NCBI GenBank assembly: GCA_016874005.1
Contig: VGVQ01000009.1
Coordinates: 74,158-138,157 of the forward strand
Length of the DNA stretch: 64,000 nt
Reading direction: 5' to 3'
DNA from: Gemmatimonadota bacterium
GTDB taxonomy: Bacteria > Gemmatimonadota > Gemmatimonadetes > Gemmatimonadales > GWC2-71-9
The position numbers were made by a program, and so were the translations under genes. Shown piece after piece: positions 1 through 64,000 of this stretch (within the stretch, counting starts at the first letter, position 1; every line of letters starts with the position of its first letter). The notes beneath the pieces were generated by a model. That model worked only from the letters and a program-made list of their open reading frames with translations. It was not told the DNA's origin and made no database searches.

Positions 1-1311
1 CGCGATCTCGGGGTGGCGATCCCGGAAACCGCCATCGCGGAACTCAAGACCCATCTCGACGATTGCGACCTGGCTCAGGCGGCCCAGTTCGAGCGGCGGT
101 TCCGGCACGACGTCATGGCCCACGTCCACGCGCTGGGCGAGCAGGCGCCGGCCGCCCGCCCGTTCATCCACCTTGGAGCCACCAGCGCGTTCGTCACCGA
201 CAACGCCGATCTGATGGTCATGCGGGACGGCCTTCGGATCCTGCTCGGCAGATTGGTCGCGCTGCTCCGGGCTCTCGGGGCGTTCGCCAATCGGCAGGCC
301 GACTTCCCCTGCCTCGCCTATACCCACTTCCAGCCGGCCCAGCTCACCACCGTGGGGAAACGGGCAACGCTGTGGGCCCAGGACTTCGCCCTCGACGTCG
401 AAGAACTGCTGCACCGCTTGGAGACGCTCCGGGCCCGCGGCTGCAAGGGCACGACCGGAACCCAGGCCTCGTTTCTCGAGTTGTTCAAAGGCGACCACGC
501 CAAGGTCCGGCAGCTCGACGAAGCGGTTACCCGGCGACTCGGGTTCGACTCGTCGTTCCCGGTGACCGGGCAAACCTACAGCCGCAAGGCCGACAGCCAG
601 ATCCTCGATTGTCTGAGTGGCATCGCCCAGTCGGCCTCGAAGATGGCGTCCGACCTCCGGCTGCTCCAGCATGAGGGTGAATTGCTGGAGCCGTTCGAAT
701 CCGAGCAGATCGGTTCGAGCGCGATGGCCTATAAGCGCAACCCGATGCGAGCCGAGCGGATCAATGCCCTGGCCCGGTTCGTGATCTCCCTTGGCGCCAA
801 CACGGCGCACACCGCCGCCACCCAATGGCTCGAACGGACTCTCGACGACAGCGCTAACCGCCGGCTGACCCTGCCCGAGGCGTTCCTCGCCACCGACGCC
901 ATTCTGATCCTGGCAACGAATATCGTGGCCGGGCTCGAAGTCCGCGACGCGGTGATCGCGCGGCACGTGGCCGAGCAGATGCCTTTCATGGCGACGGAGC
1001 GATGGATGATGCTCGGAGTCGAGGCCGGCGGCGATCGCCAAGCACTCCACGAGGTGATTCGCCAGGCCAGTCAGGCCGTCGCGCGCCAGGTCAGCGGCGG
1101 GGGCCCGAACGACTTGCTCGACCGACTCAGCGCCGCGCCCGAGTTCGGCGCGGTCGATCCCAGCCGACTCCGGGCCGAGCTCGACCCCCTCCGCTACGTC
1201 GGACGGGCACCCGAGCAGACCCGCGAGTTCCTGACCGAGTTCCTGACCCCGTTGATCGAGCGGGCGGCCGCGCTCGCCAACGACGCACCCATCGCGGAGA
1301 TCCGGGTATGA
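1..1311 (+). CDS. purB: adenylosuccinate lyase (5' partial, runs off window)
   Basis: The frame-1 translation is open to the window edge. It carries the fumarate-lyase signature GSSAMAYKRNPMRAE and the motif HLGATSAFVTDNADL. The N-terminal residues lie outside the window. The stop TGA at 1309-1311 overlaps the next start (ATGA). Confidence 0.9.
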   Translation, partial: RDLGVAIPETAIAELKTHLDDCDLAQAAQFERRFRHDVMAHVHALGEQAPAARPFIHLGATSAFVTDNADLMVMRDGLRILLGRLVALLRALGAFANRQADFPCLAYTHFQPAQLTTVGKRATLWAQDFALDVEELLHRLETLRARGCKGTTGTQASFLELFKGDHAKVRQLDEAVTRRLGFDSSFPVTGQTYSRKADSQILDCLSGIAQSASKMASDLRLLQHEGELLEPFESEQIGSSAMAYKRNPMRAERINALARFVISLGANTAHTAATQWLERTLDDSANRRLTLPEAFLATDAILILATNIVAGLEVRDAVIARHVAEQMPFMATERWMMLGVEAGGDRQALHEVIRQASQAVARQVSGGGPNDLLDRLSAAPEFGAVDPSRLRAELDPLRYVGRAPEQTREFLTEFLTPLIERAAALANDAPIAEIRV

Positions 1312-2228
1312 CGGTGATGACCGCCAGTCGCCTGTCGCTTCCGCTGGTTCGGCGTGGCAAGGTGCGCGAGGTCTACCGAGTCGACGACGCCCGGCTGTTG
1401 TTGGTGGCGAGCGATCGGGTGAGCGCCTTCGACGTGGTGATGGCCGAGCCGATTCCCCGCAAGGGCGAAGTACTGACCCAACTGAGCGCCTTCTGGTTCG
1501 GCCTGCTCGGTCATCTCGGGCCGACCCATTTCCTCACGGCCGATATCGACGAGATCATCGCCGAGGTTCCCGCCCTCGCGACGGATCGGGCCCAGCTGGC
1601 CGGCCGGACGACGCTGGTTCGCCGAACCGAGCCGATCGCGTTCGAGTGCGTCATTCGCGGCTACCTCTCGGGGTCGGCGTGGAAGGAGTATCGGGAGACG
1701 GGCACCTTGGCCGGCGAGCCGCTCCCCGCGGGTCTTCGGGAGAGCGACCCGTTCCCGACCCCGGTGTTCTCCCCGGCCACCAAGGCGGAGTCCGGTCACG
1801 ACATCAACGTCACCGTGGCCCAGGTGGTCGCGGCGTTAGGACGGGATCGAACCGCCGACCTGGAGCGCCGAACCCGGGCGACCTACCAAGCGGGCCGCGA
1901 CCACGCGGCCGGCCGGGGGATCATCATCGCCGACACCAAGTTCGAATTCGGGATCGACTCCGCCGGGGCACTGCGGCTCATCGACGAGATCTTGACTCCT
2001 GACTCCTCTCGATTCTGGCCAGCCGATCGGTACGCTCCCGGCGGACCCCAGCCGAGCTTCGACAAACAGCCGCTCCGCGACTACCTCCAGGCACTCAAGG
2101 ATCGCGGAGCCTGGAACATGGAGGCTCCCGGACCCACCCTGCCTCCTGACGTCATCGCCGCGACGAGCGCCCGGTACCAGGAGGCATTCCGTCTCCTGGT
2201 CGGCCGGCCGTTGCCGGAGACCCAGTGA
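1308..2228 (+). CDS. purC: SAICAR synthetase
   Basis: An in-frame ATG at 1308 lies inside the longer 1002-2228 ORF. The product MTVMTASRLSLPLVRRGKVREVY...LVASDRVSAFD...IIIADTKFEFG matches the SAICAR synthetase family. The Arg/Pro-rich upstream extension overlaps purB and is rejected. Confidence 0.9.
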   Translation: MTVMTASRLSLPLVRRGKVREVYRVDDARLLLVASDRVSAFDVVMAEPIPRKGEVLTQLSAFWFGLLGHLGPTHFLTADIDEIIAEVPALATDRAQLAGRTTLVRRTEPIAFECVIRGYLSGSAWKEYRETGTLAGEPLPAGLRESDPFPTPVFSPATKAESGHDINVTVAQVVAALGRDRTADLERRTRATYQAGRDHAAGRGIIIADTKFEFGIDSAGALRLIDEILTPDSSRFWPADRYAPGGPQPSFDKQPLRDYLQALKDRGAWNMEAPGPTLPPDVIAATSARYQEAFRLLVGRPLPETQ

Positions 2229-2854
2229 GAGTCGCCAAGGAGGGCTGGCCGTTCATCGGGGCCGCCGCCGCGCTCCTCGCCGCCTTCGGCGCCCTCGGCT
2301 GGGGGTGGGCCGTCGCGCTGTGGCTGCCCATCGTCGTCTGGGTCGTCGCCTTTTTTCGCGATCCGCCCCGCGACGCGGTTCGCGGCCCGGAGTTGATCTT
2401 GGCCCCCGCCGACGGTCGGGTGGTGAGCGTGATCCCGATCGACGAGCCCGCCTTCCTCGGTGGCCCCGCGACCCGAGTCGCGATCTTCATGAACGTCTTC
2501 AACGTCCACGTCAACCGATACCCGGCCGACGGGACGGTCGCGTTCCGGAAGTACACCCCAGGGGCGTTCCTCAACGCGGCGGTCGAAAAGGCGAGTACCG
2601 CCAATGAACAGTCGTCGATCGGGCTGGCGACCGGCCATGGCAAGTTGCTCCTCAACCAGATTGCCGGTCTGGTGGCCCGTCGGATCATCACCGATCACGA
2701 CACTGGGCATCGGGCTGGCCAGGGCGAGCGCCTCGGATTGATTCGGTTCGGCTCGAGAGTCGATCTGTTCCTCCCATCGAATACCAAGGTTCTCGTCAAG
2801 CCGGGCGACCTCACCAAGGCCGGCGAAACGGTGGTGGCGACGTGGACGAGCTAG
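2225..2854 (+). CDS. psd: phosphatidylserine decarboxylase-related proenzyme (short form)
   Basis: The 209-aa product has a hydrophobic N-terminus. It contains VNRYPADG and the C-terminal LGLIRFGSRVDLFLP (Gly-Ser processing-site context), typical of short PSD proenzymes. The GTG start at 2225 overlaps the purC stop (GTGA). Confidence 0.75.
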   Translation: MRVAKEGWPFIGAAAALLAAFGALGWGWAVALWLPIVVWVVAFFRDPPRDAVRGPELILAPADGRVVSVIPIDEPAFLGGPATRVAIFMNVFNVHVNRYPADGTVAFRKYTPGAFLNAAVEKASTANEQSSIGLATGHGKLLLNQIAGLVARRIITDHDTGHRAGQGERLGLIRFGSRVDLFLPSNTKVLVKPGDLTKAGETVVATWTS

Positions 2855-3675
2855 CCGAAGCCCCGCCGCCACACCGTCCGGGGATCCGGAAGGTGGTCGT
2901 GGTGGTGCCGAGTTTCTTCACCTTGGCCAACCTCTTCTTCGGGTTCTGGTCGATCGTCTCGGCGTTCAATCACAACTACCGCTGGGCCGGGTTCTTCATC
3001 GTTTTCTCCGGCGTGCTCGACATGTTCGATGGCCGGATCGCTCGGTTGTCGAAGACCGGGAGCAAGTTCGGAGCGGAGCTCGACTCGTTGGTCGATATCG
3101 TATCATTCGGCGTCGCTCCGGCCTTGCTGATGTATTTCCTCGATTTTTCCTCCGCCGGCCGATTCGGTTGGGTGGTTTGCTATCTCTATGTGGTCGCCAC
3201 GGCGCTCCGCCTCGCCCGGTACAACGTGCTGGCGACGAAGGGGCACAGCGCCTACTTCACCGGCTTGCCGTCGCCAGCGGCCGGGATGACCCTGGCCACC
3301 TACTACGCCTTCAGCCAAACGCCGTGGTACCGGGCCTCGGTCGCCTATCTCGATCTGCAGCACGAAGGGCTCACCGTCTTGATGTTGCTGCTGGCGGCCC
3401 TGATGGTCAGCAACGTGAAGTACCCCCGGTGGCCGCGAATCGGCTTCGATTCGATCGCGGGTGTCCTGGGGTTGGCGCTCCACCTCGGGGTGCTTGCCGG
3501 CGCGCTGCTCAAGCCGGCGGTGTTCTTGTTCCCCTTGGGGCTGGCCTACATGCTCTACGGCATCGTGCGAAGCACCGTGCTGAGTCTGATGGACCGAGGT
3601 CAACCGGGACTGGCGGACAGCGCCGATCCCGCCGTTCGTTCAGTGGACGACCACCGTCGTCGGGAGAATCAATGA
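2842..3675 (+). CDS. pssA: CDP-diacylglycerol--serine O-phosphatidyltransferase (CDP-alcohol phosphatidyltransferase family)
   Basis: It carries the motif DMFDGRIARLSKTGSKFGAELDSLVD (DGx2ARx8Gx3Dx3D) and multiple TM helices. It overlaps the psd end by 13 nt and sits next to psd. Confidence 0.8.
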   Translation: MDELAEAPPPHRPGIRKVVVVVPSFFTLANLFFGFWSIVSAFNHNYRWAGFFIVFSGVLDMFDGRIARLSKTGSKFGAELDSLVDIVSFGVAPALLMYFLDFSSAGRFGWVVCYLYVVATALRLARYNVLATKGHSAYFTGLPSPAAGMTLATYYAFSQTPWYRASVAYLDLQHEGLTVLMLLLAALMVSNVKYPRWPRIGFDSIAGVLGLALHLGVLAGALLKPAVFLFPLGLAYMLYGIVRSTVLSLMDRGQPGLADSADPAVRSVDDHRRRENQ

Positions 3676-3923
3676 GTTTTCGAGTGCATATCCGGGTGAT
3701 GCCGCGCCGCGGACTTCTCGATCCGCAAGGACAGGCCGTCGAACGGGCCTTGGGCGCCCTCCAGTTCGCCGGGGCCTCCAACGTGCACGTCGGCAAGGCG
3801 ATCGAACTCGATGTCGCCGCCCAAGACGAGGCCAGCGCTCGAGCCGCCGCGCGGGCCATGTGCGACAAGCTCCTGGCCAATCCGGTCACCGAAGATTTCG
3901 AGATCGCGGTGGAGCCCAAGTGA
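3672..3923 (+). CDS. purS: FGAM synthase subunit PurS
   Basis: The 83-aa product is MSFRVHIRVMPRRGLLDPQGQAVERAL...ANPVTEDFEIAV, the typical PurS length and sequence. The ATG at 3672 overlaps the pssA stop (ATGA). Confidence 0.85.
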   Translation: MSFRVHIRVMPRRGLLDPQGQAVERALGALQFAGASNVHVGKAIELDVAAQDEASARAAARAMCDKLLANPVTEDFEIAVEPK

Positions 3924-3925
3924 CG

Positions 3926-4630
3926 ATGCGAGTGGCGATCCTGCGGTTTCCCGGAAGCAATTGCGAACCGGACGCCTATCGGGCGGTGGCTCGCGAGGGC
4001 GGTACTCCGTATTACCTCTTCCACCGCGACACCGACCTCCAAGACGCGGACGCGGTCATCCTGCCGGGTGGCTTCAGCTACGGCGACTACCTCCGAGCCG
4101 GGGCGATCGCCCGTTTCAGCCCGATCATGCCGGCGGTCGAGCGGCACGCGGCGGACGGCAAACCGGTCCTCGGCATCTGCAACGGTTTTCAGATCCTCTG
4201 CGAGTCCGGCCTCCTGCCGGGCGCGTTGGAGCGAAACGCCGGGCTCAAGTACCTCTCGCGGCCGGTGGACGTGCGGATCGAACGGGTCGACACCCCGTTC
4301 ACCGCCCACTACCGCAAGGGGGATGTGATCCGGATCCCGATCGGACACGGCGACGGCCGCTTCACCGCAGCCCCCGAAACCCTGGCCGAGCTCGAGCAGC
4401 AGGGACAAGTCGTCCTCCGGTACGTCGAGCGGCCCAAGGTGGACGCACCGGGCAATCCGAACGGTGCCCTCAACGACATCGCCGGGATCGCCAATCGGGA
4501 CGGCAACGTCGTCGGGATGATGCCGCATCCCGAGCGACTGGCCGATCCACTCCTGGGCAGTGAGGTCGGCAGAAGATTCTTTTCCTCGCTGGTGCAGTGG
4601 AAGCGGCCAGCGCTCGTCTCTCACGCATAG
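3926..4630 (+). CDS. purQ: FGAM synthase glutamine amidotransferase subunit PurQ
   Basis: The product starts [18 protein letters not shown]. It contains the nucleophile elbow [10 protein letters not shown] and the C-terminal MMPHPER, a class I GATase of PurQ type. A GTG at 3920 (GTGA overlap with purS) is an alternative start. Confidence 0.9.
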
Positions 4631-4641
4631 TAGGAAGCGCC

Positions 4642-4956
4642 ATGTCCACCGAGAAGCGAAGTCAGAACGAAGACGAATACTTCGCCCGGCGCGACGCCGA
4701 GCTGGTCAAGGAACAGCGAGCCGCGCAGGAGAAGGCGGCCCGCGCGGCGGAACGCAAGAGCCACTACCTCAAATGCCCGAAGTGCGGTGCCGATCTCGAC
4801 ACCATCGACCGTCACGGTGTCCAGATCGATCAATGCCCGGAATGCCAGCGCCTCTGGCTCGATGCCGGGGAATTCGACACCCTGAACAAGAAGGCGGACC
4901 CCGGCTTCGTGGGCCGCGTCTTCGGCGACCTGTTCGCCAAGCGGAAGACGAAGTGA
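4642..4956 (+). CDS. small zinc-ribbon protein (TFIIB-type Zn-finger-like)
   Basis: The 104-aa product has a charged coiled N-terminal half followed by CPKCGx17CPECx5LDAGEFD, a four-Cys ribbon. The ATG is preceded by AGGAAG. Its stop overlaps the purL GTG (GTGA). Confidence 0.6.
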
Positions 4957-7229
4957 CGATCGCCACGCCCGCCGCCGCTGCGCAGCCGTACCCCGGCGAT
5001 CCGGCCCTGACGCCGGAGCTGGTTCGCGAGCACAAGTTGAACGACCGCGAGTACGCCGAGATCGTCGGGATGCTCAAACGGCCGCCCACCGTGACTGAAC
5101 TCGGCGTGTTCAGCGCGCTGTGGTCCGAGCACTGCAGCTATAAGCACACCAAGCCGGTCCTCAAGACCTTTCCGACGAGTGGTCCCCAAGTCGTGCAGGG
5201 TCCCGGTGAGAATGCCGGCGTGCTCCGGCTGCCCGACGGGTGGGCGGTGGCATTCAAGATCGAGTCGCACAATCACCCCTCGGCGGTCGAGCCCTACCAG
5301 GGGGCCGCGACCGGCGTCGGGGGCATTCTGCGCGACGTCTTCACGATGGGCGCTCGCCCCGTTGCCGTCCTCAACAGCCTCCGATTCGGTCCACTCGACG
5401 ACCCCCGCAACCGGTACCTGTTTGCCGGCGCGGTGAAAGGTGTGGGCGACTACGGCAACTGCGTCGGGGTCCCCACGCTGGGCGGTGAGGTCACCTTCGC
5501 GCCGGGCTACAGCGGTAACCCGCTCGTGAACGCGATGTGCGTCGGGATCTTGCGGGAAACCGACCTGATCCGCGCCAAGGCGCACGGCGTCGGGAACATC
5601 CTGATGGCCGTCGGGGCCCGGACCGGACGGGACGGGATCCACGGCGCGAGCTTCGCGTCCGAGGACCTCTCGGAGGCGAGCGAGGCGCGGCGCCCCCAAG
5701 TCCAGGTCGGCGATCCCTTCACCGAGAAGCTGCTCCTCGAGGCGAGCCTCGAGTTGATCACCTCGGGGACGATCGTCGCCATTCAGGACATGGGAGCCGC
5801 CGGCCTGACCAGTTCCTCCGCCGAGATGGCGGCTCGGGGCGGCGTCGGAGTCGAGCTCGACACCAGCAAAGTTCCGCTCAGAGAAGCGGGTATGACGCCG
5901 TACGAGATCCTGCTGTCGGAATCGCAGGAGCGGATGCTGGTCGTGGTCGAACCGCATCGGATCCCGGAAGTGCAGGCCATTTGCGCCAAATGGGAACTGG
6001 GCGCGACCCCGATCGGACGGGTCACCGACGACGGCCTGTTCCGGGTGGTGCACAACGGGATCACGGTCGCGGCGATTCCCGGCCAGTCGCTGGTCGAGGA
6101 TGTCCCGCTGTACTATCCCGAAAAAGCGGAGAGCCCGGCCGCGGTGGCTCGACGATCCGCTACCCCATCGGCCGCACCGGCGACCGACACCGCCGGGGCC
6201 CTCCTTCGCTTGCTCGACGACCCGACGATCGCCAGCAAGCGATGGGTATTCGAGCAGTACGACTCGACGGTGCAAGCGAACACCGTGCTGGGCCCCGGCG
6301 GCGACGCCGGCGTGTTGCTGGTCGAGGGGACCAACTTTGGCCTGGCCGTCACGGTCGACTGTCCCAACCGATACGTCGCGTTGGACCCGTACCAGGGTGG
6401 GATGATGACGGTGGCGGAAGCCGCCCGGAACGTCGCCTGCACCGGGGCGGTACCGTTAGGCATCACCAACTGCCTCAACTTCGGCAACCCGGACCGTCCG
6501 GAGGTGTTCTTCCAGTTCGCCGAAGCCGTTCGCGGCATGAGCGACGCCTGCCGCGCCTTCGGCACCCCGGTAACCGGTGGCAACGTTTCGCTCTACAACG
6601 AAAGTCCCATCGGCGCCGTCGACCCGACCCCGACGGTCGGCATGGTCGGTCTCTTGGCCGACGTCACCACCCGCATCCCGAGCGCGTTCCAGCGCCCCGG
6701 CGACTTGGTCGCGATCCTCGGCACCACGACCGGCCATCTCGGAGGATCGATGTACTGGTGGCTGATCCGGGATTTCCTTGGCGGCCCGCCCCCGCCGTGC
6801 GATCTCGCCGCCGAGCGCCAGCTCCAGCGGTTCCTGGCGGCGGCCGCCGCCGAGCGGCTCCTCCACTCAGCCCACGATTGCGCCGATGGCGGCCTCGCGG
6901 TCGCCGCGGCCGAGGCGTGCATCGGCGAACCCTATACCTCCCAGCCACTCGGCGCTGGGATCCACCTGGAGCAACCCGCCGGGATCAGCCCCGAAGGGCT
7001 CCTCTACGGCGAGGACGGCGCTCGGGCGGTGGTCTCCTTCGCCCCCGACGACGTCGATCGGGTCCGCGCCCTGGCCAGGGAGCTGGGCGTCCCGCTGGCG
7101 GTGGCTGGATCGGTGACGGGCCCGGGCACCGCCCTGCGGATCACGGTGGGGAGCCAGACACTGGCCTGGGAGACGACCGAGCTTCGGCGGACCTACCTCG
7201 AGGCGATACCGCGCCGGATGTCCGCCTAA
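4953..7229 (+). CDS. purL: FGAM synthase II large subunit PurL
   Basis: A GTG at 4953 is in frame within the 4560-7229 ORF. The motifs [14 protein letters not shown] and [21 protein letters not shown], and the duplicated AIR-synthase-like domains, fit PurL. Confidence 0.9.
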
Positions 7230-7238
7230 CCCGAGGAT

Positions 7239-8642
7239 GTGACCATGTGCGGGATCATCGGGGTATCGAATCTGCCGGACGCGGCCCGAGCCACCTACCT
7301 CGGCCTCTACGCGCTGCAGCATCGCGGGCAGGAGAGCGCTGGCATCGTCACCATCGACGACGGCGGCGTTCCCCGAACCGCGCGGGGAATGGGGTTGGTG
7401 GGCGACGTGGTCAAGGAGTCCGACCTGACCCACCTGACCGGCACCGTCGCCGTGGGTCACACCCGGTATTCCACCGCGGGCTCGTCGGTCCTCGCCAATG
7501 CCCAGCCCTGCCTGGCCAACTATCGCGCTGGCCCCCTGGCGCTGGCGCACAACGGCAATCTCACCAACGCGCCGATCATCAAGCGTGAGTTGGTTGGCCA
7601 AGGCGCCATCTTCCAATCGTCCTCGGATTCGGAAGTCATCGTCCATCTAATCGCCCGCTCCCGAGCCAGCACCGCGGAGGGCCAGATCCGCGATGCCCTG
7701 TCCCGGGTGGAGGGGGCCTACAGCTTGGTCATCACCGTGGGCCGAACGCTCTACTGCGTGGTCGATCCGCGCGGGTTCCGGCCACTCGTCCTCGGCCGAC
7801 TCGGGCAGGGCGTGATCGCGGCCTCGGAGACCTGTGCCCTCGACCTGATCGGCGCGACGGTGCTCCGGGAGCTCGGCCCCGGCGAATTCGTCGAAATCAC
7901 CGACGGGATGATCCGCGATCTGGCTCCCCTCGCCAAGGCGCCGACGGCGCAGCGGTGCGTCTTCGAGCTGGTCTACTTTGCCCGGCCCGACAGCCGGGTG
8001 TTCGGCGAGTCGGTCGACCGGGTCCGCCGCGAACTGGGCCGCCAGCTCGCCCAGGAACATCCCGCGCCCGGAGCCGAGGTGGTCTTCAGCGTCCCCGATA
8101 GCGCCAACATGATGGCGCTGGGCTACGCCGACGCCTCCGGGCTCAAGCTGGAGCACGGGTTGATTCGGAACCACTACATCGGCCGCACCTTCATCAACCC
8201 GACCCAAGCGCTTCGGGTCGCGAAGGTCAGGATCAAGTTTAATCCAGTGCACGAGGTGATCTCGGGGCGCTCCGTCGTGGTCGTCGACGACAGCCTGGTC
8301 CGTGGCACGACCAGCAAGGGCCTGGTCCAGATGATCCGGGCAGCGGGGGCCCGGGAGGTGCACCTGCGACTCGCCTCGCCGCCGATCACCGGCCCGTGCC
8401 ACTACGGGATCGACACCCCCAACCGGTCCGAGCTGATCGCCGCGAACCATACCAATGAGGAGATTCGCCAGTACCTGGGGGTCGACTCGCTGGGCTACCT
8501 CTCGCTGGCCGGAATGCTCCAGGCGGCCGGGGTCCGGAACAGCTTTTGCCACGCCTGCTTTTCGGGGCATTATCCGATCGTTCCGGATGGCGAATTGATC
8601 GATCGACGGCACGACGCACCGCTCGCCGGGAGCATCGCATGA
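7239..8642 (+). CDS. purF: amidophosphoribosyltransferase
   Basis: The N-terminus M(T)MCGIIGV carries the Ntn catalytic Cys. The PRTase motif VVVVDDSLVRGTT and a C-terminal Cys cluster (CHACFSGHYP) are present. Confidence 0.9.
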   Translation: MTMCGIIGVSNLPDAARATYLGLYALQHRGQESAGIVTIDDGGVPRTARGMGLVGDVVKESDLTHLTGTVAVGHTRYSTAGSSVLANAQPCLANYRAGPLALAHNGNLTNAPIIKRELVGQGAIFQSSSDSEVIVHLIARSRASTAEGQIRDALSRVEGAYSLVITVGRTLYCVVDPRGFRPLVLGRLGQGVIAASETCALDLIGATVLRELGPGEFVEITDGMIRDLAPLAKAPTAQRCVFELVYFARPDSRVFGESVDRVRRELGRQLAQEHPAPGAEVVFSVPDSANMMALGYADASGLKLEHGLIRNHYIGRTFINPTQALRVAKVRIKFNPVHEVISGRSVVVVDDSLVRGTTSKGLVQMIRAAGAREVHLRLASPPITGPCHYGIDTPNRSELIAANHTNEEIRQYLGVDSLGYLSLAGMLQAAGVRNSFCHACFSGHYPIVPDGELIDRRHDAPLAGSIA

Positions 8643-11305
8643 CCGACTCGTTGAGCCAATCGCTGGTCTACTTCTTCGGTCAGGGCCGGGCGGACGGCAC
8701 GGCCGCGATGAAGGAGACCCTGGGCGGCAAGGGAGCCGGCCTCGCGGAGATGACCAACCTCGGGATCCCCGTCCCGCCGGGGTTCACCATCTCGGCGACG
8801 GTCTGCGGGACCTATCTCGAGGTCCAGCAGTTCCCGCCGCGCCTGCGGCCCCAGGTCGAAACCGCGCTGCAGCGCCTCGAGGCGGCCACCGGGAAACAGT
8901 TCGGCGGCGCCGAGAACCCCCTGCTGGTATCGGTGCGGTCGGGTGCGGCCCTGTCGATGCCCGGGATGATGGAGACCATCCTCAACCTCGGTCTCAACGA
9001 ACAGACCGTCGCGGGACTCGAGCGCTTGAGCGAGAACCCCCGCTTCGCGTGGGACTCCTATCGCCGATTCGTCCAGATGTACGGCGCGGTGGTCTTCGAC
9101 CTCCCCAAGAAGCTCTTCGACGACCAGCTCGAATCGCGGAAGCACCGGCTGAAGGTCGCCCGCGACATCGACCTCCCGCTCGACGAACTCAAGGCGACAG
9201 TCGCGGACTTCAAGTCGATCATCCAGCGAGAGACCGGGAAGCCGTTTCCGGAGAACCCGCTCGACCAGCTCTGGGGCGCCATTGCGGCCGTCTTCGAGAG
9301 CTGGAACACCCGGCGCGCGATCGACTACCGCAAGCTCCACGACATTCCAGACAGCCTCGGCACCGCGGTCAACATCGTCGCGATGGTGTTCGGCAACATG
9401 GGGGAGGACTCCGGAACCGGGGTTGCTTTCACCCGCGACCCGTCCACCGGTGAGCACCGGCTCTACGGCGAGTACCTCCTCAATGCCCAGGGAGAGGACG
9501 TGGTATCGGGCGCCAGAACCCCGGAACCCATCGACCATCTCAAGACCTCCCATCCCCACGCCTACACCGAGCTGGAACGGGTGGCCCGAACGCTCGAGCG
9601 TCATTTCCGCGACGTGCAGGACCTCGAGTTCACCATCGAGCGGGGCCGGCTCTACATGCTGCAGACTCGACGGGGGCAGCGATCGGGACACGCCGCCGTC
9701 CGGATCGCGGTCGAAATGGTGGAGGAAGGGCTGATTTCGGAAGAAGAGGCGGTCGCCCGGATTCCCCCGAACGACCTCAACCAACTGCTCCATCCGACGA
9801 TCGATCCGACCGCCCACTTGGACCTGTTGACCACCGGACTGCCCGCCTCGCCGGGCGCCGCCAGCGGCACGGTGGTCTTCGAGGCGGATCACGCCGAGGA
9901 GTTGGGCCGCAAAGGCGTGGCCGTGATCCTGGTCCGGCGGGAGACGAGTCCCGAGGACTTCCACGGCATGGTGGCGGCGAAGGCGATTCTCACGGCGCGG
10001 GGCGGGATGACATCGCACGCGGCCGTGGTGGCGCGCGGGATGGGCAAGCCGTGCGTCGCCGGGGCCCAGGAGATCGATGTCGACGAGGGACAGCGCCGGT
10101 TCAACGTCGACGGGCGCGGCATCAGCGAAGGCGAGTGGATCACGGTGGACGGTTCGACCGGCAAGGTGTTCGCTGGCCAAGCCAGGCTGGTATCGCCCAC
10201 GCTCGGCGCCCACTTCAATCGCCTGATGAGCTGGGCGGACGAGATGCGGCACCTGAGAGTGCGCGTCAACGCCGATACCCCGGCCGACACCCACCGCGGG
10301 CGCGACTTCGGTGCCGAAGGCATCGGACTGTGTCGGACCGAGCACATGTTCTTCGAGGGCGATCGGCTCATCTCGATGCGGGAGATGATCCTGGCCGAGG
10401 ACGGCGAAGGACGCCAGCGGGCCCTCGCGAAGCTGCTCCCGATGCAGCGGGGTGATTTCGAAGGGATCTTCCGGGCCATGGAGGGCTTCCCGGTGACCAT
10501 TCGGCTTCTCGACCCGCCGCTCCACGAGTTCCTCCCCAAGGATCCCGCCGAGATCGAGGCGCTGGCCCAACAGACCGGACGGTCGGTCAAAGAGATCAAC
10601 CGGAAGATCGCGACCCTGAGCGAGATCAACCCGATGCTGGGCCTCCGCGGCTGCCGGCTCGGGATCATGTATCCCGAGATCACCGCGATGCAGGCCCGGG
10701 CCATCTTCGAGGCGGCCTGCACCGTGGCCGAACGAAAGGGTCGGGTGCAGCCGGAGGTGATGATCCCACTGGTGGCTCACGTCATCGAGTTCCGGAAGCA
10801 GGCCCTGATCGTCCGGCAAGTCGCGGAGGAGGTGTTCCGGAGCCGGCAGATCACGGTCCCCTATCTGTTAGGCACCATGATCGAGCTCCCCCGTGCGGCC
10901 CTCACCGCCGACGAAATCGCCCGGGAAGCGCAGTTCTTCTCGTTTGGCACCAACGACCTGACCCAGACGACCTGGGGACTCTCCCGCGACGACGCCGGGT
11001 TGTTCCTCCCGTCTTACATCGAAGACAACATCATCGAGTTCGACCCCTTCCAAGAACTCGACACCAGCGGGGTCGGCAAGCTCATCGCCATGGCCGTCGA
11101 CCTCGGCCGGCGGACTCGCCAGGACCTCAAGGTCGGCATTTGTGGAGAACATGGCGGGGAACCGCGGGCGGTGCACTTCTGTGAGGCGCAGAAAATGAAC
11201 TACGTCTCCTGCTCTCCCTATCGGGTCCCGATCGCAAGACTGGCGGCGGCCCAAGCGGCCCTCGCCGAACGGGGTACGATGGACCGAACTCGGGCTACCG
11301 TTTGA
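8639..11305 (+). CDS. ppdK: pyruvate, phosphate dikinase
   Basis: The ATG at 8639 overlaps the purF stop (ATGA). The product is about 888 aa. It has the phosphohistidine motif [15 protein letters not shown] and the PEP-utilizer C-terminal motif [12 protein letters not shown]. Confidence 0.9.
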
Positions 11306-11802
11306 TGGGCCCCCTGGTCGGGGTGGTCATGGGATCGACGTCCGATTGGGACGTCATGCAACACGCGGCTCGCCGGTTGACCGACTTCGGGGTCCCCCAC
11401 GAGACCCGGGTCGTCTCGGCGCACCGAACTCCGGACCTGCTGTTCGAGTATGCGACGTCGGCAGCGAGCCGGGGTCTCAAGTGCATCATCGCCGGAGCCG
11501 GCGGTTCGGCCCACTTGCCGGGGATGCTCGCGGCCAAGACTACCGTGCCGGTCCTCGGCGTTCCCATCACCAGCCGGCAGCTCAACGGACTCGATTCCTT
11601 GTTGTCGATCGTCCAGATGCCGGCGGGGATTCCGGTCGCCACCTTTGCCATCGGCGAAGCGGGCGCCCACAACGCGGGGCTCTACGCGGTGGCTCTGCTC
11701 GCCACCCACGACCGAGCCCTCGCCGCCAAGCTCCAGGCGTTCCGGGCCGAACAGACCGCACTCGTCCTAGCCGCCACCCTGCCCCCGCCTTCGGGTCGAT
11801 GA
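11302..11802 (+). CDS. purE: N5-carboxyaminoimidazole ribonucleotide mutase
   Basis: The motifs [10 protein letters not shown] and [13 protein letters not shown] are present. The start overlaps the ppdK stop. Confidence 0.9.
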
Positions 11803-12935
11803 TCCAGCCCGGCGGCACGCTGGGTCTGTTGGGTGGCGGCCAACTGGGCCGGATGTTCACCCAGCGAGCGCGGGCGATGGGCTACGAGGTCGTGGTCCTC
11901 GAGCCGGATCCAGTGAGCCCGGCCGGCGCCGTCGCGACCAAGCATCTCGTCGCGCCGTACGACGATCCGATGGGTCTGGCCGAGCTGGCGTCCCTGGCGC
12001 CGGTCGTCACGACCGAGTTCGAGAATGTTCCGGCCGCGGCGCTCGACTGGCTCGCCTCCCGCGTCATCTGTCGCCCAACCGGCCGAGCGGTCGCCACCGC
12101 CCAGGATCGGATCGCCGAGAAGACCTTCGTCCGCGATGCCGGCTTGGCCACCGCGGATTTCGAGCCGATCCAGGATCCGTCCGACTTGAAGCGCGCCTGG
12201 GATCGGATCGGCGCACCGGCCCTTCTCAAGACCAGCCGGCTTGGCTACGACGGAAAAGGCCAGGCCACCGTGCAGTCCCACCACGACGCCGAAGCGGCGT
12301 TCGAGCGCTTTGGCCGAGTGCCCTGCGTATACGAACGACGCTTGGAGCTCGAGCGGGAGCTGTCGGTGGTGCTGGCTCGGGACGCCCGAGGCGCGATCGA
12401 GTGCTTTCCCGTCGCCGAGAACGTCCATCGCAACGGGATCCTCCACACCACCGTGGCGCCGGCACCGATCGTGGAGTCGCTGCGTGAGGAGGCCCTCGCC
12501 GCCGCGACGAGGGTTGCCACGGCGCTCGGATATGTCGGTGTCCTGGGCGTCGAGCTTTTCGTTTCCGCTGGCCGGGTTTTCGTGAACGAGATCGCCCCGC
12601 GGCCGCACAACTCGGGGCATTTCACCATGGATGCTTGTTCGGTGGACCAATTCGAGCAGCAGGTGAGGATCTGCGCCGATCTCCCGTTGGGGAAGCCCCT
12701 GACGCTTTCCCCGGTCTGCATGATCAACCTGCTCGGCGAGGTCTGGTCGGGCGGCGAACCGGATTGGGGCTCCGCGCTTTCCCTCCCGGGCGTGCGCCTT
12801 CACCTCTATGGCAAGAAAGCGGTCCGGCCCGGCCGGAAAATGGGGCACCTCAACTGCCTGGCCCAAAGCCCCGGCGAGGCGCACGCGCTGGCGGAAGAGG
12901 CATTCCGACGGCTGACCGAGCGCCCGGAGGCCTGA
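11799..12935 (+). CDS. purK: N5-CAIR synthase (ATP-grasp)
   Basis: The ATG at 11799 overlaps the purE stop (ATGA). The product starts [19 protein letters not shown], has an ATP-grasp core, and ends in GRKMGHL. Confidence 0.9.
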
Positions 12936-12964
12936 GCGCGGCCCAAGTCCGGACCGGAACGCCA

Positions 12965-12995
12965 AAGGGGAGGGTGATTGCTCACCGCTCCCCTT
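12965..12995. terminator. stem-loop between convergent purK and ssrA (possible bidirectional terminator)
   Basis: AAGGGGAG-GGTGA-ttgc-TCACC-g-CTCCCCTT forms about 13 bp with one bulge. It lies 30 nt after the purK stop and 5 nt after the tmRNA 3' end. The flanking T-tract is weak. Confidence 0.4.
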
Positions 12996-12999
12996 GGGA

Positions 13000-13364
13000 T
13001 GGAGGCGCAGGGAATCGAACCCTGGTCCGAATCAGTGTCCAGCACAGCCACTACGTGCGTAGGTCGGTCTTATCGACTTCGGCCCCGGAGCGCCTACCGA
13101 CCAGCCACCCCGGTCCCTAGCCCTCCTGTCGATCTCGCCCGCGGCGCGAGGACGTCGCCGCGGGCCAGCCTGGATTTTCGAGCCGGCTTGGGCGCCCCAG
13201 GCAGGGCTCCTTTCACCGGTGGTGCGAAGCGAGCTCAGCTCAGCTTACGCAGCCAGCGCCAAATCAGAGTTGGCAGGTAGTGCTTTCCAAGTGTTTAGCC
13301 AGGTGTCCTGGGACCTGGGCACGCGTCTATGCCTTCCTCTAACCCGTCGAAACCAGTCGCCCCC
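13000..13364 (-). ncRNA. ssrA: tmRNA (SsrA)
   Basis: On the minus strand the 5' end reads GGGGGCGACTGGTTTCGACGGG. The 3' end reads CAGGGTTCGATTCCCTGCGCCTCCA, giving a T-arm plus an acceptor stem that pairs with the 5' end and includes a G3:U pair. An internal tag frame, GCC AAC TCT GAT TTG GCG CTG GCT GCG TAA (13274-13245), encodes ANSDLALAA*. The 3' CCA is not encoded. Confidence 0.9.
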
Positions 13365-13375
13365 TTTCGCTACGA

Positions 13376-13404
13376 ACGATAGGTAACATCTCAACGTAAC
13401 GCAA
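13376..13404 (-). promoter_or_regulatory. candidate sigma70-type promoter for ssrA
   Basis: The minus strand reads TTGCGT-17 nt-TATCGT, about 11 nt upstream of the mature tmRNA 5' end. This is a motif match only. Confidence 0.25.
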
Positions 13405-13450
13405 CATCCTGGATGGCATCGCTCGGCGTAACCATTGACGCTCAAGTGGT

Positions 13451-14374
13451 TTACCCGGTCCCGCGACCCCACCAACCCCTTCGCCGAAACCACCAGCCAA
13501 TCGCCAGGCAGACGACGGCCATCACCGCGAGGACGGCGGGGTACCCCCATGGCCAACCGAGCTCGGGCATGGAATGGAAGTTCATCCCGTAGACACCGAC
13601 GATGAACGTCAACGGCAAGAAGAAGGCCGAGAAGACGGTCAGCACCCGCATGACTTCATTGGTCCGGTAAGACGACAGCGCCACGTGAATCCCGAGCAGG
13701 TTGTTGATCTCCTCGAGCAGCTGGTCGGCATAGAAATAGTAGCTCTCGGCGTTTTCCCGGACGTCATGGAAGACGGCCGCCGTTCGCTCCCCGGGCAGCA
13801 CCAGCTTCTGGAGGCTGGCCGAGGTCTGCCAGAAGAGCCGTTTGATGACGTTGACCCGCCGCTTGAGCTTGTGGATGGCTTGGAGGTCAGGCGATCGGCG
13901 GGCCGGGCTCAACAGATCTTCCTCGAGTGCATCCACGGCGTCTTCGGCGGCATCGAGGGGGTTGTCGAACGAATCGAGCGCCCCATTGAACAGCATCCCG
14001 AGCAGGACCGAATCGCCCAGGTGCCCCCCATTGCCCCCCCGAAATCGCTCCCTTGCATCCGCCACCAGACTCAGATCGGCTCGATGGATCGTCACCACTA
14101 AACCCGGGCGGAAGAAGATCGCGATCTTCCGGGTCATTTCCTGGACACTCGAGGCCCGGATGTCGCACTGCGGATCGAAAACCCGCAGAATCACGAAGGT
14201 GGTTTCGCCGAATCGCTCGTGCTTGGGAAGATGCCAGGGGTCGAGGCAGTCTTCGACCGCCATGGAGTGGAAGCCGAATTCGGCGGCGATTTGCCGCAAC
14301 TCGGCCGGATCGGGAGCGACGACATCGACCCACTCGAACGCCGGGTCCGAGAGCCTGACGACGGATTCTCGCAT
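13451..14374 (-). CDS. corA: CorA-family divalent cation transporter
   Basis: Two C-terminal TM helices carry the YGMNF signature (VGVYGMNFHSMPE). The cytoplasmic N-domain is of typical length. Confidence 0.85.
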   Translation of the reverse strand: MRESVVRLSDPAFEWVDVVAPDPAELRQIAAEFGFHSMAVEDCLDPWHLPKHERFGETTFVILRVFDPQCDIRASSVQEMTRKIAIFFRPGLVVTIHRADLSLVADARERFRGGNGGHLGDSVLLGMLFNGALDSFDNPLDAAEDAVDALEEDLLSPARRSPDLQAIHKLKRRVNVIKRLFWQTSASLQKLVLPGERTAAVFHDVRENAESYYFYADQLLEEINNLLGIHVALSSYRTNEVMRVLTVFSAFFLPLTFIVGVYGMNFHSMPELGWPWGYPAVLAVMAVVCLAIGWWFRRRGWWGRGTG

Positions 14375-14377
14375 CGC

Positions 14378-15135
<758 letters not shown>

Positions 15136-15139
<4 letters not shown>

Positions 15140-16119
15140 AACAGGACCGCTTGGCGCTCGAGATACCCGTGGAACAGGGCTGCCGCCGCCGCCATGGTCT
15201 CCACCTGGAAGAGCTTCTCGCGGAGTGCCGCCGCCTGGGGCAGCCCCCGGGTATACCAGCCCAGGTGCTTGCGGAACTCGATCACGGTCTGACGGCAGTC
15301 GCCCTGCAACGCGATCGCGAGTTGGGCGTGCTCGAGCGCCACCGCGAAGCGGTCGGCGGCGCTGGGTGGCGCCGGGCGTTCTGCGCCGATCAGGAGAGCC
15401 CGGGCATCGCGGAACAGCCATGGGTTCCCGAACGACCCGCGGCCGATCATGATGGCGGCGCAACCGGTGTGGCCGCGCATCGCCACCACGTCGTCCGCGG
15501 TTTGGACGTCGCCGTTTCCGATGACCGGGATGTCGAGCGCCTCGACCACTCGGGCGATCTCGTCCCAATCGGCCTCGCCGCTGAACATCTGGGTTCTGGT
15601 CCGAGCGTGGAGGGTAAACGCACGGGCCCCCGCCTCCTGCATCCTGAGGGCGATCTCGACCGGTTGGCGGGATTGTTCGCTCCAGCCGCTCCGGGTCTTC
15701 ACGGTCACCGGCAAATGGGTTGCCGCCACGACCGCCCGGATGATCCGATCGACCAGTTCCAGGTCCCGCAGGCAGCCCGACCCCCCGTTGCGCTGAACGA
15801 CCTTCTTGACCGGGCAGCCGAAATTGATGTCGATGAAGTCAGGCTGATATTCCGCCGTGACGATGGCGGCCGCCTTGGCCATCGCCTCAGGATCGGCTCC
15901 GTAGATCTGGATCCCGATCGGCCGTTCGACCCGGGCAAACTCGCACCCTTCGAGCGTCTGACGAATCCCGCGCCGGATCGCCTCGGCGGCGAGGAATTCA
16001 GTCATCAGCACGTCGGCACCGAACCGCCGGCAGACTTGCCGAAACGGTGCCTCTGACACCCCCGCCATCGGGGCCAGGATGAGCGGACACTCGGCCGCGA
16101 CCCGGTACGGTAACTGCAT
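15136..16119 (-). CDS. dusB: tRNA-dihydrouridine synthase
   Basis: The motifs LILAPMAGVSEAPFR and DINFGCPVKKV are present. The protein looks like a TIM-barrel flavoenzyme of the Dus family. Confidence 0.85.
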
Positions 16120-16219
16120 ATCGGAAAGCTACTTGCGTGCACCCCCGGTCGCCAGCGCGACGACAACCGAGCCCGGTCCCCTCCCCAATTCAACAACCGA
16201 GCCGTAGACTTCGGCCGTT

Positions 16220-16672
16220 ATGCGGCTACGCGATTTCCTGGAACCGCAATCGGTCAATCTCGACCTGCGGGCCTCGACCCGAGACGCCGCCATCGCGGAG
16301 ATGATCGCCTTGCTCGGGATCGATGAGCGGGCTCAGGCCGTCGTCGCCAAGCTGATCGATCGCCGGGAGCAGGTGGGATCGACGGCCATCGGGCGCGGCG
16401 TCGCGATTCCCCACTGCCGGACCCTCGCCGTATCGCGGCTCAGGATGGCCTTCGGCCGCAGCACGGCCGGGATCGACTTCGGGGCCCCCGACCAACGACC
16501 AGTCCACGCCATCTTCCTGATCGTGGCGCCGCCCAACGAGGTTTCCAACCAGTACCTTCCGGTGCTCGCGCGCATTGCCCAGCTGGCCAAGGAGCCCGAT
16601 CGACCCGAGCGACTGGCCACGATCGGCGGAGTCGACGAATTCTTCGCCCTGTTGGATCAGGCTGGCGTCTGA
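16220..16672 (+). CDS. ptsN: PTS EIIA(Ntr)-type regulatory protein
   Basis: The 150-aa product contains GSTAIGRGVAIPHCR (phosphorylatable His context), as in the PTS EIIA type-2 fold. Confidence 0.75.
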   Translation: MRLRDFLEPQSVNLDLRASTRDAAIAEMIALLGIDERAQAVVAKLIDRREQVGSTAIGRGVAIPHCRTLAVSRLRMAFGRSTAGIDFGAPDQRPVHAIFLIVAPPNEVSNQYLPVLARIAQLAKEPDRPERLATIGGVDEFFALLDQAGV

Positions 16673-16673
16673 G

Positions 16674-18224
16674 CTACTCCCACTCGATGGTCGCCGGCGG
16701 TTTCGAGCTCACGTCGTAGACGACCCGGTTGACGCCCCGAACCTCGTTGGCGATTCGGTTGGCGATCCGGGTGAGGACGTCTGGGGGGAATGGGAACCAG
16801 TCGGCGGTCATCCCGTCGCGGCTGGTGACGGCGCGGAGGGCGATGACCTGCTCGTAGGTCCGGCCATCGCCCATCACGCCGACCGAGCGAATCGGCAACA
16901 GCACCGCGAAGGCCTGCCAGATCGAGTGGTAGAGCGAGGCGGCGCGAATCTCCTCGAGGTAGATCGCGTCCGCCTGGCGAAGCACCTCGAGATCGGGGCG
17001 GGACACGGCTCCGAGGATCCGGATCGCGAGGCCTGGCCCGGGAAACGGATGACGGCCGACGATCTCTTCCGGCAGCCCGAGGTCGCGACCCACCGCGCGG
17101 ACCTCGTCCTTGAACAACTCCCGCAACGGTTCGATCAGCTTGAACGGCAGTCGTTCCGGCAGCCCGCCGACGTTATGGTGAGTCTTGATGGTCACCGAAG
17201 GGCCGCCGCGCGGGGAGAACGACTCGATCACGTCCGGGTAGAGCGTTCCCTGCACCAGGAACCCCACCCCGTCGCCGACCTCTCGGGCGGTCGCCTCGAA
17301 TACGTCGATGAAGGTCTTCCCGATGATCTTCCGCTTCTGCTCGGGGTCGGTGACCCCATCGAGCAGCGTCAGGAAGCGGTCGCTGGCGTCGACCACCCGC
17401 AAATCGATCCCGAGATGCCGCCGAAACGTCAGTTCGACCTGGTCGCGCTCGTGCAGTCTGAGAAGGCCATGATCGACGAAGATGCAGGTGAGCCGGTCAC
17501 CCACGGCGCGGTGCACCAGGGCCGCGGCGACCGCGGAGTCGACCCCACCGGACAGTCCGCAGATGACCCGGGCGGTCGGCCCAACCAGGGCTGCGACCTT
17601 GGCGACTTCCGCCTCGATGAAATGCGCCGAGGTCCAGTCCGGCGTGGCGCCGCAGACATCGAACAAGAAGGCGTTGATGATCTCGCCACCGCGGGCGGTG
17701 TGAGCGACCTCGGGATGAAACTGGACCGCCATCAGCGGGCGGCTCTCGTGCTCGATCCCGGCCACCGGGCTATTCTCGCTCGAGGCGGTGAGCCGGAAAC
17801 CCCGGGGGACCTCCGCGACGTGATCGCCGTGACTCATCCAGACGGTGGTGGACTCGCCCGGCGTGAAGCCGCCGAACAGCCGGCCGCCATGCACGGTGAC
17901 CTGGGCTCGACCATACTCGCGGCGCCCGGCCGGCAGCACCTTGGCCCCAGCCGCCTGCGCCACCAAATACATCCCATAGCAGAGTCCGAGAACCGGAACA
18001 CCCAAGTCGAACAGGCCGGGATCGGCAGTTGGCGCGCCGTCGTCGTAGACCGAGTTGGGGCCGCCCGACAGGATGATCCCGGTCGGGTTCCAGGCCCGAA
18101 TCCACTCGACTGAACGGGTCGGCGGGTGGATCTCGCAATAGACGTGAGCTTCGCGAACCCGCCGGGCGATGAGCTGGGTGAATTGGGAACCGTAGTCGAG
18201 AATCAGGATCGCGTTCTTGGTCAC
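16674..18224 (-). CDS. guaA: GMP synthase (glutamine-hydrolysing)
   Basis: It has a GATase domain ([24 protein letters not shown]), an ATP-PPase P-loop ([10 protein letters not shown]) and a C-terminal PPATIEWE. The GTG start overlaps the lysA stop (GTGA). Confidence 0.95.
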
Positions 18225-19570
18225 GACGGGGTCTCGCGGGCAAACGGTTCGACGACTTCTCCAGCCATCAGCTGGGCGACGGTCTCTCGAGGGCGGATCA
18301 GCGCGTATCGGCCTCGGTCGACGAGCACCTCGGCGGGTCGGGGTCTGGTATTGTAGTTGGAGGCCATGACGAAGCCGTAGGCGCCGGCGCCGAGGATGGC
18401 CAGGTTCTCGCCCGGCTGGACGTCGGGGACCAGGCGGTCGAGGGCGAGGAAGTCGCCGGTCTCGCAGACCGGACCCACCACGTCCGCCACGATGGTCCCT
18501 CGGGGGCTCCTTCGAGTCTCGACGATGGCGTGATAGGCCTGGTAGTGGCTGGGTCGGACCAGATCGTTCATCCCCGCGTCCACGACGACGAACCGTTTGC
18601 CGCCGGAGCTCTTACGGTAGAGCACCTTGGTGACGAGCACCCCCGCGCTTCCGACCAGATAACGGCCGGGCTCGAGGTGCAACGCCAATCCAGACCGATC
18701 CGCGTGCGGGGCCAGGGCGGTCGCCAGCGCGACGGGATCGAGCGGTGTCTCATCCCGGTACCGGATGCCCAGGCCGCCGCCCACGTCGAGGGCCTCGATG
18801 GTGCGGATCCCCCTGCCCCGGAGCGCCTGGACGAGGTCGGCCAGCACGGCCGCTCCCTGGGCGATCGGCTCCGGATCGAGGAGCTGGCTTCCGAGGTGGA
18901 CGGCCAACGTCACCAGTCTCAGGCGCGGGTTGACCGAGATCCGTTGGCCGAGCGCGGTCACCAGTTCGACCGGAATCCCGAACTTGATGCCGCTGACTCC
19001 GGTGGCGATATAGGGGTGGGTCTCGGCGCCAACGCCCGGGTTGACCCGGAGCCCGAGCCGAACCGGAGCGGTCACCGAGCGTCCTTCCACCAGCCGTTCG
19101 ATGACGTCGAGTTCTTCCGCTGACTCGATGTTGATGCTACCGATTCCGGCCTCGATCGCCTCGGCGAGTTCGACGGTGGTCTTTCCGACTCCGCTGAAGA
19201 CGATGTCGGAATTGGGGAACCCCGCGGCGCGCGCTCGGGCCAGTTCGCCCCCGGAGACGATGTCGGCTCCGGCACCCATGTCTCGAAACAGCCGGAGGAT
19301 GGCGAGGTTGGCGTTTGCTTTGACGGCATAGTGGATCTTGATACGCCGACCGGCAAAGGCGTCACCGAGCGCCTGGAAGCGTTGGCGAATCGCCCCGGCG
19401 TGGTAGAGGTAGCTGGGCGTGCCGACGTCGGCGGCGATCGCGTCGATCGCGATTCCACCGATCCGGAGCGCATCGCCGGCCCGTTCGAGGCCCGCGTCGC
19501 GCAGCAACGCTCCCGGATCGCCGAGAGCCGCCCCGACAACGGGCTCCAGGCTCAGTATGCCCTCGCCCAC
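18221..19570 (-). CDS. lysA: diaminopimelate decarboxylase
   Basis: The product contains [16 protein letters not shown]...[14 protein letters not shown] (PLP Lys) and shows the alanine-racemase-like barrel plus C-terminal CETGD. The start is uncertain. The first GTG or ATG consistent with the domain is the GTG at 19570, which overlaps proS by 19 nt. CTG/TTG codons at 19555-19500 are alternatives. Confidence 0.8.
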
Positions 19571-21012
19571 ACGGCCTCGTACTGGGCCGGCTGCCCGGTC
19601 CAGATGCACCGGGTGGGTGCATCGCCCACCCGAAACTCGGTATCGGGAAGGACCCGGATCGTCGCTTTGGTCTGCTCTTTCACCGCGGCTTCGACCGCCG
19701 GATCTCCACACCAGCCAGCGTAGACGAACCCTCCTCCGCTCTCCAGGTAGTCGACGAATTCCTCCTTGCTCTTGGGGTGGCGCAACGTCCCCCCCTCGCG
19801 CCGCGCCCGGGCCGATTCCAGGAGGCCTCGCTGCATCTGGTCGACCTCGCCCCGGAGGGTCGCCGCAAGACCCTCCATCCCCAGCGACACTTTCCCGCCG
19901 CCGGTCCGCCGCGCCAACATCACGCTGCGATTGGTTAGATCCCGGGGACCCAGTTCCAAGCGGAAGGGAACGCCGCGAGCCTCCCACTCGTAATACTTGG
20001 CACCGGGCTTGATCCCCTCTCGCCCGTCGACATGCACTCGCAACCCTCCCGCCTTGAGATCGGTCGCCAGGGCGTTGGCCGCTTCGAGCACCTGGCCGCG
20101 TTCGCTGTCGGTCTTGTGAATCGGGACGATGACGACCTGTCGCTGGGCCAGACGCGGCGGACAGACCAACCCGTTGTCATCGCTGTGAGTCATGATCATT
20201 CCGCCGATCATCCGCGTGGAGCACCCCCACGAGGTGCTCCAGACGTGGTCCATGGCGCCATCGGCCGTCTGGAACGAGACATCGAACGCCTTGGCGAAGT
20301 TCTGGCCGAGGTTGTGACTGGTCCCCATCTGTAGCGCCTTGTTGTCCTGCATCAGAGCCTCGAGCGCGTAGGTGCGCATGGCCCCGGCGAACCGCTCGCT
20401 CTCGGTCTTGCGGCCGGTGATGACCGGGATCGCGAGGTATTGCTCCTGGAAGGTTCGGTAGACCCCCAACATCTTGAGGGTTTCTTCCTCGGCCTCCGCC
20501 TCGGTCGCGTGGGCCGTATGTCCTTCCTGCCAGAGGAACTCGGTGGTGCGAAGAAACAGCCGCGTTCGCATTTCCCACCGGACCACGTTGCACCATTGGT
20601 TCATCAGGACCGGCAAGTCGCGGTAGCTCTGGATCCATTTCGAAAACATCGATCCGATGATGGTCTCGGAAGTGGGCCGGACCACCAGGGGCTCCTCCAG
20701 TTCCTTGCCGCCGCCGTGGGTGACCACCGCCGTCTCCGGCGCGAAGCCCTCGACGTGTTCGGCCTCTTTTGCCAGAAAACTCTGCGGAATGAAGAGCGGG
20801 AAGTAGGCGTTCTCGTGACCGGTGTCCTTGAACATGCCATCGAGCGCGGCTTGCATCTGTTCCCAAATCGCGAAACCGTTTGGCCGAATCACCATGCAGC
20901 CGCGAACCGGGCTGTAGTCGGCCAGCTCGGCTTTGGCGATCAGTTCGTTGTACCAAGCGCTGAAGTCTTGGGCGCGGGGGGTCAGTGCCTTGGAGTCTGC
21001 CATACGACGCAT
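19552..21012 (-). CDS. proS: prolyl-tRNA synthetase (archaeal/eukaryote-like short type)
   Basis: The product starts [36 protein letters not shown]. It has a class II core, no INS editing domain, and a C-terminal Zn-binding-like extension. Confidence 0.9.
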
Positions 21013-21138
21013 CGGTCCCGGGATATGGTGATTGGCCCTCCCCCGATTGCGGGGACCGAACGGACGGTTCGAAACCGGTACGGATTCGCGAACGGCGGAG
21101 GGCCCTGGCGTCCGGGAATATAACGCGGCCCGCGCTCC

Positions 21139-22383
21139 CTAGAGCGGGGTGACCCCGACGGCGGCCATCACGTCGCCGACCGTGTGGAACGACCCGGTAA
21201 CCAGGACGGTTCCGGCCCCCACCTGGACCTCAGCCAAAGCGCGATGAAAGTCGGGGATCAGGCGCCACTCGGCCCGGGCGGGTGGCCGATCGGTACGCTC
21301 GAGCCACTTGTTCAGCCAGTCGAGGCTCCACCGACGGCCCTCGGCGGTTGGAGCGACGGTCAGGATCCCCCGGTCCACCGCCTGGTCCAGGCCGACCAGC
21401 ATCTCGGGCCACTCCTTGTCGCTCAGGATCGACACCAGGGCGTGCACCGGCCTTGGGATGGCCAGCTCGGTGACCGCGGCCACCAGCGCCCTGACCCCGT
21501 CGGGATTGTGGGCGACGTCGAAGAGCCACTTACCCCGCCGGTCGAGCCGTCCTGGGATGAAGGCGCTCGCGAAGCCCGTCGCCACCGCGTCGGCGCTGGG
21601 CCGATAGCGGGCGGGAAGGGCCATCAGCATGCCGTGGGCAACCGCCGCGTTGCGGCGCTGATGCCCGCCCTGGAGCCGCAGCGGCCCGGTCCACTGGTAG
21701 TCGGCCGGGAGCACCCGAAGATCGGCCTTGGCCCCTGGGGCGGCTCGTTCGACCGCCGCGCGGGCTTCGCGGCGAAGCACCGCGACGAGACGAGGGTCCC
21801 TTTCGCCGATGACGAAGGGCGCCCCCGGTTTCGCGATCCCAGCCTTCTCGGTAGCGATCGCCTCGAGGGTGTCGCCCAGATAGCGTTGGTGGTCCAAGGC
21901 GATCTTGGTCACCCCGCTCACCAGCGGGCGAACGACGTTGGTGCTGTCGAGCCGGCCGCCGAGGCCAACTTCGATCACCGCGATCTCCGCCCCGCGGGCC
22001 GCGAGGTCGGCGAACGCCATCGCGGTGCTCGCCTCGAAGAAGGTGGCACCCAGCCGATCGATCGCTGGCCTGAGCGCGGTGGTCCAGGTCGCCACCGCCT
22101 CTTCGGAGATCGGCACCCCAGCCACCGTGATCCGCTCCCGAAAGCTGACCAAGTGGGGCGAGGTGTACAGCCCGACCCGCCAACCTGCCTCGGCGAGGGC
22201 CGCGGCAATCAGCGTGCTGACGCTTCCCTTCCCGTTGGTCCCCCCGACGTGGACCGTCGGGATCACGAGGTGGGGGTCGCCGATCGAGGCCAGCAACCCC
22301 TCGGTTCGGTCGAGCCCGAATCGAATGGTCGTGGTCCTCGGAAAGAGGAAGTCCACGGCCTCCTGGTAGCTGAGTCGAGGCAA
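21139..22383 (-). CDS. folC: bifunctional folylpolyglutamate synthase/dihydrofolate synthase
   Basis: It has the Mur-ligase P-loop VGGTNGKGS. The N-terminus (M)PRLSYQEAVDFLF is typical of FolC. There is no ATG or GTG between the accD stop and the domain, so the TTG at 22383 is proposed. The 550-aa ORF extension overlaps accD. Confidence 0.75.
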   Translation of the reverse strand: MPRLSYQEAVDFLFPRTTTIRFGLDRTEGLLASIGDPHLVIPTVHVGGTNGKGSVSTLIAAALAEAGWRVGLYTSPHLVSFRERITVAGVPISEEAVATWTTALRPAIDRLGATFFEASTAMAFADLAARGAEIAVIEVGLGGRLDSTNVVRPLVSGVTKIALDHQRYLGDTLEAIATEKAGIAKPGAPFVIGERDPRLVAVLRREARAAVERAAPGAKADLRVLPADYQWTGPLRLQGGHQRRNAAVAHGMLMALPARYRPSADAVATGFASAFIPGRLDRRGKWLFDVAHNPDGVRALVAAVTELAIPRPVHALVSILSDKEWPEMLVGLDQAVDRGILTVAPTAEGRRWSLDWLNKWLERTDRPPARAEWRLIPDFHRALAEVQVGAGTVLVTGSFHTVGDVMAAVGVTPL

Positions 22384-22391
22384 CGACGGAA

Positions 22392-23264
22392 TTATGGGCT
22401 GACGGATTGAGCGGCGTCGGCTGCCCTGTGCCCCAGCATGTGTCGCAGGAGTCGCACCGTCATTTCGCGGAGAGAGCCGCGGGGAACCACGTCGTCGATC
22501 TGGCCGTGTTCGAGCAGGAATTCGGCGGTCTGAAAGCCGTCGGGAAGGTCCTGACCAATGGTCTGCTTGATCACCCGCTGGCCGGCGAACCCGATGACGG
22601 CGCCCGGCTCGGCCAGAATCGTATCTCCCTGCATGGCGTAGCTCGCGGAGACGCCACCCGTCGTCGGATTGGTGAGGATGGTGATGAAGGGCACCCCCTG
22701 GCGGCGGACCTCGGCGATGGCGGATGAAGTTTTTGCCATCTGCATCAGGGACAGGACGCCCTCCTGCATCCGGGCGCCCCCCGAGGCGCACACCAACACC
22801 AGTGGCACCCCCTTGTCCGCCGATCGGTGCGCCAGGCGGGCTATCTTCTCCCCGACCACGGACCCCATCGATCCGCCCATATAGGCGAAGTTCATCACCC
22901 CGAGGTGCAGCGGGATTCCTTCCAGCTTACCCAGGCCGGTGTAGATGGCGTCGAGCTGCCCGGTCTTGTGCTGGGAGGCCTTGGTGCGATCGGGGTAGTG
23001 CTCGAAGTTGAGCGGGTCGAGCGACCGCAATTCCTGACCCAGCTCGCGCCAGGTCCCGGCATCGGTCAAGAGTTCGAGGTACTCCTCGGCGCTGAACCGG
23101 CGGTGGTGGCCGCAGGACGGGCAGACGTTCAGCTCCCGCTCGAATCGCTCCCGAATGTCGACGTGCCCACACGCCTCGCACTTGTCCCACGCATCGCGGG
23201 GGATCTCGAGGCGCGCGCGTTGGGAAACGCGGGGCTTTCGTTCCTTCCTAAACCAAGCCGACAC
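22392..23264 (-). CDS. accD: acetyl-CoA carboxylase carboxyltransferase beta subunit
   Basis: It has the N-terminal Zn ribbon CEACGx15CPSCGHH and a carboxyltransferase core (GGSMGSVVGEK, SGGARMQEG). The GTG at 23264 gives the typical (M)SAWFRKE N-terminus. The ATG at 23321 is an alternative start. Confidence 0.85.
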   Translation of the reverse strand: MSAWFRKERKPRVSQRARLEIPRDAWDKCEACGHVDIRERFERELNVCPSCGHHRRFSAEEYLELLTDAGTWRELGQELRSLDPLNFEHYPDRTKASQHKTGQLDAIYTGLGKLEGIPLHLGVMNFAYMGGSMGSVVGEKIARLAHRSADKGVPLVLVCASGGARMQEGVLSLMQMAKTSSAIAEVRRQGVPFITILTNPTTGGVSASYAMQGDTILAEPGAVIGFAGQRVIKQTIGQDLPDGFQTAEFLLEHGQIDDVVPRGSLREMTVRLLRHMLGHRAADAAQSVSP

Positions 23265-23377
23265 AGGCCTCTTGGGATAACGGCTGAATGGACGGTGGCG
23301 GCCGGGCCTGCCACCGAGCAAGGAATCTGGTGCCTGGGCCGACTTCCCGCCAGGGCGACTTCGCTAAGTTGTTGTCG

Positions 23378-24610
23378 CTAATCAGCATAGCCCGCCAAGC
23401 GGCTGTCGGCAGCGACCCGAAAAACCAGGCCCATCGCCAGCCCGCAGGCGAGCAGGAAGGATCCGCCGTAGGAGAAGAACGGCAGGGGAATTCCAGTGAT
23501 CGGCATCACATTGATCGTCATCCCGACGTTCTCGAACACGTGGGTGAAAAGCAGGCCGATTATCCCGAATACCATCAGGCTGCTGAAGGTATTGGTGGCC
23601 CGGCGAGCGACGTCGATCATCCGGATGAACAATGCCAGGAACAAGGCGAGGGCGATCGACACCCCGATAAAGCCGAGTTCCTCCCCCACCACCGAGAAGA
23701 TGAAGTCGGTCGGCTGCTCCGGAAGGAAGGCGAGCCGCTTCTGGGGCCCATCGAGGTAGCCGTTACCGAACCAGCCACCCGAACCGATCGCGACCTTGGA
23801 CTGGATCGCCTGGTATCCGGATTTGACCGGATCCGCCTCCGGATTGACGAAGGAAACCAGTCGCCGCTGCTGGTATGGTTTGAGCCGATTCCACAGGACG
23901 ATCGCCAGCACCCCCATGGCGGAATTGACCACCCAGATGAACACCCCCTCACTCAAGTAGGTCCGCCAGAGCAGCAGGAGGCCGGTGAGCACCAGGATCC
24001 AGGCGCCCCACCACGCCGTGTCGACCGCCAGGATGAGGCTGATCAAGGGAGAGGCGAGCAGCAGCAGCAGGGACGGCTTGACCCCGGCCCAGAACAAGGT
24101 CGCGAAGAGAATCCCCACGAAGACGATCGCGCTGCCCAGGTCTGGCTGGGCCATGACCAAGAGGAACGGGACCCCGGCAATGAGCCCCGGCTTGACCAAT
24201 TCGCGCAGGGTCTCCGGCGGTTGCCGGAGGCCCGAGCAGTACCGAGCCAGCAAGAGGATGGTCGCCAACTTCGCGAGTTCGACCGGCTGGCCCAAACGAA
24301 CCCCGCCAATGGCGAGCCAGCTCTTGGTACCCGCGGCCGTCCCCGCACCGGTGCCGATCACGAGCGTGAGGAGCAGCAGGAACAGACCGAGCCCGTAGAT
24401 CCACGGGGCTGCCCATTCGAGGATCCTGGACGAGGCGCGGTAGGCGACCGCGCCGGTGAGCGCCGCCAGCACGATCCACACGACCTGCCGAACCCAGGCC
24501 CCGGTTCCCGAGGTCACCACGTCGGTGGTGCCAGCGGAGTACACCATCGCAAGCCCGTAGCCGCCGAGCAAAAGCACGGTGAGCACGAGGCCCCGATCGA
24601 GCCGTGTCAT
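23378..24610 (-). CDS. rodA: SEDS-family peptidoglycan polymerase RodA
   Basis: The protein is multi-TM with FtsW/RodA motifs (QPVELAKLATILLLA, MPITGIPLPFFSYGGS). The ATG at 24610 overlaps the mrdA stop (ATGA). It lies downstream of mreBCD-mrdA. Confidence 0.85.
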   Translation of the reverse strand: MTRLDRGLVLTVLLLGGYGLAMVYSAGTTDVVTSGTGAWVRQVVWIVLAALTGAVAYRASSRILEWAAPWIYGLGLFLLLLTLVIGTGAGTAAGTKSWLAIGGVRLGQPVELAKLATILLLARYCSGLRQPPETLRELVKPGLIAGVPFLLVMAQPDLGSAIVFVGILFATLFWAGVKPSLLLLLASPLISLILAVDTAWWGAWILVLTGLLLLWRTYLSEGVFIWVVNSAMGVLAIVLWNRLKPYQQRRLVSFVNPEADPVKSGYQAIQSKVAIGSGGWFGNGYLDGPQKRLAFLPEQPTDFIFSVVGEELGFIGVSIALALFLALFIRMIDVARRATNTFSSLMVFGIIGLLFTHVFENVGMTINVMPITGIPLPFFSYGGSFLLACGLAMGLVFRVAADSRLAGYAD

Positions 24611-26463
24611 CGGGGCCGCACCGGACCCGAGAGACTGTCCGCCGGCAGTTCGGACGCGGTGGTCGCGGAGTCCTGCTGGGTGATGACGGTAACCGGGGCC
24701 TTGGCCAATTCCGGATCGGTCCGCTCGAGGTACCGCCGAATCGCGCGGACCACGTAGGGCGCGACTCCCGAGCCGTGCTTGGCGAACTCCATGATGCTGC
24801 CGACGACGATCGTGGGCTTGTCGGCCGGGGCGAACGCCACGAACCAACCATGGTCATCGCCGTGAGGGTTCTGGGCGGTTCCGGTCTTCCCGGCCACCTT
24901 GAGGTCGCGACCGCCGCTGGCCGCCGCCGTTCCCCGATCGACGACTTTCTGCATCGCGGCCCGGAGGCCGGCAAGCTGCTCTTGGCTCAGCCCGAGCGGC
25001 CTCGGTGTCCCCTTGGGCTCCCGGACGATGTGGGGCACCGGCATCGAGCCGTCACCCGCCAGCGCCGCGTAGAACCTGGTCAAGCTGACGAGAGTCTGTT
25101 CGTTCTCCCCCTGGCCGATCGAGAGGTTGAGCGTCGCGGCATTGCTCCATCCCCGAGGTCCGTACTGCCGGTCGTAGTAGGCGGTCGACGGCGGGAACAA
25201 CGAGCTTCGCTCGAAGCCCAAGTCGAGACCGGTCTCCTCACCCAAGCCCCACTCCGTCGCTTGGGCCAGCAGGTTCGGGAGGCCGATCTTGAGGCCGAGC
25301 TGGTAGAAGTAGACGTTGCAACTCTGGGCGATGGCGTCGGTCAGGTCCAGCGACCCATGCCCGGTTCGCTTCCAACAATGAAAGACCCGATTGCCGAAGC
25401 GGAAGCCCCCGCCGCAAGACTGGGGCATGTGACTCGAGAAGTCGACGACCCCGCGCCGCAGGCCGATCGCCGCGGTCACCAGCTTGAAGGGCGACCCCGG
25501 CGGGAAGGCCCCGCGGGTGGCTCGATTGAACAGCGGCTTGGCTTCGTCGGCGTTGAGTTCGTTCCACCGGCGGCCGGTGATCCCGCTGATGAACTCGTTG
25601 GGGTCGAATGCCGGCGCCGAGTAGAGCGCCAGCAACTCGCCATTGGGCCGCATGGCCACCATCGCTCCCCGAGTTCCCGGGCGAGCCGCGGTCCACATGC
25701 TGTCGATGAAGGTCTGGAGGTCGAGATCGATGGTCGTCCGAATCGGCTCTCCCGCCACCGGCTTGAGCGACGGGGAGGCGCTTTCGTCGCGGACCATTCG
25801 GCCCCGGGCGTCGACCTCGATGAAGCTCTCGCCCTCGATCCCCCGGACCACCGAGTCGTAGGTCGCCTCGAGGCCATCCTTGCCGACCAACGTGCCAGGG
25901 CGGGCGCCGGGGTAGCGACCCTTCTCGAGGTCCGCGTCGGAGACCTCAGTGACGTATCCGACCAGGTGGGCCACGGCTTTGCCCGCGATGTACAGCCTCC
26001 GGGGCTCGGTTCGGATCACCAGCCCGGGCAGCAGGTAGCGGTGCTCTTCGAGGGCCGCCACCGCCGCCAGGCTGGCGTTCGCGAAGACCAGGGCCGGCTG
26101 GAACCGGGCCGCGAGGTAGCGGCGGACCACCTCGTCCTCGACGTCGGCGGTCTCCGGAACGTACCGGGCCATCCGCTTGAGCAAGGCCCGGAGCGAATCC
26201 GGCGACGAGGCCAGCACCTTTACCGTGAACCCCGGGGCGTTCTCGGCGATCGGAATCCCGTGGCGGTCGAGAATGGTGCCCCGCGGAGAGGCCAGCGTGA
26301 GCCGGCGCAGTCGGTTCTTCTCGGACTGGCGGCGATAGCTGTCGGCCTCGAGAATCTGAGCCCGGAAAAAAGCCACCAGGAGGAACCCAAAGGCCAACAG
26401 CAGCACGATGGTGGCCGCGTTGGCTCGTTCTCGGAGGCGGAACTTGGTGAAGGCGACGCTCAT
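24607..26463 (-). CDS. mrdA: penicillin-binding protein 2 (elongasome transpeptidase)
   Basis: An N-terminal TM anchor is followed by the motifs SxxK (GSPFK), SxN (SIGQG) and KTG (KTGTAQ). The ATG at 26463 overlaps the mreD stop (ATGA). Confidence 0.9.
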   Translation of the reverse strand: MSVAFTKFRLRERANAATIVLLLAFGFLLVAFFRAQILEADSYRRQSEKNRLRRLTLASPRGTILDRHGIPIAENAPGFTVKVLASSPDSLRALLKRMARYVPETADVEDEVVRRYLAARFQPALVFANASLAAVAALEEHRYLLPGLVIRTEPRRLYIAGKAVAHLVGYVTEVSDADLEKGRYPGARPGTLVGKDGLEATYDSVVRGIEGESFIEVDARGRMVRDESASPSLKPVAGEPIRTTIDLDLQTFIDSMWTAARPGTRGAMVAMRPNGELLALYSAPAFDPNEFISGITGRRWNELNADEAKPLFNRATRGAFPPGSPFKLVTAAIGLRRGVVDFSSHMPQSCGGGFRFGNRVFHCWKRTGHGSLDLTDAIAQSCNVYFYQLGLKIGLPNLLAQATEWGLGEETGLDLGFERSSLFPPSTAYYDRQYGPRGWSNAATLNLSIGQGENEQTLVSLTRFYAALAGDGSMPVPHIVREPKGTPRPLGLSQEQLAGLRAAMQKVVDRGTAAASGGRDLKVAGKTGTAQNPHGDDHGWFVAFAPADKPTIVVGSIMEFAKHGSGVAPYVVRAIRRYLERTDPELAKAPVTVITQQDSATTASELPADSLSGPVRPR

Positions 26464-26960
26464 TCGTCCAACCGAATCGCCAGCCAATCGCGAAAGATCA
26501 CCACGACCGTAACCCCGGCGATGGCAGTAGTCACGGCCTGGATGGGCGACCACACCAAGGCCACCCTGCCGAGCTCGGCAAGCCCGGCGCCACTGGCAAT
26601 CAACACTAATAGCGTCCGGAGCCAGACGCCTCCCGCGAACACCCCGGCGTTCACGAGCAGGTTGTCGGGGAAGAACAGCCCCCTGCCCCAGGCGGCGAGG
26701 TAGCCCACGACCGTATGCGCCATGGCTCCAGCCCCGAACCGCGCCGGGGTGAGAATGTCGGTGACCAGCCCAACCGTGAAGCCGATGACCGCCGCGGTGC
26801 CGGGGCGGCTGCGAATCGCCACCAGGAGCATGGCGAGCATGAGCAGGTCGGGAGCCGCCGCGCCGCCACCGAACCAGGGGCGAATGTAGAAATGCAGGGT
26901 GATCAGAACGGCGATCACGACCGCCACCCGCCAACGCCGGCCCCGCCGCGAAATCGTCAT
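26460..26960 (-). CDS. mreD: rod shape-determining protein MreD
   Basis: The 166-aa polytopic membrane protein lies between mreC and mrdA. Both junctions overlap by 4 nt. Confidence 0.7.
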   Translation of the reverse strand: MTISRRGRRWRVAVVIAVLITLHFYIRPWFGGGAAAPDLLMLAMLLVAIRSRPGTAAVIGFTVGLVTDILTPARFGAGAMAHTVVGYLAAWGRGLFFPDNLLVNAGVFAGGVWLRTLLVLIASGAGLAELGRVALVWSPIQAVTTAIAGVTVVVIFRDWLAIRLDE

Positions 26961-27778
26961 GGGTTCGAGCGATCGGCCCGGCCGACCCGGTAGACCAGGA
27001 CGTGGCTCACCCGGCCCGGATTGGCGAGCGGGCCGACTCGATAGACCCGCTCCCAGCCCAGCTCCTCCCGGCGAACCCCGGCGACTCGGCCGATCGGAAT
27101 GCCCTTGGGGTATTGACCGGTCAGGCCGGAGGTCAGGACCAGCGTCCCGACGGCCACCGTGTCGCGATACGGCACCCCGCGAAGTTCGAGAAACGCCTCA
27201 CTGGCGGAGGCACTCGGCGCCGGCGCGATGATCCCGAGTACCCCACCGTCTTCGGTCATCGCGCTGACGGCGAAATCCGGATGGGCCCACGTCATCGCGA
27301 TCGACGACTGTCCGTCGACGCTGGTGACGAGGCCCACCAGGCCGTCCGGCGAGACCACCGGGTGCCCTACTCCCACGCCGGCTCGGCTCCCGGCTCCGAG
27401 CAGCAGGGTGCGCCCATCCGTGGCGGCCGCTTGATGGAGCACCTCGGCAGGAACGGTAGGAAACGAGGCCCGGGCCTTGAGACCGAGCAAGCCCCGCAGT
27501 TGCTCGTTTTCGGCTCTCAGCCAGGCGAGCGACTGGGCGGCGAGGACCGCGGAATCGCGGGCCGCGGCGATGGCGCGGAGGCGGAGGCGGCTGGTGCGTT
27601 GCTCTTCAGCGTTGCGGTTGACCCAGACGAGCGGGGCGAGCGCGGTGCCGCGAACGCCGGCGGCGAAGGCCTCCGCCCAGGCGGCCGGCAACACCAGCAA
27701 CGCGACGGAAAGCGCGAGGCAGATACCGAGGAGGAGCGTATCGCTCCGGGTGAGCGAGCGGCCCGCGCTCGACCTCAT
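26957..27778 (-). CDS. mreC: rod shape-determining protein MreC
   Basis: It has an N-terminal TM helix, a coiled region (LRAENEQLRGLLGLK) and a beta-rich C-terminal domain. It lies immediately after mreB. Confidence 0.8.
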   Translation of the reverse strand: MRSSAGRSLTRSDTLLLGICLALSVALLVLPAAWAEAFAAGVRGTALAPLVWVNRNAEEQRTSRLRLRAIAAARDSAVLAAQSLAWLRAENEQLRGLLGLKARASFPTVPAEVLHQAAATDGRTLLLGAGSRAGVGVGHPVVSPDGLVGLVTSVDGQSSIAMTWAHPDFAVSAMTEDGGVLGIIAPAPSASASEAFLELRGVPYRDTVAVGTLVLTSGLTGQYPKGIPIGRVAGVRREELGWERVYRVGPLANPGRVSHVLVYRVGRADRSNP

Positions 27779-27779
27779 G

Positions 27780-28814
27780 TCACCTCGTCAGGACGTTGCG
27801 ATACTTCTCGTACTCGTCGAGAATCCGACCGGTACCCCGCACCACGCAGGTGAGGGGATCTTCGTCGACGTGGATCGGCAATCCGGTTTCCTGCGACAAC
27901 AACAGGTCGAGACCGCGGATCAGCGCCCCACCACCGGTCATCACGATGCCGCGGTCGACGATGTCGCTCGCCAACTCCGGCGGGGTGATCTCGAGCGCCC
28001 GGCGCACCGCGTCGACGATCTGTTGAATGGGCTCCTGAACCGCCTCGCGGACCTCGGTGGAGTGCACTCGCACGGTCTTGGGAATGCCCGACACCAGATC
28101 GCGGCCCTTCACCTCCATCTCGCGCTCGTCGCCCGCGGGGTAGGCAGAGCCAATCTTGATCTTGATCGCCTCGGCCGTGGGCTCACCGACGAGGAGGTTG
28201 TAGTTCTTCCGCATGAACTGGACGATGGCCTGATCCAGCTCGTCGCCTCCGGTGCGGATCGAGGTGTCGCAGACGATGCCGGACAAGGCGATGACCGCGA
28301 TCTCCGTGGTCCCGCCCCCGATGTCGATGACCATGTTCCCGGTAGGCGTCTCGACCGGAAGCCCCACCCCGATCGCCGCCGCCATCGGCTCGGCCACCAT
28401 CCAGACTTCCTTGGCCCCGGCGGTTTCGGCCGAATCGCGGACCGCCCGCCGTTCCACCTCGGTGATGCCCGAGGGAACGGCCACGATCACCATCGGCTTG
28501 ACCTTGAAGAAGTGTTTGTTGATGATGGTGCCGAGGAAATGGCGGAGCATCTTCTCGGTCCGCTCGAAGTCGGCAATGACGCCGTCTTTGAGCGGCCGAA
28601 CCGCGATGATGCCTTCCGGGGTCCTGCCTAACATTCGCTTGGCATCGAGGCCGAACGCCTTGGGCTCGCCGGAATTACGGTCGATGGCGACCACCGACGG
28701 CTCGTTCAGCACGATGCCTTCACCCTTCGCGTATACCAGGGTGTTGGCCGTGCCGAGGTCGACCGCGATTTCATTCGCGGGCAGCAACGAATCCAATTTG
28801 AATGGAAACTTCAT
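27780..28814 (-). CDS. mreB: rod shape-determining protein MreB
   Basis: It has an actin-like ATPase fold, with the motifs [24 protein letters not shown] and [12 protein letters not shown]. Confidence 0.95.
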
Positions 28815-28901
28815 CGGTGTCTGACCTGGGCCCCTTCGACCGGCTCCCCCGAACGACGCCTAAAGTAAGATGCTGCAAAGAGTTCCACAAGCGGCGCGGG
28901 G

Positions 28902-29339
28902 CTAGAGTCCGGTGCTCCCAAAGCCTCCTTGACCGCGGTCGCTGGCAGGTAACGAGTCGACCGTCTGGAATTGCACAGCCTCGACCCGGGCCAGGACCAA
29001 CTGGGCAATCCGCATCCCCCTGGTGACCTCGAACGGCTCCCGACTGAGGTTGATGAGCCCGACCTTGAGCTCGCCCCGATAGTCGCTGTCGATCGTGGCG
29101 GGGGTGTTAGGCAGGGTGATTCCGTGGCGGACGGCCAGGCCGGAACGGGGCCGGATCTGGATCTCGAACCCCGGCGGGATCGCCACCGCGAAGCCGGTCG
29201 GGAAGAGCCGGCACTCCATCGGGGCGAGTACCGCCCCTTCGGCCGCCGCGATGTCGGCACCGGCCGACCCCACGGTCTGGGGGGTGGGTACCGGCAGCCC
29301 CTGGCCGTGGGGAAGCCGCTGAATCAGCACCGTCGCCAC
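28902..29339 (-). CDS. dut: dUTP diphosphatase
   Basis: The motifs [21 protein letters not shown] and the C-terminal [10 protein letters not shown] are present. Confidence 0.9.
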
Positions 29340-29348
29340 GAGCGGGAC

Positions 29349-30461
<1,113 letters not shown>

Positions 30462-30473
30462 CGGAATCTCCCG

Positions 30474-31736
30474 TCAGGTCGGTCGTGGTTCGCCGCCCAA
30501 TTCGAGCAGCGAAAGTCGCTCCGGCACGAAGAACTCGGTGGTGACGGCCGCCGCCTCCTCGCTCCCGACGCGATCGATGGCCGCCAGCACGTCATCCAGC
30601 TTCCGGTACCGGTCGTCGCTGAGCACGAATCCCGCGAGTCGGTTCATCCGGCTGGCGGGGTTCTCGAGGGCAAGCATCAACTGGCCCTTGAGCTGTTGCT
30701 TCCCGCCTTCGAGCTCTTCGTGGCTCAATCCGTCGGTGGCGAGACGGCGGTACTCCGCGAGCACCGCGTCTTTGGCCTGGTCGGCGGTGGCGGTCTGGGT
30801 CCCGACATAGACGCCGACGAGACCGGTCCCCCGATAATACTGCTGAAAGGCGTAGACCCCGTACGCCAACCCGAGCTCCTCACGGACCCGTTGAAAGAGC
30901 CGGCTCGACATGCCGCCGCCGAAGACGTTGGTGACGATCGCCAGTGGGTAGCGTCGATCGTCGCGAGCATCGAACGTGTCGGTCCCCCAGACCAAGTGCG
31001 CCTGGGCGGTCTCCCGGGGAACGAATTCGACGACTCCCCTGGCCGCCGGCGTCACCCCCACCGCCGGCACGGCCGGCCTGGCCGTGGCGTCCGCGAACCA
31101 GCCCTGCCGGTCGAGATCGGCCAGGAGCCGATCATGGTCGACGTTGCCGGCCGCCGTGATCACGCAGTTGCCCGGGTAATAGCCGGCGCGGTGAAAGCCC
31201 TTGAGGTCCGCGGCGGTGATCGATGACACCGTGGTCGGGGTCCCGAGGATCGAATACCCATAGGGATGATCGGGCCACAGGCGACTGGAGAAGAGGTCGA
31301 AGACCAGATCGTCCGGGGCATCGTCGACCGCCTTGATCTCCTCGAGCACGACGTTGCGCTCGAGGGCAAGGTCGCTGTCCCGAAGCAGCGGCCGCAAGAC
31401 CAAGTCGGTCAGGATATCCACGGCGAGCGGAAGGTCCGCGTCGAGCACGTGGGCCTGGTAGCTGGTGTGATCCCGGCTGGTGAAGGCGTCGAGGGAGCCG
31501 CCACGGATCTCGAGGGCCATGGCGATCTCCTTCGCGGACCGGCGCTCGGTTCCCTTGAACACCATGTGCTCGAGCAGGTGGGCCGCGCCCATCAGCTCCC
31601 GCGGTTCGTGCGCGCTGGCGGTCCGGACCCAGACACCCACCGCGGCCGATCGGAGGCCCGGCAGGTGCTCGGTCAGCACCGCGAGTCCGTTCGGGGCCGT
31701 GGTCCGGTAGAGTCGTTCGTCGAGTTGCTCCCGCAC
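30474..31736 (-). CDS. M16-family (pitrilysin-like) zinc peptidase
   Basis: It has the inverted zinc motif HLLEHMVFKGT (HxxEH) near the N-terminus and a two-domain M16 architecture. Confidence 0.85.
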   Translation of the reverse strand: MREQLDERLYRTTAPNGLAVLTEHLPGLRSAAVGVWVRTASAHEPRELMGAAHLLEHMVFKGTERRSAKEIAMALEIRGGSLDAFTSRDHTSYQAHVLDADLPLAVDILTDLVLRPLLRDSDLALERNVVLEEIKAVDDAPDDLVFDLFSSRLWPDHPYGYSILGTPTTVSSITAADLKGFHRAGYYPGNCVITAAGNVDHDRLLADLDRQGWFADATARPAVPAVGVTPAARGVVEFVPRETAQAHLVWGTDTFDARDDRRYPLAIVTNVFGGGMSSRLFQRVREELGLAYGVYAFQQYYRGTGLVGVYVGTQTATADQAKDAVLAEYRRLATDGLSHEELEGGKQQLKGQLMLALENPASRMNRLAGFVLSDDRYRKLDDVLAAIDRVGSEEAAAVTTEFFVPERLSLLELGGEPRPT

Positions 31737-31742
31737 CCGGAG

Positions 31743-33824
31743 CTATTCCTTCGGCAGCAACGCTTTCCGGGACAGCTTCATCCGGCCGCGGTCGTCCACC
31801 TCGAGCAGCTGGACCCGAACGATATCGCCCTTCTTGACCACATCTTCGGTTTTCTCGGTTCGGCCGTGCTGCAGTTCGCTGATGTGGAGAAGGCCCTCAA
31901 CACCGGGCAGAATCTCGACGAAAGCGCCGAACGCCGTCGTGCTCTTGACCGGACCTTCGTAGATCTTCCCGACTTCGGGTTCGGCGACCAGCGATGACAC
32001 CATCTCGCGCGCCTTGGCTCCCGCCTCCCCGCCGACTGCCGCGATGGTCACCAGGCCCGAGTCTTCGATGGTGATCTTGGCGCCGGTGGCATCCTGGATC
32101 CCGCGGATGGTCTTCCCCTTCGGACCGATGACGTCACCGATCTTGTCGGGCTTGATCATCATCGTGAAGATTCTCGGGGCATACGCCGACAGATCGCCGC
32201 GAGGGGCGGCCAACGCCTTGTTCATCTCGCCGAGGATGTGGAGCCGCCCCTTGCGGGCCCGCTCCAACGCATCGGCCATGATCTCCAGGGTCAGTCCGTC
32301 GATCTTGATGTCCATCTGGATCGAGGTGATCCCCTTGGCCGTGCCGGCCACCTTGAAGTCCATGTCGCCCAGATGGTCCTCGGCACCGAGGATGTCGGTC
32401 AGCACCGCGACCCGTTTCCCCTCCATGATCAACCCCATCGCCACGCCAGCGCAGGGGGCCTTCATCGGAACACCGGCATCCATCAGCGCCAGCGACCCGC
32501 CGCAGACGGTGGCCATCGACGACGAGCCGTTCGACTCGAGGATCTCCGAGACGACCCGCAAGGTGTAGGGGAAGGTGTCGAATGCCGGCAGCAGCGCCTG
32601 GAGGGCACGCTCGGCCAGGGCACCGTGTCCGATCTCCCGACGGCTGGTGCCCCGAATCGGACGCACCTCGCCGGTGGAGTACGGCGGGAAGTTGTAATGG
32701 AGCATGAACGACTTGGTTGCTTCCCCGGGAACGTCGATCGAATCGATCCGTTGCTCGTCGTCAGCCGTGCCCAAGGTCACCGCGACCAGCGCCTGGGTTT
32801 GCCCCCGGGTAAACAGGGCCGAGCCGTGAACCCGGGGCAGCAGGCCCGCCTCGACCGCGATCGGGCGGATGGTGTCGAGATCTCGCCCGTCGATCCGCTC
32901 ACCCTTGTCGAGAACCTGATTGCGCATGGTACGGTACTCGATCTCCTCGAGTTCCCGTTCCGCGTCCTTCACCTTGTCCGGCATCTCGGCCGTGATCGTG
33001 GTCAGCGCCGCGTCCCTGACGCCCTTCATTTGAGCCGCCCGGCCGGCCTTGTCCTTGGCGTTGATGGCCTTCGCCATGTCCTTCTCGGCCAACTCGCGGA
33101 TTCGTTTGGCCACCCCCGGGTCGATCTCCGTCTTGGCCCAGACCATCTTGGGGACGCCGGCCTTGGCCACCAGCGTCTCGATGTGGCCGCGCAGCTCGCG
33201 AATGCCCTTCTGAGCCACCTTGAACGCCTCGAGCATGTCGGTCTCGGACACCTCGAGCGCACCACCTTCGACCATGTCGATGAACTCACCACTACCGCTC
33301 ACGGTGAGGTCGAGGTCGGAGAATTCGAGCTGGTGGAAGGTCGGGTTGAGGATCCAGTTGCCGTCGACCCGGCCAACTCGCACGGTGGCGAGAGGACCGT
33401 TCCACGGCACCGGCGAAAGGGACAACGCCGCCGAGGCCGCGAAGGCACCCAAGACATCGGCGTCGTGCTCCTGGTCCGCCGAGACGACCGTGACGAAGAC
33501 CTGGACCTCGTTGCGGAAGCCCTCGGGGAAGAGCGGCCGGATCGATCGGTCGACGATTCGGGCCGCGAGGATTTCCTTGTCCGACGGCCGGCCTTCTCGC
33601 TTGATGAACCCACCCGGGATCTTGCCGGCCGCGTAGGTGCGCTCGCGATACTCGACCGTGAGGGGGAAGAAGGGCAAGGACGACTGGTTGGGGCTCACCG
33701 TGATGGCGGCGAGGACGACCGTGTCGCCAAACTGGACCAGGACCGACCCGGCGGATTGGCGCGCGAGGCGGCCGGTTTCGAGTACCAACCGGCGGCCGGC
33801 GAACGTGGTTTCAATGCGATGCAC
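31743..33824 (-). CDS. pnp: polyribonucleotide nucleotidyltransferase (PNPase)
   Basis: Two RNase PH domains are followed by KH (IGPKGKTIRGIQ) and S1 (GKIYEGPVKSTTAFGAFVEI) domains. It lies downstream of rpsO. Confidence 0.95.
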   Translation of the reverse strand: MHRIETTFAGRRLVLETGRLARQSAGSVLVQFGDTVVLAAITVSPNQSSLPFFPLTVEYRERTYAAGKIPGGFIKREGRPSDKEILAARIVDRSIRPLFPEGFRNEVQVFVTVVSADQEHDADVLGAFAASAALSLSPVPWNGPLATVRVGRVDGNWILNPTFHQLEFSDLDLTVSGSGEFIDMVEGGALEVSETDMLEAFKVAQKGIRELRGHIETLVAKAGVPKMVWAKTEIDPGVAKRIRELAEKDMAKAINAKDKAGRAAQMKGVRDAALTTITAEMPDKVKDAERELEEIEYRTMRNQVLDKGERIDGRDLDTIRPIAVEAGLLPRVHGSALFTRGQTQALVAVTLGTADDEQRIDSIDVPGEATKSFMLHYNFPPYSTGEVRPIRGTSRREIGHGALAERALQALLPAFDTFPYTLRVVSEILESNGSSSMATVCGGSLALMDAGVPMKAPCAGVAMGLIMEGKRVAVLTDILGAEDHLGDMDFKVAGTAKGITSIQMDIKIDGLTLEIMADALERARKGRLHILGEMNKALAAPRGDLSAYAPRIFTMMIKPDKIGDVIGPKGKTIRGIQDATGAKITIEDSGLVTIAAVGGEAGAKAREMVSSLVAEPEVGKIYEGPVKSTTAFGAFVEILPGVEGLLHISELQHGRTEKTEDVVKKGDIVRVQLLEVDDRGRMKLSRKALLPKE

Positions 33825-33888
33825 AGCAATAACCCTCGATGGTGGTGAGGGCGGACAGGCGCCCGCCCCGACCCCCGCAATACACGAA

Positions 33889-33916
33889 GGGCGTCCCGGT
33901 TGTCTTGGGGACGCCC
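33889..33916 (-). terminator. rpsO terminator / pnp leader hairpin
   Basis: GGGCGTCCC-9 nt loop-GGGACGCCC forms a 9-bp stem 16 nt after the rpsO stop. On the minus strand it is followed by TTCGTGTATT. A second hairpin, GGGCGG...CCGCCC, lies at 33849-33868 in the same leader. Confidence 0.5.
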
Positions 33917-33931
33917 TCGCGGCGCGGGAGC

Positions 33932-34192
33932 CTAGTGACGGAGCCCGAGATCGTTGATCAGGGCTCGGTACGTCGTGAGATCGGTATTTCGCAGATACGT
34001 CAAGAGGCGGCGTCGCTGGCCGACCATCTTGAGCAACCCCCGCCGACCGTGATGGTCTTTCGGATGGGTCCGAAAGTGGTCGGTGAGCGAGTTGATCCGT
34101 TCCGTCAGGAGTGCAACCTGAACCTTGGTAGACCCGGTGTCCGTTTCGTGGCGGCCGTGCTTGGTCATCACGGCGGGCTTGTCATACCCCAT
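33932..34192 (-). CDS. rpsO: 30S ribosomal protein S15
   Basis: The 86-aa product contains [49 protein letters not shown]. Confidence 0.95.
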
Positions 34193-34256
34193 GTCTTCTC
34201 GTCCTCAGCTTCCGTCTTTGCCGACGCGTCTGGCCCGTAAGTGTTTGTAGCCCACA

Positions 34257-34285
34257 ATAATAGGGTCCCTCGACCCGGCTGACAA
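34257..34285 (-). promoter_or_regulatory. candidate sigma70-type promoter for rpsO-pnp
   Basis: The minus strand reads TTGTCA-17 nt-TATTAT, about 65 nt upstream of the rpsO ATG. Confidence 0.4.
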
Positions 34286-34430
34286 GGGCCGCAAATTCCG
34301 GCTGCCCGGGGCCACCAGGACCGCCCAGGGTTGCCAGTCGGGCAGCCAAACGGCGTTTGGCGGGGTCGCTTGACAGCGGCGGTCGCCGGCCTGAGTGTTC
34401 GCCCTCCCCTTCGGTCCGCCGAGGTTCTCC

Positions 34431-35378
34431 ATGCGGCTTCGTTGCTCGGCAATCATCGGCCTGGCCCTGGTATCGGCACCGACCGCGCTCCCGGCCCAAC
34501 CGGCGCAGCGAGCGGTGTTGGTCACCGGCGCGAGCAGCGGCATCGGTCGGAAGGTCACCGAGCTGCTGGCGTCGCGCGGGTTTTTCGTCTACGCCACGGC
34601 CCGCAAGCCGGAGGATCTCGCGGCGCTCGATCGAATCCCGAACGTCAAATCGATCCGGCTGGACGTGACGGCGCCGGCCGAGATCGCCGCGGCGGTGGAG
34701 GCGGTCCGGCAGGGCGGGCGCGGTCTGTATGGGCTCGTCAACAACGCCGGCGGCGCCATCGTCGGCCCGCTGATCGAGCACGAAGAAACCGAGATGGCGT
34801 GGCAGTTCGACGTCAACGTGTACGGACCGTGGCGATTGGTCAAAGCGTTCGCGCCGATGCTGATCGAATCGAAGGGGAGGATCACCAACATCAGCTCGGT
34901 GTCCGGGGTCCTCTCCGGTCCGATGTTGGGGGCTTACAGCATGACCAAACACGCCCTCGAGGCGTTCACCGACGCGTTAGGCGCCGAGATGGCCAGATTC
35001 GGGGTGGTGGTCAACGCGGTGGAGCCGGGCAACTACCGCTCGGAAGCCGGCCGGGCCGCCCTCTCCCGGCTGGGCGACGTCGAGGCCCGGGCAGCCCGGT
35101 CGCGGTACCCGAACGAGATCCGGGCGTTGGGCCGCAACATCTCCGGTTACGACCAGTACGCCGAACCGATCGACGTCGCCGAAGCGGTCTATCACGCGCT
35201 CCACGCGCCGACACCGAAGGCGCGATACCTGGTGACCACCGCGGGTCGGGGGATGGAGCGAGTGGCCGAGAAATCACTCGAGGAACTGGTCCAGCTCAAC
35301 CAAGGCCATCGGTTCACCATTGGCCGCGACTCGCTGGTGACGCTGTTGGATGCCGCCCTCAAGCGGGTGGCGCCCTGA
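34431..35378 (+). CDS. short-chain dehydrogenase/reductase with N-terminal signal-like peptide
   Basis: It has the classical SDR motifs VLVTGASSGIG, NNAG and YSMTKHA (YxxxK). The N-terminus MRLRCSAIIGLALVSAPTALPAQP looks like a Sec signal or membrane anchor. The ATG at 34395 is an alternative start. Confidence 0.75.
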   Translation: MRLRCSAIIGLALVSAPTALPAQPAQRAVLVTGASSGIGRKVTELLASRGFFVYATARKPEDLAALDRIPNVKSIRLDVTAPAEIAAAVEAVRQGGRGLYGLVNNAGGAIVGPLIEHEETEMAWQFDVNVYGPWRLVKAFAPMLIESKGRITNISSVSGVLSGPMLGAYSMTKHALEAFTDALGAEMARFGVVVNAVEPGNYRSEAGRAALSRLGDVEARAARSRYPNEIRALGRNISGYDQYAEPIDVAEAVYHALHAPTPKARYLVTTAGRGMERVAEKSLEELVQLNQGHRFTIGRDSLVTLLDAALKRVAP

Positions 35379-35400
35379 CGGCTCCAATCGGACTACTTGG

Positions 35401-36510
35401 TCACCGACTGGCCCGCCATGCCGCCAGCACCTCGGCCTCCTTGGCCGCCGTGATTCCCGCCCGCAGCCGCTCTTGCCGCTCCGGCGTTTGGGCGTGATAG
35501 AAGTCGAGGGTGTCCTTCGCGGTGACGGCCAGGGACCGGAAGGTCAGACCCAGCGCGATCTCTGGTGAAATGTCGAATCGGGCGAACCCGGCCCGGTTGC
35601 CTTTGGACGGCATCCAGACCGGCATTTCCTGATAGGGCCGAACCTGGTGCTTCTCCAGGAACTCGGCGTCGACCCAGGTAAACCTGGCGTCGGAGGTGGT
35701 CACCGCTTTGATCCCATGCAGCAACTCGGCGAAGCTCCGTGGTTGCTTCGGTCCCAGCCCGTTGTAGGTGCCCGTGGTCCCCATCTCGGCCAGACGGATC
35801 ATCCACTCGCAGATGTCGCGGGCATCGATGAACTGAACCCAGTCGGTCCCGTCGCCGGGCGCCAGCACCTCCCCACCCTTCTCGATTCGGACTGGCCAAT
35901 AGGTGAACCGGTCGGTCAGATCGCCGGGACCGACGATCAACGAGGCGCGCACGATGCAGTGGTTGTCGGGAAAGTACTTACGGACGACACCCTCGGAGAG
36001 GGCTTTGGCGAGGCAATACGGCAGCGGTCTTCCCGCCTCCACGGGGGTGTTCTCCCGGGTGCAGACCGGGGCGTCGACGGTCATCGGCACCCGGCTGGTG
36101 TCGAAATAGACCGATCGGGTCGAGGTGAAGATGTAGCGTTTGACGGCCTTCTGCAGCAGGCTGGCCGACCGCTCGACCCAAGTCGGGTCGGTCGCCGAAT
36201 TGTCGAGCACGACGTCCCACTCTCGACCTTCGAGTGACTTCAAGTCGCTGGCCCGATCGCCGACGAGCTTCTCGGCGTCCGGGAAGAGGCCGGGATTGGT
36301 TCGGCCCCGGTTGAAGATGCTCACCTTGTGGCCGCGGTCGAGGGCGTACTGAACGTGGTAGGGACCGATGAAACCGGTGCCGCCCAGAATCAGAATCCTG
36401 AGGGGCGCCCGGCGCGGCCGGGAGAAGATACTGAGGCGGTGGCCCCCGAGCCCGAGACCGGTGCCACCGATTGCCGCCAATTTCACGAAATCCCGCCGTC
36501 CGGTCGTCAT
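35401..36510 (-). CDS. NAD(P)-binding epimerase/dehydratase-family protein with twin-arginine signal
   Basis: The N-terminus MTTGRRDFVKLAAIGG is a Tat motif. It is followed by the Rossmann motif ILILGGTGFIGPY. GAAGGGA lies about 10 nt upstream of the ATG at 36510. A GTG at 36528 (GTGA overlap with the dipeptidase stop) is an alternative start. Confidence 0.7.
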   Translation of the reverse strand: MTTGRRDFVKLAAIGGTGLGLGGHRLSIFSRPRRAPLRILILGGTGFIGPYHVQYALDRGHKVSIFNRGRTNPGLFPDAEKLVGDRASDLKSLEGREWDVVLDNSATDPTWVERSASLLQKAVKRYIFTSTRSVYFDTSRVPMTVDAPVCTRENTPVEAGRPLPYCLAKALSEGVVRKYFPDNHCIVRASLIVGPGDLTDRFTYWPVRIEKGGEVLAPGDGTDWVQFIDARDICEWMIRLAEMGTTGTYNGLGPKQPRSFAELLHGIKAVTTSDARFTWVDAEFLEKHQVRPYQEMPVWMPSKGNRAGFARFDISPEIALGLTFRSLAVTAKDTLDFYHAQTPERQERLRAGITAAKEAEVLAAWRASR

Positions 36511-36524
36511 GGGGAGAGGTCCCT

Positions 36525-37799
36525 TCACCGAGAATCGCTGGTCTTGCCGCCACGGTCCAGCTTGTCGATGGTCGCCGTCGAGGGGCGTCGTTCCTTCTGG
36601 AGCCGCCGGGCGACCGACTCGTTTTGCCGGAGCACACGGAGGATGTTCCGGCCCGACAGTTTCATCAAGTCGGTGTCTGACCAGCCTCGCCGGATCAACT
36701 CGGCGAACAAATCCGGGAAGGTCGAGACGTCCTCCAAGCCCTTGGGCATGTCGTCGCTGCCGTAGAAGTCGCTCCCGACCCCGACATGGTCGACCCCCGC
36801 CACCTTGCGGACGTGCTCGATGTGATCAGCGACGTGTCGTAAGGTCGCCACCGGCCGCGGGTGGGTTCGGGCGTAGTCGGCCCGAATGCGCTCGGCGTCG
36901 ACCAGCGAGGGGTTCCCCTTGGTCAACTCGCGCACCGCCAGGTCCCAGTCGGCCACGGCTTGGGAGACGAAGGCCGGGATGAAGGTCACCATCACCACGC
37001 CGCCGTTCGCCTTCATCCGGGCGAGCACGTCGTCCGGCACATTGCGGGGGTGATTGGTCAAGGCCTTGGCCGAGGAGTGGGAGAACATCACCGGGGCCTC
37101 GGTCACGTCGAGCGCGTCGTGCATGACCTTCGGGGTGACGTGCGAGATGTCGACGACCATGCCGAGTCGATTCATCTCCCGGACGACCTCTTTGCCGAAC
37201 GGGGTCAGACCGTTGTGCCGCGGGACATCGAGGGCCGCGTCGGCCCAATCGAGGGTCACGTTGTGGGTGAGAGTCATGTACCGGACGCCGAGCCGGGCGA
37301 AGATCCGAAGGGCGCCTAACGAATTCTCGATGGCGTGGCCCCCCTCCATCCCGATGAACGACCCGATCTTGCCGGCCTGGAACGCCTGGTTCGCCTGGGC
37401 CGCGGTGGTCACCCATTGGAGCGCCTCGGGATAGCGCTCGATCACCCGGCGGGCGATGTCGATCTGCTCGAGCTGGACCCGGGCGTACCCCGAGTCCTTG
37501 ATCTCGCCGGGGATGTACACCGACCAGAACTGGGCCCCGACTTGTCCCTTCCGGAGCCGCCCCAGGTCGGTATCGCCCTTGGCGCGCTTGCGGAGGTCTC
37601 GGGCATCGACGTCCCCGGGCGCCTCGGCGTCCTCCCGAATCACGAAGGGCAGGTCGTTGTGGCTGTCGACGAGCGGGGAGGCCCTGAGAATCCGGCGGGC
37701 CCGCTCGAGGGCCGGGTCGGGTTGGGCCGCGACGAGGTCGACAACGAGTCCGGCGATGCCGGCCCCGAGACAGACGGTCCGAATCACGATGATCCCCAT
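36525..37799 (-). CDS. membrane dipeptidase (peptidase M19 family)
   Basis: A hydrophobic N-terminal signal is followed by PLVDSHNDLPF, a TIM-barrel metallo-dipeptidase pattern (HVTP, FSHSS) and a C-terminal GSDFYG. Confidence 0.85.
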   Translation of the reverse strand: MGIIVIRTVCLGAGIAGLVVDLVAAQPDPALERARRILRASPLVDSHNDLPFVIREDAEAPGDVDARDLRKRAKGDTDLGRLRKGQVGAQFWSVYIPGEIKDSGYARVQLEQIDIARRVIERYPEALQWVTTAAQANQAFQAGKIGSFIGMEGGHAIENSLGALRIFARLGVRYMTLTHNVTLDWADAALDVPRHNGLTPFGKEVVREMNRLGMVVDISHVTPKVMHDALDVTEAPVMFSHSSAKALTNHPRNVPDDVLARMKANGGVVMVTFIPAFVSQAVADWDLAVRELTKGNPSLVDAERIRADYARTHPRPVATLRHVADHIEHVRKVAGVDHVGVGSDFYGSDDMPKGLEDVSTFPDLFAELIRRGWSDTDLMKLSGRNILRVLRQNESVARRLQKERRPSTATIDKLDRGGKTSDSR

Positions 37800-38001
37800 G
37801 GGAGAATGCGGCTAGTAATCATACGCCATGTCCCACCGGCCCGGCAGGGCCGCCTTGTCGATCCCGGTGGGCCGCTCGCCGGCGCGATGAGCCCAACACC
37901 GACGACGGCGACGACTTCCTCGACAGCGACCGCTTGCGCTGGTGCCCCTTGGCTGTACCTTGGGCTGGGAGACCGATTTTCGGCCAACAGGGAGCCGGCG
38001 C

Positions 38002-38895
38002 ATGACCGAGCGGGCCTCGATCACGGCGATCGTCGCGACCTACAACGAAGAGCGAAACATCGAGGCGTGCCTCGCCAGTTTGGCCTGGTGCGACGAGATC
38101 ATCGTCGTCGATTCCCACTCCACCGATCGGACGCCGGCGCTGGCGAGGGCCCACTCCAAGGTTCGCTTCTTTCAGCGCGAGTACCTCGGCGATGGCTCCC
38201 AACGGAACTGGGCGATCAACCAAGCCACCACCGAGTGGATCATGGTGCTCGACTCCGACGAGCGCTGTCCGCCCGAACTAGCGGCCGAGATCGACGGTTT
38301 GCTGCGGTCGACTCCCGTCGCCAACGCGTTCACCATTCGGCGGCGCACCTACGTGCTCGGCAAACAACTCCGGTACTCCGGCTGGCAGAACGACCGAGTG
38401 GTCCGCCTCGCTCGGCGAGCGCTGGCTCGGTATACCCGGCTTCGGGTCCACGCCAAGCTCGAGGCATCCGGTCCCTCGCCGGTCCTCGGGCATGCCATCG
38501 ATCATCACATGGTCGATTGCTTTCACGACTACGTCCTTCGGATCAACCGGTATGGCTACTGGGGAGCCGCGCAGAGCTGGCGCGACGGCGTCGGGCAGTC
38601 CCTGCCCGGCATCCTGATTCGACCGCCGTGGCGGTTCGTTCGCACCTATCTGCTCCAGCTGGGGTTCCTCGATGGCATCAGGGGCCTGGCGTTCTGCATC
38701 CTGCAGGCCTACGCCACCTACCTGAAGTGGGCATTGCTCTGGAGCTGGCATGCCAACGCCAAGCGTGGTATCGCCCCCCCGCTCCCCCGCTTCGACGAGG
38801 ATCCGGCCGTCTGGCGGGGAACGGCCGACCACGCCAGTCGGCTCGCAGCCAAACCCTCGTCCCGCACCTCGGCGCTCCCGGCCCCGAACCAATAG
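38002..38895 (+). CDS. family 2 glycosyltransferase
   Basis: The product contains ITAIVATYNEERNIEACLASL, EIIVVDSHSTD and LDSDE (DxD), indicating a GT-A fold. The ATG at 38002 lies inside the 37942 ORF. Confidence 0.8.
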   Translation: MTERASITAIVATYNEERNIEACLASLAWCDEIIVVDSHSTDRTPALARAHSKVRFFQREYLGDGSQRNWAINQATTEWIMVLDSDERCPPELAAEIDGLLRSTPVANAFTIRRRTYVLGKQLRYSGWQNDRVVRLARRALARYTRLRVHAKLEASGPSPVLGHAIDHHMVDCFHDYVLRINRYGYWGAAQSWRDGVGQSLPGILIRPPWRFVRTYLLQLGFLDGIRGLAFCILQAYATYLKWALLWSWHANAKRGIAPPLPRFDEDPAVWRGTADHASRLAAKPSSRTSALPAPNQ

Positions 38896-38902
38896 GCGCC
38901 CG

Positions 38903-39691
38903 ATGAGGGTTCCCCTGGTACTCAACCGGCGCACCGGAACGGCGCCGGTCCTGGTCCACGCGCCGGGGACCGACCGTGAGAGTCCGTGGTGGCTGCCGAT
39001 TCGCCGCCGGGTTTTCGAGGAGCCGGGCCGGCATGAGGTGCCACCCGGCCTCGCGCTTCTTACCTACAATTCCGGTCATCCCAACGAAATTCTCAGCCGA
39101 CGGGGCCACGGTCTGGGATGGTTCGAGCGGTCCCTGGAGCAGGCCGGTTTGCCGTATGTCGTCCTCGGCCAGGGCCTTAGATCCGAGTGGCGCAATCGCC
39201 TGAAATTGGAGCTGACCCTCGACTTTCTGCGGCGGACCGCGGCCCAAATGGTGCTCGGCGCCGACTCCTCCGACGTGCTCCTGGTTGGCGACCCCGCGCG
39301 GCTCGTCGCCCGCCTCTCCACCACCCCGGACCGGGTTCTCTTCAACGCCGAGAAGCGGCCCTGGCCGCGCGAGGCCCGAGAGGTCTTTCGGTTCGAACGG
39401 ACGGTTGCCCGAGGACCGTTTCGATACCTCAACAGCGGCCTTTGGCTCGGGCGCCGAGAACCCCTCATCGCCGCGTTCGAATGCGCGGCCCGATGGGCTG
39501 GCCGATTGACCGCCAAGCCGGATTCGGATCAGATCTGCTGGAAGTACGCCTACCGTGAGTTGTATCCGGCCATCGAGGTCGACACGACGTGCTCGGTCTT
39601 TCAGTGCCTCAACGACGTCGGCCCGGAACTCGAGGTCGCCGGTGTCCGGTGGCCGCGGCTATCCTGGCTGACCGGCCGCCTGCCGCAATAG
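38903..39691 (+). CDS. hypothetical protein, possibly a GT-A-like nucleotide-sugar transferase
   Basis: The 262-aa product starts 8 nt after the GT2 stop. The motifs GADSSDVLLVG and FRYLNSGLWLG resemble the DxD and LNSG motifs of LH3/PLOD-type glycosyltransferase domains. This is my recollection, not a search result. Confidence 0.4.
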   Translation: MRVPLVLNRRTGTAPVLVHAPGTDRESPWWLPIRRRVFEEPGRHEVPPGLALLTYNSGHPNEILSRRGHGLGWFERSLEQAGLPYVVLGQGLRSEWRNRLKLELTLDFLRRTAAQMVLGADSSDVLLVGDPARLVARLSTTPDRVLFNAEKRPWPREAREVFRFERTVARGPFRYLNSGLWLGRREPLIAAFECAARWAGRLTAKPDSDQICWKYAYRELYPAIEVDTTCSVFQCLNDVGPELEVAGVRWPRLSWLTGRLPQ

Positions 39692-40804
39692 GGCACTGAG
39701 TGATCGGGCGGCGCCACTCCAAGTGTGGTGCAGGCGGGCGGCGTCACGGCAGCGGGCGCCGACCGCATCGCGGTGCTCGGGGCGGCTCAGCAGATCGGCA
39801 ACCAGCGACGCGAAGGGTTCGGGCCGATCGGCGATCAGCGGAGCGGCCGCCTCTTCCACCAAGCCGTTGGCCGCGATCGAGGTCATCACGACCGGACAGC
39901 CAGCGGCCCACGCCTCGAGCACCTTGTTCTTGATCCCGGTCCCAGTCCGCATCGGCGCGACCGCGACCCAGGCTCGGCCCAGGACGTCGACCATGTCGTC
40001 GGGGTCGGCCTGAACCTCGATGTCCGGCGCTCTCAGCCTCTTGACCTTGTCGCTCGGTCGGCGGCCGGCGATGACCAAACGGGCTCGGGGAACGCTGGCT
40101 CGCACCAGCGGCCAAATGGTCCGTACCAGGAACCGGGCGGCGTCGACGTTCGGCGGGTAGTCGAGGGTTCCCGTAAAGACGACGGTTGGGGCTGGCGCTC
40201 TGGGCGGGAGCGATGCTGGGATGCCGACGCCGTTCGGGATGACCACCACGGATCGCCCGCCGAGACGCCCGAGAAACCGGGCGTCGGCGGGGCCCGATGC
40301 CACGGTTGCGGCTGCCAAACGAACCAGCCGCCGCTCGTACCAGGCGTAGCGGGCTGCCCGCAGGAGCGTGGTCGGCGACCGGCGGAGGCCCCGGAGGCGT
40401 TCCAGCGTGGCCGAATCACAACGGTCGATAACCACGGGGACGCCCGCGGCGAGCGCGGGGAGCAGAAACTCGGCACCGGGCCACAGGAGGGCGGCAGCCG
40501 GCCTATCGCCCTCGAGCAACTCGACCACGGTCCTCGCGAGGGCGGCCCGGGACGGTCCGCTCCCGGGCGGCGGGACTGGGCTCAGTTGGCAGTCGGATTC
40601 CACTTCGATCAGGCGGTGGAGAGGAACTGGAGCCGGGGGCCTGGGTGCCTCGGCGGCGCCACCATCGGTTCGACTTCGGGGGGCGCAGACGACCAGGTCG
40701 ATTTCCCAGTCATTGGCCAACGCCTCCAGAAAGCGCGCCGCCCGGAGCGCAAGCCCGCCCTCGGTCGGCCATGGCGGCACCGTGCTCACCGCGAGCAGTC
40801 TCAA
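39659..40804 (-). CDS. GT-B glycosyltransferase (GT1/GT4-like)
   Basis: The TTG at 40804 gives (M)RLLAVSTVPPWPTEGG, a typical GT4 N-terminus, and overlaps the sulfotransferase stop (TTGA). The C-terminal motifs GTGIKNKVLEAWAAGCPVV are present. The upstream part of the 559-aa ORF overlaps the sulfotransferase gene and is rejected. Confidence 0.75.
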   Translation of the reverse strand: MRLLAVSTVPPWPTEGGLALRAARFLEALANDWEIDLVVCAPRSRTDGGAAEAPRPPAPVPLHRLIEVESDCQLSPVPPPGSGPSRAALARTVVELLEGDRPAAALLWPGAEFLLPALAAGVPVVIDRCDSATLERLRGLRRSPTTLLRAARYAWYERRLVRLAAATVASGPADARFLGRLGGRSVVVIPNGVGIPASLPPRAPAPTVVFTGTLDYPPNVDAARFLVRTIWPLVRASVPRARLVIAGRRPSDKVKRLRAPDIEVQADPDDMVDVLGRAWVAVAPMRTGTGIKNKVLEAWAAGCPVVMTSIAANGLVEEAAAPLIADRPEPFASLVADLLSRPEHRDAVGARCRDAARLHHTWSGAARSLSALLRQAAGQPG

Positions 40805-41751
40805 TCGAGGTACCCCGCCCGGCGCATGACTGGGCGGAAGGCCGTCTCGATCGCCGAGATCGCCGGCGCCGATAATTCCTCGCGCCACCCCTCGGTGCCC
40901 CCGATCCGAACGAAACGGCCAGGTCCTTTGGCCCGGTTGAGATAGGCCTCGGCACCATGACGATCCTCGAGGTTCCGCATCGCCTCGAAGGCCCCGCGCG
41001 AGACCGCTCTCGCGAAATCCGCCGGCGAGCGATCCAGCGCGATGAAGCTGGCGACGTTCCGGAGCACGGCCTCCCGATCGGCGGCCATCTCTTCGTACCG
41101 CACCACCAGGATCCGCCCGGTCCGGCCGGCTTCGTCCAGGACGCTCGCGACCTGCCGGTCCCACCGCACCAGGTCGCTGTTCCAGTGGCGGAACAAACCC
41201 CGTCCGGCGAGATACTGCTCCAGAAACGCGTCGAACTCGGTTGTCAGGTCCCCGCGAACCGTCCGATACATTTGCCACAGCGAGGGCAGCACCGCCCGCG
41301 GGTCGCGAACGAGGTAGATGATCCTGGGATACCGGCACCAGTATCGGGGATACTCGTTGCGAAAAGTCCGGGGATCTCGGAGGTGGCCGAACCGTCGGAT
41401 CCGGTCATCGCGACCGTGGACGAACGGAACGAACTGCCCGACGTTGGCCAAGGTGACTCGGTCGGCCCGATCGCGCTCGATCAGGACCGCGAGCATGTAG
41501 GCCAGCCAGGTATTGCCCGACTTCGGATGGCCGACGAGAAAGGTGTCGGTCGGCCGCAAGGCGGCGTCGAACCGGGGGGCCAACAACCGGGTCCGGAGCC
41601 GGTAATACCCCAGCTGGCGTTTGAGGTCACGCCACCAGCCAGAGGCGATCCGAGCGACCGTCATCCGAGTTGGTCGGCGAGAAAGGAGTTGCCGAGCGAG
41701 ACGAAACCATCGCCGAACTCCCCTCGGCGAACTCGCCCAAAATTGTCCCAC
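40801..41751 (-). CDS. PAPS-dependent sulfotransferase-domain protein
   Basis: It has the 5'-PSB motif GHPKSGNTWLAY and a 3'-PB-like segment ILVVRYEEMAAD. The length fits cytosolic-type sulfotransferases. Confidence 0.75.
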   Translation of the reverse strand: MGQFWASSPRGVRRWFRLARQLLSRRPTRMTVARIASGWWRDLKRQLGYYRLRTRLLAPRFDAALRPTDTFLVGHPKSGNTWLAYMLAVLIERDRADRVTLANVGQFVPFVHGRDDRIRRFGHLRDPRTFRNEYPRYWCRYPRIIYLVRDPRAVLPSLWQMYRTVRGDLTTEFDAFLEQYLAGRGLFRHWNSDLVRWDRQVASVLDEAGRTGRILVVRYEEMAADREAVLRNVASFIALDRSPADFARAVSRGAFEAMRNLEDRHGAEAYLNRAKGPGRFVRIGGTEGWREELSAPAISAIETAFRPVMRRAGYLD

Positions 41752-42144
41752 TTCGTCATCGCTCCGAACGGGCGGTCAGGCTACGTCGCCAACGAGAAAT
41801 CGAACTCGCTGACGGGTTTCGCGATCGACCCCAACAGCGGTGCTCTGCGGGAACTCCCTGGTTCTCCCTACCCGGCCGGCCGACGACCGATCTGGCCGGC
41901 CATCGACCCTCGCGGGGCGACCCTGCTGGTGGCAAACCGCGAATCCGCTAACCTCTCGGTGTGGCGGATCGACCAGGCCACCGGTGTCCTCGAGCCCCAG
42001 CCGGGGGGACCGCTGCCGGCGGGCCACCGGCCCCGCGCGGTCACCCTGACGCCATCAGGAGCCTTCGGGTACCTCCTCAACGAGGGAGACGGAACGATCT
42101 CGGGCTATTGGCTCGAGTCTGGGCGGGTCTCCCGGATCTGTTGA
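41749..42144 (+). pseudogene. C-terminal remnant of a 7-bladed beta-propeller lactonase (about 131 codons, no start codon)
   Basis: The translation HFVIAPNGRSGYVANEKSNSLTGFAIDPNSGAL...IDPRGATLLVANRESANLSVWRIDQATGVL...LTPSGAFGYLLNEGDGTISGY shows about three lactonase-type blades. Similarity begins exactly where the divergent sulfotransferase gene starts. The upstream part of the ORF is antisense to that gene. The 3' 90 nt overlap the convergent CDP-alcohol transferase gene. Confidence 0.5.
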
Positions 42145-42753
42145 CTCTCGGGTCAGTACGTGGGCGCGCACCCCGTGCGCGACGACGGGGGCACCGCGGA
42201 CCAAGCAGAACGCCAGCGCGATCCACCCGGTAATCTGGAAGAGCTCGAGAAGGCCGCCTCCCAGGCGAGTCAGCTCCGGGGAGGCGAAGCCGACCAGCGC
42301 GTGCGCCAGTGCCAGTCCGCAGAAGCTCGCCGTTTTGGCGACGGCGTACCCTGTCCGCATCGCGGTCGATCCGACGATGAACCGGCCCAGGGCCGTGCGA
42401 TGTTGGGCGAACGGAGCCACCCCCTGCCCCACCTCCACGCTCCTGAGCGCGTCGGTGAGGGCGGTCCGCCCGACCACGACCAACGGGATGACGATCGAGA
42501 TCAGGTCAAGGTGGGCGAAGGTAACCCAGAGCACCAGCTCATAGGTGCGGTCCGCCGCGATGTCGAGGACGCTGCCGAACACGCTCGTCGACCCGTAACG
42601 CCGAGCCACCACGCCGTCCACCGTGTCGAGCATCAACCCGAAGAACAGCAGAGCCACCGCGGCCAGCCGGACAGGCGGCGAACCGAAGTACAAGATCAAG
42701 ACATTGACGACGAGTAACGGGAACCGCGACAGGGTGATCCAATTGGCCAGCAA
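42055..42753 (-). CDS. CDP-alcohol phosphatidyltransferase-family protein
   Basis: The motif DTVDGVVARRYGSTSVFGSVLDIAAD (DGx2ARx8Gx3Dx3D) is present and the protein is polytopic. The substrate alcohol is unknown. Confidence 0.75.
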   Translation of the reverse strand: MLANWITLSRFPLLVVNVLILYFGSPPVRLAAVALLFFGLMLDTVDGVVARRYGSTSVFGSVLDIAADRTYELVLWVTFAHLDLISIVIPLVVVGRTALTDALRSVEVGQGVAPFAQHRTALGRFIVGSTAMRTGYAVAKTASFCGLALAHALVGFASPELTRLGGGLLELFQITGWIALAFCLVRGAPVVAHGVRAHVLTRESTDPGDPPRLEPIARDRSVSLVEEVPEGS

Positions 42754-42905
42754 GTTGACCGACCGGTTGATGACGCCTCAACAGAAGCATCTGGCCGTGA
42801 CCTGCCGGTGACTCCGGCCCGAAACTCCGCCGGCACCCATGCCAGCCGGCCGCATGACGCCCGCTCCAAGGGCGGCAGCACCGCCCGCCAGGGTGGGCGG
42901 CGCTC

Positions 42906-44291
42906 CTAACCGAGGATTCCCAGGTTTTCGAGGACTCGCCGAATGTCGTTGGAGAAGGCCAGGACCATGAGCATCACGATGGCCACGAATCCAGCCATGG
43001 TGAGCCATTCCCGGATCCTGCCCGTCACCGGTCGCCGGGTGACGCCCTCGACCAGCAGGAACAGGAACTGCCCGCCGTCGAGAATCGGGATTGGCAGCAG
43101 GTTGAGGATGGCGAGGTTCACCGACAACAGCGCCATCAGGGCGAAGAAGTCCTCGGGACCCCGGCGGGCGCTCTGACCGGCTGCCATGCCGATCGCGATC
43201 GGTCCGCCGAGCTCGCGGGTCGAGACGGCGCCGCTGAACATCCCCCGGACCAGCCCAACGACCTGTCCTCCCACGAACGCCACTCGCCGCCCGCCCTCGA
43301 CCACGGCGGGCACCAAGCCGATCGCCTCCCGAACATCCGGGATATCCGGGCCCCGCACCCCGATCCGGCCGATGGTACGGACGACGCCATCGGCGGTGTC
43401 CTGCTCTGGGGCGGGCGTCACCCGAATGCTGGTACGGCCGCCGCCCCGGCCCACCTCGAGCACGATCTCGCGGCCGGCGCTCCGCTCGATCGAGCCGACC
43501 AGGTCTTCCCATCGCCGAACCGGCTCGGCGTCGAGCGCGAGAATCGTGTCGCCTTGGGCCAGCCCGGCGCTCGCTGCCGGTCGGTCCGGCACGACTTCCA
43601 TGACGATGGGGGCGAGCAATGGCCGAAGGGCGCGAAAGGCTCCCCGCCGGTCGGGACTGCCCTGGGGCGCGACGAGCTGGACCGGCGACCGACCCGCGAT
43701 GCCGATCACCACGGTATCGCCCGGGACCGAAACGATGGCTCGTTCGATGGCTTGCCAATGCTCCACCGACGCGCCGTTGACGGCCTCGATCCGGTCGCCG
43801 AGGGTGAGCTCACCAAACCCGGCTGCCCCGGCGGGCAGTCGGGACCGGTCGACCTCGGCCACGATCGTGGTGGGAATCACCGGGAGCCCGTTGAAGTAGA
43901 CGATCCCGGCAAACACCACCCAGGCGAACAGCGCGTTCATGACGACGCCGGCCAGAATGACGACCATCCGCACCCAGACCGGCTTGGCCTCGAATACTCG
44001 ATCCGGCGGCACCTCCGCCTCCACCGTCCCACCTTCGAGCCCCTCGCCGGCCCCCTCACCGAGCCGGCTCGCCATCTTGACGTAACCGCCAAGCGGAATC
44101 CAGGAGACCGAATACTCAGTCTCCCCCCGAGTAAACGAGAGTGCCTTGATCGGCGTCCCGAGCCCGAGCGAGAAACGATGGACGTAGATGCCGGCCCATT
44201 TGGCGGCCACGAAATGCCCCAGTTCGTGGACGAAGACCAGCAGCCCGATCACGATGATGGTCGAGAGAATCGTCAGTCCGGCGCCACCCAT
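42906..44291 (-). CDS. rseP: RIP site-2 metalloprotease RseP
   Basis: It has HELGHF in TM1, a PDZ region and the C-terminal NLLPIPILDGG. The ATG at 44291 shares 1 nt with the dxr stop (TGATG). Confidence 0.85.
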   Translation of the reverse strand: MGGAGLTILSTIIVIGLLVFVHELGHFVAAKWAGIYVHRFSLGLGTPIKALSFTRGETEYSVSWIPLGGYVKMASRLGEGAGEGLEGGTVEAEVPPDRVFEAKPVWVRMVVILAGVVMNALFAWVVFAGIVYFNGLPVIPTTIVAEVDRSRLPAGAAGFGELTLGDRIEAVNGASVEHWQAIERAIVSVPGDTVVIGIAGRSPVQLVAPQGSPDRRGAFRALRPLLAPIVMEVVPDRPAASAGLAQGDTILALDAEPVRRWEDLVGSIERSAGREIVLEVGRGGGRTSIRVTPAPEQDTADGVVRTIGRIGVRGPDIPDVREAIGLVPAVVEGGRRVAFVGGQVVGLVRGMFSGAVSTRELGGPIAIGMAAGQSARRGPEDFFALMALLSVNLAILNLLPIPILDGGQFLFLLVEGVTRRPVTGRIREWLTMAGFVAIVMLMVLAFSNDIRRVLENLGILG

Positions 44292-45400
44292 CAGATTAGG
44301 CTCTCCGCGACCGCGCGAGCCCACGCGTCGGCCTCTTGAACGTCGCCGAGGTCGCTGACTGGTCCCCCGGGGAACCGAGCCAACACCGTCTCGATGATCT
44401 CGGCAATCCGCCCGAAAGCAAGCTGGTTGGCCAGGAACCTCGCAACCGCCACTTCGTTGGCGGCGTTGAACGCCGTCGGCGCGAGGCCGCCTTGGCGTCC
44501 GGCCGCGAGGCCCAAGGCAAAGGCGCGGAAGACCTCGTGGCGCACCGGCTCGAAGGTGAGGCTCGCCGCGGCAACCGGATCGAAACGGCGGACCCCGGCA
44601 TCGCCAAGGCGTTCCGGATGGGTGAGGGCGTAGAGGATCGGAAGTTCCATCGTCGGATAGCCGAGTTGGGCCAGCACGCTGCCGTCGGCGAACTCGACGA
44701 ATCCGTGGACGATGCTCTGGGGGTGGACCACGACGTCGATCGCGTCGTAGGGCAGCCCGAACAGGTAGTGGCCCTCGATGACCTCCAGCGCCTTGTTGGC
44801 GAGGGTCGCGGAATCAATCGAGATCTTCGACCCCATTCGCCAGGTCGGGTGGCAGAGCGCTTGTTCGACCGTGGCCGTGGCGATTCGGTCGGCCTCCCAG
44901 TCGCGGAACGGGCCGCCCGAAGCGGTCAGAATGATCCGGGAACAAGGCGCCGCGGCGTGGCTCAAGCACTGCAGCACGGCACTGTGCTCGGAATCCACCG
45001 GAACGAGTTCCCCGCCGCCTTCGAGCCGGGCTCGCTCGACCAGTGGACCGCCGGTCACCAGCGACTCCTTGTTCGCCAGCGCGACCCGTTTCCCGGCCCA
45101 CAACGCCGCCAAGGTCGCCTCGAGTCCCGCGAAACCCACGACCGCGTTGACCACGATGTCGACATCGGGATGAGTGGCCGCCTCGAGCAGAGCGGCCCGC
45201 CCGGCCGTGCCGCCGTTCCCGTTGCCATTGGCCAGCGAGGCGAAGGCCGGGCGCCATTCGGCCTGCTGCTGGGCCAACCGGTCGGCGTTCGAGCCGGCGG
45301 TGATGGCAACGAGCCGGAACCGATCCGGGTGGCGTTTCAACACCGCCAGGGTCGACACCCCGATCGAACCGGTCGAGCCCAACACCGCGACACCCCGCAT
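44291..45400 (-). CDS. dxr: 1-deoxy-D-xylulose 5-phosphate reductoisomerase
   Basis: The motifs VAVLGSTGSIGVSTL, LANKESLV and DSEHSA are present. Confidence 0.95.
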   Translation of the reverse strand: MRGVAVLGSTGSIGVSTLAVLKRHPDRFRLVAITAGSNADRLAQQQAEWRPAFASLANGNGNGGTAGRAALLEAATHPDVDIVVNAVVGFAGLEATLAALWAGKRVALANKESLVTGGPLVERARLEGGGELVPVDSEHSAVLQCLSHAAAPCSRIILTASGGPFRDWEADRIATATVEQALCHPTWRMGSKISIDSATLANKALEVIEGHYLFGLPYDAIDVVVHPQSIVHGFVEFADGSVLAQLGYPTMELPILYALTHPERLGDAGVRRFDPVAAASLTFEPVRHEVFRAFALGLAAGRQGGLAPTAFNAANEVAVARFLANQLAFGRIAEIIETVLARFPGGPVSDLGDVQEADAWARAVAESLI

Positions 45401-45403
45401 CGG

Positions 45404-46285
45404 TCAGATCAACCCGAAGAGCCGATACAGCATCGCCGCGATCGGCACCACGAAGTACAGGGCGTCGAATCGATCGAGGACGCCGCCGTGGCCAGGGATC
45501 AGACTGCTCGAGTCCTTGATGCCGACCTCACGCTTGAAGAGCGACTCGGCCAGATCGCCGATTTGAGCCGCGACCGACAGCACCAGCCCGAACAGCAGCG
45601 CCTCCCAGGTCGCGATCGAGAAGCCCGACGGGTTCATCGCCAGGATATTGAACACCAACGCGGCGGCGACCCCCCCGACGAGCCCGGCAACCGAGCCGCT
45701 CCTGGTCTTCCCCGGACTGATCACGGGAGCCAGCTTCGGCCCCCCGAACGCGCGCCCGCCGTACATGGCGGCGGTATCGCCAACCCAGGTCACCGCCAAG
45801 GGGAAGAACACCGCCCAGGTGGCCGGCCAACTCTGGTCGGGGCCGACGGCGTAACGGACCCCGAGCAGGAAACACGGGAGCACCCCGCAGTAGAGCGGGG
45901 CCAAGACCGTGATGGCCACGGAACCTAACGGCCGCTCCGTCGGCGTCCTGGCGAACAGCGCGCTGGTCAGGACCAGGATCAGGAACCCCGCCATGGCAAA
46001 CCAGGGCGATGGTAGCGCCGCTTCCCAATCGAGACCGCCGAACCCGATGATCGCGCCGCCATAGGCGAGCCAGGTGCCGATCGGCGCCGCGACGGCCGCG
46101 CCGATGGCGAGTGGGGCGAGAGGCTCGACTCCCTGGCGCCTCGCGATGTCGACCAGCTCCCGGGCGCCCAACCCACCGATCAGCGATACCAGGAGGGCGA
46201 GTGGCAGGGCGCCCCAGTACACGGCGCCGATCGCGATCGGGATCGCCACGACGGCGAACAGGATCCTCGTCAAATGATTGGACAC
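45404..46285 (-). CDS. cdsA: phosphatidate cytidylyltransferase
   Basis: The protein is polytopic. It carries the C-terminal signature GDLAESLFKREVGIKDSSSLIPGHGGVLDRFD. Confidence 0.85.
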   Translation of the reverse strand: MSNHLTRILFAVVAIPIAIGAVYWGALPLALLVSLIGGLGARELVDIARRQGVEPLAPLAIGAAVAAPIGTWLAYGGAIIGFGGLDWEAALPSPWFAMAGFLILVLTSALFARTPTERPLGSVAITVLAPLYCGVLPCFLLGVRYAVGPDQSWPATWAVFFPLAVTWVGDTAAMYGGRAFGGPKLAPVISPGKTRSGSVAGLVGGVAAALVFNILAMNPSGFSIATWEALLFGLVLSVAAQIGDLAESLFKREVGIKDSSSLIPGHGGVLDRFDALYFVVPIAAMLYRLFGLI

Positions 46286-46304
46286 GGACCCCCTCGTTTG
46301 CCGA

Positions 46305-47048
46305 TCAGGCCGTCGTGACCCGGCCGAACCGGCGGTCGCGACGCTGGTAATCGAGAACGGCCTCGAAGAACTCCCGGCGGCCGAAGTCGGGCCAGAGGGT
46401 AGGAGTGACGTACAGCTCCGCGTAGGCCAGCTGCCAGAGAAGGAAGTTGGAGATCCGAAACTCGCCGGAGGTTCGAATCAGGAGGTCCGGATCGCCCCAG
46501 GGCGCGGTGTAGAGCCGGTCGGCGATGGCCTGTTCGGTAACTTCGTCGGAGGTAATCCGTCCGGCAGCCACGTCCTCGGCGAGCCGGCGCGCCGCTCGGG
46601 TGATCTCGGCCCGGGAACCGTACGAGATACAGATGTTGAGCGCGAGCTTGGTCCCGCCGGCGGTGGCGCGCTCGACGAACTCGACCGCCTGGCGGGCAGG
46701 CGGCGAGAGGGGCGTGAGATCGCCAAGCATCCGAACCCGGACCCCCTGCTCGGTGAGTTCGGCCGACTGGGTCGAGACATATTCCTGCAGCAGCGCCATC
46801 AGGGCATCGATCTCTTCGGGCGGACGCTGCCAGTTCTCTTGGCTGAACGCGAAGACGGTGACGGTGGTGACGCCGGCCTCGAGGCATGACTCCACCAGCC
46901 GGCGGACCGACGCCATACCGGCCTGGTGTCCCGCGGTCCGCGGCAGGTTGCGACGCTGGGCCCAGCGGCCGTTGCCGTCCATGATGACGGCAACGTGGGC
47001 CGGAACCGCCCCCTGGAGCTTGATCTGCCGGAGGAGGTCGTCGCTCAA
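46305..47048 (-). CDS. uppS: undecaprenyl diphosphate synthase
   Basis: The motifs HVAVIMDGNGRWA and SGEFRISNFLLWQLAYAELY are present. The TTG start overlaps the frr stop (TTGA). Confidence 0.9.
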   Translation of the reverse strand: MSDDLLRQIKLQGAVPAHVAVIMDGNGRWAQRRNLPRTAGHQAGMASVRRLVESCLEAGVTTVTVFAFSQENWQRPPEEIDALMALLQEYVSTQSAELTEQGVRVRMLGDLTPLSPPARQAVEFVERATAGGTKLALNICISYGSRAEITRAARRLAEDVAAGRITSDEVTEQAIADRLYTAPWGDPDLLIRTSGEFRISNFLLWQLAYAELYVTPTLWPDFGRREFFEAVLDYQRRDRRFGRVTTA

Positions 47049-47596
47049 ACCTCCATGATCTCCGCTTCTTTGGCGTGAATCAGGGTGTCGATCTGCTTGA
47101 TGTGCTCGTCGGTGATCTTCTGGATTTCCTTCTCGGCCCGGGTCTTGTCGTCCTCGGAGACGTGTTCGACCTTCTTGATCTTGTGGAGCGCGTCGGTTCG
47201 AGCGTGCCGCACCGCGATGCGACCTTCCTCCGCCAGTTTGTGGATCACCTTGACGAATTCTTTGCGACGCTCCTCCGACAAGGGCGGGATCGGGATTCGA
47301 ATGAGGTTGCCCTGGGTCGCCGGATTGAGACCCATGTTGGCGTCGCGAATGGCCTTTTCGATCGGAATGGCCAGGTTCTTGTCGAACGGCTGTACCGTGA
47401 GCAACCGGGGCTCCGGGGCCGACACCATCCCGACCTGGTTGATCGGGACGTGGGCGCCGTAGGCTTCGACCCGTACGACGTCCAGCAAGTGCGGGCTGGC
47501 CTTGCCGCTCCGAATGGCGCTGAACTCCTTCTTGGTGTTCTCGATCGCTTTGTGCATGCCCTCTTTGGCATGCTTGATCGCGTCAGGAATGGTCAT
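47045..47596 (-). CDS. frr: ribosome recycling factor
   Basis: The product starts [39 protein letters not shown]. The ATG at 47596 overlaps the pyrH stop (ATGA). Confidence 0.95.
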
Positions 47597-48303
47597 CGTA
47601 CGATGGTCCCCACCCGTTCGCCCGAGAGGACCCGAGCGATGGCTCCGGGTTTGTTGATGTTGAATACCACGATGGGCAATTTGTTGTCCTTGCACAACCC
47701 GAACGCATTGGCATCCATCACGGCGTAGCCGTTGATGATGGCCTCCTGGAATGTAAGCTCGGGAATGAATCTCGCGCTCGGGTCCTTCTTGGGGTCCATG
47801 GTGTAGATCCCGTCGACCCCGGTGGCCTTGAGAATGACCTCGGCCTCGATCTCGAGAGCCCGGAGCACGGCGGCCGTGTCGGTCGAGAAGAAGGGGTTGC
47901 CGGTGCCGCCGGCGAAAATCACCATCCGGCCCTTCTCCAGGTGGCGCACCGCTCGGCGGCGGATGTAGGGCTCGGCGAGCGACTCCATCCGGATGGCGGT
48001 CATCACCCGGGTCTGGACGCCCATCTTCTCGAGGATGTCCTGCAGCGCCAGCGCGTTGATGACCGTCGCCAGCATGCCCATGTAGTCGGCGTTGACCCGG
48101 TCGAGGCCCTCCCGGCTGGCATGGGTGCCCCGAACGATGTTACCGCCGCCCACCACGAGGCCAAGGTGAATGCCCTCATGGTGGACGCCCTTGAGCTCGG
48201 CGGCGAGTCCCTCGACGACGCCGTAGTCGAGCCCCTGGCCCCGTTCGCCAGAGAGGGCCTCTCCGGAGATCTTGAGAAGCGCCCGGCGGTACGCCAGGGC
48301 CAT
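47593..48303 (-). CDS. pyrH: UMP kinase
   Basis: The motifs [19 protein letters not shown] and [13 protein letters not shown] are present. Confidence 0.95.
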
Positions 48304-49169
48304 CAGGCCTCCCCGACCTTGAAGCGGGCAAACCGCTTCACGGCCACCGCCCCGCCGGCCGCCTTGGCCGCGGCCTTGACGAGGTCGCCCACCGCTTGAC
48401 TCTCGTCTTTGACGAACGGCTGGCTCAGCAGGACCCGTTCGGCGACGAACTTCTTGACCTTGCCGTCGACGATCTTGCCGCGAATCGCCTCAGGTTTGCC
48501 CTCGGCGGCCACCTGCTCTTCGGCGATCCGGCGCTCCCGCTCGATCAAGTCGGTCGGGATGTCGGCGTCGGAAACACCGATCGGGTCGGCGGAGGCCACA
48601 TGGAGTGCCACGTCCTTGGCCAGGTTCGTCAACACCTCGCCGGGCGGCCCCTCGACGTCGACCAGCACGCCGACCTGGCCGTTGTGGTGAAGGTAGGACG
48701 CGACGACGCCGGCCGGCTGGGTGAACCGGGCGTACTTGTTCAGGGTCATCGCTTCGCCGGTTTTGCCGGAGACCTCTTTCACGGCCTCGGCCACGGTCTT
48801 CCCCCGAAACGGCTGGTCGTCGATCGAGCCGGCCTTGACCCCGACAGGGGCCTTGGCCGCAACGTGCTTGGCGAGGTCCTTGGCGAGACCGATGAAGTCG
48901 TCCGTCTTGGCGACGAAATCGGTTTCGCAATTCAGTTCGATCATCCCGCCGGACTTTCCGTCGGCGGCCAACTCGATGACCACGAGCCCTTGTGAGGCGC
49001 TCCGCCCGGCCCGCTTCTCGGCCTTGGCGATTCCCTTCTTCCGGAGCAGCTCGCCGGCCTTCTGCAAATCGCCGCCGGTCTCTTCCAGGGCTCCCTTGCA
49101 GTCGCCGATCCCGGCCCCGGTTCGGCCCCGCAGCTCGCTGATCTCCTTCGGTGTTGGCTTGTACGACAT
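48303..49169 (-). CDS. tsf: elongation factor Ts
   Basis: The product starts [30 protein letters not shown] and contains [15 protein letters not shown]. The ATG at 49169 lies inside the 310-aa ORF. Confidence 0.95.
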
Positions 49170-49278
49170 GGTTCCATTCACTGTTGAAATGTCTGGGTCG
49201 GTTACGATACCGCCGCGAACGACCGGGTGGGCCATGCGCGGCGGCTCGAGGCTTTCCTGTCGATTCGCGGTCGACCGG

Positions 49279-50148
49279 TCAGGCTTCTCCCGCCGGCTCG
49301 GTCTCCGTCTTCAGTCGAGCCGCGATGGCTTCCGGCTTGGGCCGCCGTTTCCGGGCGGCGCCGGCCGGTCGCCGCCGGCGGCGATCGGCATCCGGGTCAC
49401 CCTCGGTACCGGTATCGGTGCTGTAGGTCTCGGCCTCGCTGTCATCGCCGGCTTCGCGAACCGGCGCGGCCATCCGGGCTTCCTTGATGGTGTCGGCGAG
49501 CGCGTTGGTGATCAGCGACACCGATCGAATCGCGTCGTCGTTTCCGGGAATCGGCACCGTAATGACGTCGGGGTCGGCGTTGGTGTCGACAATGGCGACG
49601 ACCGGAATGCCGAGCTTGTTCGCCTCGAGAATCGCGATCCGCTCCTTCTTCGCGTCGACGATGAAAATCGCGCCGGGGAGCCGGCTCATGTTCTTGACGC
49701 CTTCGAGATAGCGGGACAGCTTGACCCGCTCCCGCTCGAACAACAGCCGTTCCTTCTTGGTGTAGCTCTCGAACTCCCCGTCATTGGCCCCCTGCTCGAG
49801 TTCGCGGAGGTGGCGGATCTGCTTCTTGATGGTTTGGAAGTTCGTGAGCGTGCCACCCAACCAGCGCTCGGTGACAGACAACGCGCCACAGCCCTGGGCC
49901 TCGGCCTGGACCAGCGCCTTGAGCTGCTTCTTGGTGCAGACGAACAGAACGTTTTCGCCGCGGGCCACGACGCCCTTGAGGAGCTCCTGGGCCCTGCCGA
50001 TCTGGGTCTGGGTCTTCTGGAGGTCGATCAGGTAGATCCCCGACCGCTCGGCGAAGATGAATCGGCGCATCTTGGGATTCCAGCGCCGGGTCTGGTGACC
50101 GAAATGAACGCCCGCTTCGAGGAGCTCCTGCAGTTGTGGCTGCGCCAT
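49279..50148 (-). CDS. rpsB: 30S ribosomal protein S2
   Basis: The product contains LLEAGVHFGHQTRRWNPKM. It also has an acidic/basic C-terminal extension. Confidence 0.95.
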   Translation of the reverse strand: MAQPQLQELLEAGVHFGHQTRRWNPKMRRFIFAERSGIYLIDLQKTQTQIGRAQELLKGVVARGENVLFVCTKKQLKALVQAEAQGCGALSVTERWLGGTLTNFQTIKKQIRHLRELEQGANDGEFESYTKKERLLFERERVKLSRYLEGVKNMSRLPGAIFIVDAKKERIAILEANKLGIPVVAIVDTNADPDVITVPIPGNDDAIRSVSLITNALADTIKEARMAAPVREAGDDSEAETYSTDTGTEGDPDADRRRRRPAGAARKRRPKPEAIAARLKTETEPAGEA

Positions 50149-50261
50149 GCGTGCTACCGTGTTCCCTTCCCTGTGGGGGTTAGTCCGCCACCGCCTTCAT
50201 CTCGGGCCACGAACCCCGCGGGGCACCCCGTGGCCGATCCGGCGATGTGTGGTGATCCTGG

Positions 50262-50666
50262 TTACCGCTTGCTGAACTGGAACCGCTTCCGGGCGCCTGG
50301 GCGACCCGGCTTCTTCCGTTCGACGGCTCGCGGATCGCGGGTCAGCAATCCGTTGGTCCGAAGTTTGGTCCGGTGCGTCGGGTCGACCCGCAACAGCGCC
50401 CGGGCAATGCCCATCCGGAGCGCTCCCGCCTGTCCGGTTACCCCGCCGCCGTCGCAATGGGCCCGCACGTCGAAGGCACCGAGCGTGTCGGTCGAGGAAA
50501 ACGGCTGCTGGATGTGCTGGACCAGCGACGGACGCGGGAAGTAGTCGCCGAGGGTCCGACCGTTGACTTCCCATTTGCCGGTGCCGGGGGTCAGGTAGAC
50601 GCGGGCAACACTGGTCTTCCGCCGGCCGACGCCGTGCCAGCGTAACTCAGGACTCGGGGTGGTCAT
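50262..50666 (-). CDS. rpsI: 30S ribosomal protein S9
   Basis: The product contains GRRKTSVARV, GGGVTGQAGALRMGIARAL and the C-terminal KRFQFSKR. Confidence 0.95.
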   Translation of the reverse strand: MTTPSPELRWHGVGRRKTSVARVYLTPGTGKWEVNGRTLGDYFPRPSLVQHIQQPFSSTDTLGAFDVRAHCDGGGVTGQAGALRMGIARALLRVDPTHRTKLRTNGLLTRDPRAVERKKPGRPGARKRFQFSKR

Positions 50667-51106
50667 GCGCTCACCTTGATCGCGAAGGGCTTGGGACCTT
50701 GGGCGCGGTGACGATCCGTTTCGCCAGCGTACACCTTGAGTTTGGTCCGAAGCCGCTGTTTGGTCAGCGAGTTCTTGGGCAACATGCCGAACACCGCCTT
50801 CTCGATGACCCGTTCCGGGTGCTTGTCGAGCAGGTTCTTGATCGGCGTGAACCGCTCGTGCCCCATGTAGCCGGTGTGACGGAAATACTCCTTCTTGTCG
50901 ACCTTGCCGCCGGTCAGCTTGACTTTGGCTGCGTTGACCACGACGACGAAATCGCCGCCGTCGACGTGGGGCGTGAAGGTCGGCTTGTGCTTGCCGCGAA
51001 TGAGCTGCGCCACGGTGCTCGCGAGGCGCCCGAGCGGCACTCCACTGGCGTCGACCAAATGCCAGTCGTGCCGAACGTCGTTCGGTTTGGCCGAGAATGT
51101 CTTCAT
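50663..51106 (-). CDS. rplM: 50S ribosomal protein L13
   Basis: The product starts MKTFSAKPNDVRHDWHLVDA and contains RHTGYMG. Its stop overlaps the rpsI start (ATGA). The ATG at 51118 is an alternative start. Confidence 0.9.
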   Translation of the reverse strand: MKTFSAKPNDVRHDWHLVDASGVPLGRLASTVAQLIRGKHKPTFTPHVDGGDFVVVVNAAKVKLTGGKVDKKEYFRHTGYMGHERFTPIKNLLDKHPERVIEKAVFGMLPKNSLTKQRLRTKLKVYAGETDRHRAQGPKPFAIKVSA

Positions 51107-51182
51107 TGCCAGATACACCCTACTCTCGTGAATCGATCTACTTGATCAGACGGCGGCCCGCTCGCTTTGCGGGAAGCCGCAC

Positions 51183-51212
51183 AAGATAGCCGCCAATCAC
51201 GACTTACGTCAA
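51183..51212 (-). promoter_or_regulatory. candidate sigma70-type promoter for rplM-rpsI
   Basis: The minus strand reads TTGACG-18 nt-TATCTT, about 75 nt upstream of rplM and immediately downstream of the terminator at 51225-51256. Confidence 0.3.
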
Positions 51213-51224
51213 GCTGTGGCGCCT

Positions 51225-51256
51225 AAAAAACTCAAAGGGGCCCCGACCGGGCCCCT
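51225..51256 (-). terminator. intrinsic terminator after the chimeric GT/cupin/ABM gene
   Basis: The minus strand reads AGGGGCCC-ggtcg-GGGCCCCT followed by TTGAGTTTTTT. It begins about 43 nt after the stop at 51299. Confidence 0.6.
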
Positions 51257-51298
51257 CCGACGTCAAATGGTACAACCCCCTTGCCGATAACGGCTTAG

Positions 51299-52471
51299 CT
51301 AGGGCTCGACTCGCTTCCAAAGGGTGATGTCCGTGAGCCACCCCTGTTCTTGGCGCTTGGTAAAGGACGCCTTGAGGTGAGGGGTGCGTTTGTGGGCCTC
51401 GAGCGCCGCGCTGTCGCGCCAGACCTCGAATCGAACGAACCGATTCGGCGCCCCGGCCGATTGGTAGAGATCGTACGCCAACGCCCCCGGCTCGGCCCGG
51501 GTCGGGGCGGTCAGCGCCAGCAACTCGCGCTTGAGCTCGTCCTCCCTGCCCTCCTTGCCGGTGATGAAAGTGAACGCGGTGATCAAGTCGGCCGCGACCT
51601 CGGCGCGCTCGCCCTTCAGCTCGATCAAGATGCCGTGGGCGTCCGTCTCCCCCACGTTGATCGGGGAATGGGTCACGGCCTCGCTGAACAGCACCTCACC
51701 AGGCTTGGCTTCGCGAACCCCTACTCGGCCATCCGGGAAAGTGAACCGGATCGTGAAAGGCTCGAGAACGTAGAGCACGTGGGCCGGGTGATCGTGGAGC
51801 ACCTCGCGATCGCCACGGCGGAGCTTGAAGTCCATGACCCGGACCCGACTGTTGTCGATCAGGACGCGATAGTTGCCGGGGTAGAGCGCCACCGGATCGA
51901 CCCGGAGATGACTGTTGGCAACGACCCGGTCCGCCGCCAGGAGTCCAGCGCGTTCGCGCTGAACGATCTCGGCGTTGCCGTCACCGCCGGTGCGGTCGAA
52001 CTCGATGGCGTGGATGTGGGCCACGATTGGGCGACCCGAAACGGCCCTGGCGCGCCGAGCGGCTTCGAAGGTAATCCAGTCGTGACAGTCGATGAGGTCA
52101 TGGGGTTCGCGGGCGGCAATCTCGGCGGCGACCGAAGCGAACCGCTCGACCTCGCGAAAGAGATCGGGGCCGTATACCAATCTGGTCCCGGTCCTGGGGC
52201 GTTTCAGGCTGGCGAACACCTCCCGATACTGGGCCTCGCCCGCGTAGGGCAGCAGGGGGGACGGGACCCGATGGACGGTCAGCCGCTCCTCGAGTTCCGG
52301 CGCCCCGACGAGCCGGAGGCCGGCGATGGGGTTCGACTCGACCGGAAACGGCACCACGAGGGTGACCTCGGTCCCCACCCGGAGAAGACCCTTTACGAGC
52401 CCAACGGTCGCGGTGGCGAGGCCGCCCGCCTGGTGGGGCGGGAATTCCCACCCGAACATCAGGACCCGCAC
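51299..52471 (-). CDS. chimeric protein: GT-B glycosyltransferase N-terminal half fused to cupin and ABM (antibiotic-biosynthesis-monooxygenase-like) domains
   Basis: The GTG at 52471 gives (M)RVLMFGWEFPPHQAGGLATAT, the N-terminus of glycogen-synthase/GT4-like enzymes. That similarity runs to about ...ADRVVANSH. The frame then continues into a cupin domain (YRVLIDNSRVRVMDFKLRRGDREVLHDHPAHVLYVLE...HSPINVGETDAHGILIELK). An ABM domain follows (ITAFTFITGKEGREDEL...RAEPGALAYDLYQS...FVRFEVWRDSAALEAHKRTPH). No GT-B C-terminal (nucleotide-sugar-binding) half is present. Confidence 0.6.
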   Translation of the reverse strand: MRVLMFGWEFPPHQAGGLATATVGLVKGLLRVGTEVTLVVPFPVESNPIAGLRLVGAPELEERLTVHRVPSPLLPYAGEAQYREVFASLKRPRTGTRLVYGPDLFREVERFASVAAEIAAREPHDLIDCHDWITFEAARRARAVSGRPIVAHIHAIEFDRTGGDGNAEIVQRERAGLLAADRVVANSHLRVDPVALYPGNYRVLIDNSRVRVMDFKLRRGDREVLHDHPAHVLYVLEPFTIRFTFPDGRVGVREAKPGEVLFSEAVTHSPINVGETDAHGILIELKGERAEVAADLITAFTFITGKEGREDELKRELLALTAPTRAEPGALAYDLYQSAGAPNRFVRFEVWRDSAALEAHKRTPHLKASFTKRQEQGWLTDITLWKRVEP

Positions 52472-52777
52472 GGGTTGGCTCCGGCTGCCGCCGTGCCGTG
52501 CTCCCAGCGATCGAGTACCGCCAAAACCCGGGCATACTCCCGATCGTAGCGGGGAGGGACAGCCGTCTGGTTCCGGCGGGATGCTGGTGGGTCGGCGCTC
52601 GAGGGCAATCAGGCTCCAGTACCGCAGTTGGTCGGTGAGAATCGGGGCCGGCTGATTGACCAACGCGACGCCATGATGACCGGTTCCCGTGGGATCGAAA
52701 CCGCGGGTGATGGCGTTTAGGGGGAGGCTTGGCGTTAATTCCTGGCCGGCGCGCTCAACCGACAGCCTGGGTAACAA

Positions 52778-53044
52778 ATGCAAGCTGAGCTCATTGCTGC
52801 CCGAATAATCGAGGGGTATCTCGTTGTCGGATTGATATTTGCGCTTTGGTTCATCGGCAGGGGCGCCGGCCGGCTCGACCCCGTCGCGAAGACCGGTTCG
52901 GCGGCGTTCCGACTGCTCTTGCTGCCGGCCAGCACGCTGCTGTGGCCCCTTCTCGCTTGGCGGATCGTTCGCGGTGGGCCGGCGCCCCCACCCGAGACCA
53001 ACGAACACCGGCGCCGCGCTCGCCGACTTGGATCGACCGAATGA
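52778..53044 (+). CDS. small membrane protein (2 predicted TM helices)
   Basis: The 88-aa product has two hydrophobic helices (YLVVGLIFALWFI and FRLLLLPASTLLWPLLAW). Its stop overlaps the next start (ATGA). It is the first gene after a 306-nt divergent intergenic region. Confidence 0.45.
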   Translation: MQAELIAARIIEGYLVVGLIFALWFIGRGAGRLDPVAKTGSAAFRLLLLPASTLLWPLLAWRIVRGGPAPPPETNEHRRRARRLGSTE

Positions 53045-53451
53045 TCCGCCGCCTGCGCCAGCGTCACCTGCTCCTCGTCACCGTCCTGATGGTTGGTGGG
53101 ACCATCGCGATCGTGGCCCAGGGCGGCTTCGCTGGGCCGCCCGTGGATCGATCGACTGACCTCCCCTCCGGACTCGGGCACCCGCCGTTTACGGGAGCGG
53201 CCGCGGCTATCGCGCAGACCCGTCAGCTCGACTCGGCCTCGGGGCCGGATCTACTGGTCTACCACGTCGAGCAAGAGGATTCGTTGGCCTTGCCGCCGCG
53301 GGCGGTCTTCCTGGGCCCCTTTCGCCGGCACCCCGCTCAGGTCGCCCGGTTGGTCGAGGGACTGCGAACCGGCGTCGTCCTGGTGTGGAGCGGCCCGCTT
53401 GGTCGGGTCGTCGCTGTGGCCCGGCTTGGCCCAGAGGGAGACGCCAAGTGA
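53041..53451 (+). CDS. membrane-anchored hypothetical protein
   Basis: The 136-aa product has an N-terminal anchor (LLLVTVLMVGGTIAIVA). It is translationally coupled to the upstream gene. I recognise no family motif. Confidence 0.4.
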   Translation: MIRRLRQRHLLLVTVLMVGGTIAIVAQGGFAGPPVDRSTDLPSGLGHPPFTGAAAAIAQTRQLDSASGPDLLVYHVEQEDSLALPPRAVFLGPFRRHPAQVARLVEGLRTGVVLVWSGPLGRVVAVARLGPEGDAK

Positions 53452-53463
53452 GCGTCCAAATAC

Positions 53464-55215
53464 GTGCCGGTCAACTGGAACCGCCAGAAACGACTTTACG
53501 ACCTCTGGGTGTCCTTGGGTACTCTGGCTCTGGTGGCGGGGTACGCCGTAGCCACCCTCGTCGTCCACCCGACCGCCACCGTCGAAACGGCTTTGATCAG
53601 GGGCCTCGGCTTCGCGGCGTTCCTGCTCCTGACCGTCATCCTGATGGTCGGACCCGCCAGCCGCCTCGACCGCCGTTTCCTGCCGTTGCTCTACAATCGC
53701 CGCCATCTCGGGGTGACCGTTGGCCTTCTCGGCCTGGCCCACGCCGCCTTCGTGCTCTTTCAGTACCACGCCCTCGGCAATACCGACCCGATCGCCAGCC
53801 TCCTCGCGATCCCGAGCACTCACGACGGGATTCCGTTCGAGTGGTACGGAATCGGGGCGGGCGTCGTCTTGTTCCTGATGGCAGCCACGAGCCATGACTA
53901 CTGGCTGTCGGTCCTCACACCGCCGGGGTGGAAGGCGCTCCACATGGCGGTGTATCCGGCCTACCTCGCCCTGCTCCTCCACGTCGGCCTGGGCCTGGGT
54001 CGCGCCGAACCCGCGCCGGTCTACCTCGCGACCGCGGGTCTGGCGGCGGTCCTGGTGGCTGCCATCCATCTGGTCGCCGCCCTCCGGGAGCGACGCGCTG
54101 ACCAGCCCGGCGGATCGGGACCTGATTGGGTCGACGTAGGGCCCGCCGATCGGATTCCCGAAGGACGGGCCATCACCCGGGTGGTCGCCGGCGAACGGGT
54201 GGCCGTCTTCCGCCACCAGGGGCGGGTCTCGGCGGTCTCGGGCGTCTGCAAGCACCAGAACGGCCCGCTCGGCGAAGGCAAGATCGTCGACGGCTGCATT
54301 ACCTGCCCATGGCACGGGTACCAGTACCGGCCCGAGGACGGAACCTCGCCGCCCCCGTTCACGGACTCGGTTCCGACCTTCAATCTCGCGGTCCGGGCCG
54401 GGAGAATCCTGGTCGACCCGGTGCCTAACCAACCTGGCACCCGGGTCGACCCGGTACCGGTGACGCCGCCGGCCGCGGTCGAGTCGGCGCCGTTCTACGT
54501 CGGCTACCTCCCGCCCCCGACCGGCCTCGTCCGGTTCCTGCGCGCCGTGCCGGCCGTGCTCCTGCTACCGCTCCTTGGCCTGATGGTGACGTTTGCCGCC
54601 GCCCAGCGTAGCTTCGATAGGGCGGTATTCGAGTATGGGACGGAGCGTACGATCCAGGGCACCGTGCGGACTGCGCCTTATCCGATGCTCGAGGTCGAAC
54701 GGCCCGGAACCGCGACCGTCAGCCGTTACCTGCTGGCCGGGTTCGGCAAACGGGGAGCCCAGGAGGCGACCGTCGGGCTCGACGGGAAGAAGGCCCGGAT
54801 CGTGGGCACCCTGGCCTACCGTGACAACCTGACCGTGCTCGAGATCGCCGGGGCCGAGCCCCTCGGACCCGGGAGGCCGGCGCCAGCGCCGCGGTCGGTG
54901 TCGGGGCGGTTGGACCTCGTTGGCGAGATCGTCGACGGCAAGTGCTACGCTGGGGTCATGAACCCGGGGCGCGGGGCGACTCACCGCGGCTGTGCCATCC
55001 GCTGTCTCGCGGGTGGTTTGACTCCCCTGTTCGTGATTCAAAACCAAGACGGAACCCTGGTGGAGATGATCCTCACGGACGACGCCGGTCACTCCCTGCC
55101 CCAAGCCGCCCGGTGGGCGGGACGCCCTGTCCAGGTATCCGGTCGGATCGAATCGCTCGACGACATCTGGTTTCTCCGCGTCGATCCTGCCACGATTCGT
55201 TCGGCGCATGACTGA
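53464..55215 (+). CDS. ferric-reductase-like transmembrane domain / Rieske [2Fe-2S] fusion protein with an uncharacterised C-terminal domain
   Basis: The N-terminal ~200 aa are polytopic with conserved-looking His residues (RRHLGV, LAHAAF, SHDYW, ALHMAVY), as in YedZ/MsrQ-type heme-b domains. A Rieske motif follows: CKHx16CPWH. After another TM segment comes a ~230-aa domain with a Cys cluster (GKCYAGVMNPGRGATHRGCAIRCLAGG). The start is a GTG. Confidence 0.65.
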   Translation: MPVNWNRQKRLYDLWVSLGTLALVAGYAVATLVVHPTATVETALIRGLGFAAFLLLTVILMVGPASRLDRRFLPLLYNRRHLGVTVGLLGLAHAAFVLFQYHALGNTDPIASLLAIPSTHDGIPFEWYGIGAGVVLFLMAATSHDYWLSVLTPPGWKALHMAVYPAYLALLLHVGLGLGRAEPAPVYLATAGLAAVLVAAIHLVAALRERRADQPGGSGPDWVDVGPADRIPEGRAITRVVAGERVAVFRHQGRVSAVSGVCKHQNGPLGEGKIVDGCITCPWHGYQYRPEDGTSPPPFTDSVPTFNLAVRAGRILVDPVPNQPGTRVDPVPVTPPAAVESAPFYVGYLPPPTGLVRFLRAVPAVLLLPLLGLMVTFAAAQRSFDRAVFEYGTERTIQGTVRTAPYPMLEVERPGTATVSRYLLAGFGKRGAQEATVGLDGKKARIVGTLAYRDNLTVLEIAGAEPLGPGRPAPAPRSVSGRLDLVGEIVDGKCYAGVMNPGRGATHRGCAIRCLAGGLTPLFVIQNQDGTLVEMILTDDAGHSLPQAARWAGRPVQVSGRIESLDDIWFLRVDPATIRSAHD

Positions 55216-56023
55216 GCCCCGTTTGGATCTCTTCTTTCCCGCAACCGCCGCGATCGCCTATCCGATCGAACCGGCCGCGGTCCCGAATTGCTCGATCGAA
55301 GCCGGACGTTACCAGGTGCGGTTCGCCAGGGCCGCCGACGATCTCGATCGGATCCTCGCCCTCCGCTACCAGATCTTCAACCTCGAACTCGGCGAAGGGC
55401 TCGACCAGTCGCACAGGAGCGGCCGCGACGAGGACGACCTCGACGGCCGAATGCATCACCTGATGATTCGCGACCGCCGTACTGACGAGGTGGTCGGAAC
55501 CTACCGGATGCAGACCGCCGACATGGCCGCCAGCCGCGGCGGCTTCTATTCGGCCCAGGAGTTCGATTTGGGACGGCTGCCGCGGGAGGTCATCGCCGCC
55601 TCGGTCGAGATCGGCCGGGCCTGCGTCGCTCGCGAGCATCGGAACGGTCGGGTCTTGAGCCTGTTGTGGCGCGGCCTCGCCGAATACCTCACCTGGAATC
55701 GGAAACACTTCCTCTTCGGGTGCTGCTCGCTCACCAGTCAGGATCCCGACCTCGGCGTCGACACCCACCGTTACCTCGAAGGGATCGGTGCGGCCCATCC
55801 AACGCTCGCCGTCCTCCCGCGGACGGGGTTCGAGTGTCGGCCAAGTCGGCCGCCGACGCCGGGGCCGGCCCACATTCCCGCCTTGTTCCAGAGCTACCTG
55901 AATCTCGGGGCCAAGGTGTTGGGACCGCCGGCGATCGACCGCCAGTTCAAGACGATCGACTGGCTGGTCATGCTCGACGTCCGGGAGATCGACCCGATGA
56001 CCTACCGCCATTTCTTCCGGTGA
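55208..56023 (+). CDS. olsB: OlsB-type N-acyl amino acid (lyso-aminolipid) synthase, GNAT-like
   Basis: The product contains ILALRYQIFNLELGEG...DEDDLDGRMHHLMIRDRRTDEVVGTYRMQ...VEIGRACVAREHRNG...ALFQSYLNLGAKV. This is the pattern of the OlsB/hemolysin-like acyltransferase family. The ATG overlaps the upstream gene by 8 nt. The head-group amino acid cannot be inferred. Confidence 0.7.
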   Translation: MTEPRLDLFFPATAAIAYPIEPAAVPNCSIEAGRYQVRFARAADDLDRILALRYQIFNLELGEGLDQSHRSGRDEDDLDGRMHHLMIRDRRTDEVVGTYRMQTADMAASRGGFYSAQEFDLGRLPREVIAASVEIGRACVAREHRNGRVLSLLWRGLAEYLTWNRKHFLFGCCSLTSQDPDLGVDTHRYLEGIGAAHPTLAVLPRTGFECRPSRPPTPGPAHIPALFQSYLNLGAKVLGPPAIDRQFKTIDWLVMLDVREIDPMTYRHFFR

Positions 56024-56874
56024 CGAATCCCGCGACGGAGGTTCGGCAGGAGGTCTACGGAGATCGTATCGGCCGTGATCTGCTCCGGCTGGTGCGTCGA
56101 GGCGAGTGGCCGGTGCTGTTCCGGCTCGGAGCCATCACCTGGTGGACCGGCGGCCTCCTGGTGGTGCTCCTGTCGGGGATGTGGCTCACCACCCCCTGGC
56201 CGAGTCGGCGGAGGCGATGGCGCAATGCCATCGTCAAGCGCTGGGCCAGGGGCATGGCCAGAATCGTGAACATGCGGATGGTGGTCGAAGGTCCGGTCCC
56301 ACCCGCGCCGTTCTTCTTGGTGTCGAACCACGTCAGCTACGTCGACATCGTCTTCTTGCTGGCCCATTTGGACGGCGTCTTCGTGGCCAAGCACGAACTC
56401 AACCAGTGGCCGGTCGTCGGCTACCTGACCCGCTTGGTGGGAACGATTTTCGTCAACCGACAAAGCCGTCGCGATTCCCTCCGCGTCATCGAGGCGATCG
56501 ATGCCCGGGTCGCCTCCGGCGATGGCGTCGTGGTCTTCCCCGAGGGCACCAGCTCGGACGGCGCTGACGTGCATCCGATGAAGGCGGCGCTGTTCGAATG
56601 GGCGGCCCAACGGGGCCACCCGATCCAGCACGCTGCCCTCCACTACCGGACCGCCGAGGGTGCTCCACCCGCGCGCGACGTCATTTGTTGGTGGGGCACG
56701 ATGTCGTTCCTACCGCACGTCCTCGATCTCTGTCGGCTGGGCGGCTTCACCGCCACGGTCCGTTTCGGAGCTGAGCCCTTGCTCGGAAACGATCGAGCCG
56801 CTCTGGCCGTACGGGCCCGTCACGCGATCGCGGCGAACTTCGTCGCGCATTCACCGAGGTCCAACTCGTTATGA
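56020..56874 (+). CDS. olsA: OlsA-type lyso-aminolipid O-acyltransferase (PlsC family)
   Basis: The GTG at 56020 overlaps the olsB stop (GTGA). An N-terminal TM helix is followed by the HX4D motif SNHVSYVD and by VVFPEGTSS. Confidence 0.7.
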   Translation: MTNPATEVRQEVYGDRIGRDLLRLVRRGEWPVLFRLGAITWWTGGLLVVLLSGMWLTTPWPSRRRRWRNAIVKRWARGMARIVNMRMVVEGPVPPAPFFLVSNHVSYVDIVFLLAHLDGVFVAKHELNQWPVVGYLTRLVGTIFVNRQSRRDSLRVIEAIDARVASGDGVVVFPEGTSSDGADVHPMKAALFEWAAQRGHPIQHAALHYRTAEGAPPARDVICWWGTMSFLPHVLDLCRLGGFTATVRFGAEPLLGNDRAALAVRARHAIAANFVAHSPRSNSL

Positions 56875-57363
56875 TCGACCCCAACCGTCAGTGCCTCGCG
56901 CAAGGCACCGAGCTACTCCAGGCTCTCACCGATGCCCAATACGCCGAGCCGCGCGGCGACTGGGCACCCGTCGGCGCCCAGTATCGTCATGTGCTCGATC
57001 ACTACCAATGCTTCCTCGACGGACTCGAGGGGGGACGGATCGATTACGACACCAGGTCCCGCGATCCGGATCTGGAGCGGAACCGGAAGGTCGCCCTCGA
57101 GGCAACGGCGCACCTCGCTGCCCGTCTGGCCGAGGCGACGGACATCGACCCCGATCGGCCCCCTGTTGATTCAACTGCAATGCGAGGCCGGTACCGAGTC
57201 ATGGAGTCGCTCGACGCTCGGGCGCGAGCTCCAGTTCCTGGTGAGTCACTCGGTTCACCACTTCGCCCTGATCAAGCTCCTCCTGGCCAACGATGGCCCG
57301 GTGCTGCCCCGGGAATTCGGCGTCGCTCCTTCGACTCTGAGCCACCAGGGCGCCCTTCGCTGA
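56871..57363 (+). pseudogene. DinB-family protein, reading frame broken by a 1-nt shift in a C5 run (authentic frameshift or sequencing error)
   Basis: The N-terminal ~97 codons (frame of 56871) read ...YRHVLDHYQCFLDGL... The C-terminal ~67 codons (frame +1) read LLIQLQCEAGTESWSRSTLGRELQFLVSHSVHHFALIKLL and end at TGA 57361-57363, 1 nt before the next start. The two frames join at CCCCC 57159-57163. Removing one C restores ...DIDPDRPLLIQLQ... Confidence 0.55.
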
Positions 57364-57364
57364 C

Positions 57365-58090
57365 GTGTGCACGGTAAGCTGGCTCCCGTCCCGGCGCGGG
57401 TACTGGCTGTTCGTGTCGCGCGATGAGCGCCTGACGCGAGCTCGCGCGGTGCCGCCGAGCCGTCGCCTGGTCGGGGCCGTCCGGATCTTGGCGCCAACCG
57501 ATGCCACGGCGCTGGGCACCTGGGTGGGCGTCAATCAGCACGGCGTCGCGGCGACGCTGCTCAACCGGTACGCGGACGCCGCCGACCTACCCACTCCGGG
57601 CACCGTGAGTCGAGGATTGCTGGTGCACTCGGTCCTGATGGCCCGCTCTGCCCCGGAGTTGATCGACCGGGTTCGGCGTGCCTCCCTCGGGCGCCATCAA
57701 CCGTTCACCATCGTGGCGATCGACAGCCGGCACCGCTGCCTGATCGGCGACTGGGACGCCCGGGAGTTCGAGGTCGACCGGGGACCGGAAGTCGGCCTGG
57801 TCCGAACCAGCTCGGGCCGGGACCAGGCCGAGGCCGAGCGCTCTCGCGCCGCCGCGTTCGCGGACCTGGCGAAAGACCAACGCCCGAGCGCCGCCCTCCT
57901 GGCCGCTTTTCACCGGGGGCATTGGCCGGCCAGGGGGCCGTTCTCGGTCTGTATGCACCGCGAGGAAGCGGCCACGAGGAGCCTCACCGTGGTGCGACTG
58001 CGGCCCACTCGGGCCACCATGTGGTATTGGGATGGCCCGCCCTGCCACCGGCCCAGGGTCGCTCGGCGGACCCTGACCCGGTCCCGATGA
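57365..58090 (+). CDS. NRDE/TANGO2-family protein
   Basis: A GTG start is followed directly by Cys ((M)CTVSWLP...), the N-terminal Cys typical of this Ntn-hydrolase-like family. The ~240 aa length also fits. This is a motif-level call from memory. Confidence 0.6.
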   Translation: MCTVSWLPSRRGYWLFVSRDERLTRARAVPPSRRLVGAVRILAPTDATALGTWVGVNQHGVAATLLNRYADAADLPTPGTVSRGLLVHSVLMARSAPELIDRVRRASLGRHQPFTIVAIDSRHRCLIGDWDAREFEVDRGPEVGLVRTSSGRDQAEAERSRAAAFADLAKDQRPSAALLAAFHRGHWPARGPFSVCMHREEAATRSLTVVRLRPTRATMWYWDGPPCHRPRVARRTLTRSR

Positions 58091-60684
58091 GCAAACGACC
58101 GAGGATCGCCCGGTGGATTCTGGCCGGGTACATCGTCTTGCTGGGACTCTCCAACGCGGTCCGCAGCGGGAACCCTCGGGGCGAACCGCCGGCGCCGGAC
58201 GAGCGCATCGTGACCATCGCGGGAGCCGACCGCGAGCTGGTCCGGATAGCATTGCGAGATACCGCCGCCGCAGGGGCAACCGGACTCCCGGTTCTGCTCC
58301 TCCACGGGAGCCCCGGCGACAACGGCGAGGTCTCTGGCATTGCCCGTCGGCTCGCGGGCAAACGACGAGCTATCGCGCCTGACCTGCCGGGGTTCGGCGG
58401 ATCGACCTGGACCATCCCCGACTACTCGATCGACGCGCACGCCCGCTACTTGCCCGCCCTGCTCGACTCACTCGGCCTCGCCAGGGTTCACGTCCTCGGC
58501 TTCAGCATGGGGGGCGGTGTGGCGCTCAAATTGGCCACCATCGCCCCGGAACGGGTGGCGTCCTTGGTCCTGCTTTCGTCGATCGGGGCCCAGGAGTACG
58601 AGTTGCTCGGCGACTACCATCTCAACCGTTCGATCCACGCCCTCCAGCTCGGACTGATCTGGGCGGTCGAAGAATTGACCCCCCATTTCGGGCGGCTCGA
58701 CGGCGGGTTTCTGACCCGGGAGTACGCCCGCAATTTCTACCACACCGACCAGCGGCCCCTGCGCGACGCGATGGCAACCTACCGGGGTCCCGCGCTGATC
58801 ATCCAGGGTGACCGAGACGGCTTGGTCCACCCGGCGGTGGCCCGAGAGTCTCACCGGCTGATGCCTCAGAGCGAGCTGGCGATGTTCGATGGCCCTGGCG
58901 CCGATCATTTCATCGCGTTTCGCCAGCCCGATTCCGTGGCCGTGCTGACGGAGCAGTTCCTCGATCGGGTCGATCGGAACGAAGCGCCGACCCGGGCCAC
59001 CGCGGACCCGGGCCGAGTCGCCTTGGCGGAGGCGCCGTTCGACCCCGGCTCGGTGCCGCCGGCGGTCGGCATCGCGCTGGTGGTGCTCGTCCTCCTGATC
59101 GCGGCCGCCACCTTCGTCAGCGAAGACCTGGCCTGCATTGCCACCGGTCTACTGGTGGCCCGGGGGACGCTGGCGTTCGGGGCCGGCACGATGGCGTGTC
59201 TGATCGGGATCTTCCTCGGCGACATCTGGCTCTTCCTGATGGGGCGATGGCTCGGCCGGCCGGCGTTGCGACGGATCCCGCTCCGGTGGTTCGTCTCGCC
59301 CGCCGCGGTCGACCGATGCGCGCGGTGGTTTGACCAGCGGGGTGCCTGGCTGATCCTGGCCACCCGCTTCGTGCCGGGGACGCGACTACCGACCTATTTC
59401 GCCGCGGGTGTGCTCCACGCCAGCGTGGTCGCCTTTCTGGGTGCCTTCCTCCTGGCCGCGGCGCTGTGGACACCGCTGCTCGTCGGGGCGAGCGCCCTCT
59501 TCGGCGACCGGGTGCTCGCCACCTTCGTCTCCTATCGGAGTTGGGCCCTCCCTTCCCTGCTGCTGCTGGCCATCGGGCTGTTCGTCCTGCTCAAGCTGGT
59601 GGTACCGCTGTTCTCCTGGCGGGGCCGGCGGTTGTTGCTCTCCCGGTGGCGACGCCTGACCCGGTGGGAGTTCTGGCCGCGCTGGGCGTTCTATCCGCCG
59701 ATCGTCGTCTACCTGCTGTGGCTGGCACTCAAACATCGGAGCCTAACGCTTTTCACCGCGGTGAATCCGGCCATCCCGGGCGGTGGCTTCGTCGGCGAAT
59801 CGAAGGCCCAGATCCTCCTGGGCCTCGCCCGGCGCCCCGAGGCGGTGGCGCGGTGGCGGCTGATTCCCGAGGCCATGCCCAGCGAGCGGCAAGGCATGGT
59901 GGCGCGGTTCATGGAGGACGCGGCTCTCGACTACCCGATCGTCCTCAAGCCCGACGTGGGCGAGCGCGGCGGTGGCGTCGGAATTCTCCGATCCGAGGCC
60001 GAAGTCGAGCGGTATCTGGCCGGAACCACCGAACCACTCATCGCGCAGGAATACGTTCCCGGCGTGGAGTTCGGGATCTTCTATTACCGGGTGCCGGGGA
60101 ACGACCGCGGCACCATCTTCGCCATCACGGACAAACGGTTCCCCACGGTGACCGGCGACGGCGCCGGCACCCTCGAGCGGCTGATCCTGGCCGACGACCG
60201 CGCCGTCTGCATGGCGCGGTTCTTTCTCGGCCTGCACGCCGAGCGACTCGACTGGGTACCGCCGAAAGGTGAGATCGTCCCCTTGGTCGTGCTGGGAACC
60301 CACAGTCGCGGCTCGGCGTTCTTCGATGGCGAGTGGATCCGGACCCCGGCGCTGGAGGCCGCCATCGACGAGCTGAGTCGGACCTTCGACGGGTTCTGGT
60401 TCGGCCGGTACGACGTGCGCGCCCCGTCTGCTGAGGCGCTGATGGCGGGGGTCGACTTCAAAGTGCTCGAGCTCAACGGGGCGACGGCGGAAGCCACCAG
60501 CATCTACGATCCGAAGAACAGCCTGATGACGGCATACCGAGTGCTCTGCCGCCAGTGGGCGATCCTGTTCGATATCGCGGGGAAGAACGTCGCGGCTGGG
60601 GCCCGTCCATCCAGCTGGCGCGAGCTGTGGGAACTGATCGGCCGGCACCGACGTTCCATTGGCGCGCACGTCGACGTGACCTGA
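58087..60684 (+). CDS. three-domain fusion: alpha/beta hydrolase - DedA/VTT membrane domain - ATP-grasp ligase
   Basis: The ATG at 58087 overlaps the upstream stop (ATGA). Residues ~1-300 have a TM anchor plus LLLHGSPGD, the nucleophile elbow GFSMGGG, and GDRDGLV...GADHF. Residues ~330-520 are DedA-like (VSEDLACIATGLLV, FLGDIWLFLMGRWLG, RFVPGTRLPTYFAAGV). Further TM helices follow. Residues ~640-865 are ATP-grasp-like (YPIVLKPDVGERGGGVGIL, LIAQEYVPGVEFGIFYY, VLELNGATAEATS). Confidence 0.7.
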   Translation: MSKRPRIARWILAGYIVLLGLSNAVRSGNPRGEPPAPDERIVTIAGADRELVRIALRDTAAAGATGLPVLLLHGSPGDNGEVSGIARRLAGKRRAIAPDLPGFGGSTWTIPDYSIDAHARYLPALLDSLGLARVHVLGFSMGGGVALKLATIAPERVASLVLLSSIGAQEYELLGDYHLNRSIHALQLGLIWAVEELTPHFGRLDGGFLTREYARNFYHTDQRPLRDAMATYRGPALIIQGDRDGLVHPAVARESHRLMPQSELAMFDGPGADHFIAFRQPDSVAVLTEQFLDRVDRNEAPTRATADPGRVALAEAPFDPGSVPPAVGIALVVLVLLIAAATFVSEDLACIATGLLVARGTLAFGAGTMACLIGIFLGDIWLFLMGRWLGRPALRRIPLRWFVSPAAVDRCARWFDQRGAWLILATRFVPGTRLPTYFAAGVLHASVVAFLGAFLLAAALWTPLLVGASALFGDRVLATFVSYRSWALPSLLLLAIGLFVLLKLVVPLFSWRGRRLLLSRWRRLTRWEFWPRWAFYPPIVVYLLWLALKHRSLTLFTAVNPAIPGGGFVGESKAQILLGLARRPEAVARWRLIPEAMPSERQGMVARFMEDAALDYPIVLKPDVGERGGGVGILRSEAEVERYLAGTTEPLIAQEYVPGVEFGIFYYRVPGNDRGTIFAITDKRFPTVTGDGAGTLERLILADDRAVCMARFFLGLHAERLDWVPPKGEIVPLVVLGTHSRGSAFFDGEWIRTPALEAAIDELSRTFDGFWFGRYDVRAPSAEALMAGVDFKVLELNGATAEATSIYDPKNSLMTAYRVLCRQWAILFDIAGKNVAAGARPSSWRELWELIGRHRRSIGAHVDVT

Positions 60685-60698
60685 CGCCGGAGCCTGCC

Positions 60699-61106
60699 AT
60701 GGACATGATGCCGCTCACCAAACCCGCCCTGATCGCGAGCTGGATCTGCCAGATCGTCGCCGCGGTGATCCTCGGCCAGACCCTCTACTTCAAGTTCACC
60801 GGGGCACCCGAGTCGGTCTATATCTTCTCGACCCTCGGCGCCGAACCCTGGGGCCGGATCGGCAGCGGGATCTTGGAACTGCTAGCGGTGGCGCTGCTGT
60901 TGTACCCCAGAACCCCGGCGATCGGAGCCGCCCTGGCCGTCGGCTTGATGGTCGGCGCCATCGGCGCCCACCTCACCAAACTGGGCATCGAGGTCCAGGG
61001 CGATCGGGGGACGCTCTTCGGGCTCGCCGTGGCGGTCGCGATTTCGTCGCTCATCGTGCTGGCCATTCGACGCCGCGAACTCCCGATCGTGGGCGGCTGG
61101 CTCTAG
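60699..61106 (+). CDS. DoxX-family membrane protein
   Basis: The 135-aa product has four hydrophobic helices and a DoxX-like pattern (GRIGSGILELLAVALLL, GAIGAHL). It starts 15 nt after the upstream stop. Confidence 0.7.
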   Translation: MDMMPLTKPALIASWICQIVAAVILGQTLYFKFTGAPESVYIFSTLGAEPWGRIGSGILELLAVALLLYPRTPAIGAALAVGLMVGAIGAHLTKLGIEVQGDRGTLFGLAVAVAISSLIVLAIRRRELPIVGGWL

Positions 61107-61134
61107 CTCGCCATCTCCCGAGGCACCAACCAGG

Positions 61135-61180
61135 CGGCTACCTTGCAGCGGTGAGGCTCACCCTAACCGCGCGGTAGCCG
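61135..61180 (+). promoter_or_regulatory. stable stem-loop abutting the start codon of the Rieske-flavoprotein gene
   Basis: CGGCTACC (61135-61142) pairs with GGTAGCCG (61173-61180). An inner GGTGA-ggc-TCACC hairpin is also present. The 3' arm ends 1 nt before the ATG at 61182, and no unpaired Shine-Dalgarno sequence is visible. Confidence 0.3.
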
Positions 61181-61181
61181 G

Positions 61182-62282
61182 ATGTCCAACTCGCAGTGGC
61201 ACGACCTCGGCCCAGCCGACCAGTTCGCCGCCAAGCCGCTCCAGCAGGTTGTCATCGGCCGCACCCGGATCGCCCTGTCGTTTCGCGACGGCACCTTCGC
61301 CGCGATCTCGGGCGCCTGCAATCATGTGGGCGGTCCGCTCGGCGATGGCCGGCTGGATGGCGAGTACGTCGTCTGCCCGTGGCACAATTGGAAATACCAT
61401 CGGACAACCGGGGCCGGCGAACCCGGGTATGAAGCGGAGACCGTGCCCAGATACCAGGTCGAGGTGCGAGAGGGGCATTTGTGGATCGACCTGACCCCAG
61501 CCGGGAAGCGAAACCGGATCCCCCACGAGCCCCACGCCCTGGCCCGTCCGGTCGTGCGGGAGGCCGGCCCCCTCCGGGTCGCCGGGATCTCGACCACGGC
61601 CATCGACGAAGCCAACCCCCGGTTCTCGACCTCCGAGGCCCTGCTGGCCGCCGCGCTGGCGCATGCCAAGGGTCGCGGCGCGGAGACCCGCCTGATTCGG
61701 CTGAGCTCGCTTTTCTTTCGTCACTGCGAGGGCTACTACTCCAAGAGCGCTCAGGCCTGTACCTGGCCGTGCTCGATCACCCAGATGGACCCCAACGACC
61801 AGATGGACCAGGTCTACGAGGCGATGGTCCATTGGGCGGACGTGGTGATGGTGGCGACACCGATCCGCTGGGGCGCGGCCAGTTCCCTGTATTTCAAGAT
61901 GGCCGAGCGCCTCAACTGTGTGCAGAACCAGACGACCATCCGGGACCGGGTTCTGATCCGCAACAAGGTCGCGGCCTTCATCGTCACCGGTGGCCAGGAC
62001 AACGTCCAGGGAACGGTGGGCCAGATGCTGACGTTTTTCGGCGAGCTCGGGTTCGTCTTCCCCCAGTTCCCGTTCATCGCCCACTCCCGCGGCTGGTCGG
62101 CGGAAGACATGGAGAACAACGTCCGCGTCGTTCGAGACAGCGCCGAGCTCCGCGAGGGCGCCGAGCAGCTGATCGACCGGTCGCTGGAGGTGGCGAAGCA
62201 CCTGCTCGCCTCGGCGCCGCCCAACACCGTGGCTCGCGGCGGCCGCAAAGCTCACCCCGTCAATGGAGGACAGCCGGCATGA
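61182..62282 (+). CDS. Rieske [2Fe-2S] domain fused to a flavodoxin-like NAD(P)H:FMN reductase domain
   Basis: The N-terminus has the Rieske motif CNHx16CPWH. The C-terminal ~230 aa resemble flavodoxin-fold FMN reductases or iron-sulfur flavoproteins (LRVAGISTTA...DVVMVATPIRWGAASS...AAFIVTGGQDN). An extra Cys triad, CEGYYSKSAQACTWPC, is present. Confidence 0.65.
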   Translation: MSNSQWHDLGPADQFAAKPLQQVVIGRTRIALSFRDGTFAAISGACNHVGGPLGDGRLDGEYVVCPWHNWKYHRTTGAGEPGYEAETVPRYQVEVREGHLWIDLTPAGKRNRIPHEPHALARPVVREAGPLRVAGISTTAIDEANPRFSTSEALLAAALAHAKGRGAETRLIRLSSLFFRHCEGYYSKSAQACTWPCSITQMDPNDQMDQVYEAMVHWADVVMVATPIRWGAASSLYFKMAERLNCVQNQTTIRDRVLIRNKVAAFIVTGGQDNVQGTVGQMLTFFGELGFVFPQFPFIAHSRGWSAEDMENNVRVVRDSAELREGAEQLIDRSLEVAKHLLASAPPNTVARGGRKAHPVNGGQPA

Positions 62283-62947
62283 CGCCAACGCGTCGCGATT
62301 TCCTGGAACGCCTGGCCGCCGGAACGGCGGCGGCGGCGGGTTTGACGAGCTTGAGCCCGGACGACCTGGCCGCGATCTCGTCGGTACAGGAGACCTGGGA
62401 TACCTCGTGGACCGGCCGGATTCGCGGCAGACACAAAGCCGTCTTCGACGCGACGGAAATCGAGGACGGCGCCGGCGTGCTCAGGGTGATGATCTGGCGG
62501 ATGCAATACGGCCAGGTCCTCGCGGTGGCTCCCGACGACATGGCCGCGGTGCTGGTCATCCGACACAACGCCATTCCGCTCGCCATGACCCAGGAATTCT
62601 GGGATCGCTATCGGATCGGTGAGACCAAGGGCGTCAAGCACCCGATGACGGAGCAGCCGACCGCCAAGAACCCGGCCTTGCTGTCGAGCGACACCGGCGA
62701 CCTACCCTCGCAGTTCGCCAGCCTGAACCTCCCCGGGATCCTTGCCGCCGGCGGGATCGTGCTGGCCTGCAATCTGGCGTTCAGTCAATGTGTCGGCACG
62801 GTGGCCAAGGAGGACAAGCTCGAGCCGGCAGCGGCCCGCAAGCGGGCCCTCGAGATGCTCCACCCGGGGGTGATCCTCCAGCCGTCCGGCGTGTTCGCCA
62901 GCATCCTGGCCCAGGAACATGGCTGCCGGTATCTGAAAGCGAGCTGA
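62279..62947 (+). CDS. Tat-signal protein of unknown function (possibly DsrE/YchN-like fold)
   Basis: The ATG overlaps the upstream stop (ATGA). The N-terminus MTPTRRDFLERLAAGTAAAAG is a twin-arginine signal. The fold assignment is tentative. Confidence 0.45.
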   Translation: MTPTRRDFLERLAAGTAAAAGLTSLSPDDLAAISSVQETWDTSWTGRIRGRHKAVFDATEIEDGAGVLRVMIWRMQYGQVLAVAPDDMAAVLVIRHNAIPLAMTQEFWDRYRIGETKGVKHPMTEQPTAKNPALLSSDTGDLPSQFASLNLPGILAAGGIVLACNLAFSQCVGTVAKEDKLEPAAARKRALEMLHPGVILQPSGVFASILAQEHGCRYLKAS

Positions 62948-62955
62948 GGTTTTCG

Positions 62956-64000
62956 GTGGACCTCGTCACGGCGTCGATCCCGCTTTTCTTCCTGCTCATC
63001 GGGGTGGAGCTGCTGGTCGCGCGGTGGCGCCATCACCGAGTCTATCGGCTGGCCGATTCCCTGACCGATCTGTCGCTCGGCACCATGAGCCAGTTGGCGG
63101 GGGTGTTCGTCGCGGTCGGGACGATCGCGCTGTACGCCTGGGTCGCCGCTGCATTCTCGGTCCAGTCGCTCATCGGCGCCCCCGCCTGGATCGCTCGGCC
63201 CCCGTGGTCCGCCAGCGGCGCCGATCTGGCCGCCGCGGCGTCATGGGCCACGGTGTTCCTGCTCGACGACCTGGCCTATTACTGGACCCACCGCTGCTCG
63301 CATGAGGTCAATCTGCTCTGGGCCGGCCATGTGGTCCACCATTCGAGCGAGGAGTATAACCTAACAGTAGCCCTACGGCAGAGCGGGCTCCACGGCTTGT
63401 TCACTTGGGTCTTCTATCTTCCGCTGGCCTTGGCCGGCGTTCCGGTGACGATGTGGGTCACCTGTCACGCCCTCAACCTGATCTATCAATTCTGGATTCA
63501 CACTCGGGAGATCGATCGACTCCCGCGGCCGTTCGAGGCGATCCTCAACACCCCGTCTCACCATCGGGTCCATCACGGCATCAACCCGAGGTATCAGGAC
63601 AAGAACTACGCTGGCGTCTTCATCATCTGGGATCGGTTGTTCGGCACCTTCGAGCCCGAACGAGAGCCGCCGGTCTATGGAATCACCAAGCCGCTGGCGA
63701 GCTGGAATCCGGTCTGGGCCAATCTCCACGTCTTCGCCGACATCGCCAGGACGGTCGTGCGGGCTCGCGGCTGGCGCGACCGCTGGCGGGTCATCTTCGG
63801 CCGTCCGGGATGGCGGCCGGCCGAGCTGGGACCGTCCGAGCGACTCCGGGCCGTCGATCCGGACTCCTATCACAAGTATGACCCGCCCGCCCCGGGCGCG
63901 GTGCGAGCCTACGCCGTGGTGCAGTTCGCCGCGGTCGTCGCCGCCTCGCTGGCGCTGCTGACCGCGGCCGACGGCCTGCCGCCGAGCCAGCGCCTGGCCG
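62956..64000 (+). CDS. fatty-acid-hydroxylase-superfamily membrane di-iron oxygenase (sterol desaturase / alkylglycerol monooxygenase-like), 3' partial
   Basis: This ORF is not in the supplied track because it is open to the window end. My own translation from the GTG at 62956 gives VDLVTASIPLFFLLIGVELL... It has the His boxes HRCSH, HVVHHSSEEYNLTVALRQS, WIHT and HHRVHH. There is no stop before 64000. Confidence 0.8.
   Translation, partial: MDLVTASIPLFFLLIGVELLVARWRHHRVYRLADSLTDLSLGTMSQLAGVFVAVGTIALYAWVAAAFSVQSLIGAPAWIARPPWSASGADLAAAASWATVFLLDDLAYYWTHRCSHEVNLLWAGHVVHHSSEEYNLTVALRQSGLHGLFTWVFYLPLALAGVPVTMWVTCHALNLIYQFWIHTREIDRLPRPFEAILNTPSHHRVHHGINPRYQDKNYAGVFIIWDRLFGTFEPEREPPVYGITKPLASWNPVWANLHVFADIARTVVRARGWRDRWRVIFGRPGWRPAELGPSERLRAVDPDSYHKYDPPAPGAVRAYAVVQFAAVVAASLALLTAADGLPPSQRLA

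Follow-up and report, generated by a model that had tools for sequence, protein, structure and literature searches.

A gene cluster recurring across phyla joins OlsB/OlsA-like acyltransferases to a hydrolase–DedA–ATP-grasp protein and suggests a candidate aminolipid modification pathway

Nine genes at 52778–61106, all on the + strand of the window (the whole 64,000-nucleotide stretch of Gemmatimonadota DNA analysed here), appear to form a composite membrane-lipid locus. On balance, we consider it somewhat probable that the aminolipid made by its OlsB/OlsA-like pair gains an extra amide bond in an ATP-dependent manner and is then flipped and edited; we infer this core pathway largely from family membership and synteny. 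A preliminary description had read the genes as a candidate pathway for a non-canonical aminolipid, encoded by one nine-gene unit. The synteny, the OlsB-type assignment and the presence of a real ATP-grasp ligase speak for the pathway, whereas the nine-gene unit did not hold. The features are listed in Table 1.

Table 1 Positions and descriptions of the features of the locus.
Feature	Position	Strand	Description
Gene 1	52778..53044	+	88 aa; two predicted membrane helices (hydropathy); first of redox module
Gene 1/gene 2 junction	53041-53044	+	ATGA overlap
Gene 2	53041..53451	+	136 aa; one N-terminal membrane helix and soluble domain of ~108 aa; poorly conserved
Gene 2/gene 3 junction	53452-53463	+	12-nt gap
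Gene 3	53464..55215	+	583-aa fusion; Ferric_reduct 36.9 bits, Rieske 59.3 bits
Gene 3/gene 4 junction	55208-55215	+	8-nt overlap
Gene 4	55208..56023	+	OlsB-like N-acyltransferase, 271 aa; PF13444 Acetyltransf_5, 101.9 bits
Gene 4/gene 5 junction	56020-56023	+	GTGA overlap
Gene 5	56020..56874	+	OlsA-like PlsC-family O-acyltransferase, 284 aa; PF01553, 78.2 bits
Gene 5/gene 6 junction	56871-56874	+	ATGA overlap
Gene 6	56871..57363	+	DinB-fold protein, disrupted; DinB_2
Gene 6/gene 7 junction	TGA 57361-57363, GTG start at 57365	+	
Gene 7	57365..58090	+	NRDE/TANGO2 family, 241 aa; PF05742, 46.4 bits (cut-off 22.6)
Gene 7/gene 8 junction	58087-58090	+	ATGA overlap
Gene 8	58087..60684	+	Three-domain membrane protein, 865 aa; Abhydrolase_1 94.4 bits, VTT/DedA 60.1 bits
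Gene 8, N-terminal helix and alpha/beta hydrolase	residues ~50-310 (hydrolase)	+	Nucleophile elbow GFSMGG
Gene 8, DedA/VTT membrane domain	residues ~320-510	+	
Gene 8, membrane-proximal helix and ATP-grasp ligase	residues 527-865, nt 59665-60684	+	
Gene 8/gene 9 junction	60685-60698	+	14-nt gap
Gene 9	60699..61106	+	DoxX family, integral membrane, 135 aa; DoxX_2 30.5 bits (cut-off 26.3)
Possible tenth member	61182..62282	+	Soluble Rieske ferredoxin–FMN reductase fusion, 366 aa; Rieske 51.3 bits, FMN_red 43.0 bits

The eight overlaps and short gaps were read from the sequence, and every one matched the previously proposed junctions exactly. The earlier domain calls were all retained, by Pfam for genes 3–9 and by an AlphaFold model with a Foldseek search for the ATP-grasp part of gene 8; however, the nine genes are not all intact, as gene 6 is frameshifted in the window. 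Tight junctions are ordinary for an operon of a high-GC genome, and what stands above chance is the recurrence of the same order across phyla. A tenth co-directional gene starts 75 nt past the DoxX stop.

Gene order was compared among those related loci, 56 in number, that have 5 kb or more of DNA upstream of the ATP-grasp domain. Homologues of OlsB (48 loci), OlsA (48), DinB (49), NRDE/TANGO2 (40), the alpha/beta hydrolase (48) and DedA (55) lie upstream of this domain, always on its strand and in an unchanged order. The labels of the loci include Gemmatimonadota, Acidobacteriota/Blastocatellia, Calditrichaceae, Gammaproteobacteria, Ardenticatenales, Opitutales and Verrucomicrobiota; KSB1 and Cytophagia appear on shorter loci that likewise have the ATP-grasp domain. 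The synteny expected in other genomes is thus strongly present, with OlsB/OlsA directly upstream of DinB, NRDE and hydrolase-DedA-ATP-grasp in 48 of the 56 loci. All-against-all clustering of the open reading frames of 80 scanned loci gave no other cross-phylum partner, and a search of a literature text library found no paper describing the cluster. That canonical ornithine-lipid genes merely stand beside unrelated, co-inherited membrane genes, the neighbourhood having no functional meaning, is already disfavoured and has hardly any probability: close Gemmatimonadales relatives do share unrelated flanks by descent (ABC transporter, PilZ and amidohydrolase genes), but these flanks vanish outside one clade, while the order OlsB, OlsA, DinB, NRDE and gene 8 is kept across phyla, with gene overlaps of 4–8 nt and with three of the parts linked by domain fusions.

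The top NCBIfam models of gene 4 are OlsB equivalogs (129.5 bits with a cut-off of 350, and 115.5 bits with a cut-off of 320), and all 22 cluster-linked homologues examined score in the same way, with the OlsB models first; identity across phyla is 47–73%. The product groups with the OlsB/OlsF/GlsB aminolipid N-acyltransferases, in agreement with the earlier lipid assignment and against a non-lipid GNAT function, and putatively makes an N-(3-hydroxyacyl) amino acid. The translation of gene 5 contains the motifs NHVSYVD (HX4D) and FPEGTSS and scores 139.3 bits with the OlsA equivalog (cut-off 300). Both products score far under the curated equivalog cut-offs, and the family therefore does not fix the amino-acid substrate.

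The ATP-grasp domain at the C-terminus of gene 8 has no Pfam match above cut-off. Its AlphaFold model (pLDDT 88.4) retrieved cyanophycin synthetase (7wae/7txv, E ~1e-11) at the top of the Foldseek matches, followed by GshAB (3ln6/3ln7) and then many Ddl structures, and the predicted fold is that of an ATP-grasp carboxylate-amine ligase. These nearest folds (the CphA1 G domain, GshAB and Ddl) all activate an alpha-carboxylate and join it to an amine. Invariant motifs of the domain are VLKPDxGERGxGV, Q128, FGRYD and ELNG, among which are nucleotide/Mg-binding motifs. Homologues of the full-length type number 1926; with E<=1e-30 there are 1545 clusters at 50% identity, in three length classes, and at least 540 GTDB species encode the family. 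Some members are named D-alanine--D-alanine ligase in RefSeq.

The hydrolase, DedA and ATP-grasp domains form one protein here, a DedA-ATP-grasp fusion occurs in Azospirillum, and Paracoccus denitrificans and Salinivibrio kushneri encode all three as individual genes beside one another, a gene-fusion (Rosetta-stone) pattern that links the three parts. In hydropathy plots the hydrolase of gene 8 is preceded by a hydrophobic N-terminal helix that the separate Paracoccus hydrolase lacks, and the membrane side of the hydrolase domain is thus not fixed by hydropathy.

The direction of ligation is not fixed by the fold either, because ATP-grasp enzymes can also activate fatty acids, for example in acyl-histidine synthesis (cited in PMC11631085). 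Specifically, gene 8 might form an acyl phosphate from a free fatty acid and, with the hydrolase acting as an O-acyltransferase, add acyl chains or constitute an independent ATP-driven aminolipid synthase, a reading that we judge quite improbable. Its logic is analogous to the OlsH/OlsI pathway of Singulisphaera, in which OlsH makes lyso-ornithine lipid from a free fatty acid at the expense of ATP and O-acylation is the task of the alpha/beta hydrolase OlsI (PMC12971839). Besides this precedent, Legionella ATP-grasp enzymes make N-acyl histidine via an acyl phosphate (cited in PMC11631085), and Paracoccus has the ATP-grasp, hydrolase and DedA genes without ols genes. However, what the nearest structural relatives activate is the alpha-carboxylate of an amino acid or peptide and not a fatty acid. 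Furthermore, the module does not seem to be normally self-sufficient, because the hydrolase domain is absent in 8 of the 56 loci and OlsB/OlsA are usually there.

Adjacent ols genes are not a constant feature of the module. DedA, ATP-grasp, DinB and NRDE occur without them in cultured Salinivibrio and Vibrio and in Opitutales, Azospirillum has a partial set, Paracoccus has ATP-grasp, hydrolase and DedA only, and both OlsB and OlsA are missing from 8 of the 56 loci. The unit is modular, and the substrate need therefore not be the OlsB/OlsA product. The four-gene module could act on a different membrane-bound carboxylate or amine, such as an undecaprenyl-linked cell-wall precursor, phosphatidylserine or another phospholipid, with the ols genes as neighbours through shared envelope remodelling. 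This is unlikely in our view, although the loci and partial sets without ols genes are in its favour, as are the top NCBIfam model of the DedA part (the undecaprenyl-phosphate transporter UptA), the use of peptidoglycan precursors as substrates by Ddl-type ATP-grasp enzymes, and the RefSeq ligase name mentioned above. The UptA score, however, is 48 bits and far under the cut-off of 250, and the clustering of the 80 loci gave no conserved peptidoglycan or lipid II neighbour gene. In addition, 48 of the 56 loci, from several phyla, have OlsB/OlsA as the next genes upstream, with the order unchanged and mostly with overlaps; a shared substrate is favoured because this adjacency is hard to explain otherwise.

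Gene 7 encodes a putative Cys N-terminal-nucleophile amidase or acyltransferase. A profile of its cluster homologues matched human TANGO2 best in the PDB (8sv7 and 9bwa, E=0.0012), and the N-terminus M/V-C-T, including Cys2, is invariant in all 46 NRDE homologues alignable from residue 1. Human TANGO2, a disease protein, is a proposed Cys-Ntn hydrolase with fatty-acid derivatives as substrates (PMC13044924) and binds acyl-CoA (PMC11867700). NRDE itself is present in 44 of the 46 aligned homologues, and gene 7 of the window reads SRDE.

The disruption of gene 6 was located at a C5 run (57159-57163). The frame from the ATG at 56871 runs to 57377 and encodes the N-terminal half of DinB, while the C-terminal half is in the +1 frame that ends with the stop at 57363; the two halves meet at this run, which has one extra C. 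Deletion of one C yields a 163-aa DinB protein and raises the DinB_2 score from 26.2 to 39.1 bits (profile positions 10-128 of 128). The gene is intact in all nine relatives examined, whose proteins have ~165-180 aa, and the frameshift stems either from a sequencing error in the homopolymer or from a true mutation that inactivates the gene. Because of this frameshift and the SRDE motif, the window locus may not be fully functional. The invariant histidines in the homologue alignment are H40 of an RH motif and those of SHxxHH, and the DinB profile matched a DinB-like protein at the top in the PDB (3dka, E=0.009).

The redox genes are less regular companions. Gene 1 gave no Pfam or NCBIfam match, and its homologues (41-72% identity) occupy the same slot in loci L003, L004, L007, L008, L018, L039, L053, L057, L064, L072 and L083. 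Gene 2 gave no family match in profile searches; positional homologues sharing its pattern (MIRxLRxRH, membrane helix, LLVYW) are present in L003, L053, L064 and L072 below the tblastn cut-off used, and a 192-aa gene takes its slot in L083. Gene 3 comprises, in order, a six-helix ferric-reductase-type heme-b domain, a Rieske [2Fe-2S] domain (residues 221-317), a seventh helix and a C-terminal domain of ~200 aa. Pairs of His residues with spacings of 12 and 13 residues were read from the sequence of predicted helices 3 and 5, and hydropathy places the Rieske and C-terminal domains on opposite membrane sides. The C-terminal domain has no Pfam match, and those of its 81 homologues with a source name are all called hypothetical. 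Its model (pLDDT 90.4) consists of a helix and two OB-like barrels, a comparison of which with the PDB gave no functional analogue; D161, K163, C164, M169, P171, H177, C180 and C184 are invariant. In L053, L064, L072 and L083 the counterpart of gene 3 is a pair of separate genes, and the window gene is a fusion of genes that stand apart elsewhere.

Genes 1-3 are upstream in only 10 of the 56 loci, and a module of the small protein, heme-b/Rieske protein and Cys-motif domain occurs alone in Engelhardtia mirabilis. Gene 9 has three helices by hydropathy; 23 of the 56 loci have a DoxX homologue no further than 9 kb from the ATP-grasp domain, upstream or downstream and in either orientation, and DoxX also follows DedA/ATP-grasp/DinB/NRDE in Vibrio aquimaris. 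With genes 1-3 separable and DoxX changing both its place and its strand among loci, the nine genes do not constitute a single obligate unit. Homologues of the tenth gene (70-78% identity) are at the same downstream spot in L003, L005, L006, L007 and L033 only, and other Rieske-fused soluble redox enzymes are beside the redox module in L072 and L083.

A ligase, an amidase and a DinB-fold enzyme are known in combination from mycothiol and bacillithiol metabolism. By analogy, the cluster might make and service a membrane-anchored thiol: the ATP-grasp enzyme would attach cysteine or a similar thiol-bearing amine to the aminolipid, DinB would be an S-transferase and NRDE a conjugate amidase, and DoxX and the heme-b/Rieske/Cys-motif module would return the lipid to its reduced form or oxidise it, working across the membrane. 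The occurrence of GshAB among the closest ATP-grasp matches, the recurrence of DoxX with the module (Vibrio included), and three invariant Cys and one invariant His in the C-terminal domain of gene 3, whose predicted place is on the other membrane side from the Rieske domain, are consistent with such a role. It is nevertheless very improbable, as its basis is entirely this parallel, only about one-fifth of the loci carry the redox module, which stands alone in Engelhardtia, and no thiol-specific motif was identified in the DinB and ATP-grasp proteins.

In the preferred reading, the modification of an OlsB/OlsA aminolipid, the OlsB-like enzyme would N-acylate an amino acid with a 3-hydroxy fatty acid, and the OlsA-like enzyme would esterify a second fatty acid to give an acyloxyacyl amino-acid lipid with a free carboxylate and possibly a free amine. 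The ATP-grasp domain, which its own helix and the fused DedA would keep at the cytoplasmic face of the membrane, would use ATP to form one further amide bond on this lipid. Most likely, the head-group alpha-carboxylate would be converted to an acyl phosphate and joined to an amine, for instance that of taurine or an amino acid; the joining of alpha-carboxylates to amines by the ATP-grasp relatives fits such a head-group extension. ATP-dependent transfer of taurine to the carboxyl of ornithine lipid is a known activity whose gene is not yet known (PMC12971839), and aminolipid chemistry of the amide-adding type therefore exists. The fused DedA would move the lipid across or within the membrane, the alpha/beta hydrolase and the NRDE/TANGO2-type Cys-nucleophile enzyme may remove or exchange ester- or amide-linked groups in editing or turnover, and the DinB metalloenzyme would perform some head-group step. 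Genes 1-3, DoxX and the downstream Rieske-flavoprotein would be an optional add-on for transmembrane electron transfer in some lineages. The arrangement, repeated in several phyla, points to an undescribed lipid modification pathway.

The nine co-directional genes at 52778–61106 were re-examined in the plus-strand sequence. All junctions were found exactly as listed in the preliminary description, and its domain calls for genes 3–9 were confirmed by Pfam, covering the hydrolase and DedA parts in the case of gene 8. The family search gave no match for genes 1 and 2. The G+C content across the run is 65–71% and matches that of the surroundings. A scan of 52300–62600 returned no promoter-like sites and four terminator-like ones, where chance alone would give 4.9, a yield that is uninformative as to a single transcript. 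The Rfam scan of 50000–64000 gave no match, and the repeat search gave short chance-level repeats only.

Coordinates, junctions and Pfam matches of the gene run and of neighboring or related features (positions refer to the window unless another locus is named).
Feature	Position	Strand	Junction or content	Pfam match, bits versus cut-off
rplM	50663–51118	-	ribosomal protein L13	150.8
569-aa ORF	51299–53008	-	glycosyltransferase part and ABM domain	
Gene 1 (small membrane protein)/gene 2	53041	+	ATGA overlap	
Gene 2 (small membrane protein)/gene 3	before 53464	+	12-nt gap	
Gene 3 (heme-b/Rieske/Cys-motif)/gene 4	55208–55215	+	8-nt overlap	Ferric_reduct (PF01794) 36.9 vs 28; Rieske (PF00355) 59.3 vs 20.3
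Gene 3, C-terminal part	54454–55215		alignment A2 of its homologues	
Gene 4 (OlsB-like)/gene 5	56020	+	GTGA overlap	Acetyltransf_5 (PF13444) 101.9 vs 22.4, profile positions 1–102 of 102
Gene 5 (OlsA-like)/gene 6	56871	+	ATGA overlap	PlsC-type Acyltransferase (PF01553, PlsC/LPLAT) 78.2 vs 23
Gene 6, five-C run	57159–57163		join of the two frames	
Gene 6 (DinB)/gene 7	TGA 57361–57363, then GTG 57365	+		DinB_2 (PF12867)
Gene 7, region with the SRDE motif	57365–57445			
Gene 7 (NRDE/TANGO2)/gene 8	58087	+	ATGA overlap	TANGO2 (PF05742) 46.4 vs 22.6, aligned span only profile positions 18–127 of 257
Gene 8 (hydrolase-DedA-ATP-grasp)/gene 9	before 60699	+	14-nt gap	Abhydrolase_1 (PF00561) 94.4 vs 25.8; VTT (DedA, PF09335) 60.1 vs 33.9
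Gene 9 (DoxX)		+		DoxX_2 (PF13564) 30.5 vs 26.3
Possible tenth gene	61182–62282		Rieske-FMN reductase fusion, 75 nt downstream	
Opitutales locus L070	11032–12333		family-1 (EryCIII/UDPGT-like) glycosyltransferase	
Engelhardtia mirabilis (L083, CP036287)	4347–8044		Rieske-headed soluble enzymes	
Komagataeibacter xylinus E25 (L084)	7926–9011		stand-alone ATP-grasp gene	
Salinivibrio kushneri (L087)	6926–8038		stand-alone ATP-grasp gene	

The 1-nt gap described between genes 6 and 7 was confirmed as far as the stop ending at 57363 is concerned, but this stop belongs to the +1 frame and not to the frame opened by ATG 56871, which extends to 57377. Of the DinB protein, the first frame supplies the N-terminal half and the second the C-terminal half (…RELQFLVSHSVHHFALI…); the two frames join at the five-C run. 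The first frame alone scores 26.2 bits with DinB_2 against a threshold of 24.8, and removal of one C yields a 163-aa protein scoring 39.1 bits across the entire profile. Due to the frameshift, gene 6 in the window does not combine an intact ORF with an above-threshold DinB_2 match. The gene is single and intact in 9/9 relatives examined. Programmed frameshifting was considered and rejected because the relatives are all single-frame and the shift lies within a plain C5 run; the frameshift stems either from a sequencing error in the homopolymer or from a genuine mutation.

The 569-aa ORF, divergent from gene 1, is an in-frame fusion: residues 181–369 correspond to the N-terminal half of a glycosyltransferase of the GT4/GT5 type, an unassigned segment follows, and residues 476–547 form an ABM monooxygenase domain. 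The C-terminal glycosyltransferase domain is absent from this ORF, which has the appearance of a rearranged, truncated or chimerically assembled gene. In the related locus L057, the same divergent position is taken by a gene homologous to the glycosyltransferase part. The rplM gene is located just past the ORF.

An alignment of the ATP-grasp domain was used to scan one genome per GTDB species, by which at least 540 relatives were confirmed, and the best 80 loci were compared with the window. Their taxon labels, taken as in the records and in some cases apparently unreliable, are Gemmatimonadota, Acidobacteriota (Blastocatellia and Polarisedimenticola), Calditrichaceae, KSB1, Opitutales/Verrucomicrobiota, Cytophagia, Gammaproteobacteria and Ardenticatenales, together with several metagenome-assembled genomes (MAGs) labelled Heliomicrobium, Heliobacteriaceae or Clostridia. 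Eight loci of the latter kind (L023, L030, L031, L032, L037, L042, L044, and L061) contain the same cluster at an identity to the window similar to that of the Blastocatellia loci, and their labels look doubtful.

Each window protein was searched by tblastn, and matches were counted in the 56 loci whose sequence extends 5 kb or more upstream of the ATP-grasp domain. The OlsB-like and OlsA-like genes were each found upstream in 48/56, DinB in 49/56 and NRDE in 40/56, and the alpha/beta hydrolase and DedA domains in 48/56 and 55/56, respectively. All of these components were on the same strand and in the order of the window. The synteny on which the preliminary description had staked its proposal is thus present in other genomes, with the ols pair, DinB, NRDE and gene 8 recurring in order. 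Two further loci with the five-gene core were found by exact-protein look-up. That the neighborhood is meaningless is hardly credible. Every locus linking ols genes to the module is from a MAG. All-against-all clustering of ORFs from the 80 loci, heavily contaminated by the antisense shadow ORFs typical of high-GC DNA, gave no additional partner common to several phyla. The other recurrent neighbors are limited to one Gemmatimonadales clade and therefore reflect common descent.

The ATP-grasp family also occurs without an adjacent ols gene, on chromids and plasmids of cultured Proteobacteria. In Salinivibrio kushneri, four consecutive genes are annotated in RefSeq as a VTT domain protein, a ‘D-alanine--D-alanine ligase’, a DinB family protein and an NRDE family protein, and Vibrio aquimaris has the same four genes followed by DoxX. 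Paracoccus denitrificans PD1222 has the ATP-grasp and alpha/beta hydrolase genes with the VTT protein on the opposite strand, Azospirillum a DedA-ATP-grasp fusion, and Komagataeibacter and Gluconacetobacter the ATP-grasp gene alone. In Opitutales, DinB, NRDE and gene 8 are followed by a family-1 glycosyltransferase in the absence of OlsB/OlsA. Such occurrences would fit a module that acts on another membrane substrate, the ols genes being merely fellow envelope genes; however, the ols linkage is tight and ordered across phyla, and we consider this explanation unlikely. Since the three domains of gene 8 are encoded elsewhere by separate neighboring genes, their joining is classical gene-fusion evidence that they would work together.

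The homology searches did not assign the OlsB-like product elsewhere: OlsB models ranked first for the window protein, and all 22 cluster-linked homologues behaved alike. The window protein scored 129.5 and 115.5 bits with NF052554 and NF052555 and did not reach the equivalog cut-offs (350 and 320, respectively). The best E-value among the 22 homologues was 1.6e-42, with a score far under the equivalog cut-off. The OlsA-like protein, whose translation contains NHVSYVD (HX4D) and FPEGTSS ((F/V)PEGT), scored 139.3 and 113.4 bits with NF052553 and NF052552, below the cut-off of 300. The first-ranked models for the two proteins are thus the OlsB and OlsA equivalogs, at approximately 40% of the curated cut-offs. 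The identity of the OlsB-like proteins across phyla is 47–73%. These scores, in combination with conservation across phyla, indicate at the sequence level a distinct, well-conserved subfamily with predicted amino-acid N-/O-acylation. The pair is similar to the OlsB/OlsA two-step pathway (also GlsB/GlsA and OlsF) in that the gene for an Acetyltransf_5 N-acyltransferase precedes one for an HX4D-containing O-acyltransferase of the PlsC family, and in that both genes are adjacent and overlapping. It differs in forming a separate subfamily by these scores and in its partners, which here are an ATP-grasp ligase, DedA, DinB and NRDE. No gene for a described modifier (hydroxylases OlsC, OlsD, and OlsE; methylase OlsG) was found in the neighborhood.

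The C-terminal 339 residues of gene 8 score below every Pfam ATP-grasp cut-off; the best model was RimK (16.6 bits versus 21), and ATP-grasp_3 and GSH-S_ATP scored lower. A search of the domain sequence against the PDB gave marginal matches only (E = 0.039 to glutathione synthase). An AlphaFold model built from 16 sequences had a pLDDT of 88.4, and a Foldseek search with it matched 423 PDB chains at E ≤ 0.001, headed by cyanophycin synthetase (7wae and 7txv, E ~1e-11), GshAB and then many D-Ala-D-Ala ligases. The motifs VLKPDxGERGxGV, FGRYD and ELNG, which correspond to nucleotide and Mg binding, are invariant in the 16 sequences, so that the fold is accompanied by the conserved Lys, the Gly-rich loop, and acidic and Asn residues for Mg. 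Taken together, the sub-threshold Pfam scores, the model, the Foldseek matches and the invariant motifs point to a predicted ATP-grasp carboxylate-amine ligase of a family outside the reach of Pfam. The domain shares its fold with the CphA1 G domain, GshAB and D-Ala-D-Ala ligase (Ddl) (E ~1e-11 to 1e-8, probability 1.00) and retains their nucleotide- and Mg-binding motifs, whereas the sequence identity is 10–20%, all Pfam ATP-grasp cut-offs are missed, a conserved membrane helix precedes the domain and DedA is fused or adjacent.

A search of 1.8 billion representative proteins gave 1545 clusters of the ATP-grasp family (E ≤ 1e-30, 50% identity) in three length classes, which fit hydrolase-DedA-ATP-grasp, DedA-ATP-grasp and ATP-grasp alone. 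Gene 8 itself has 1926 homologues, the best of which are full-length with 55–71% identity and, where a source is named, from Gemmatimonadota. Stand-alone members from K. xylinus E25 and S. kushneri are named ‘D-alanine--D-alanine ligase’. This RefSeq name is unsupported and probably wrong; these members show 9–16% identity to the Ddl structures matched by Foldseek and have DedA/DinB/NRDE or unrelated neighbors. The hydrolase domain has a GFSMGG nucleophile elbow (GxSxG), and the Asp and His of its triad were assigned by eye only. A firmly periplasmic location of this domain was rejected, as the evidence is conflicting.

When searched as a single sequence against the PDB, gene 7 gave no match; with a profile of the cluster NRDE proteins, the best match was human TANGO2 (8sv7, E = 0.0012). 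The protein starts with M-C-T, and Cys2 is invariant in the 46/46 homologues alignable from residue 1. The window reads SRDE at the motif, a change shared by L057, and the remaining 44/46 have NRDE. In a 2026 crystal-structure paper, TANGO2 was proposed to be a hydrolase of the Cys N-terminal-nucleophile type with fatty-acid derivatives as substrates, and the motif Asn of the human protein is counted among the proposed catalytic residues (PMC13044924). TANGO2 binds acyl-CoA via the NRDE region (PMC11867700), and the bacterial homologue HtpA of Shewanella was assigned to heme trafficking (PMC10470608). Gene 7 resembles the TANGO2/NRDE family (human TANGO2 and HtpA) in its Pfam match, the invariant N-terminal Cys2 and the NRDE motif region. 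It differs from the family in its SRDE motif, and from HtpA in that it is embedded among lipid acyltransferase genes. Because of the DinB frameshift and the SRDE motif, the locus may be partly defective in the window.

Genes 1–3 were found upstream of the lipid genes in 10/56 loci (drawn from the best 80 of at least 540 relatives), comprising seven Gemmatimonadota, one Acidobacteriota, one Gammaproteobacteria and one unclassified MAG. They lie nearby on the opposite strand in L049 and L058, and gene-2 homologues that are too divergent for the tblastn cut-off hold the same slot. DoxX was present within 9 kb in 23/56 loci, on either side and either strand. The proposed nine-gene unit therefore holds for the order of the ols pair, DinB, NRDE and gene 8, but not for genes 1–3 and the variably placed DoxX, and ols-free modules exist. 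The position of the possible tenth gene is kept in the closest relatives.

The translation of gene 3 contains the Rieske ligands CKH (CxH) and CPWH (CxxH), and its ferric-reductase domain has His pairs in two helices. A simple hydropathy scan predicted the Rieske and C-terminal domains on opposite membrane sides. The C-terminal domain, with three invariant Cys and one invariant His, was modelled as a helix and two OB-like barrels; Foldseek returned generic tandem OB-fold proteins only (TM-score ~0.2), which are functionally uninformative. This part represents an unannotated family of which 81 homologues were found, mostly stand-alone proteins of ~250 aa without a Pfam match, those with a named source all being hypothetical, with a membrane helix and the invariant motif GEIVDxKC…GxMxPG…HxxCAxxCxxGG. 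Gene 3 is a fusion, as its heme-b/Rieske and C-terminal parts are separate genes in L053, L064, L072 and the cultured planctomycete Engelhardtia mirabilis. It resembles MsrQ/YedZ and NOX-type domains in Ferric_reduct, the His pairs in two helices and a membrane redox partner domain. It differs in its fusion to Rieske and a new Cys/His-motif domain on the predicted opposite membrane side and in the absence of an MsrP partner, and it scored 16.4 bits with the MsrQ model NF003831, below the equivalog cut-off of 130.

E. mirabilis has the four-gene redox set alone, preceded by two Rieske-fused soluble enzymes and with no lipid gene after it. Rieske-headed soluble enzymes recur beside the heme-b/Rieske module in E. 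mirabilis, in L072 (between ~8.8 and 6.7 kb upstream from the ATP-grasp match) and in the window at the possible tenth gene; N-terminal Rieske fusions were seen with glutamate-synthase/FMN-dehydrogenase, a TPP enzyme and FMN reductase. This recurrence suggests that they are dedicated electron donors for the module. By analogy with the mycothiol/bacillithiol enzyme sets and GshAB, all nine genes might serve to form and preserve a lipid-anchored thiol or another redox-active head group: OlsB/OlsA would provide the lipid anchor, the ATP-grasp domain would ligate a cysteine-like amine, DedA would flip the lipid into the outer leaflet, its conjugation and de-conjugation would fall to DinB together with the TANGO2-type amidase, and the heme-b/Rieske/Cys-motif protein and DoxX would exchange electrons with the lipid across the membrane. 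We regard this purely analogical scheme as very improbable; if true, the lipid would be a membrane-embedded counterpart of glutathione/mycothiol, and the TANGO2 family would gain a defined lipid-amidase role.

From its gene content, the cluster is predicted to combine aminolipid biosynthesis and a module, so far undescribed, for modification and translocation. The reading we favor, which we hold to be narrowly probable, is that an aminolipid made by OlsB/OlsA receives an ATP-dependent extra amide bond, with translocation and editing. By family membership, the OlsB-like and OlsA-like proteins would build an acyloxyacyl amino-acid lipid. Judging from fold and fusion, the ATP-grasp domain, membrane-tethered beside the lipid-translocating DedA domain, would add one amide bond. 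The simplest model for this step is activation of the head-group carboxylate and subsequent addition of an amine, given that its nearest relatives, without exception, activate an alpha-carboxylate, be it that of an amino acid or of a peptide. Activation of a fatty acid by the ATP-grasp domain, with the hydrolase serving as an O-acyltransferase following the logic of OlsH/OlsI, seems distinctly unlikely. In the favored scheme of head-group amidation, the hydrolase domain, together with the NRDE enzyme and its Cys nucleophile, may, by analogy, edit or recycle ester/amide bonds, DinB may likewise contribute a metal-dependent step, and the redox module and DoxX would be optional additions.

The arrangement is reminiscent in its logic of MprF, the aminoacyl-phosphatidylglycerol synthase-flippase, which unites a cytoplasmic domain for head-group modification with a lipid-translocating membrane domain and which is accompanied by the partner hydrolases AhyD, PA0919 and AcvB. 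In both cases a modifier appears fused to a translocator, with a reversing or trimming hydrolase alongside. The folds and chemistry are unrelated, MprF using aminoacyl-tRNA as substrate and its own flippase fold and the present system ATP-grasp, DedA/VTT and an alpha/beta hydrolase, and homology is not claimed. A chemical parallel is cerilipin synthesis, in which taurine is transferred in an ATP-dependent manner to the carboxyl group of ornithine lipid; this reaction is known biochemically without an identified gene, and the linking of an aminolipid carboxylate to an amine through an amide bond at the cost of ATP is the very type of reaction expected of an ATP-grasp ligase (PMC12971839). ATP-grasp homologues are present in Komagataeibacter, Novacetimonas and Gluconacetobacter, where these Acetobacteraceae genes stand alone in mobile or unrelated contexts. 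Gluconobacter was absent among the named entries of the best 120 ATP-grasp matches. This phyletic result is neutral.

Amino-acid lipids are widespread components of bacterial membranes, and to our knowledge the gene behind the ATP-dependent taurine transfer has remained unidentified since the 1970s. TANGO2 deficiency causes human disease, and the function of the protein is debated between lipid/acyl-CoA metabolism and heme handling. The literature search found no description of the OlsB/OlsA-DinB-NRDE-gene 8 cluster. An aminolipid review of 2026 counts hydroxylation, N-methylation and taurine transfer as the only modifications known (PMC12971839), and neither there nor in a review of 2024 (PMC11631085) is an ATP-grasp, DedA, DinB or NRDE partner mentioned. 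The component superfamilies are all known; undescribed are the way in which they are combined, the ATP-grasp family, which is unclassified, and the C-terminal domain of gene 3. The ols-free module is carried by the cultured Salinivibrio kushneri, Vibrio aquimaris, Paracoccus denitrificans PD1222 and Azospirillum lipoferum 4B, and the question is therefore testable now. Through the cluster, a bacterial homologue of TANGO2 acquires a lipid-acyl context, and the cluster offers a large, conserved, uncharacterized enzyme family (at least 540 GTDB species and ~1,500 clusters at 50% identity) with predicted ATP-dependent amide-bond chemistry at the membrane, tied genetically to aminolipid synthases.

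Follow-up and report, generated by a model that had tools for sequence, protein, structure and literature searches.

A conserved hydrolase-DedA-ATP-grasp membrane protein encoded beside aminolipid synthesis genes in Gemmatimonadota

The window, a 64,000-nucleotide stretch of a Gemmatimonadota contig, contains a run of genes in which a single open reading frame joins an alpha/beta-hydrolase, a DedA/VTT membrane domain and an ATP-grasp ligase (Table 1). The OlsB-like and OlsA-like genes upstream have best NCBIfam matches of 129 and 139 bits, under the equivalog cut-offs of 300-350, and their membership of the two families is clear. Stop and start codons overlap at all junctions, the ATG of the fusion gene included (ATGA), which bears out the aminolipid-operon context proposed in a sequence-only reading of this DNA. 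The TANGO2/NRDE product begins V-C-T and carries an S-R-D-E motif. The ferric-reductase-type gene, a lineage-specific accessory, is confined to a subset of the loci in Gemmatimonadota and Acidobacteriota. No sigma-70-type promoter or intrinsic terminator was found around the operon, a result that carries no information where the genome is GC-rich and not proteobacterial.

Table 1. Genes of the operon and features of the fusion protein (positions in the window; residues in the 865-residue protein)
Feature	Position	Strand	Remarks
Ferric-reductase-type TM + Rieske protein	53464..55215	+	First gene of run; stop overlaps olsB start
OlsB-like N-acyltransferase (Acetyltransf_5)	55208..56023	+	Pfam 3.5e-29; NCBIfam OlsB 1.8e-37
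OlsA-like lyso-aminolipid O-acyltransferase (PlsC family)	56020..56874	+	E 1.2e-40; GTG start overlaps olsB stop
DinB-like gene	56871..57363	+	Frameshifted in window near 57131-57157; conserved module partner
TANGO2/NRDE-family Ntn-hydrolase-like gene	57365..58090	+	Pfam TANGO2 7.5e-12; conserved module partner
Whole 865-aa fusion ORF	58087..60684	+	Stop codon 60682-60684; uninterrupted translation
N-terminal helix, residues 5-28	58099..58170	+	AF2 helix; signal-anchor, predicted inside to outside
Alpha/beta-hydrolase domain, residues ~40-296	58204..58974	+	Pfam, invariant triad; predicted periplasmic
Catalytic Ser140	58504-58506	+	Within G-F-S140-M-G-G-G elbow
Catalytic Asp244	58816-58818	+	Invariant
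Catalytic His274	58906-58908	+	Invariant
DedA/VTT membrane domain, residues 326-508	59062..59610	+	Pfam VTT_dom, BLASTP to YqjA, charge distribution, AF2 helices
Hairpin HPout 326-358, D347 at tip	within DedA/VTT domain		AF2 helices, YqjA mapping
TM 364-385, then basic cytoplasmic loop	within DedA/VTT domain
Hairpin HPin 427-445, with R427/R433	within DedA/VTT domain
TMs 447-470 and 488-508	within DedA/VTT domain
Basic amphipathic helix 511-525 + conserved hydrophobic helix 532-549	59617..59733	+	Conservation
ATP-grasp ligase domain, residues 550-865	59734..60681	+	Profile, AF2/Foldseek, invariant residues; predicted cytoplasmic
Rieske + FMN-reductase protein, downstream	61182..62282	+	Lineage-specific accessory

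The fusion is real and conserved. Homologs of 850-890 residues fall into more than 120 clusters that align over about 98% of their length, and this number of independent full-length clusters, together with the intact ORF, rules out joining by misassembly or frameshift. As the sequence-only reading had supposed, the literature searched holds no characterised precedent for the architecture; a published survey of DedA fusions names rhodanese, PAP2 and pyridine-nucleotide oxidoreductase partners and lists neither ATP-grasp nor alpha/beta-hydrolase domains. A second homolog search, for a cultured Gemmatimonadota host, returned metagenome-assembled genomes only.

The three-domain protein was originally taken as the functional unit, a claim that did not survive comparison across genomes. 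The hydrolase is absent from about one third of the Acidobacteriota homologs and from the proteobacterial versions, and is thus optional, whereas the VTT and ATP-grasp domains are always either fused or encoded by overlapping genes. The conserved unit is this DedA and ATP-grasp core with the DinB-like and TANGO2-like genes, partners that the sequence-only reading had not considered. The module extends through Gemmatimonadota, Acidobacteriota and Verrucomicrobiota, all abundant soil phyla, and to Vibrio cholerae, V. vulnificus, Paracoccus denitrificans and Azospirillum lipoferum; the ATP-grasp domain itself is present in at least 540 species genomes. Both olsB and olsA lie directly upstream in 46 of the 55 species loci with enough flanking sequence and are both absent nearby in the other 9. 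In Variovorax, olsB immediately follows the ATP-grasp gene, and no aminolipid synthase was found within 7-8 kb of the Azospirillum, Komagataeibacter and Paracoccus homologs. DedA, ATP-grasp, DinB and TANGO2/NRDE recur jointly beside OlsB/OlsA synthases, as in the window, and beside OlsF synthases in vibrios, where V. aquimaris, V. cholerae and V. vulnificus have them in one same-strand run with the synthase gene. No publication found describes the module, and none was found that links DedA with aminolipids, or TANGO2 with DedA, DinB, ATP-grasp or ornithine lipid (OL).

In V. cholerae the VTT and ATP-grasp genes lie immediately upstream of, and on the same strand as, the VCA0649–VCA0646 operon, which, like the window, contains a DinB-like gene, a TANGO2-like gene and an aminolipid synthase; it differs in having separate genes, an OlsF-type synthase, no hydrolase and an extra YHS protein. 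VCA0646 is an experimentally verified OL synthase that alone yields unmodified OL in E. coli (PMC12186959). The OL of V. cholerae was reported to carry no modification, a point against the module modifying it, but the TLC/MS methods had not been directed to this question. Published work assigns VCA0647-0649 no function and does not mention the two genes upstream; the operon was recently tied to quorum-sensing-controlled cell death. Because VCA0646 makes OL by itself, a role for the vibrio ATP-grasp orthologs in supplying a substrate for N-acylation was rejected, and the module would act after synthesis. That the module is linked to two kinds of synthase that are not orthologous, in phyla far apart, has few ready explanations besides a shared substrate. 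Our leading reading, which we hold tentatively and at somewhat less than even chances, is that the product of the ORF is an enzyme of the inner membrane and represents, in fused form in Gemmatimonadota, a widespread module that acts on acyloxyacyl aminolipids once these have been made.

The ATP-grasp domain had previously gone unannotated. Pfam alone was insufficient to identify it, giving a lone sub-threshold match to RimK (E 0.022), but the earlier call of an ATP-grasp ligase was substantiated by profile and structure searches. The profile of the C-terminal domain matched 35 PDB sequences, essentially all of ATP-grasp enzymes (best 8.9e-8), and the AF2 model (pLDDT 78.5) gave 429 PDB matches (Foldseek, E<=1e-3), with cyanophycin synthetase, GshAB and Ddl at their head; the top matches listed were ATP-grasp enzymes. 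Residues K621, G625/G628/G630, Q654, E661, R774-x-D776 and E795-x-N797 are invariant even in distant relatives. The domain thus has the superfamily fold, the ATP-binding Lys, the Gly-rich loop and the Mg2+-binding R-x-D … E-x-N motif, all in common with the cyanophycin synthetase G-domain, GshAB and Ddl, at 13-20% identity; identity to Ddl structures is 8-16%. It lacks the Rossmann-like pre-ATP-grasp N-domain: short helices alone precede the central domain, and alignments to Ddl, PurD and biotin carboxylase start where the N-domains of those proteins end (residue 116 in Ddl). The window ligase is therefore an atypical member of the superfamily. Where the three reference enzymes have an N-domain, it has a membrane helix and an NP..GG.VGE.K loop (N560-P561…G567…G570-E571-x-K573). 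The window protein has no Dala_Dala_lig_N or Dala_Dala_lig_C match in Pfam. Vibrio homologs are labelled D-alanine--D-alanine ligase, probably a misannotation, since their precomputed Pfam field is empty ('-') and neither Ddl nor any other ATP-grasp family reaches threshold.

The helices between residues 511 and 549 form the most conserved stretch of the whole protein, and the membrane-associated helix is retained where the ATP-grasp homolog stands alone, in Vibrio, Paracoccus and Komagataeibacter. These helices are predicted to anchor the ligase to the cytoplasmic face of the membrane, in place of the missing N-domain. This bears on whether the product is a lipid. GshAB is glutathione synthetase, DinB-fold proteins are often thiol-dependent enzymes, and the vibrio operon includes a periplasmic protein of YHS metal-binding type. 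With GshAB and cyanophycin synthetase among the nearest relatives, the ligase might instead make a small peptide or thiol-related compound that the DinB-like and TANGO2-like proteins process and DedA exports, the aminolipid genes being adjacent for regulatory reasons. We regard such a soluble product as improbable: the ligase has no soluble substrate-binding N-domain and keeps its membrane helix even when unfused, its physical fusion to DedA is conserved, and DedA proteins are implicated in the transport of lipids rather than solutes.

The DedA assignment, also made in the sequence-only reading, was confirmed by a VTT_dom match above the curated threshold (60.1 bits against a gathering cut-off of 33.9; E 4e-16). 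Like YqjA/YghB and UptA (COG0586), the domain has two opposed re-entrant hairpins, with an acidic residue in the first and an R-x5-R pair in the second. E346/D347, R427 and R433 do not vary among 27 homologs, and BLASTP equates D347, R427 and R433 with D51, R130 and R136 of YqjA. Unlike those E. coli proteins, the fusion has its DedA domain covalently joined to two enzymes, and YqjA E39 is not conserved in it. DedA transporters bind anionic head groups through the features that are kept here, the acidic tip of the hairpin and the arginine pair. The greatest similarity of the domain is to undecaprenyl-phosphate transporters (UptA), so the cargo could be another anionic lipid. The same machine might then serve undecaprenyl phosphate-linked intermediates or phosphatidylglycerol, by ester or amide aminoacylation, with the ols linkage reflecting co-regulated envelope remodelling rather than a common substrate. 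The COG0586/UptA-type signature, whose acidic hairpin and two arginines six residues apart are thought to bind phosphate, would fit such a cargo, as would the loci that lack ols genes and one locus (L073) with a GT1 glycosyltransferase and FtsW downstream. We consider it unlikely, because linkage to OlsBA-type and OlsF-type genes spans phyla, often with overlapping codons, and the UptA match (48.2 bits, E 1e-12, against an NCBIfam equivalog cut-off of 250) is far under the family cut-off.

Homology to YqjA, the topology of which has been probed experimentally, and the distribution of charge predict a periplasmic hydrolase and a cytoplasmic ligase with DedA between them. The N-terminal signal-anchor is short and hydrophobic with a basic N-terminus (net charge +2.4 across the family). 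A simple count of TM segments that takes helix 326-344 as spanning would place the hydrolase in the cytoplasm; this was rejected, since three results speak against it: the mapping onto YqjA with the periplasmic N-terminal helix of YqjA, the charge distribution, and the two-domain variants, in which the first arm is too short to span the membrane and has no K/R. Geometry between the domains is uncertain in the AF2 model (pTM 0.50).

The hydrolase domain has the fold, G-x-S-x-G nucleophile elbow and Asp/His pair of a serine hydrolase. Consistent with the original call, it matches Abhydrolase_1 (94 bits, E 1e-26), and the elbow, D244 and H274 are invariant in the 27 homologs. Its structural neighbours are esterases (TM-scores 0.6-0.75, normalised by target length), an AHL lactonase and the membrane phospholipase A PlaF. 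The alpha/beta hydrolase and VTT neighbours in Paracoccus resemble the window domains at family level only, and the gene downstream of the Azospirillum fusion shows no homology to the hydrolase. The lid region is strongly conserved, which suggests a specific substrate, and alpha/beta-hydrolase-fold enzymes can act as acyltransferases, as OlsI does in aminolipid synthesis (PMC12493201). A Dlt-like relay can thus be drawn, in which an amino acid or a small acyl group is first attached to a lipid by the ligase, DedA flips the product, and the hydrolase-fold domain acts as a transferase that hands this group, or else an acyl chain, on to an acceptor in the periplasm or outer membrane. The predicted sides suit this scheme: the ligase is on the cytoplasmic side and the Ser-His-Asp domain on the periplasmic side, where there is no ATP. 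The hydrolase is dispensable in many lineages, however, and so the core pathway cannot depend on it, and no acceptor candidate was identified; we give the relay roughly one chance in eight.

MprF is an aminoacyl-phosphatidylglycerol synthase and flippase, and its modification can be reversed by periplasmic hydrolases (AcvB/VirJ, PA0919). The sequence-only reading had proposed the fusion as an MprF analogue. The predicted layout agrees with this, with proposed cytoplasmic modification of a lipid head group, a built-in translocation domain and an accessory periplasmic hydrolase. The protein does not belong to the MprF family: there is no homology, and neither LPG_synthase_TM nor LPG_synthase_C appears among the Pfam matches at E<=0.1. 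The fusion would draw on ATP through an acyl-phosphate where MprF uses aminoacyl-tRNA, its context points to aminolipids where MprF modifies phosphatidylglycerol, and its hydrolase is fused. The resemblance to MprF is one of functional analogy only.

Returning to the aminolipid reading, the gene context points to ATP-dependent head-group ligation, then flipping, then periplasmic hydrolysis as the most likely function; we infer both the substrates and the order of steps from that context. OlsB and OlsA would make OL or a related aminolipid in the cytoplasmic leaflet, where the ATP-grasp domain, held to the membrane by its hydrophobic helix, would use ATP to form an acyl-phosphate and then an amide bond on the head group. 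The cyanophycin synthetase (CphA1) G-domain, GshAB and Ddl all link an amino acid or peptide, through its alpha-carboxylate, to the amine of an amino acid. In the likeliest polarity, a small amine or amino acid would be joined to the head group at its free alpha-carboxylate; in the reverse, an amino-acid carboxylate would be placed on the free amine of the lipid. DedA would then shift the lipid into the periplasmic leaflet, and where present the Ser-Asp-His hydrolase may strip the added group or an acyl chain, for turnover or remodelling. An aminolipid reading leaves the part played by DinB and TANGO2 unexplained.

There is a biochemical precedent for the kind of reaction that an ATP-grasp enzyme associated with aminolipids would be expected to catalyse. 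In Gluconobacter cerinus, cerilipin (tauro-ornithine lipid) arises by ATP-dependent transfer of taurine onto the OL carboxyl, by an enzyme still unknown (PMC12971839); the likeness is one of chemistry alone. In Komagataeibacter, a related genus, the homologs stand alone on plasmids, with no ols genes adjoining. A broader proposal, which we judge less likely than not, is that this ATP-grasp family is the missing ATP-dependent maker of amide bonds on aminolipid head groups and that, with DedA, DinB and TANGO2, it forms a pan-bacterial pathway exporting undescribed dipeptide-type or amide-capped aminolipids. No reports of aminolipids in Gemmatimonadota or Blastocatellia were found. Against an aminolipid reading, there is no known lipid product in any module-bearing organism, and some loci have no aminolipid synthase genes nearby.

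DedA proteins are nearly universal and their cargo is established for few. That one occurs naturally fused to an enzyme on either side of the membrane, in a lipid-synthase operon, suggests a candidate cargo that can be tested, which, if true, would be the first defined physiological cargo for any DedA protein. Reviews of ornithine and other aminolipids assign no gene to ATP-dependent taurine addition and mention no enzyme for translocation or turnover; the module is a concrete candidate for the head-group addition, translocation and turnover steps. The cerilipin reaction, known since the 1970s, still has no gene, and the ATP-grasp family could, if this holds, be the long-missing enzyme type. 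Hundreds of proteins labelled alpha/beta hydrolase, VTT domain protein or D-alanine--D-alanine ligase have their ligase hidden or misnamed, and tractable carriers exist in V. cholerae, V. vulnificus, P. denitrificans and A. lipoferum. Human TANGO2 is a disease gene of disputed biochemical role. The consistent presence of a TANGO2/NRDE homolog in the module offers a bacterial handle on it and, if the broader proposal is true, would place the bacterial homolog in N-acyl lipid metabolism.

Translation of the fusion gives 865 codons without interruption, and the single ORF with three domains described in the sequence-only reading is upheld. Its start codon is sound: homolog alignments begin at residue 1, and the ATG shares bases with the TGA that closes the gene before it (ATGA). 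A homolog search returned more than 120 clusters of 850-890-aa proteins, aligned over ~98 % of the length at 55-71 % identity and belonging to Gemmatimonadota wherever labelled. These full-length homologs are named 'alpha/beta fold hydrolase' or 'carboxylesterase/DedA' at source, and none of the clusters carries a Pfam ATP-grasp annotation. When genomes were scanned with the ATP-grasp profile, at least 540 species-representative genomes were positive, from Gemmatimonadota, Acidobacteriota (Blastocatellia), Verrucomicrobiota, Calditrichota, KSB1, and other phyla. Exhaustive searching of 1.84 billion representatives yielded, at E<=1e-30, 1,493 clusters that separate into two length groups of ~520-600 aa (DedA plus ATP-grasp) and ~800-900 aa (hydrolase added). 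The VTT and ATP-grasp parts are contiguous in every locus compared. The triple fusion is real and its hydrolase part is optional: the three-part architecture is conserved in Gemmatimonadota (28/28 loci), but the hydrolase is present in 13 and absent from 8 of the 21 Acidobacteriota loci, and is present in two and absent from one of the three from Verrucomicrobiota.

The hydrolase and DedA domains both score over the curated Pfam thresholds (Abhydrolase_1, E 1e-26; VTT_dom, E 4e-16), as first assigned. Ser140 (G-F-S-M-G-G-G), Asp244, and His274 are invariant in 27 homologs, and the nearest structures to the hydrolase part are carboxylesterases, an AHL lactonase, and the phospholipase A PlaF, which is anchored in the membrane and has a TM helix at its N-terminus. 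The DedA part aligns with Escherichia coli YqjA at E 2e-6, with D51, R130, and R136 of YqjA matched to D347, R427, and R433. The YqjA sequence aligned here agrees with the residue numbering cited from the SCAM study. In the fusion, hairpin 1 is acidic and hairpin 2 bears two arginines, the signature of COG0586-type DedA proteins, but the score lies far under the UptA equivalog cut-off.

For the C-terminal third, Pfam gave a single sub-threshold match (RimK, E 0.022), and the ATP-grasp call therefore required a real test. A profile of residues 548-865, built from 15 homologs, matched 35 PDB sequences, essentially all of them ATP-grasp enzymes. CphA2 (7ta5, deposited as 'glutathione synthase') was the best match at 8.9e-8, and cyanophycin synthetase 1, GshAB, Ddl, PurD, RimK, and biotin carboxylases were also matched. 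Modelled with AlphaFold2 (pLDDT 78.5), the domain had 429 Foldseek matches at E<=1e-3, headed by the same enzymes. K621 (in P-x-V-x-K-P), the G625/G628/G630 loop, Q654, E661, R774-x-D776, and E795-x-N797, all canonical residues, are invariant both in 27 close homologs and in 12 aligned sequences that extend to Vibrio, Paracoccus, Komagataeibacter, Variovorax, and Azospirillum. Profile, model, and residues identify the domain as an ATP-grasp ligase, for which ligation activity is predicted. The usual substrate-binding N-domain is absent, because alignments to Ddl, PurD, and biotin carboxylase begin at the end of their N-terminal domains and the model has nothing but short helices ahead of the central domain. 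The N-domain is replaced by a basic amphipathic helix (511-525) followed by a hydrophobic helix (532-549) and an N560-P…G-G-x-V-G-E-x-K573 loop, which together form the most conserved stretch of the protein and are also kept in ATP-grasp homologs unfused to DedA. In our reading, the ligase is by itself a membrane-surface enzyme; that it makes a soluble product seems to us very improbable.

The two soluble domains are predicted to lie on opposite faces of the membrane. In YqjA, SCAM assigns A20, S52, V59, and V180 to the periplasm and V99, L117, and G217 to the cytoplasm, and a 2026 modelling and cross-linking study puts the N-terminal helices on the periplasmic side, with HPout tips at 39-51 and HPin at 132-135. 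Mapped through the YqjA alignment, S322, just ahead of helix 326-344, is periplasmic, and loop 386-426 and the C-terminus are cytoplasmic. Net charges of +4.6 (loop 386-426), +5.9 (loop 509-531), and +2.4 (N-terminus) agree with this arrangement. Two-domain variants start just 8-25 residues before the S-E-D tip, with no Lys or Arg in that arm; their N-terminus is on the hairpin entry side, since so short an arm cannot span the bilayer. By homology, we infer a cytoplasmic N-terminus, an anchor helix at ~10-25, a periplasmic hydrolase, the DedA core, and a cytoplasmic ligase, a placement that its need for ATP also demands.

The proposed location in an aminolipid operon was confirmed. The gene run in the window comprises ferric-reductase/Rieske, OlsB-like, OlsA-like, DinB-like, TANGO2-like, and fusion genes, and all junctions overlap. 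Among 55 species loci whose upstream flank is 3.5 kb or longer, olsB and olsA both lie on the same strand within 4.5 kb in 46, a DinB-like gene occurs in 44, and a TANGO2-like gene in 38.

Coordinates of the fusion and of associated genes in the window and in homologous loci
Feature	Location	Remarks
Hydrolase-DedA-ATP-grasp fusion	window 58087-60684 (+)	
DinB-like gene	window 56871-57377	frameshifted
TANGO2/NRDE-family gene	window 57365-58090; L092 10768-11514 (V. cholerae); L087 9641-10420	Ntn-hydrolase fold, Cys2, NRDE-type motif
Ferric-reductase-type heme membrane domain fused to Rieske domain	window 53464-55215	first gene of operon
Rieske + FMN-reductase protein	window 61182-62282	after operon
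GT4/GT5-type glycosyltransferase (N-terminal) + ABM domain (C-terminal), 569 aa	window 51299-53008 (-)	divergent
YHS-domain protein with signal peptide	L089 10291-10728; L092 11525-11971; L094 11571-12008	between TANGO2 and OlsF-type synthase
PDEN_RS24485 (ATP-grasp), PDEN_RS25810 (alpha/beta hydrolase), PDEN_RS24475 (VTT, opposite strand)	L086 6920-9611 (PD1222 plasmid 1)	adjacent
VTT/DedA and ATP-grasp genes with VCA0649-VCA0646	L092 8423-13713 (V. cholerae)	same strand; also L094 (V. vulnificus)
GT1-family (EryCIII/UDPGT-like) glycosyltransferase, FtsW	L073 8969-10270 (Opitutales MAG)	after fusion

Relative to homologs in L001 and L002, the DinB-like gene changes frame near 57131-57157: the N-terminal half reads in one frame and the conserved C-terminal half (…SHSVHHFALIK…) in the +1 frame, the latter stopping at 57363, immediately ahead of the TANGO2 start. 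The cause is a sequencing error, or the gene is a pseudogene. Both Rieske genes are found again in some of the Gemmatimonadota and Acidobacteriota loci, and together they could pass electrons to a lipid oxygenase or hydroxylase; an oxygenase catalytic domain was not seen. The joining of a glycosyltransferase to ABM (antibiotic biosynthesis monooxygenase) is unusual, and traces of this ORF also lie beside the operon in two other loci (L004, L066). Several operon-bearing MAGs (L021, L028, L030, L034, L035, L040, L043, L056, L061) are labelled Heliomicrobium, Heliobacteriaceae, or Clostridia; with 51-61 % GC, olsB/olsA-type genes, and proteins closest to Acidobacteriota/Gemmatimonadota, the labels of these co-assembly bins look doubtful.

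Searching annotated plasmid and chromid records by tblastn uncovered ATP-grasp homologs of 36-42 % identity in cultured Proteobacteria. In Azospirillum lipoferum 4B, the homolog forms a two-domain fusion (E 1e-74). In Paracoccus denitrificans PD1222, which is genetically tractable, the homolog adjoins an alpha/beta hydrolase and a VTT gene, so that the three activities are split over neighbouring genes; ols genes were not found within 7 kb. In Variovorax, olsB immediately follows the ATP-grasp gene, and Salinivibrio has VTT, ATP-grasp, DinB, and NRDE (= TANGO2) in order as separate genes. Vibrio aquimaris has a tight same-strand run of VTT, ATP-grasp, DinB, TANGO2, YHS, a small ORF, and a bifunctional OlsF-type synthase (NCBIfam OlsF, 1e-126). 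The Variovorax and V. aquimaris loci were read with family HMMs derived from the initial set of 83 loci. The family also occurs in V. cholerae (786 member sequences), V. vulnificus, V. harveyi, Aliivibrio, Marinomonas, and Shewanella. Homologs in these taxa are labelled 'D-alanine--D-alanine ligase' and lack any Pfam domain; in V. cholerae and V. vulnificus the label is probably a misannotation, because of this and because the Ddl N-domain is absent.

V. cholerae contigs carry VTT, an overlapping ATP-grasp gene, DinB-like, TANGO2, YHS, and an OlsF-type synthase. The HMM match of the DinB-like protein is at 1e-33 and that of TANGO2, which starts MC and has NRDE, at 2e-64. By gene order, the last four genes correspond to the VCA0649-VCA0646 operon, which the VTT/DedA and ATP-grasp genes directly precede. 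TANGO2, which by this order would be VCA0648, is a conserved module member from Gemmatimonadota to V. cholerae; the YHS protein, which would be VCA0647, has no counterpart in the window. PMC12186959 describes VCA0646 as an experimentally verified ornithine lipid (OL) synthase, induced at low salinity, that alone in E. coli yields unmodified OL. A separate study describes the operon as HapR-activated, 'of unknown function', and tied to quorum-sensing-controlled cell death, which overexpressed vca0646 and vca0647 can cause. The text consulted from these two papers does not mention the two genes upstream of VCA0649.

Linkage to two non-orthologous synthase types in distant phyla argues strongly that the module functions on or with acyloxyacyl aminolipids. 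Nine of the 55 species loci lack a nearby aminolipid synthase, as do the Azospirillum, Komagataeibacter, and Paracoccus homologs, and the L073 neighbourhood, with DinB and TANGO2 upstream of the fusion and no olsBA, hints that the module may serve other lipid head groups in some lineages; we consider another anionic lipid an unlikely substrate. Because VCA0646 suffices for OL synthesis, the module would act on aminolipids downstream of synthesis, in modification, translocation, or turnover. ATP-grasp relatives of the ligase couple an alpha-carboxylate to an amino-acid amine, and since the ligase is predicted to be membrane-bound and lacks an N-domain, head-group ligation is the most economical reading. 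The ligase would join a group onto the aminolipid head group, the DedA domain would flip the modified lipid, and, in proteins that have it, the periplasmic hydrolase would cleave off the added group or an acyl chain. We propose this mechanism tentatively, taking the substrates from context, and its chances fall somewhat short of even; those of a Dlt-like relay are slim. A transferase role of the hydrolase domain is kept open because OlsI (Sinac_1601) is an alpha/beta-hydrolase-fold O-acyltransferase (PMC12493201).

The suggested analogy to MprF is one of layout, which parallels MprF with its periplasmic hydrolase, but not of homology: a Pfam search found none of the defining MprF domains in the fusion. 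A published survey of DedA fusions differs in listing rhodanese, PAP2, and oxidoreductase partners only. The function of human TANGO2, an acyl-CoA-binding protein, is debated (PMC11867700, PMC12359130). Full-text literature searches found no paper joining DedA with aminolipids, or TANGO2 with DedA, DinB, ATP-grasp, or ornithine lipids, and none noting a bacterial TANGO2 linkage to an aminolipid-associated module; the literature reports a modified aminolipid from no module-carrying organism. A March 2026 review states that cerilipin formation, in which taurine is transferred ATP-dependently to the OL carboxyl group, is still without a gene (PMC12971839). The ATP-grasp family is a plausible enzyme type for cerilipin-like reactions. 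The architecture combines an unannotated ATP-grasp clade with a DedA domain into a putative lipid head-group modifier coupled to a flippase and a hydrolase.

Follow-up and report, generated by a model that had tools for sequence, protein, structure and literature searches.

We lean towards the view that genes A, B, and C, three consecutive genes at the 3' end of a 64,000-nucleotide stretch of Gemmatimonadota DNA (the window), form a variable tail on a Gemmatimonadales operon associated with aminolipids, each gene with its own evolutionary distribution, and are not a closed redox module. An earlier note on this DNA had proposed that the three are a self-contained unit in which a reductase and a hydroxylase are dedicated to one another and act on the lipid made by the adjacent operon. 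We prefer a variable operon tail to such a dedicated pair because the presence or absence of each gene varies independently among related bacteria.

Organisation of the locus

The locus comprises the following features, given in window coordinates:

53464-55215, forward strand: haem-b/Rieske membrane protein gene (Pfam), the first gene of the upstream operon and outside the A-B-C trio
60555-61106, forward strand: DoxX_2-family membrane protein gene (doxX; Pfam PF13564), directly upstream of gene A; start codon uncertain
61107-61181, forward strand: doxX-gene A spacer of 75 nt, with a possible stem-loop
61182-62282, forward strand: gene A, 366 aa; fusion of a Rieske ferredoxin domain and a flavodoxin-like FMN_red domain
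62279-62947, forward strand: gene B, 222 aa; Tat signal and DsrE/DsrF/YchN/TusD fold
62956-64000, forward strand: gene C, cut by the window end; GTG start; di-iron membrane oxygenase resembling AGMO (fatty-acid hydroxylase superfamily)

The co-directional arrangement and both junctions described in the earlier note were confirmed in the sequence. Genes A and B share an ATGA overlap at 62279 (gene B ATG at 62279-62281, gene A TGA at 62280-62282), and an 8-nt gap (62948-62955) separates the gene B TGA (62945-62947) from the gene C GTG at 62956. This tight coupling, together with a terminator scan that placed no terminator between genes A, B, and C in this genome, makes their co-expression likely. 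The stem-loop in the doxX-gene A spacer was considered as a terminator separating two modules and was rejected: its fold scores z = -1.05 against shuffled sequences, it has no T tract, and the terminator scan was negative. In the ORF listing, the gene C frame stays open from 62788 up to the end of the window, and the gene had rightly been called incomplete. Extension past 64000 on the genome contig (L001:6956-8263) located the stop at window-equivalent position 64263, 263 nt beyond the window, giving a full-length product of 435 aa, and an identical 435-aa form is present in a public protein collection (P0124). The next gene 3' of gene C is convergent and encodes a G8/CEMIP beta-helix protein, so the co-directional run ends at gene C.

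Predicted products of genes A, B, and C

Pfam and Foldseek agree with the initial description of gene A as a fusion of a Rieske domain to a flavodoxin-fold FMN reductase. The Rieske model PF00355 matches residues 5-79 (51.3 bits versus a cut-off of 20.3) and the FMN_red model PF03358 matches residues 149-295 (43 bits versus 24), within a Rieske-type [2Fe-2S] ferredoxin domain of residues ~5-105 and a flavodoxin-like FMN_red domain of residues ~130-345. Foldseek relates the N-domain to the CarAc/NDO Rieske ferredoxins, whose fold it shares (TM 0.8-0.88), and the C-domain to the FMN-binding flavodoxin-like proteins RosB, WrbA, NQO2, SsuE, and ArsH; the AF2 model has a pLDDT of 81, with values below 50 in the Cys loop at residues 185-202. 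In an alignment of the family (A2; mean column identity of 72% across phyla), the Rieske ligands C46-N-H48 and C65-P-W-H68 do not vary among 16 sequences. Gene A differs from the CarAc/NDO ferredoxins and WrbA-type domains in carrying, in the same alignment, four further invariant cysteines in its flavodoxin-like domain (C182, C193, C197, and C246) and an invariant, basic C-terminal RGGRKA tail. Iron-sulfur flavoproteins (Isf) bind a [4Fe-4S] cluster through a compact CX2CX2CX4-7C motif. Gene A instead has C182-x10-C193-x3-C197 plus C246, and its assignment to Isf was rejected; it may bind a cluster, though not via the Isf motif. We saw no signal peptide or TM segment in gene A and therefore read its product as cytoplasmic. 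It would be a soluble multi-cofactor electron carrier that takes its electrons from NAD(P)H, with FMN and perhaps an additional Fe-S cluster bound.

The wholly uncharacterised gene A family is both very large and very conserved: homologues at 62-78% identity number more than 7000 in many phyla, and its members mostly stand alone. We found no characterised protein with a Rieske-FMN-reductase fusion among solved-structure sequences, Atlas cluster names, or the literature searched, and the papers searched gave nothing useful on "BRAMP". Among the loci examined in other phyla, gene A has no universal neighbour; the only genes that recur beside it there, both within one subgroup, encode a 305-aa protein without a family (at 14 loci) and an EgtB-like protein (at 8).

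The Tat signal originally seen on gene B is supported by TIGR01409 of NCBIfam (21.4 bits versus a cut-off of 16.7, residues 4-23), with the twin-arginine motif TRRDFL. The mature domain has the DsrE/DsrF/YchN/TusD fold with an insertion of ~45 aa. In the AF2 model (pLDDT 90), the best VIA-align match is 2pd2 (Z 13.6, rmsd 1.6 Å over 107/108 residues), the top nine matches are all DsrE/YchN/TusD-like (Z 8-13.6), and the following rows drop to Z ~5; Foldseek concurs on a DsrE-like fold. Residues C164 and R95-H96 are invariant and C216 nearly invariant (alignment A1), and gene B has in common with DsrE/DsrF/TusD/YchN an invariant Cys at the strand-to-helix junction. Classical DsrE and TusD are cytoplasmic, whereas gene B is exported; it further differs from them in its insertion and in the lack of a DsrE model match, since no Pfam family was matched at E <= 0.01. 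A sequence search of solved structures returned nothing meaningful for gene B. The protein had not been identified in the earlier note, and a periplasmic DsrE-fold protein has no obvious place in a chain from a cytoplasmic reductase to a membrane hydroxylase.

By sequence comparison, the gene B family is a distant relative of the periplasmic 25-kDa thiosulfate dehydrogenase. Gene B aligns with NF052225, the thiosulfate dehydrogenase model, over positions 66-258 of 259 at 25.5 bits (E 7e-6), a score far under the cut-off of 300. It resembles AFE_0042, the thiosulfate dehydrogenase of A. ferrooxidans, in its Tat-dependent, periplasmic nature and in this near-full-length alignment, and differs from it in the low score. 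A doxX gene lies near gene B, much as the tsd genes of A. ferrooxidans cluster with doxDA (PMC6335251). The gene B family occurs in 57 of the 151 Gemmatimonadota genomes surveyed, usually in multiple copies, and one paralogue in this genome immediately follows a gene for a dihaem cytochrome c of the SoxA/TsdA type. Once exported, gene B could act on thiols, persulfides, or thiosulfate in the periplasm through its invariant Cys164.

Within the fatty-acid hydroxylase superfamily, placement of gene C in the AGMO-like branch held up well. The FA_hydroxylase model PF04116 is matched at about 99.6-100 bits versus a cut-off of 31, the HHSSEEYNLTVALRQS box is present, and the histidine boxes are H112-x3-H116, H125-x2-H128-H129, and H203-x2-H206-H207. 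Human AGMO activity requires 15 residues (PMC7911779), all of which gene C possesses (nine His plus Q, D, N, Y, W, and D) when they are mapped by motif spacing from the residue list in that paper rather than by direct alignment to the human protein. In this mapping, H182, Q142, D215, N217, Y218, W225, and D226 of gene C correspond to the ninth His, Q162, D233, N235, Y236, W243, and D244 of human AGMO (human numbering). Gene C thereby shares with animal AGMO/TMEM195 the same di-iron core, with the essential residues at matching or near-matching spacing, and it also has a C-terminal multi-TM extension that matches AGMP_C (PF24858; 24.4 bits, E 3e-5), albeit below the gathering score of 28.3. PF24858 appears in the precomputed Pfam list for the gene C product and for most of its homologues, some of which JGI names alkylglycerol monooxygenase. 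What distinguishes gene C from the animal enzyme is its bacterial origin, its position beside an aminolipid operon, and a pterin/ether activity that is putative. A sequence search of solved structures found nothing for gene C.

As the earlier note said of OlsE-type enzymes, gene C belongs to the same Pfam superfamily as Rhizobium OlsE, and olsB/olsA-type genes lie in its neighbourhood; however, its score against the OlsE model NF052566 is 64.0-64.6 bits versus an equivalog cut-off of 475, and only the His-box core is matched (model positions 66-263, residues 43-240). We therefore rejected gene C as an OlsE. The protein would be a bacterial AGMO-type di-iron oxygenase, hydroxylating an alkyl carbon beside an ether or other heteroatom and thus leading to cleavage or tailoring.

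Distribution and gene context

Across the phylum (151 Gemmatimonadota genomes), gene A is found in 32 genomes and full-length gene C (E <= 1e-90) in 8, with a ninth gene C copy (G140) cut by a contig end. The tallies over these 151 genomes presumably include the unpublished genomes G057 and G097, and no individual claim rests on either. Genes A and C occur together in only four genomes, leaving 28 of the 32 gene A genomes without gene C. They are adjacent in G000 and G148, both of the window's genus, and lie on separate contigs in G088 and G056, while gene C is present without gene A in G010, G136, G099, and G091. Two other members of the window's genus, G126 and G147, retain a locus reduced to OlsA, gene B, and the G8 gene.

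Gene A neighbourhoods were compared at 80 loci, of which 27 were informative within the window's narrow Gemmatimonadales clade and about 40 were informative in other lineages. Synteny of the three genes elsewhere had been set beforehand as a check on the module, and it proved absent outside this clade: neither gene B nor gene C lies near gene A at any of the ~40 informative loci. Inside the clade, gene C is found downstream of gene A at only 15 of the 27 loci, and the interval between them variably holds gene B, one of its paralogues, or 2.7 kb of DNA with a Crp gene, or shrinks to a gap of only 8 nt (L013); at five loci, gene A is followed directly by the convergent G8 gene. In a sister family, gene C is situated in the order acyl-CoA dehydrogenase, gene C, ETF-beta, ETF-alpha, with a divergent SDR and with none of the window's genes nearby.

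According to Pfam, the product of the operon's first gene combines a haem-b TM domain of the ferric-reductase type with a Rieske domain and a Cys-rich C-terminal domain. Within the window's family, every one of the 13 genomes that carry this haem-b/Rieske gene (G000 included) also carries gene A. The two genes directly adjoin one another, with no Ols genes between, in L088 and L089 (one genus), and bracket the Ols block in L090 and L091. The link between them draws on six genera of one family, and the haem-b/Rieske gene is absent from four of the five gene A-carrying genomes of other phyla. The doxX gene adjoins gene A in many relatives and adjoins gene B in L029. In this lineage, gene A would work with the operon's haem-b/Rieske membrane protein, by analogy with the cytosolic flavin reductase that feeds the haem-b protein MsrQ. 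Gene C would be optional and not reliant on gene A for electrons, and gene A may serve it opportunistically in this genome.

Alternative readings and implications

Less probable than a variable operon tail, though a possibility we take seriously, is that gene C is a true AGMO orthologue, unlinked to gene A, gene B, or the aminolipid operon, which in a pterin-dependent reaction splits scavenged ether lipids of the 1-O-alkylglycerol type, releasing a fatty aldehyde destined for beta-oxidation. Its full complement of AGMO-essential residues and its AGMO-like C-terminal TM region are consistent with this function, as is the sister-family arrangement, in which acyl-CoA dehydrogenase and ETF genes flank gene C and a divergent SDR accompanies them. 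This genome also encodes a pterin-4a-carbinolamine dehydratase (PF01329) and, in our analysis, no aromatic amino-acid hydroxylase. However, the dehydratase was discarded as a marker of pterin dependence because it is present in 135 of the 151 genomes of the phylum and is hence unspecific. The only characterised bacterial AGMO-like relative known to us is PRUB680. This Pseudoalteromonas rubra protein, which we compared with gene C by description only, is likewise an AGMO-like membrane oxygenase, but it cyclises prodigiosin rather than cleaving an ether and is encoded apart from its pathway genes (PMC6667630). Gene C, for its part, is not accompanied by prodiginine genes.

The proposal in the earlier note that gene A is a dedicated NAD(P)H-to-FMN-to-[2Fe-2S] reductase for gene C, and that gene C hydroxylates or cleaves the aminolipid of the adjacent olsB/olsA-type operon, now appears improbable. 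Rieske ferredoxins are classic electron donors to oxygenases, and the gene A N-domain resembles the ferredoxins that serve them; gene C, as a di-iron enzyme, needs two electrons per turnover. The proposal also draws on the tight, co-directional coupling of the three genes, on the clade loci that have gene C downstream of gene A (directly adjacent in L013), and on OlsE being the sole NCBIfam match for gene C. Set against this are the 28 genomes with gene A but without gene C, the four with gene C but without gene A, and the two in which both occur on different contigs, as well as the lack of gene C at every one of the ~40 informative gene A loci outside the clade and at about half of the otherwise complete operons within it. 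The OlsE score falls far below its cut-off, and to our knowledge ornithine and related aminolipids contain no ether bond of the kind found in AGMO substrates. Moreover, animal AGMO uses tetrahydrobiopterin and not a protein donor (PMC9192799).

We consider it similarly unlikely that cytoplasmic gene A passes electrons through the haem-b/Rieske protein to Tat-exported gene B, possibly together with DoxX, so that thiols or persulfides are reduced in the periplasm, with gene C as unrelated cargo. The precedent is MsrQ, which is fed by a cytosolic NADH oxidoreductase and passes electrons to periplasmic MsrP (PMC12525009). Here too, genes for a cytosolic flavoprotein and a Tat-exported protein accompany one for a haem-b membrane protein of the ferric-reductase type: the haem-b/Rieske gene and gene A are adjacent or co-occur, gene B is periplasmic with an invariant Cys, and DoxX adjoins one or the other. 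Unlike MsrQ, however, the membrane protein has Rieske and Cys-rich domains of its own and its electron transfer is putative, and the exported partner is a DsrE-fold protein rather than a molybdoenzyme. The gene pairs in L088 and L089 have no gene B near them, G126 and G147 keep gene B without gene A or the haem-b/Rieske gene, and gene B is one of a multi-copy family found in other contexts as well, all of which argue against such a chain. Most speculative, and the least probable of the readings, is that gene A and the haem-b/Rieske/Cys-rich protein form an undescribed NOX/MsrQ-like transmembrane electron conduit, with gene A as a three-cofactor carrier (Rieske, FMN, and a new four-Cys site). 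The conduit would drive lipid and thiol chemistry in the membrane or periplasm and, in this genome, would replace pterin as the donor to the AGMO-type enzyme.

Several observations also count against the variable operon tail that we favour, namely the tight A-B-C coupling, the role of Rieske ferredoxins as oxygenase donors, the 15 clade loci with gene C downstream, and the short A-C gap in L013. The restriction of the link between gene A and the haem-b/Rieske gene to one family, and the low NF052225 score of gene B, are further points of this kind.

Genes A, B, and C are each an uncharacterised member of a known superfamily, and nothing in these results overturns current knowledge. The attractive story of a private reductase for a lipid hydroxylase is removed as unsupported. 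In its place stand three leads, of which the first is the large and highly conserved gene A family, with the haem-b/Rieske membrane protein as its recurring partner in this lineage. A Tat-exported, multi-copy family with the DsrE fold exists in Gemmatimonadales, with one paralogue located beside a TsdA-type cytochrome. Finally, because gene C keeps all of the AGMO-essential residues and stands in a beta-oxidation gene context in one family, bacterial ether-lipid cleavage becomes testable.

Gene layout and transcription

Three co-directional genes follow the aminolipid (Ols) operon in the open reading frames of the window:

61182-62282, plus strand: gene A, Rieske/FMN_red flavoprotein, 366 aa
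62279-62947, plus strand: gene B, Tat-exported DsrE-fold protein, 222 aa
62956 (GTG start) to a stop at window-equivalent 64263, plus strand: gene C, AGMO-like di-iron oxygenase, 435 aa, read on in the genome contig

The earlier note's description of this run, with an ATGA overlap between A and B and an 8-nt gap (62948-62955) between B and C, was confirmed on the window sequence, as was its remark that C is incomplete there: extension beyond 64000 reaches the stop. A public protein collection holds an identical 435-aa form of C (P0124). The window occupies positions 74158-138157 of contig C9 (67.5% G+C) in the source genome (G000; ~3.9 Mb), and the closest homologues are found in MAGs assigned to Gemmatimonadales and Gemmatimonadota. 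Because the next gene, encoding a G8/CEMIP beta-helix protein (G8), is convergent, the co-directional run ends with C. Scanning found no sigma-70-like promoter and only two terminator-like sites, at chance level and both within coding sequence. Against shuffled sequences, the fold of the spacer between A and the upstream doxX gene did not stand out (z = -1.05). In the source genome A, B, and C are likely co-transcribed with the upstream operon, which is the main argument for some functional link there.

Properties of the three proteins

The earlier assignment of Rieske and FMN reductase domains to A proved right: both match in Pfam (Rieske, 51.3 bits; FMN_red, 43 bits) and the folds agree, the N-terminal domain resembling Rieske ferredoxins of dioxygenase systems (TM 0.8-0.88) and the C-terminal domain matching RosB, WrbA, NQO2, SsuE, and ArsH in structure comparison. 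Aligning 16 homologues drawn from Gemmatimonadota, Acidobacteriota, Myxococcota, Planctomycetota, Nitrospirales, and Alpha- and Gammaproteobacteria gave a mean column identity of 72% and showed three invariant features: both pairs of Rieske ligands (C46/H48 and C65/H68), four more cysteines in the flavodoxin-like domain (C182, C193, C197, and C246), and a C-terminal RGGRKA tail, the last invariant across phyla. The RGGRKA motif lies within a disordered tail (residues 352-366; window 62236-62282), with a possible role in docking or membrane contact. The AF2 model of A has a pLDDT of 81, falling below 50 in the Cys loop 185-202, as would be expected of a cofactor-requiring loop. We infer that A uses NAD(P)H, binds FMN, and may have a second Fe-S cluster. 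Its family is large (7106 of 8000 scored candidates at E <= 0.001); homologues bear only generic names in their source databases, and a paper-library search found no characterised member.

The Tat signal of B scores above cut-off, and no Pfam family was found for B. Its match to NF052225, the 25-kDa periplasmic thiosulfate dehydrogenase, is nearly end-to-end and weak (25.5 bits, E 7e-6, below the cut-off of 300); in A. ferrooxidans this enzyme is AFE_0042, with genes clustered with doxDA and a rhodanese (PMC6335251). The AF2 model from 28 homologues (pLDDT 90) adopts the DsrE/YchN/TusD fold (against 2pd2, Z 13.6, rmsd 1.6 A, 107/108 residues); the best nine structural matches all have this fold, well apart from the remainder, and Foldseek concurs on the DsrE type. 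C164, invariant among the 28 homologues and modeled at a strand-to-helix junction, would be the counterpart of the DsrE/TusD active Cys, and C216 is nearly invariant. In a whole-genome survey of 151 Gemmatimonadota genomes, whose tallies presumably include G057 and G097 (flagged unpublished; no individual claim rests on either), the B family occurs in 57, with several copies in many Gemmatimonadales and three in the source genome. On contig 19, a dihaem cytochrome c gene is followed immediately downstream by a B paralogue (27% identity):

L093 4995-6652 (G000:C19:20722-22379), minus strand: B paralogue and SoxA/TsdA-type cytochrome c, with a PAS histidine kinase beyond

The two may be a periplasmic thiosulfate-oxidation pair, and their proximity is an independent pointer to periplasmic sulfur chemistry. 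The closest in-genome paralogue (41% identity; L092 5001-5666, on G000:C16) adjoins a 221-aa ORF without a family and is near a metallophosphoesterase and a CusB/HlyD/outer-membrane efflux pair (L092 2989-8719).

C scores 99.6 bits on Pfam FA_hydroxylase and also hits the C-terminal domain of AGMO (E 3e-5), under the gathering score; some homologues are named alkylglycerol monooxygenase by JGI, and NCBI labels them sterol desaturase family proteins. Human AGMO requires nine His together with Q162, D233, N235, Y236, W243, and D244 (PMC7911779). Motif mapping, rather than alignment to the human protein itself, found counterparts in C for 15 of 15 (H112, H116, H125, H128, H129, Q142, H182, H203, H206, H207, D215, N217, Y218, W225, and D226), with identical spacing for the first six and the others off by one or two. 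As an OlsE, C was rejected (64 bits against an equivalog cut-off of 475). The earlier suggestion of an AGMO-like branch for C therefore holds. To our knowledge, PRUB680 is the sole characterised bacterial relative. It cyclises prodigiosin (PMC6667630).

Occurrence of the three genes across loci and genomes

We took 80 loci around A homologues and mapped where the operon proteins of the window occur in each. In ~30 close Gemmatimonadales loci (A identity 69-78%), A stands at the end of an operon ordered haem-b/Rieske gene, OlsB, OlsA, DinB, TANGO2, hydrolase-DedA fusion, usually DoxX, and A, and the gene content 3' of A varies.

Arrangements downstream of A in the compared loci (B', B paralogue)
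A, then G8 directly: L004-L008
A-B-G8: L002, L042
A-C-G8: L013, L015
A-B-C: L011, L014, L019
A-B-B'-C (B' confirmed only in L028): L016-L018, L028
A-B-(2.7 kb)-C: L022, L024, L066

By our count, C is downstream of A in 15 of 27 informative close-clade loci. The 2.7-kb stretch in L022 includes a Crp-type regulator. Between B and C, L028 has a diverged second B copy (3151-3855; 42% identity to B), and L016-L018 show a same-size gap. Outside the close clade, B, C, and Ols genes were absent near A in all of ~40 informative loci. The three genes are not syntenic beyond one clade, an outcome that the earlier note had listed as refuting its proposal. Gemmatimonadaceae-type loci place a 305-aa protein without a Pfam/NCBIfam family beside A (~1.0-1.2 kb downstream of A in L034-L036, L060, L073, and L075), and past it lies an EgtB-like gene (DinB_2 and FGE-sulfatase domains).

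Among the 151 genomes, A is present in 32 and full-length C in 8 (a ninth copy is truncated by a contig end). They occur together in four, as neighbours only in the congeners G000 and G148 and on separate contigs in G088 and G056, and four others (G010, G136, G099, and G091) have C without A. This distribution does not support the dedicated reductase-hydroxylase module, acting on the operon's aminolipid, that the earlier note had proposed. In a sister family, C lies in a lipid-catabolic context with none of the window's genes nearby:

L082 6124-13302 (also L084, L085, L086): acyl-CoA dehydrogenase, AGMO-like gene, ETF-beta, ETF-alpha, and a divergent short-chain dehydrogenase

Two congeners, G126 and G147, are without the entire operon (A, C, and the haem-b/Rieske gene among the missing genes) and retain an OlsA-like acyltransferase gene followed immediately by a B orthologue and convergent G8:

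L094 7130-12091 (G126) and L095 7130-12109 (G147): OlsA-like, B orthologue, G8

These differing occurrences indicate three different histories for A, B, and C.

The partner of A and the operon tail

The haem-b/Rieske/Cys-rich gene at the operon head (window 53464-55215, plus strand) occurs in 16 of the 151 genomes, and all 13 window-family genomes that carry it, G000 counted, also have A. It is the only recurrent partner of A that we found and is lineage-limited; among A-carrying genomes from other phyla it occurs in one of five, 32 kb from A. One genus has a compact three-gene unit, with no Ols genes between its ends:

L088 7975-10949 (G129:C79) and L089 867-3757 (G033:C204): haem-b/Rieske gene, separate ORF for its C-terminal Cys-rich part, then A immediately after

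In the window the haem-b/Rieske and Cys-rich parts are fused into one 583-aa protein, and in another genus the haem-b/Rieske gene and A bracket the Ols block (L090, L091). The MsrQ system, in which a cytosolic NADH oxidoreductase serves a haem-b membrane protein and, through it, periplasmic MsrP (PMC12525009), offers a mechanistic precedent for A acting with the haem-b/Rieske membrane protein.

Animal AGMO works with tetrahydrobiopterin as its cofactor (PMC9192799) rather than with a protein reductase. That A reduces C opportunistically in the source organism seems improbable to us. All three proteins belong to known superfamilies and are themselves uncharacterised. We lean, by a narrow preference, toward a variable operon tail: A would act as an electron carrier of wide occurrence, serving the haem-b/Rieske membrane protein of the operon in this lineage, B would be a periplasmic DsrE-fold protein of sulfur or thiol chemistry, and C would be an AGMO-type oxygenase that is optional and has an electron supply not bound to A.
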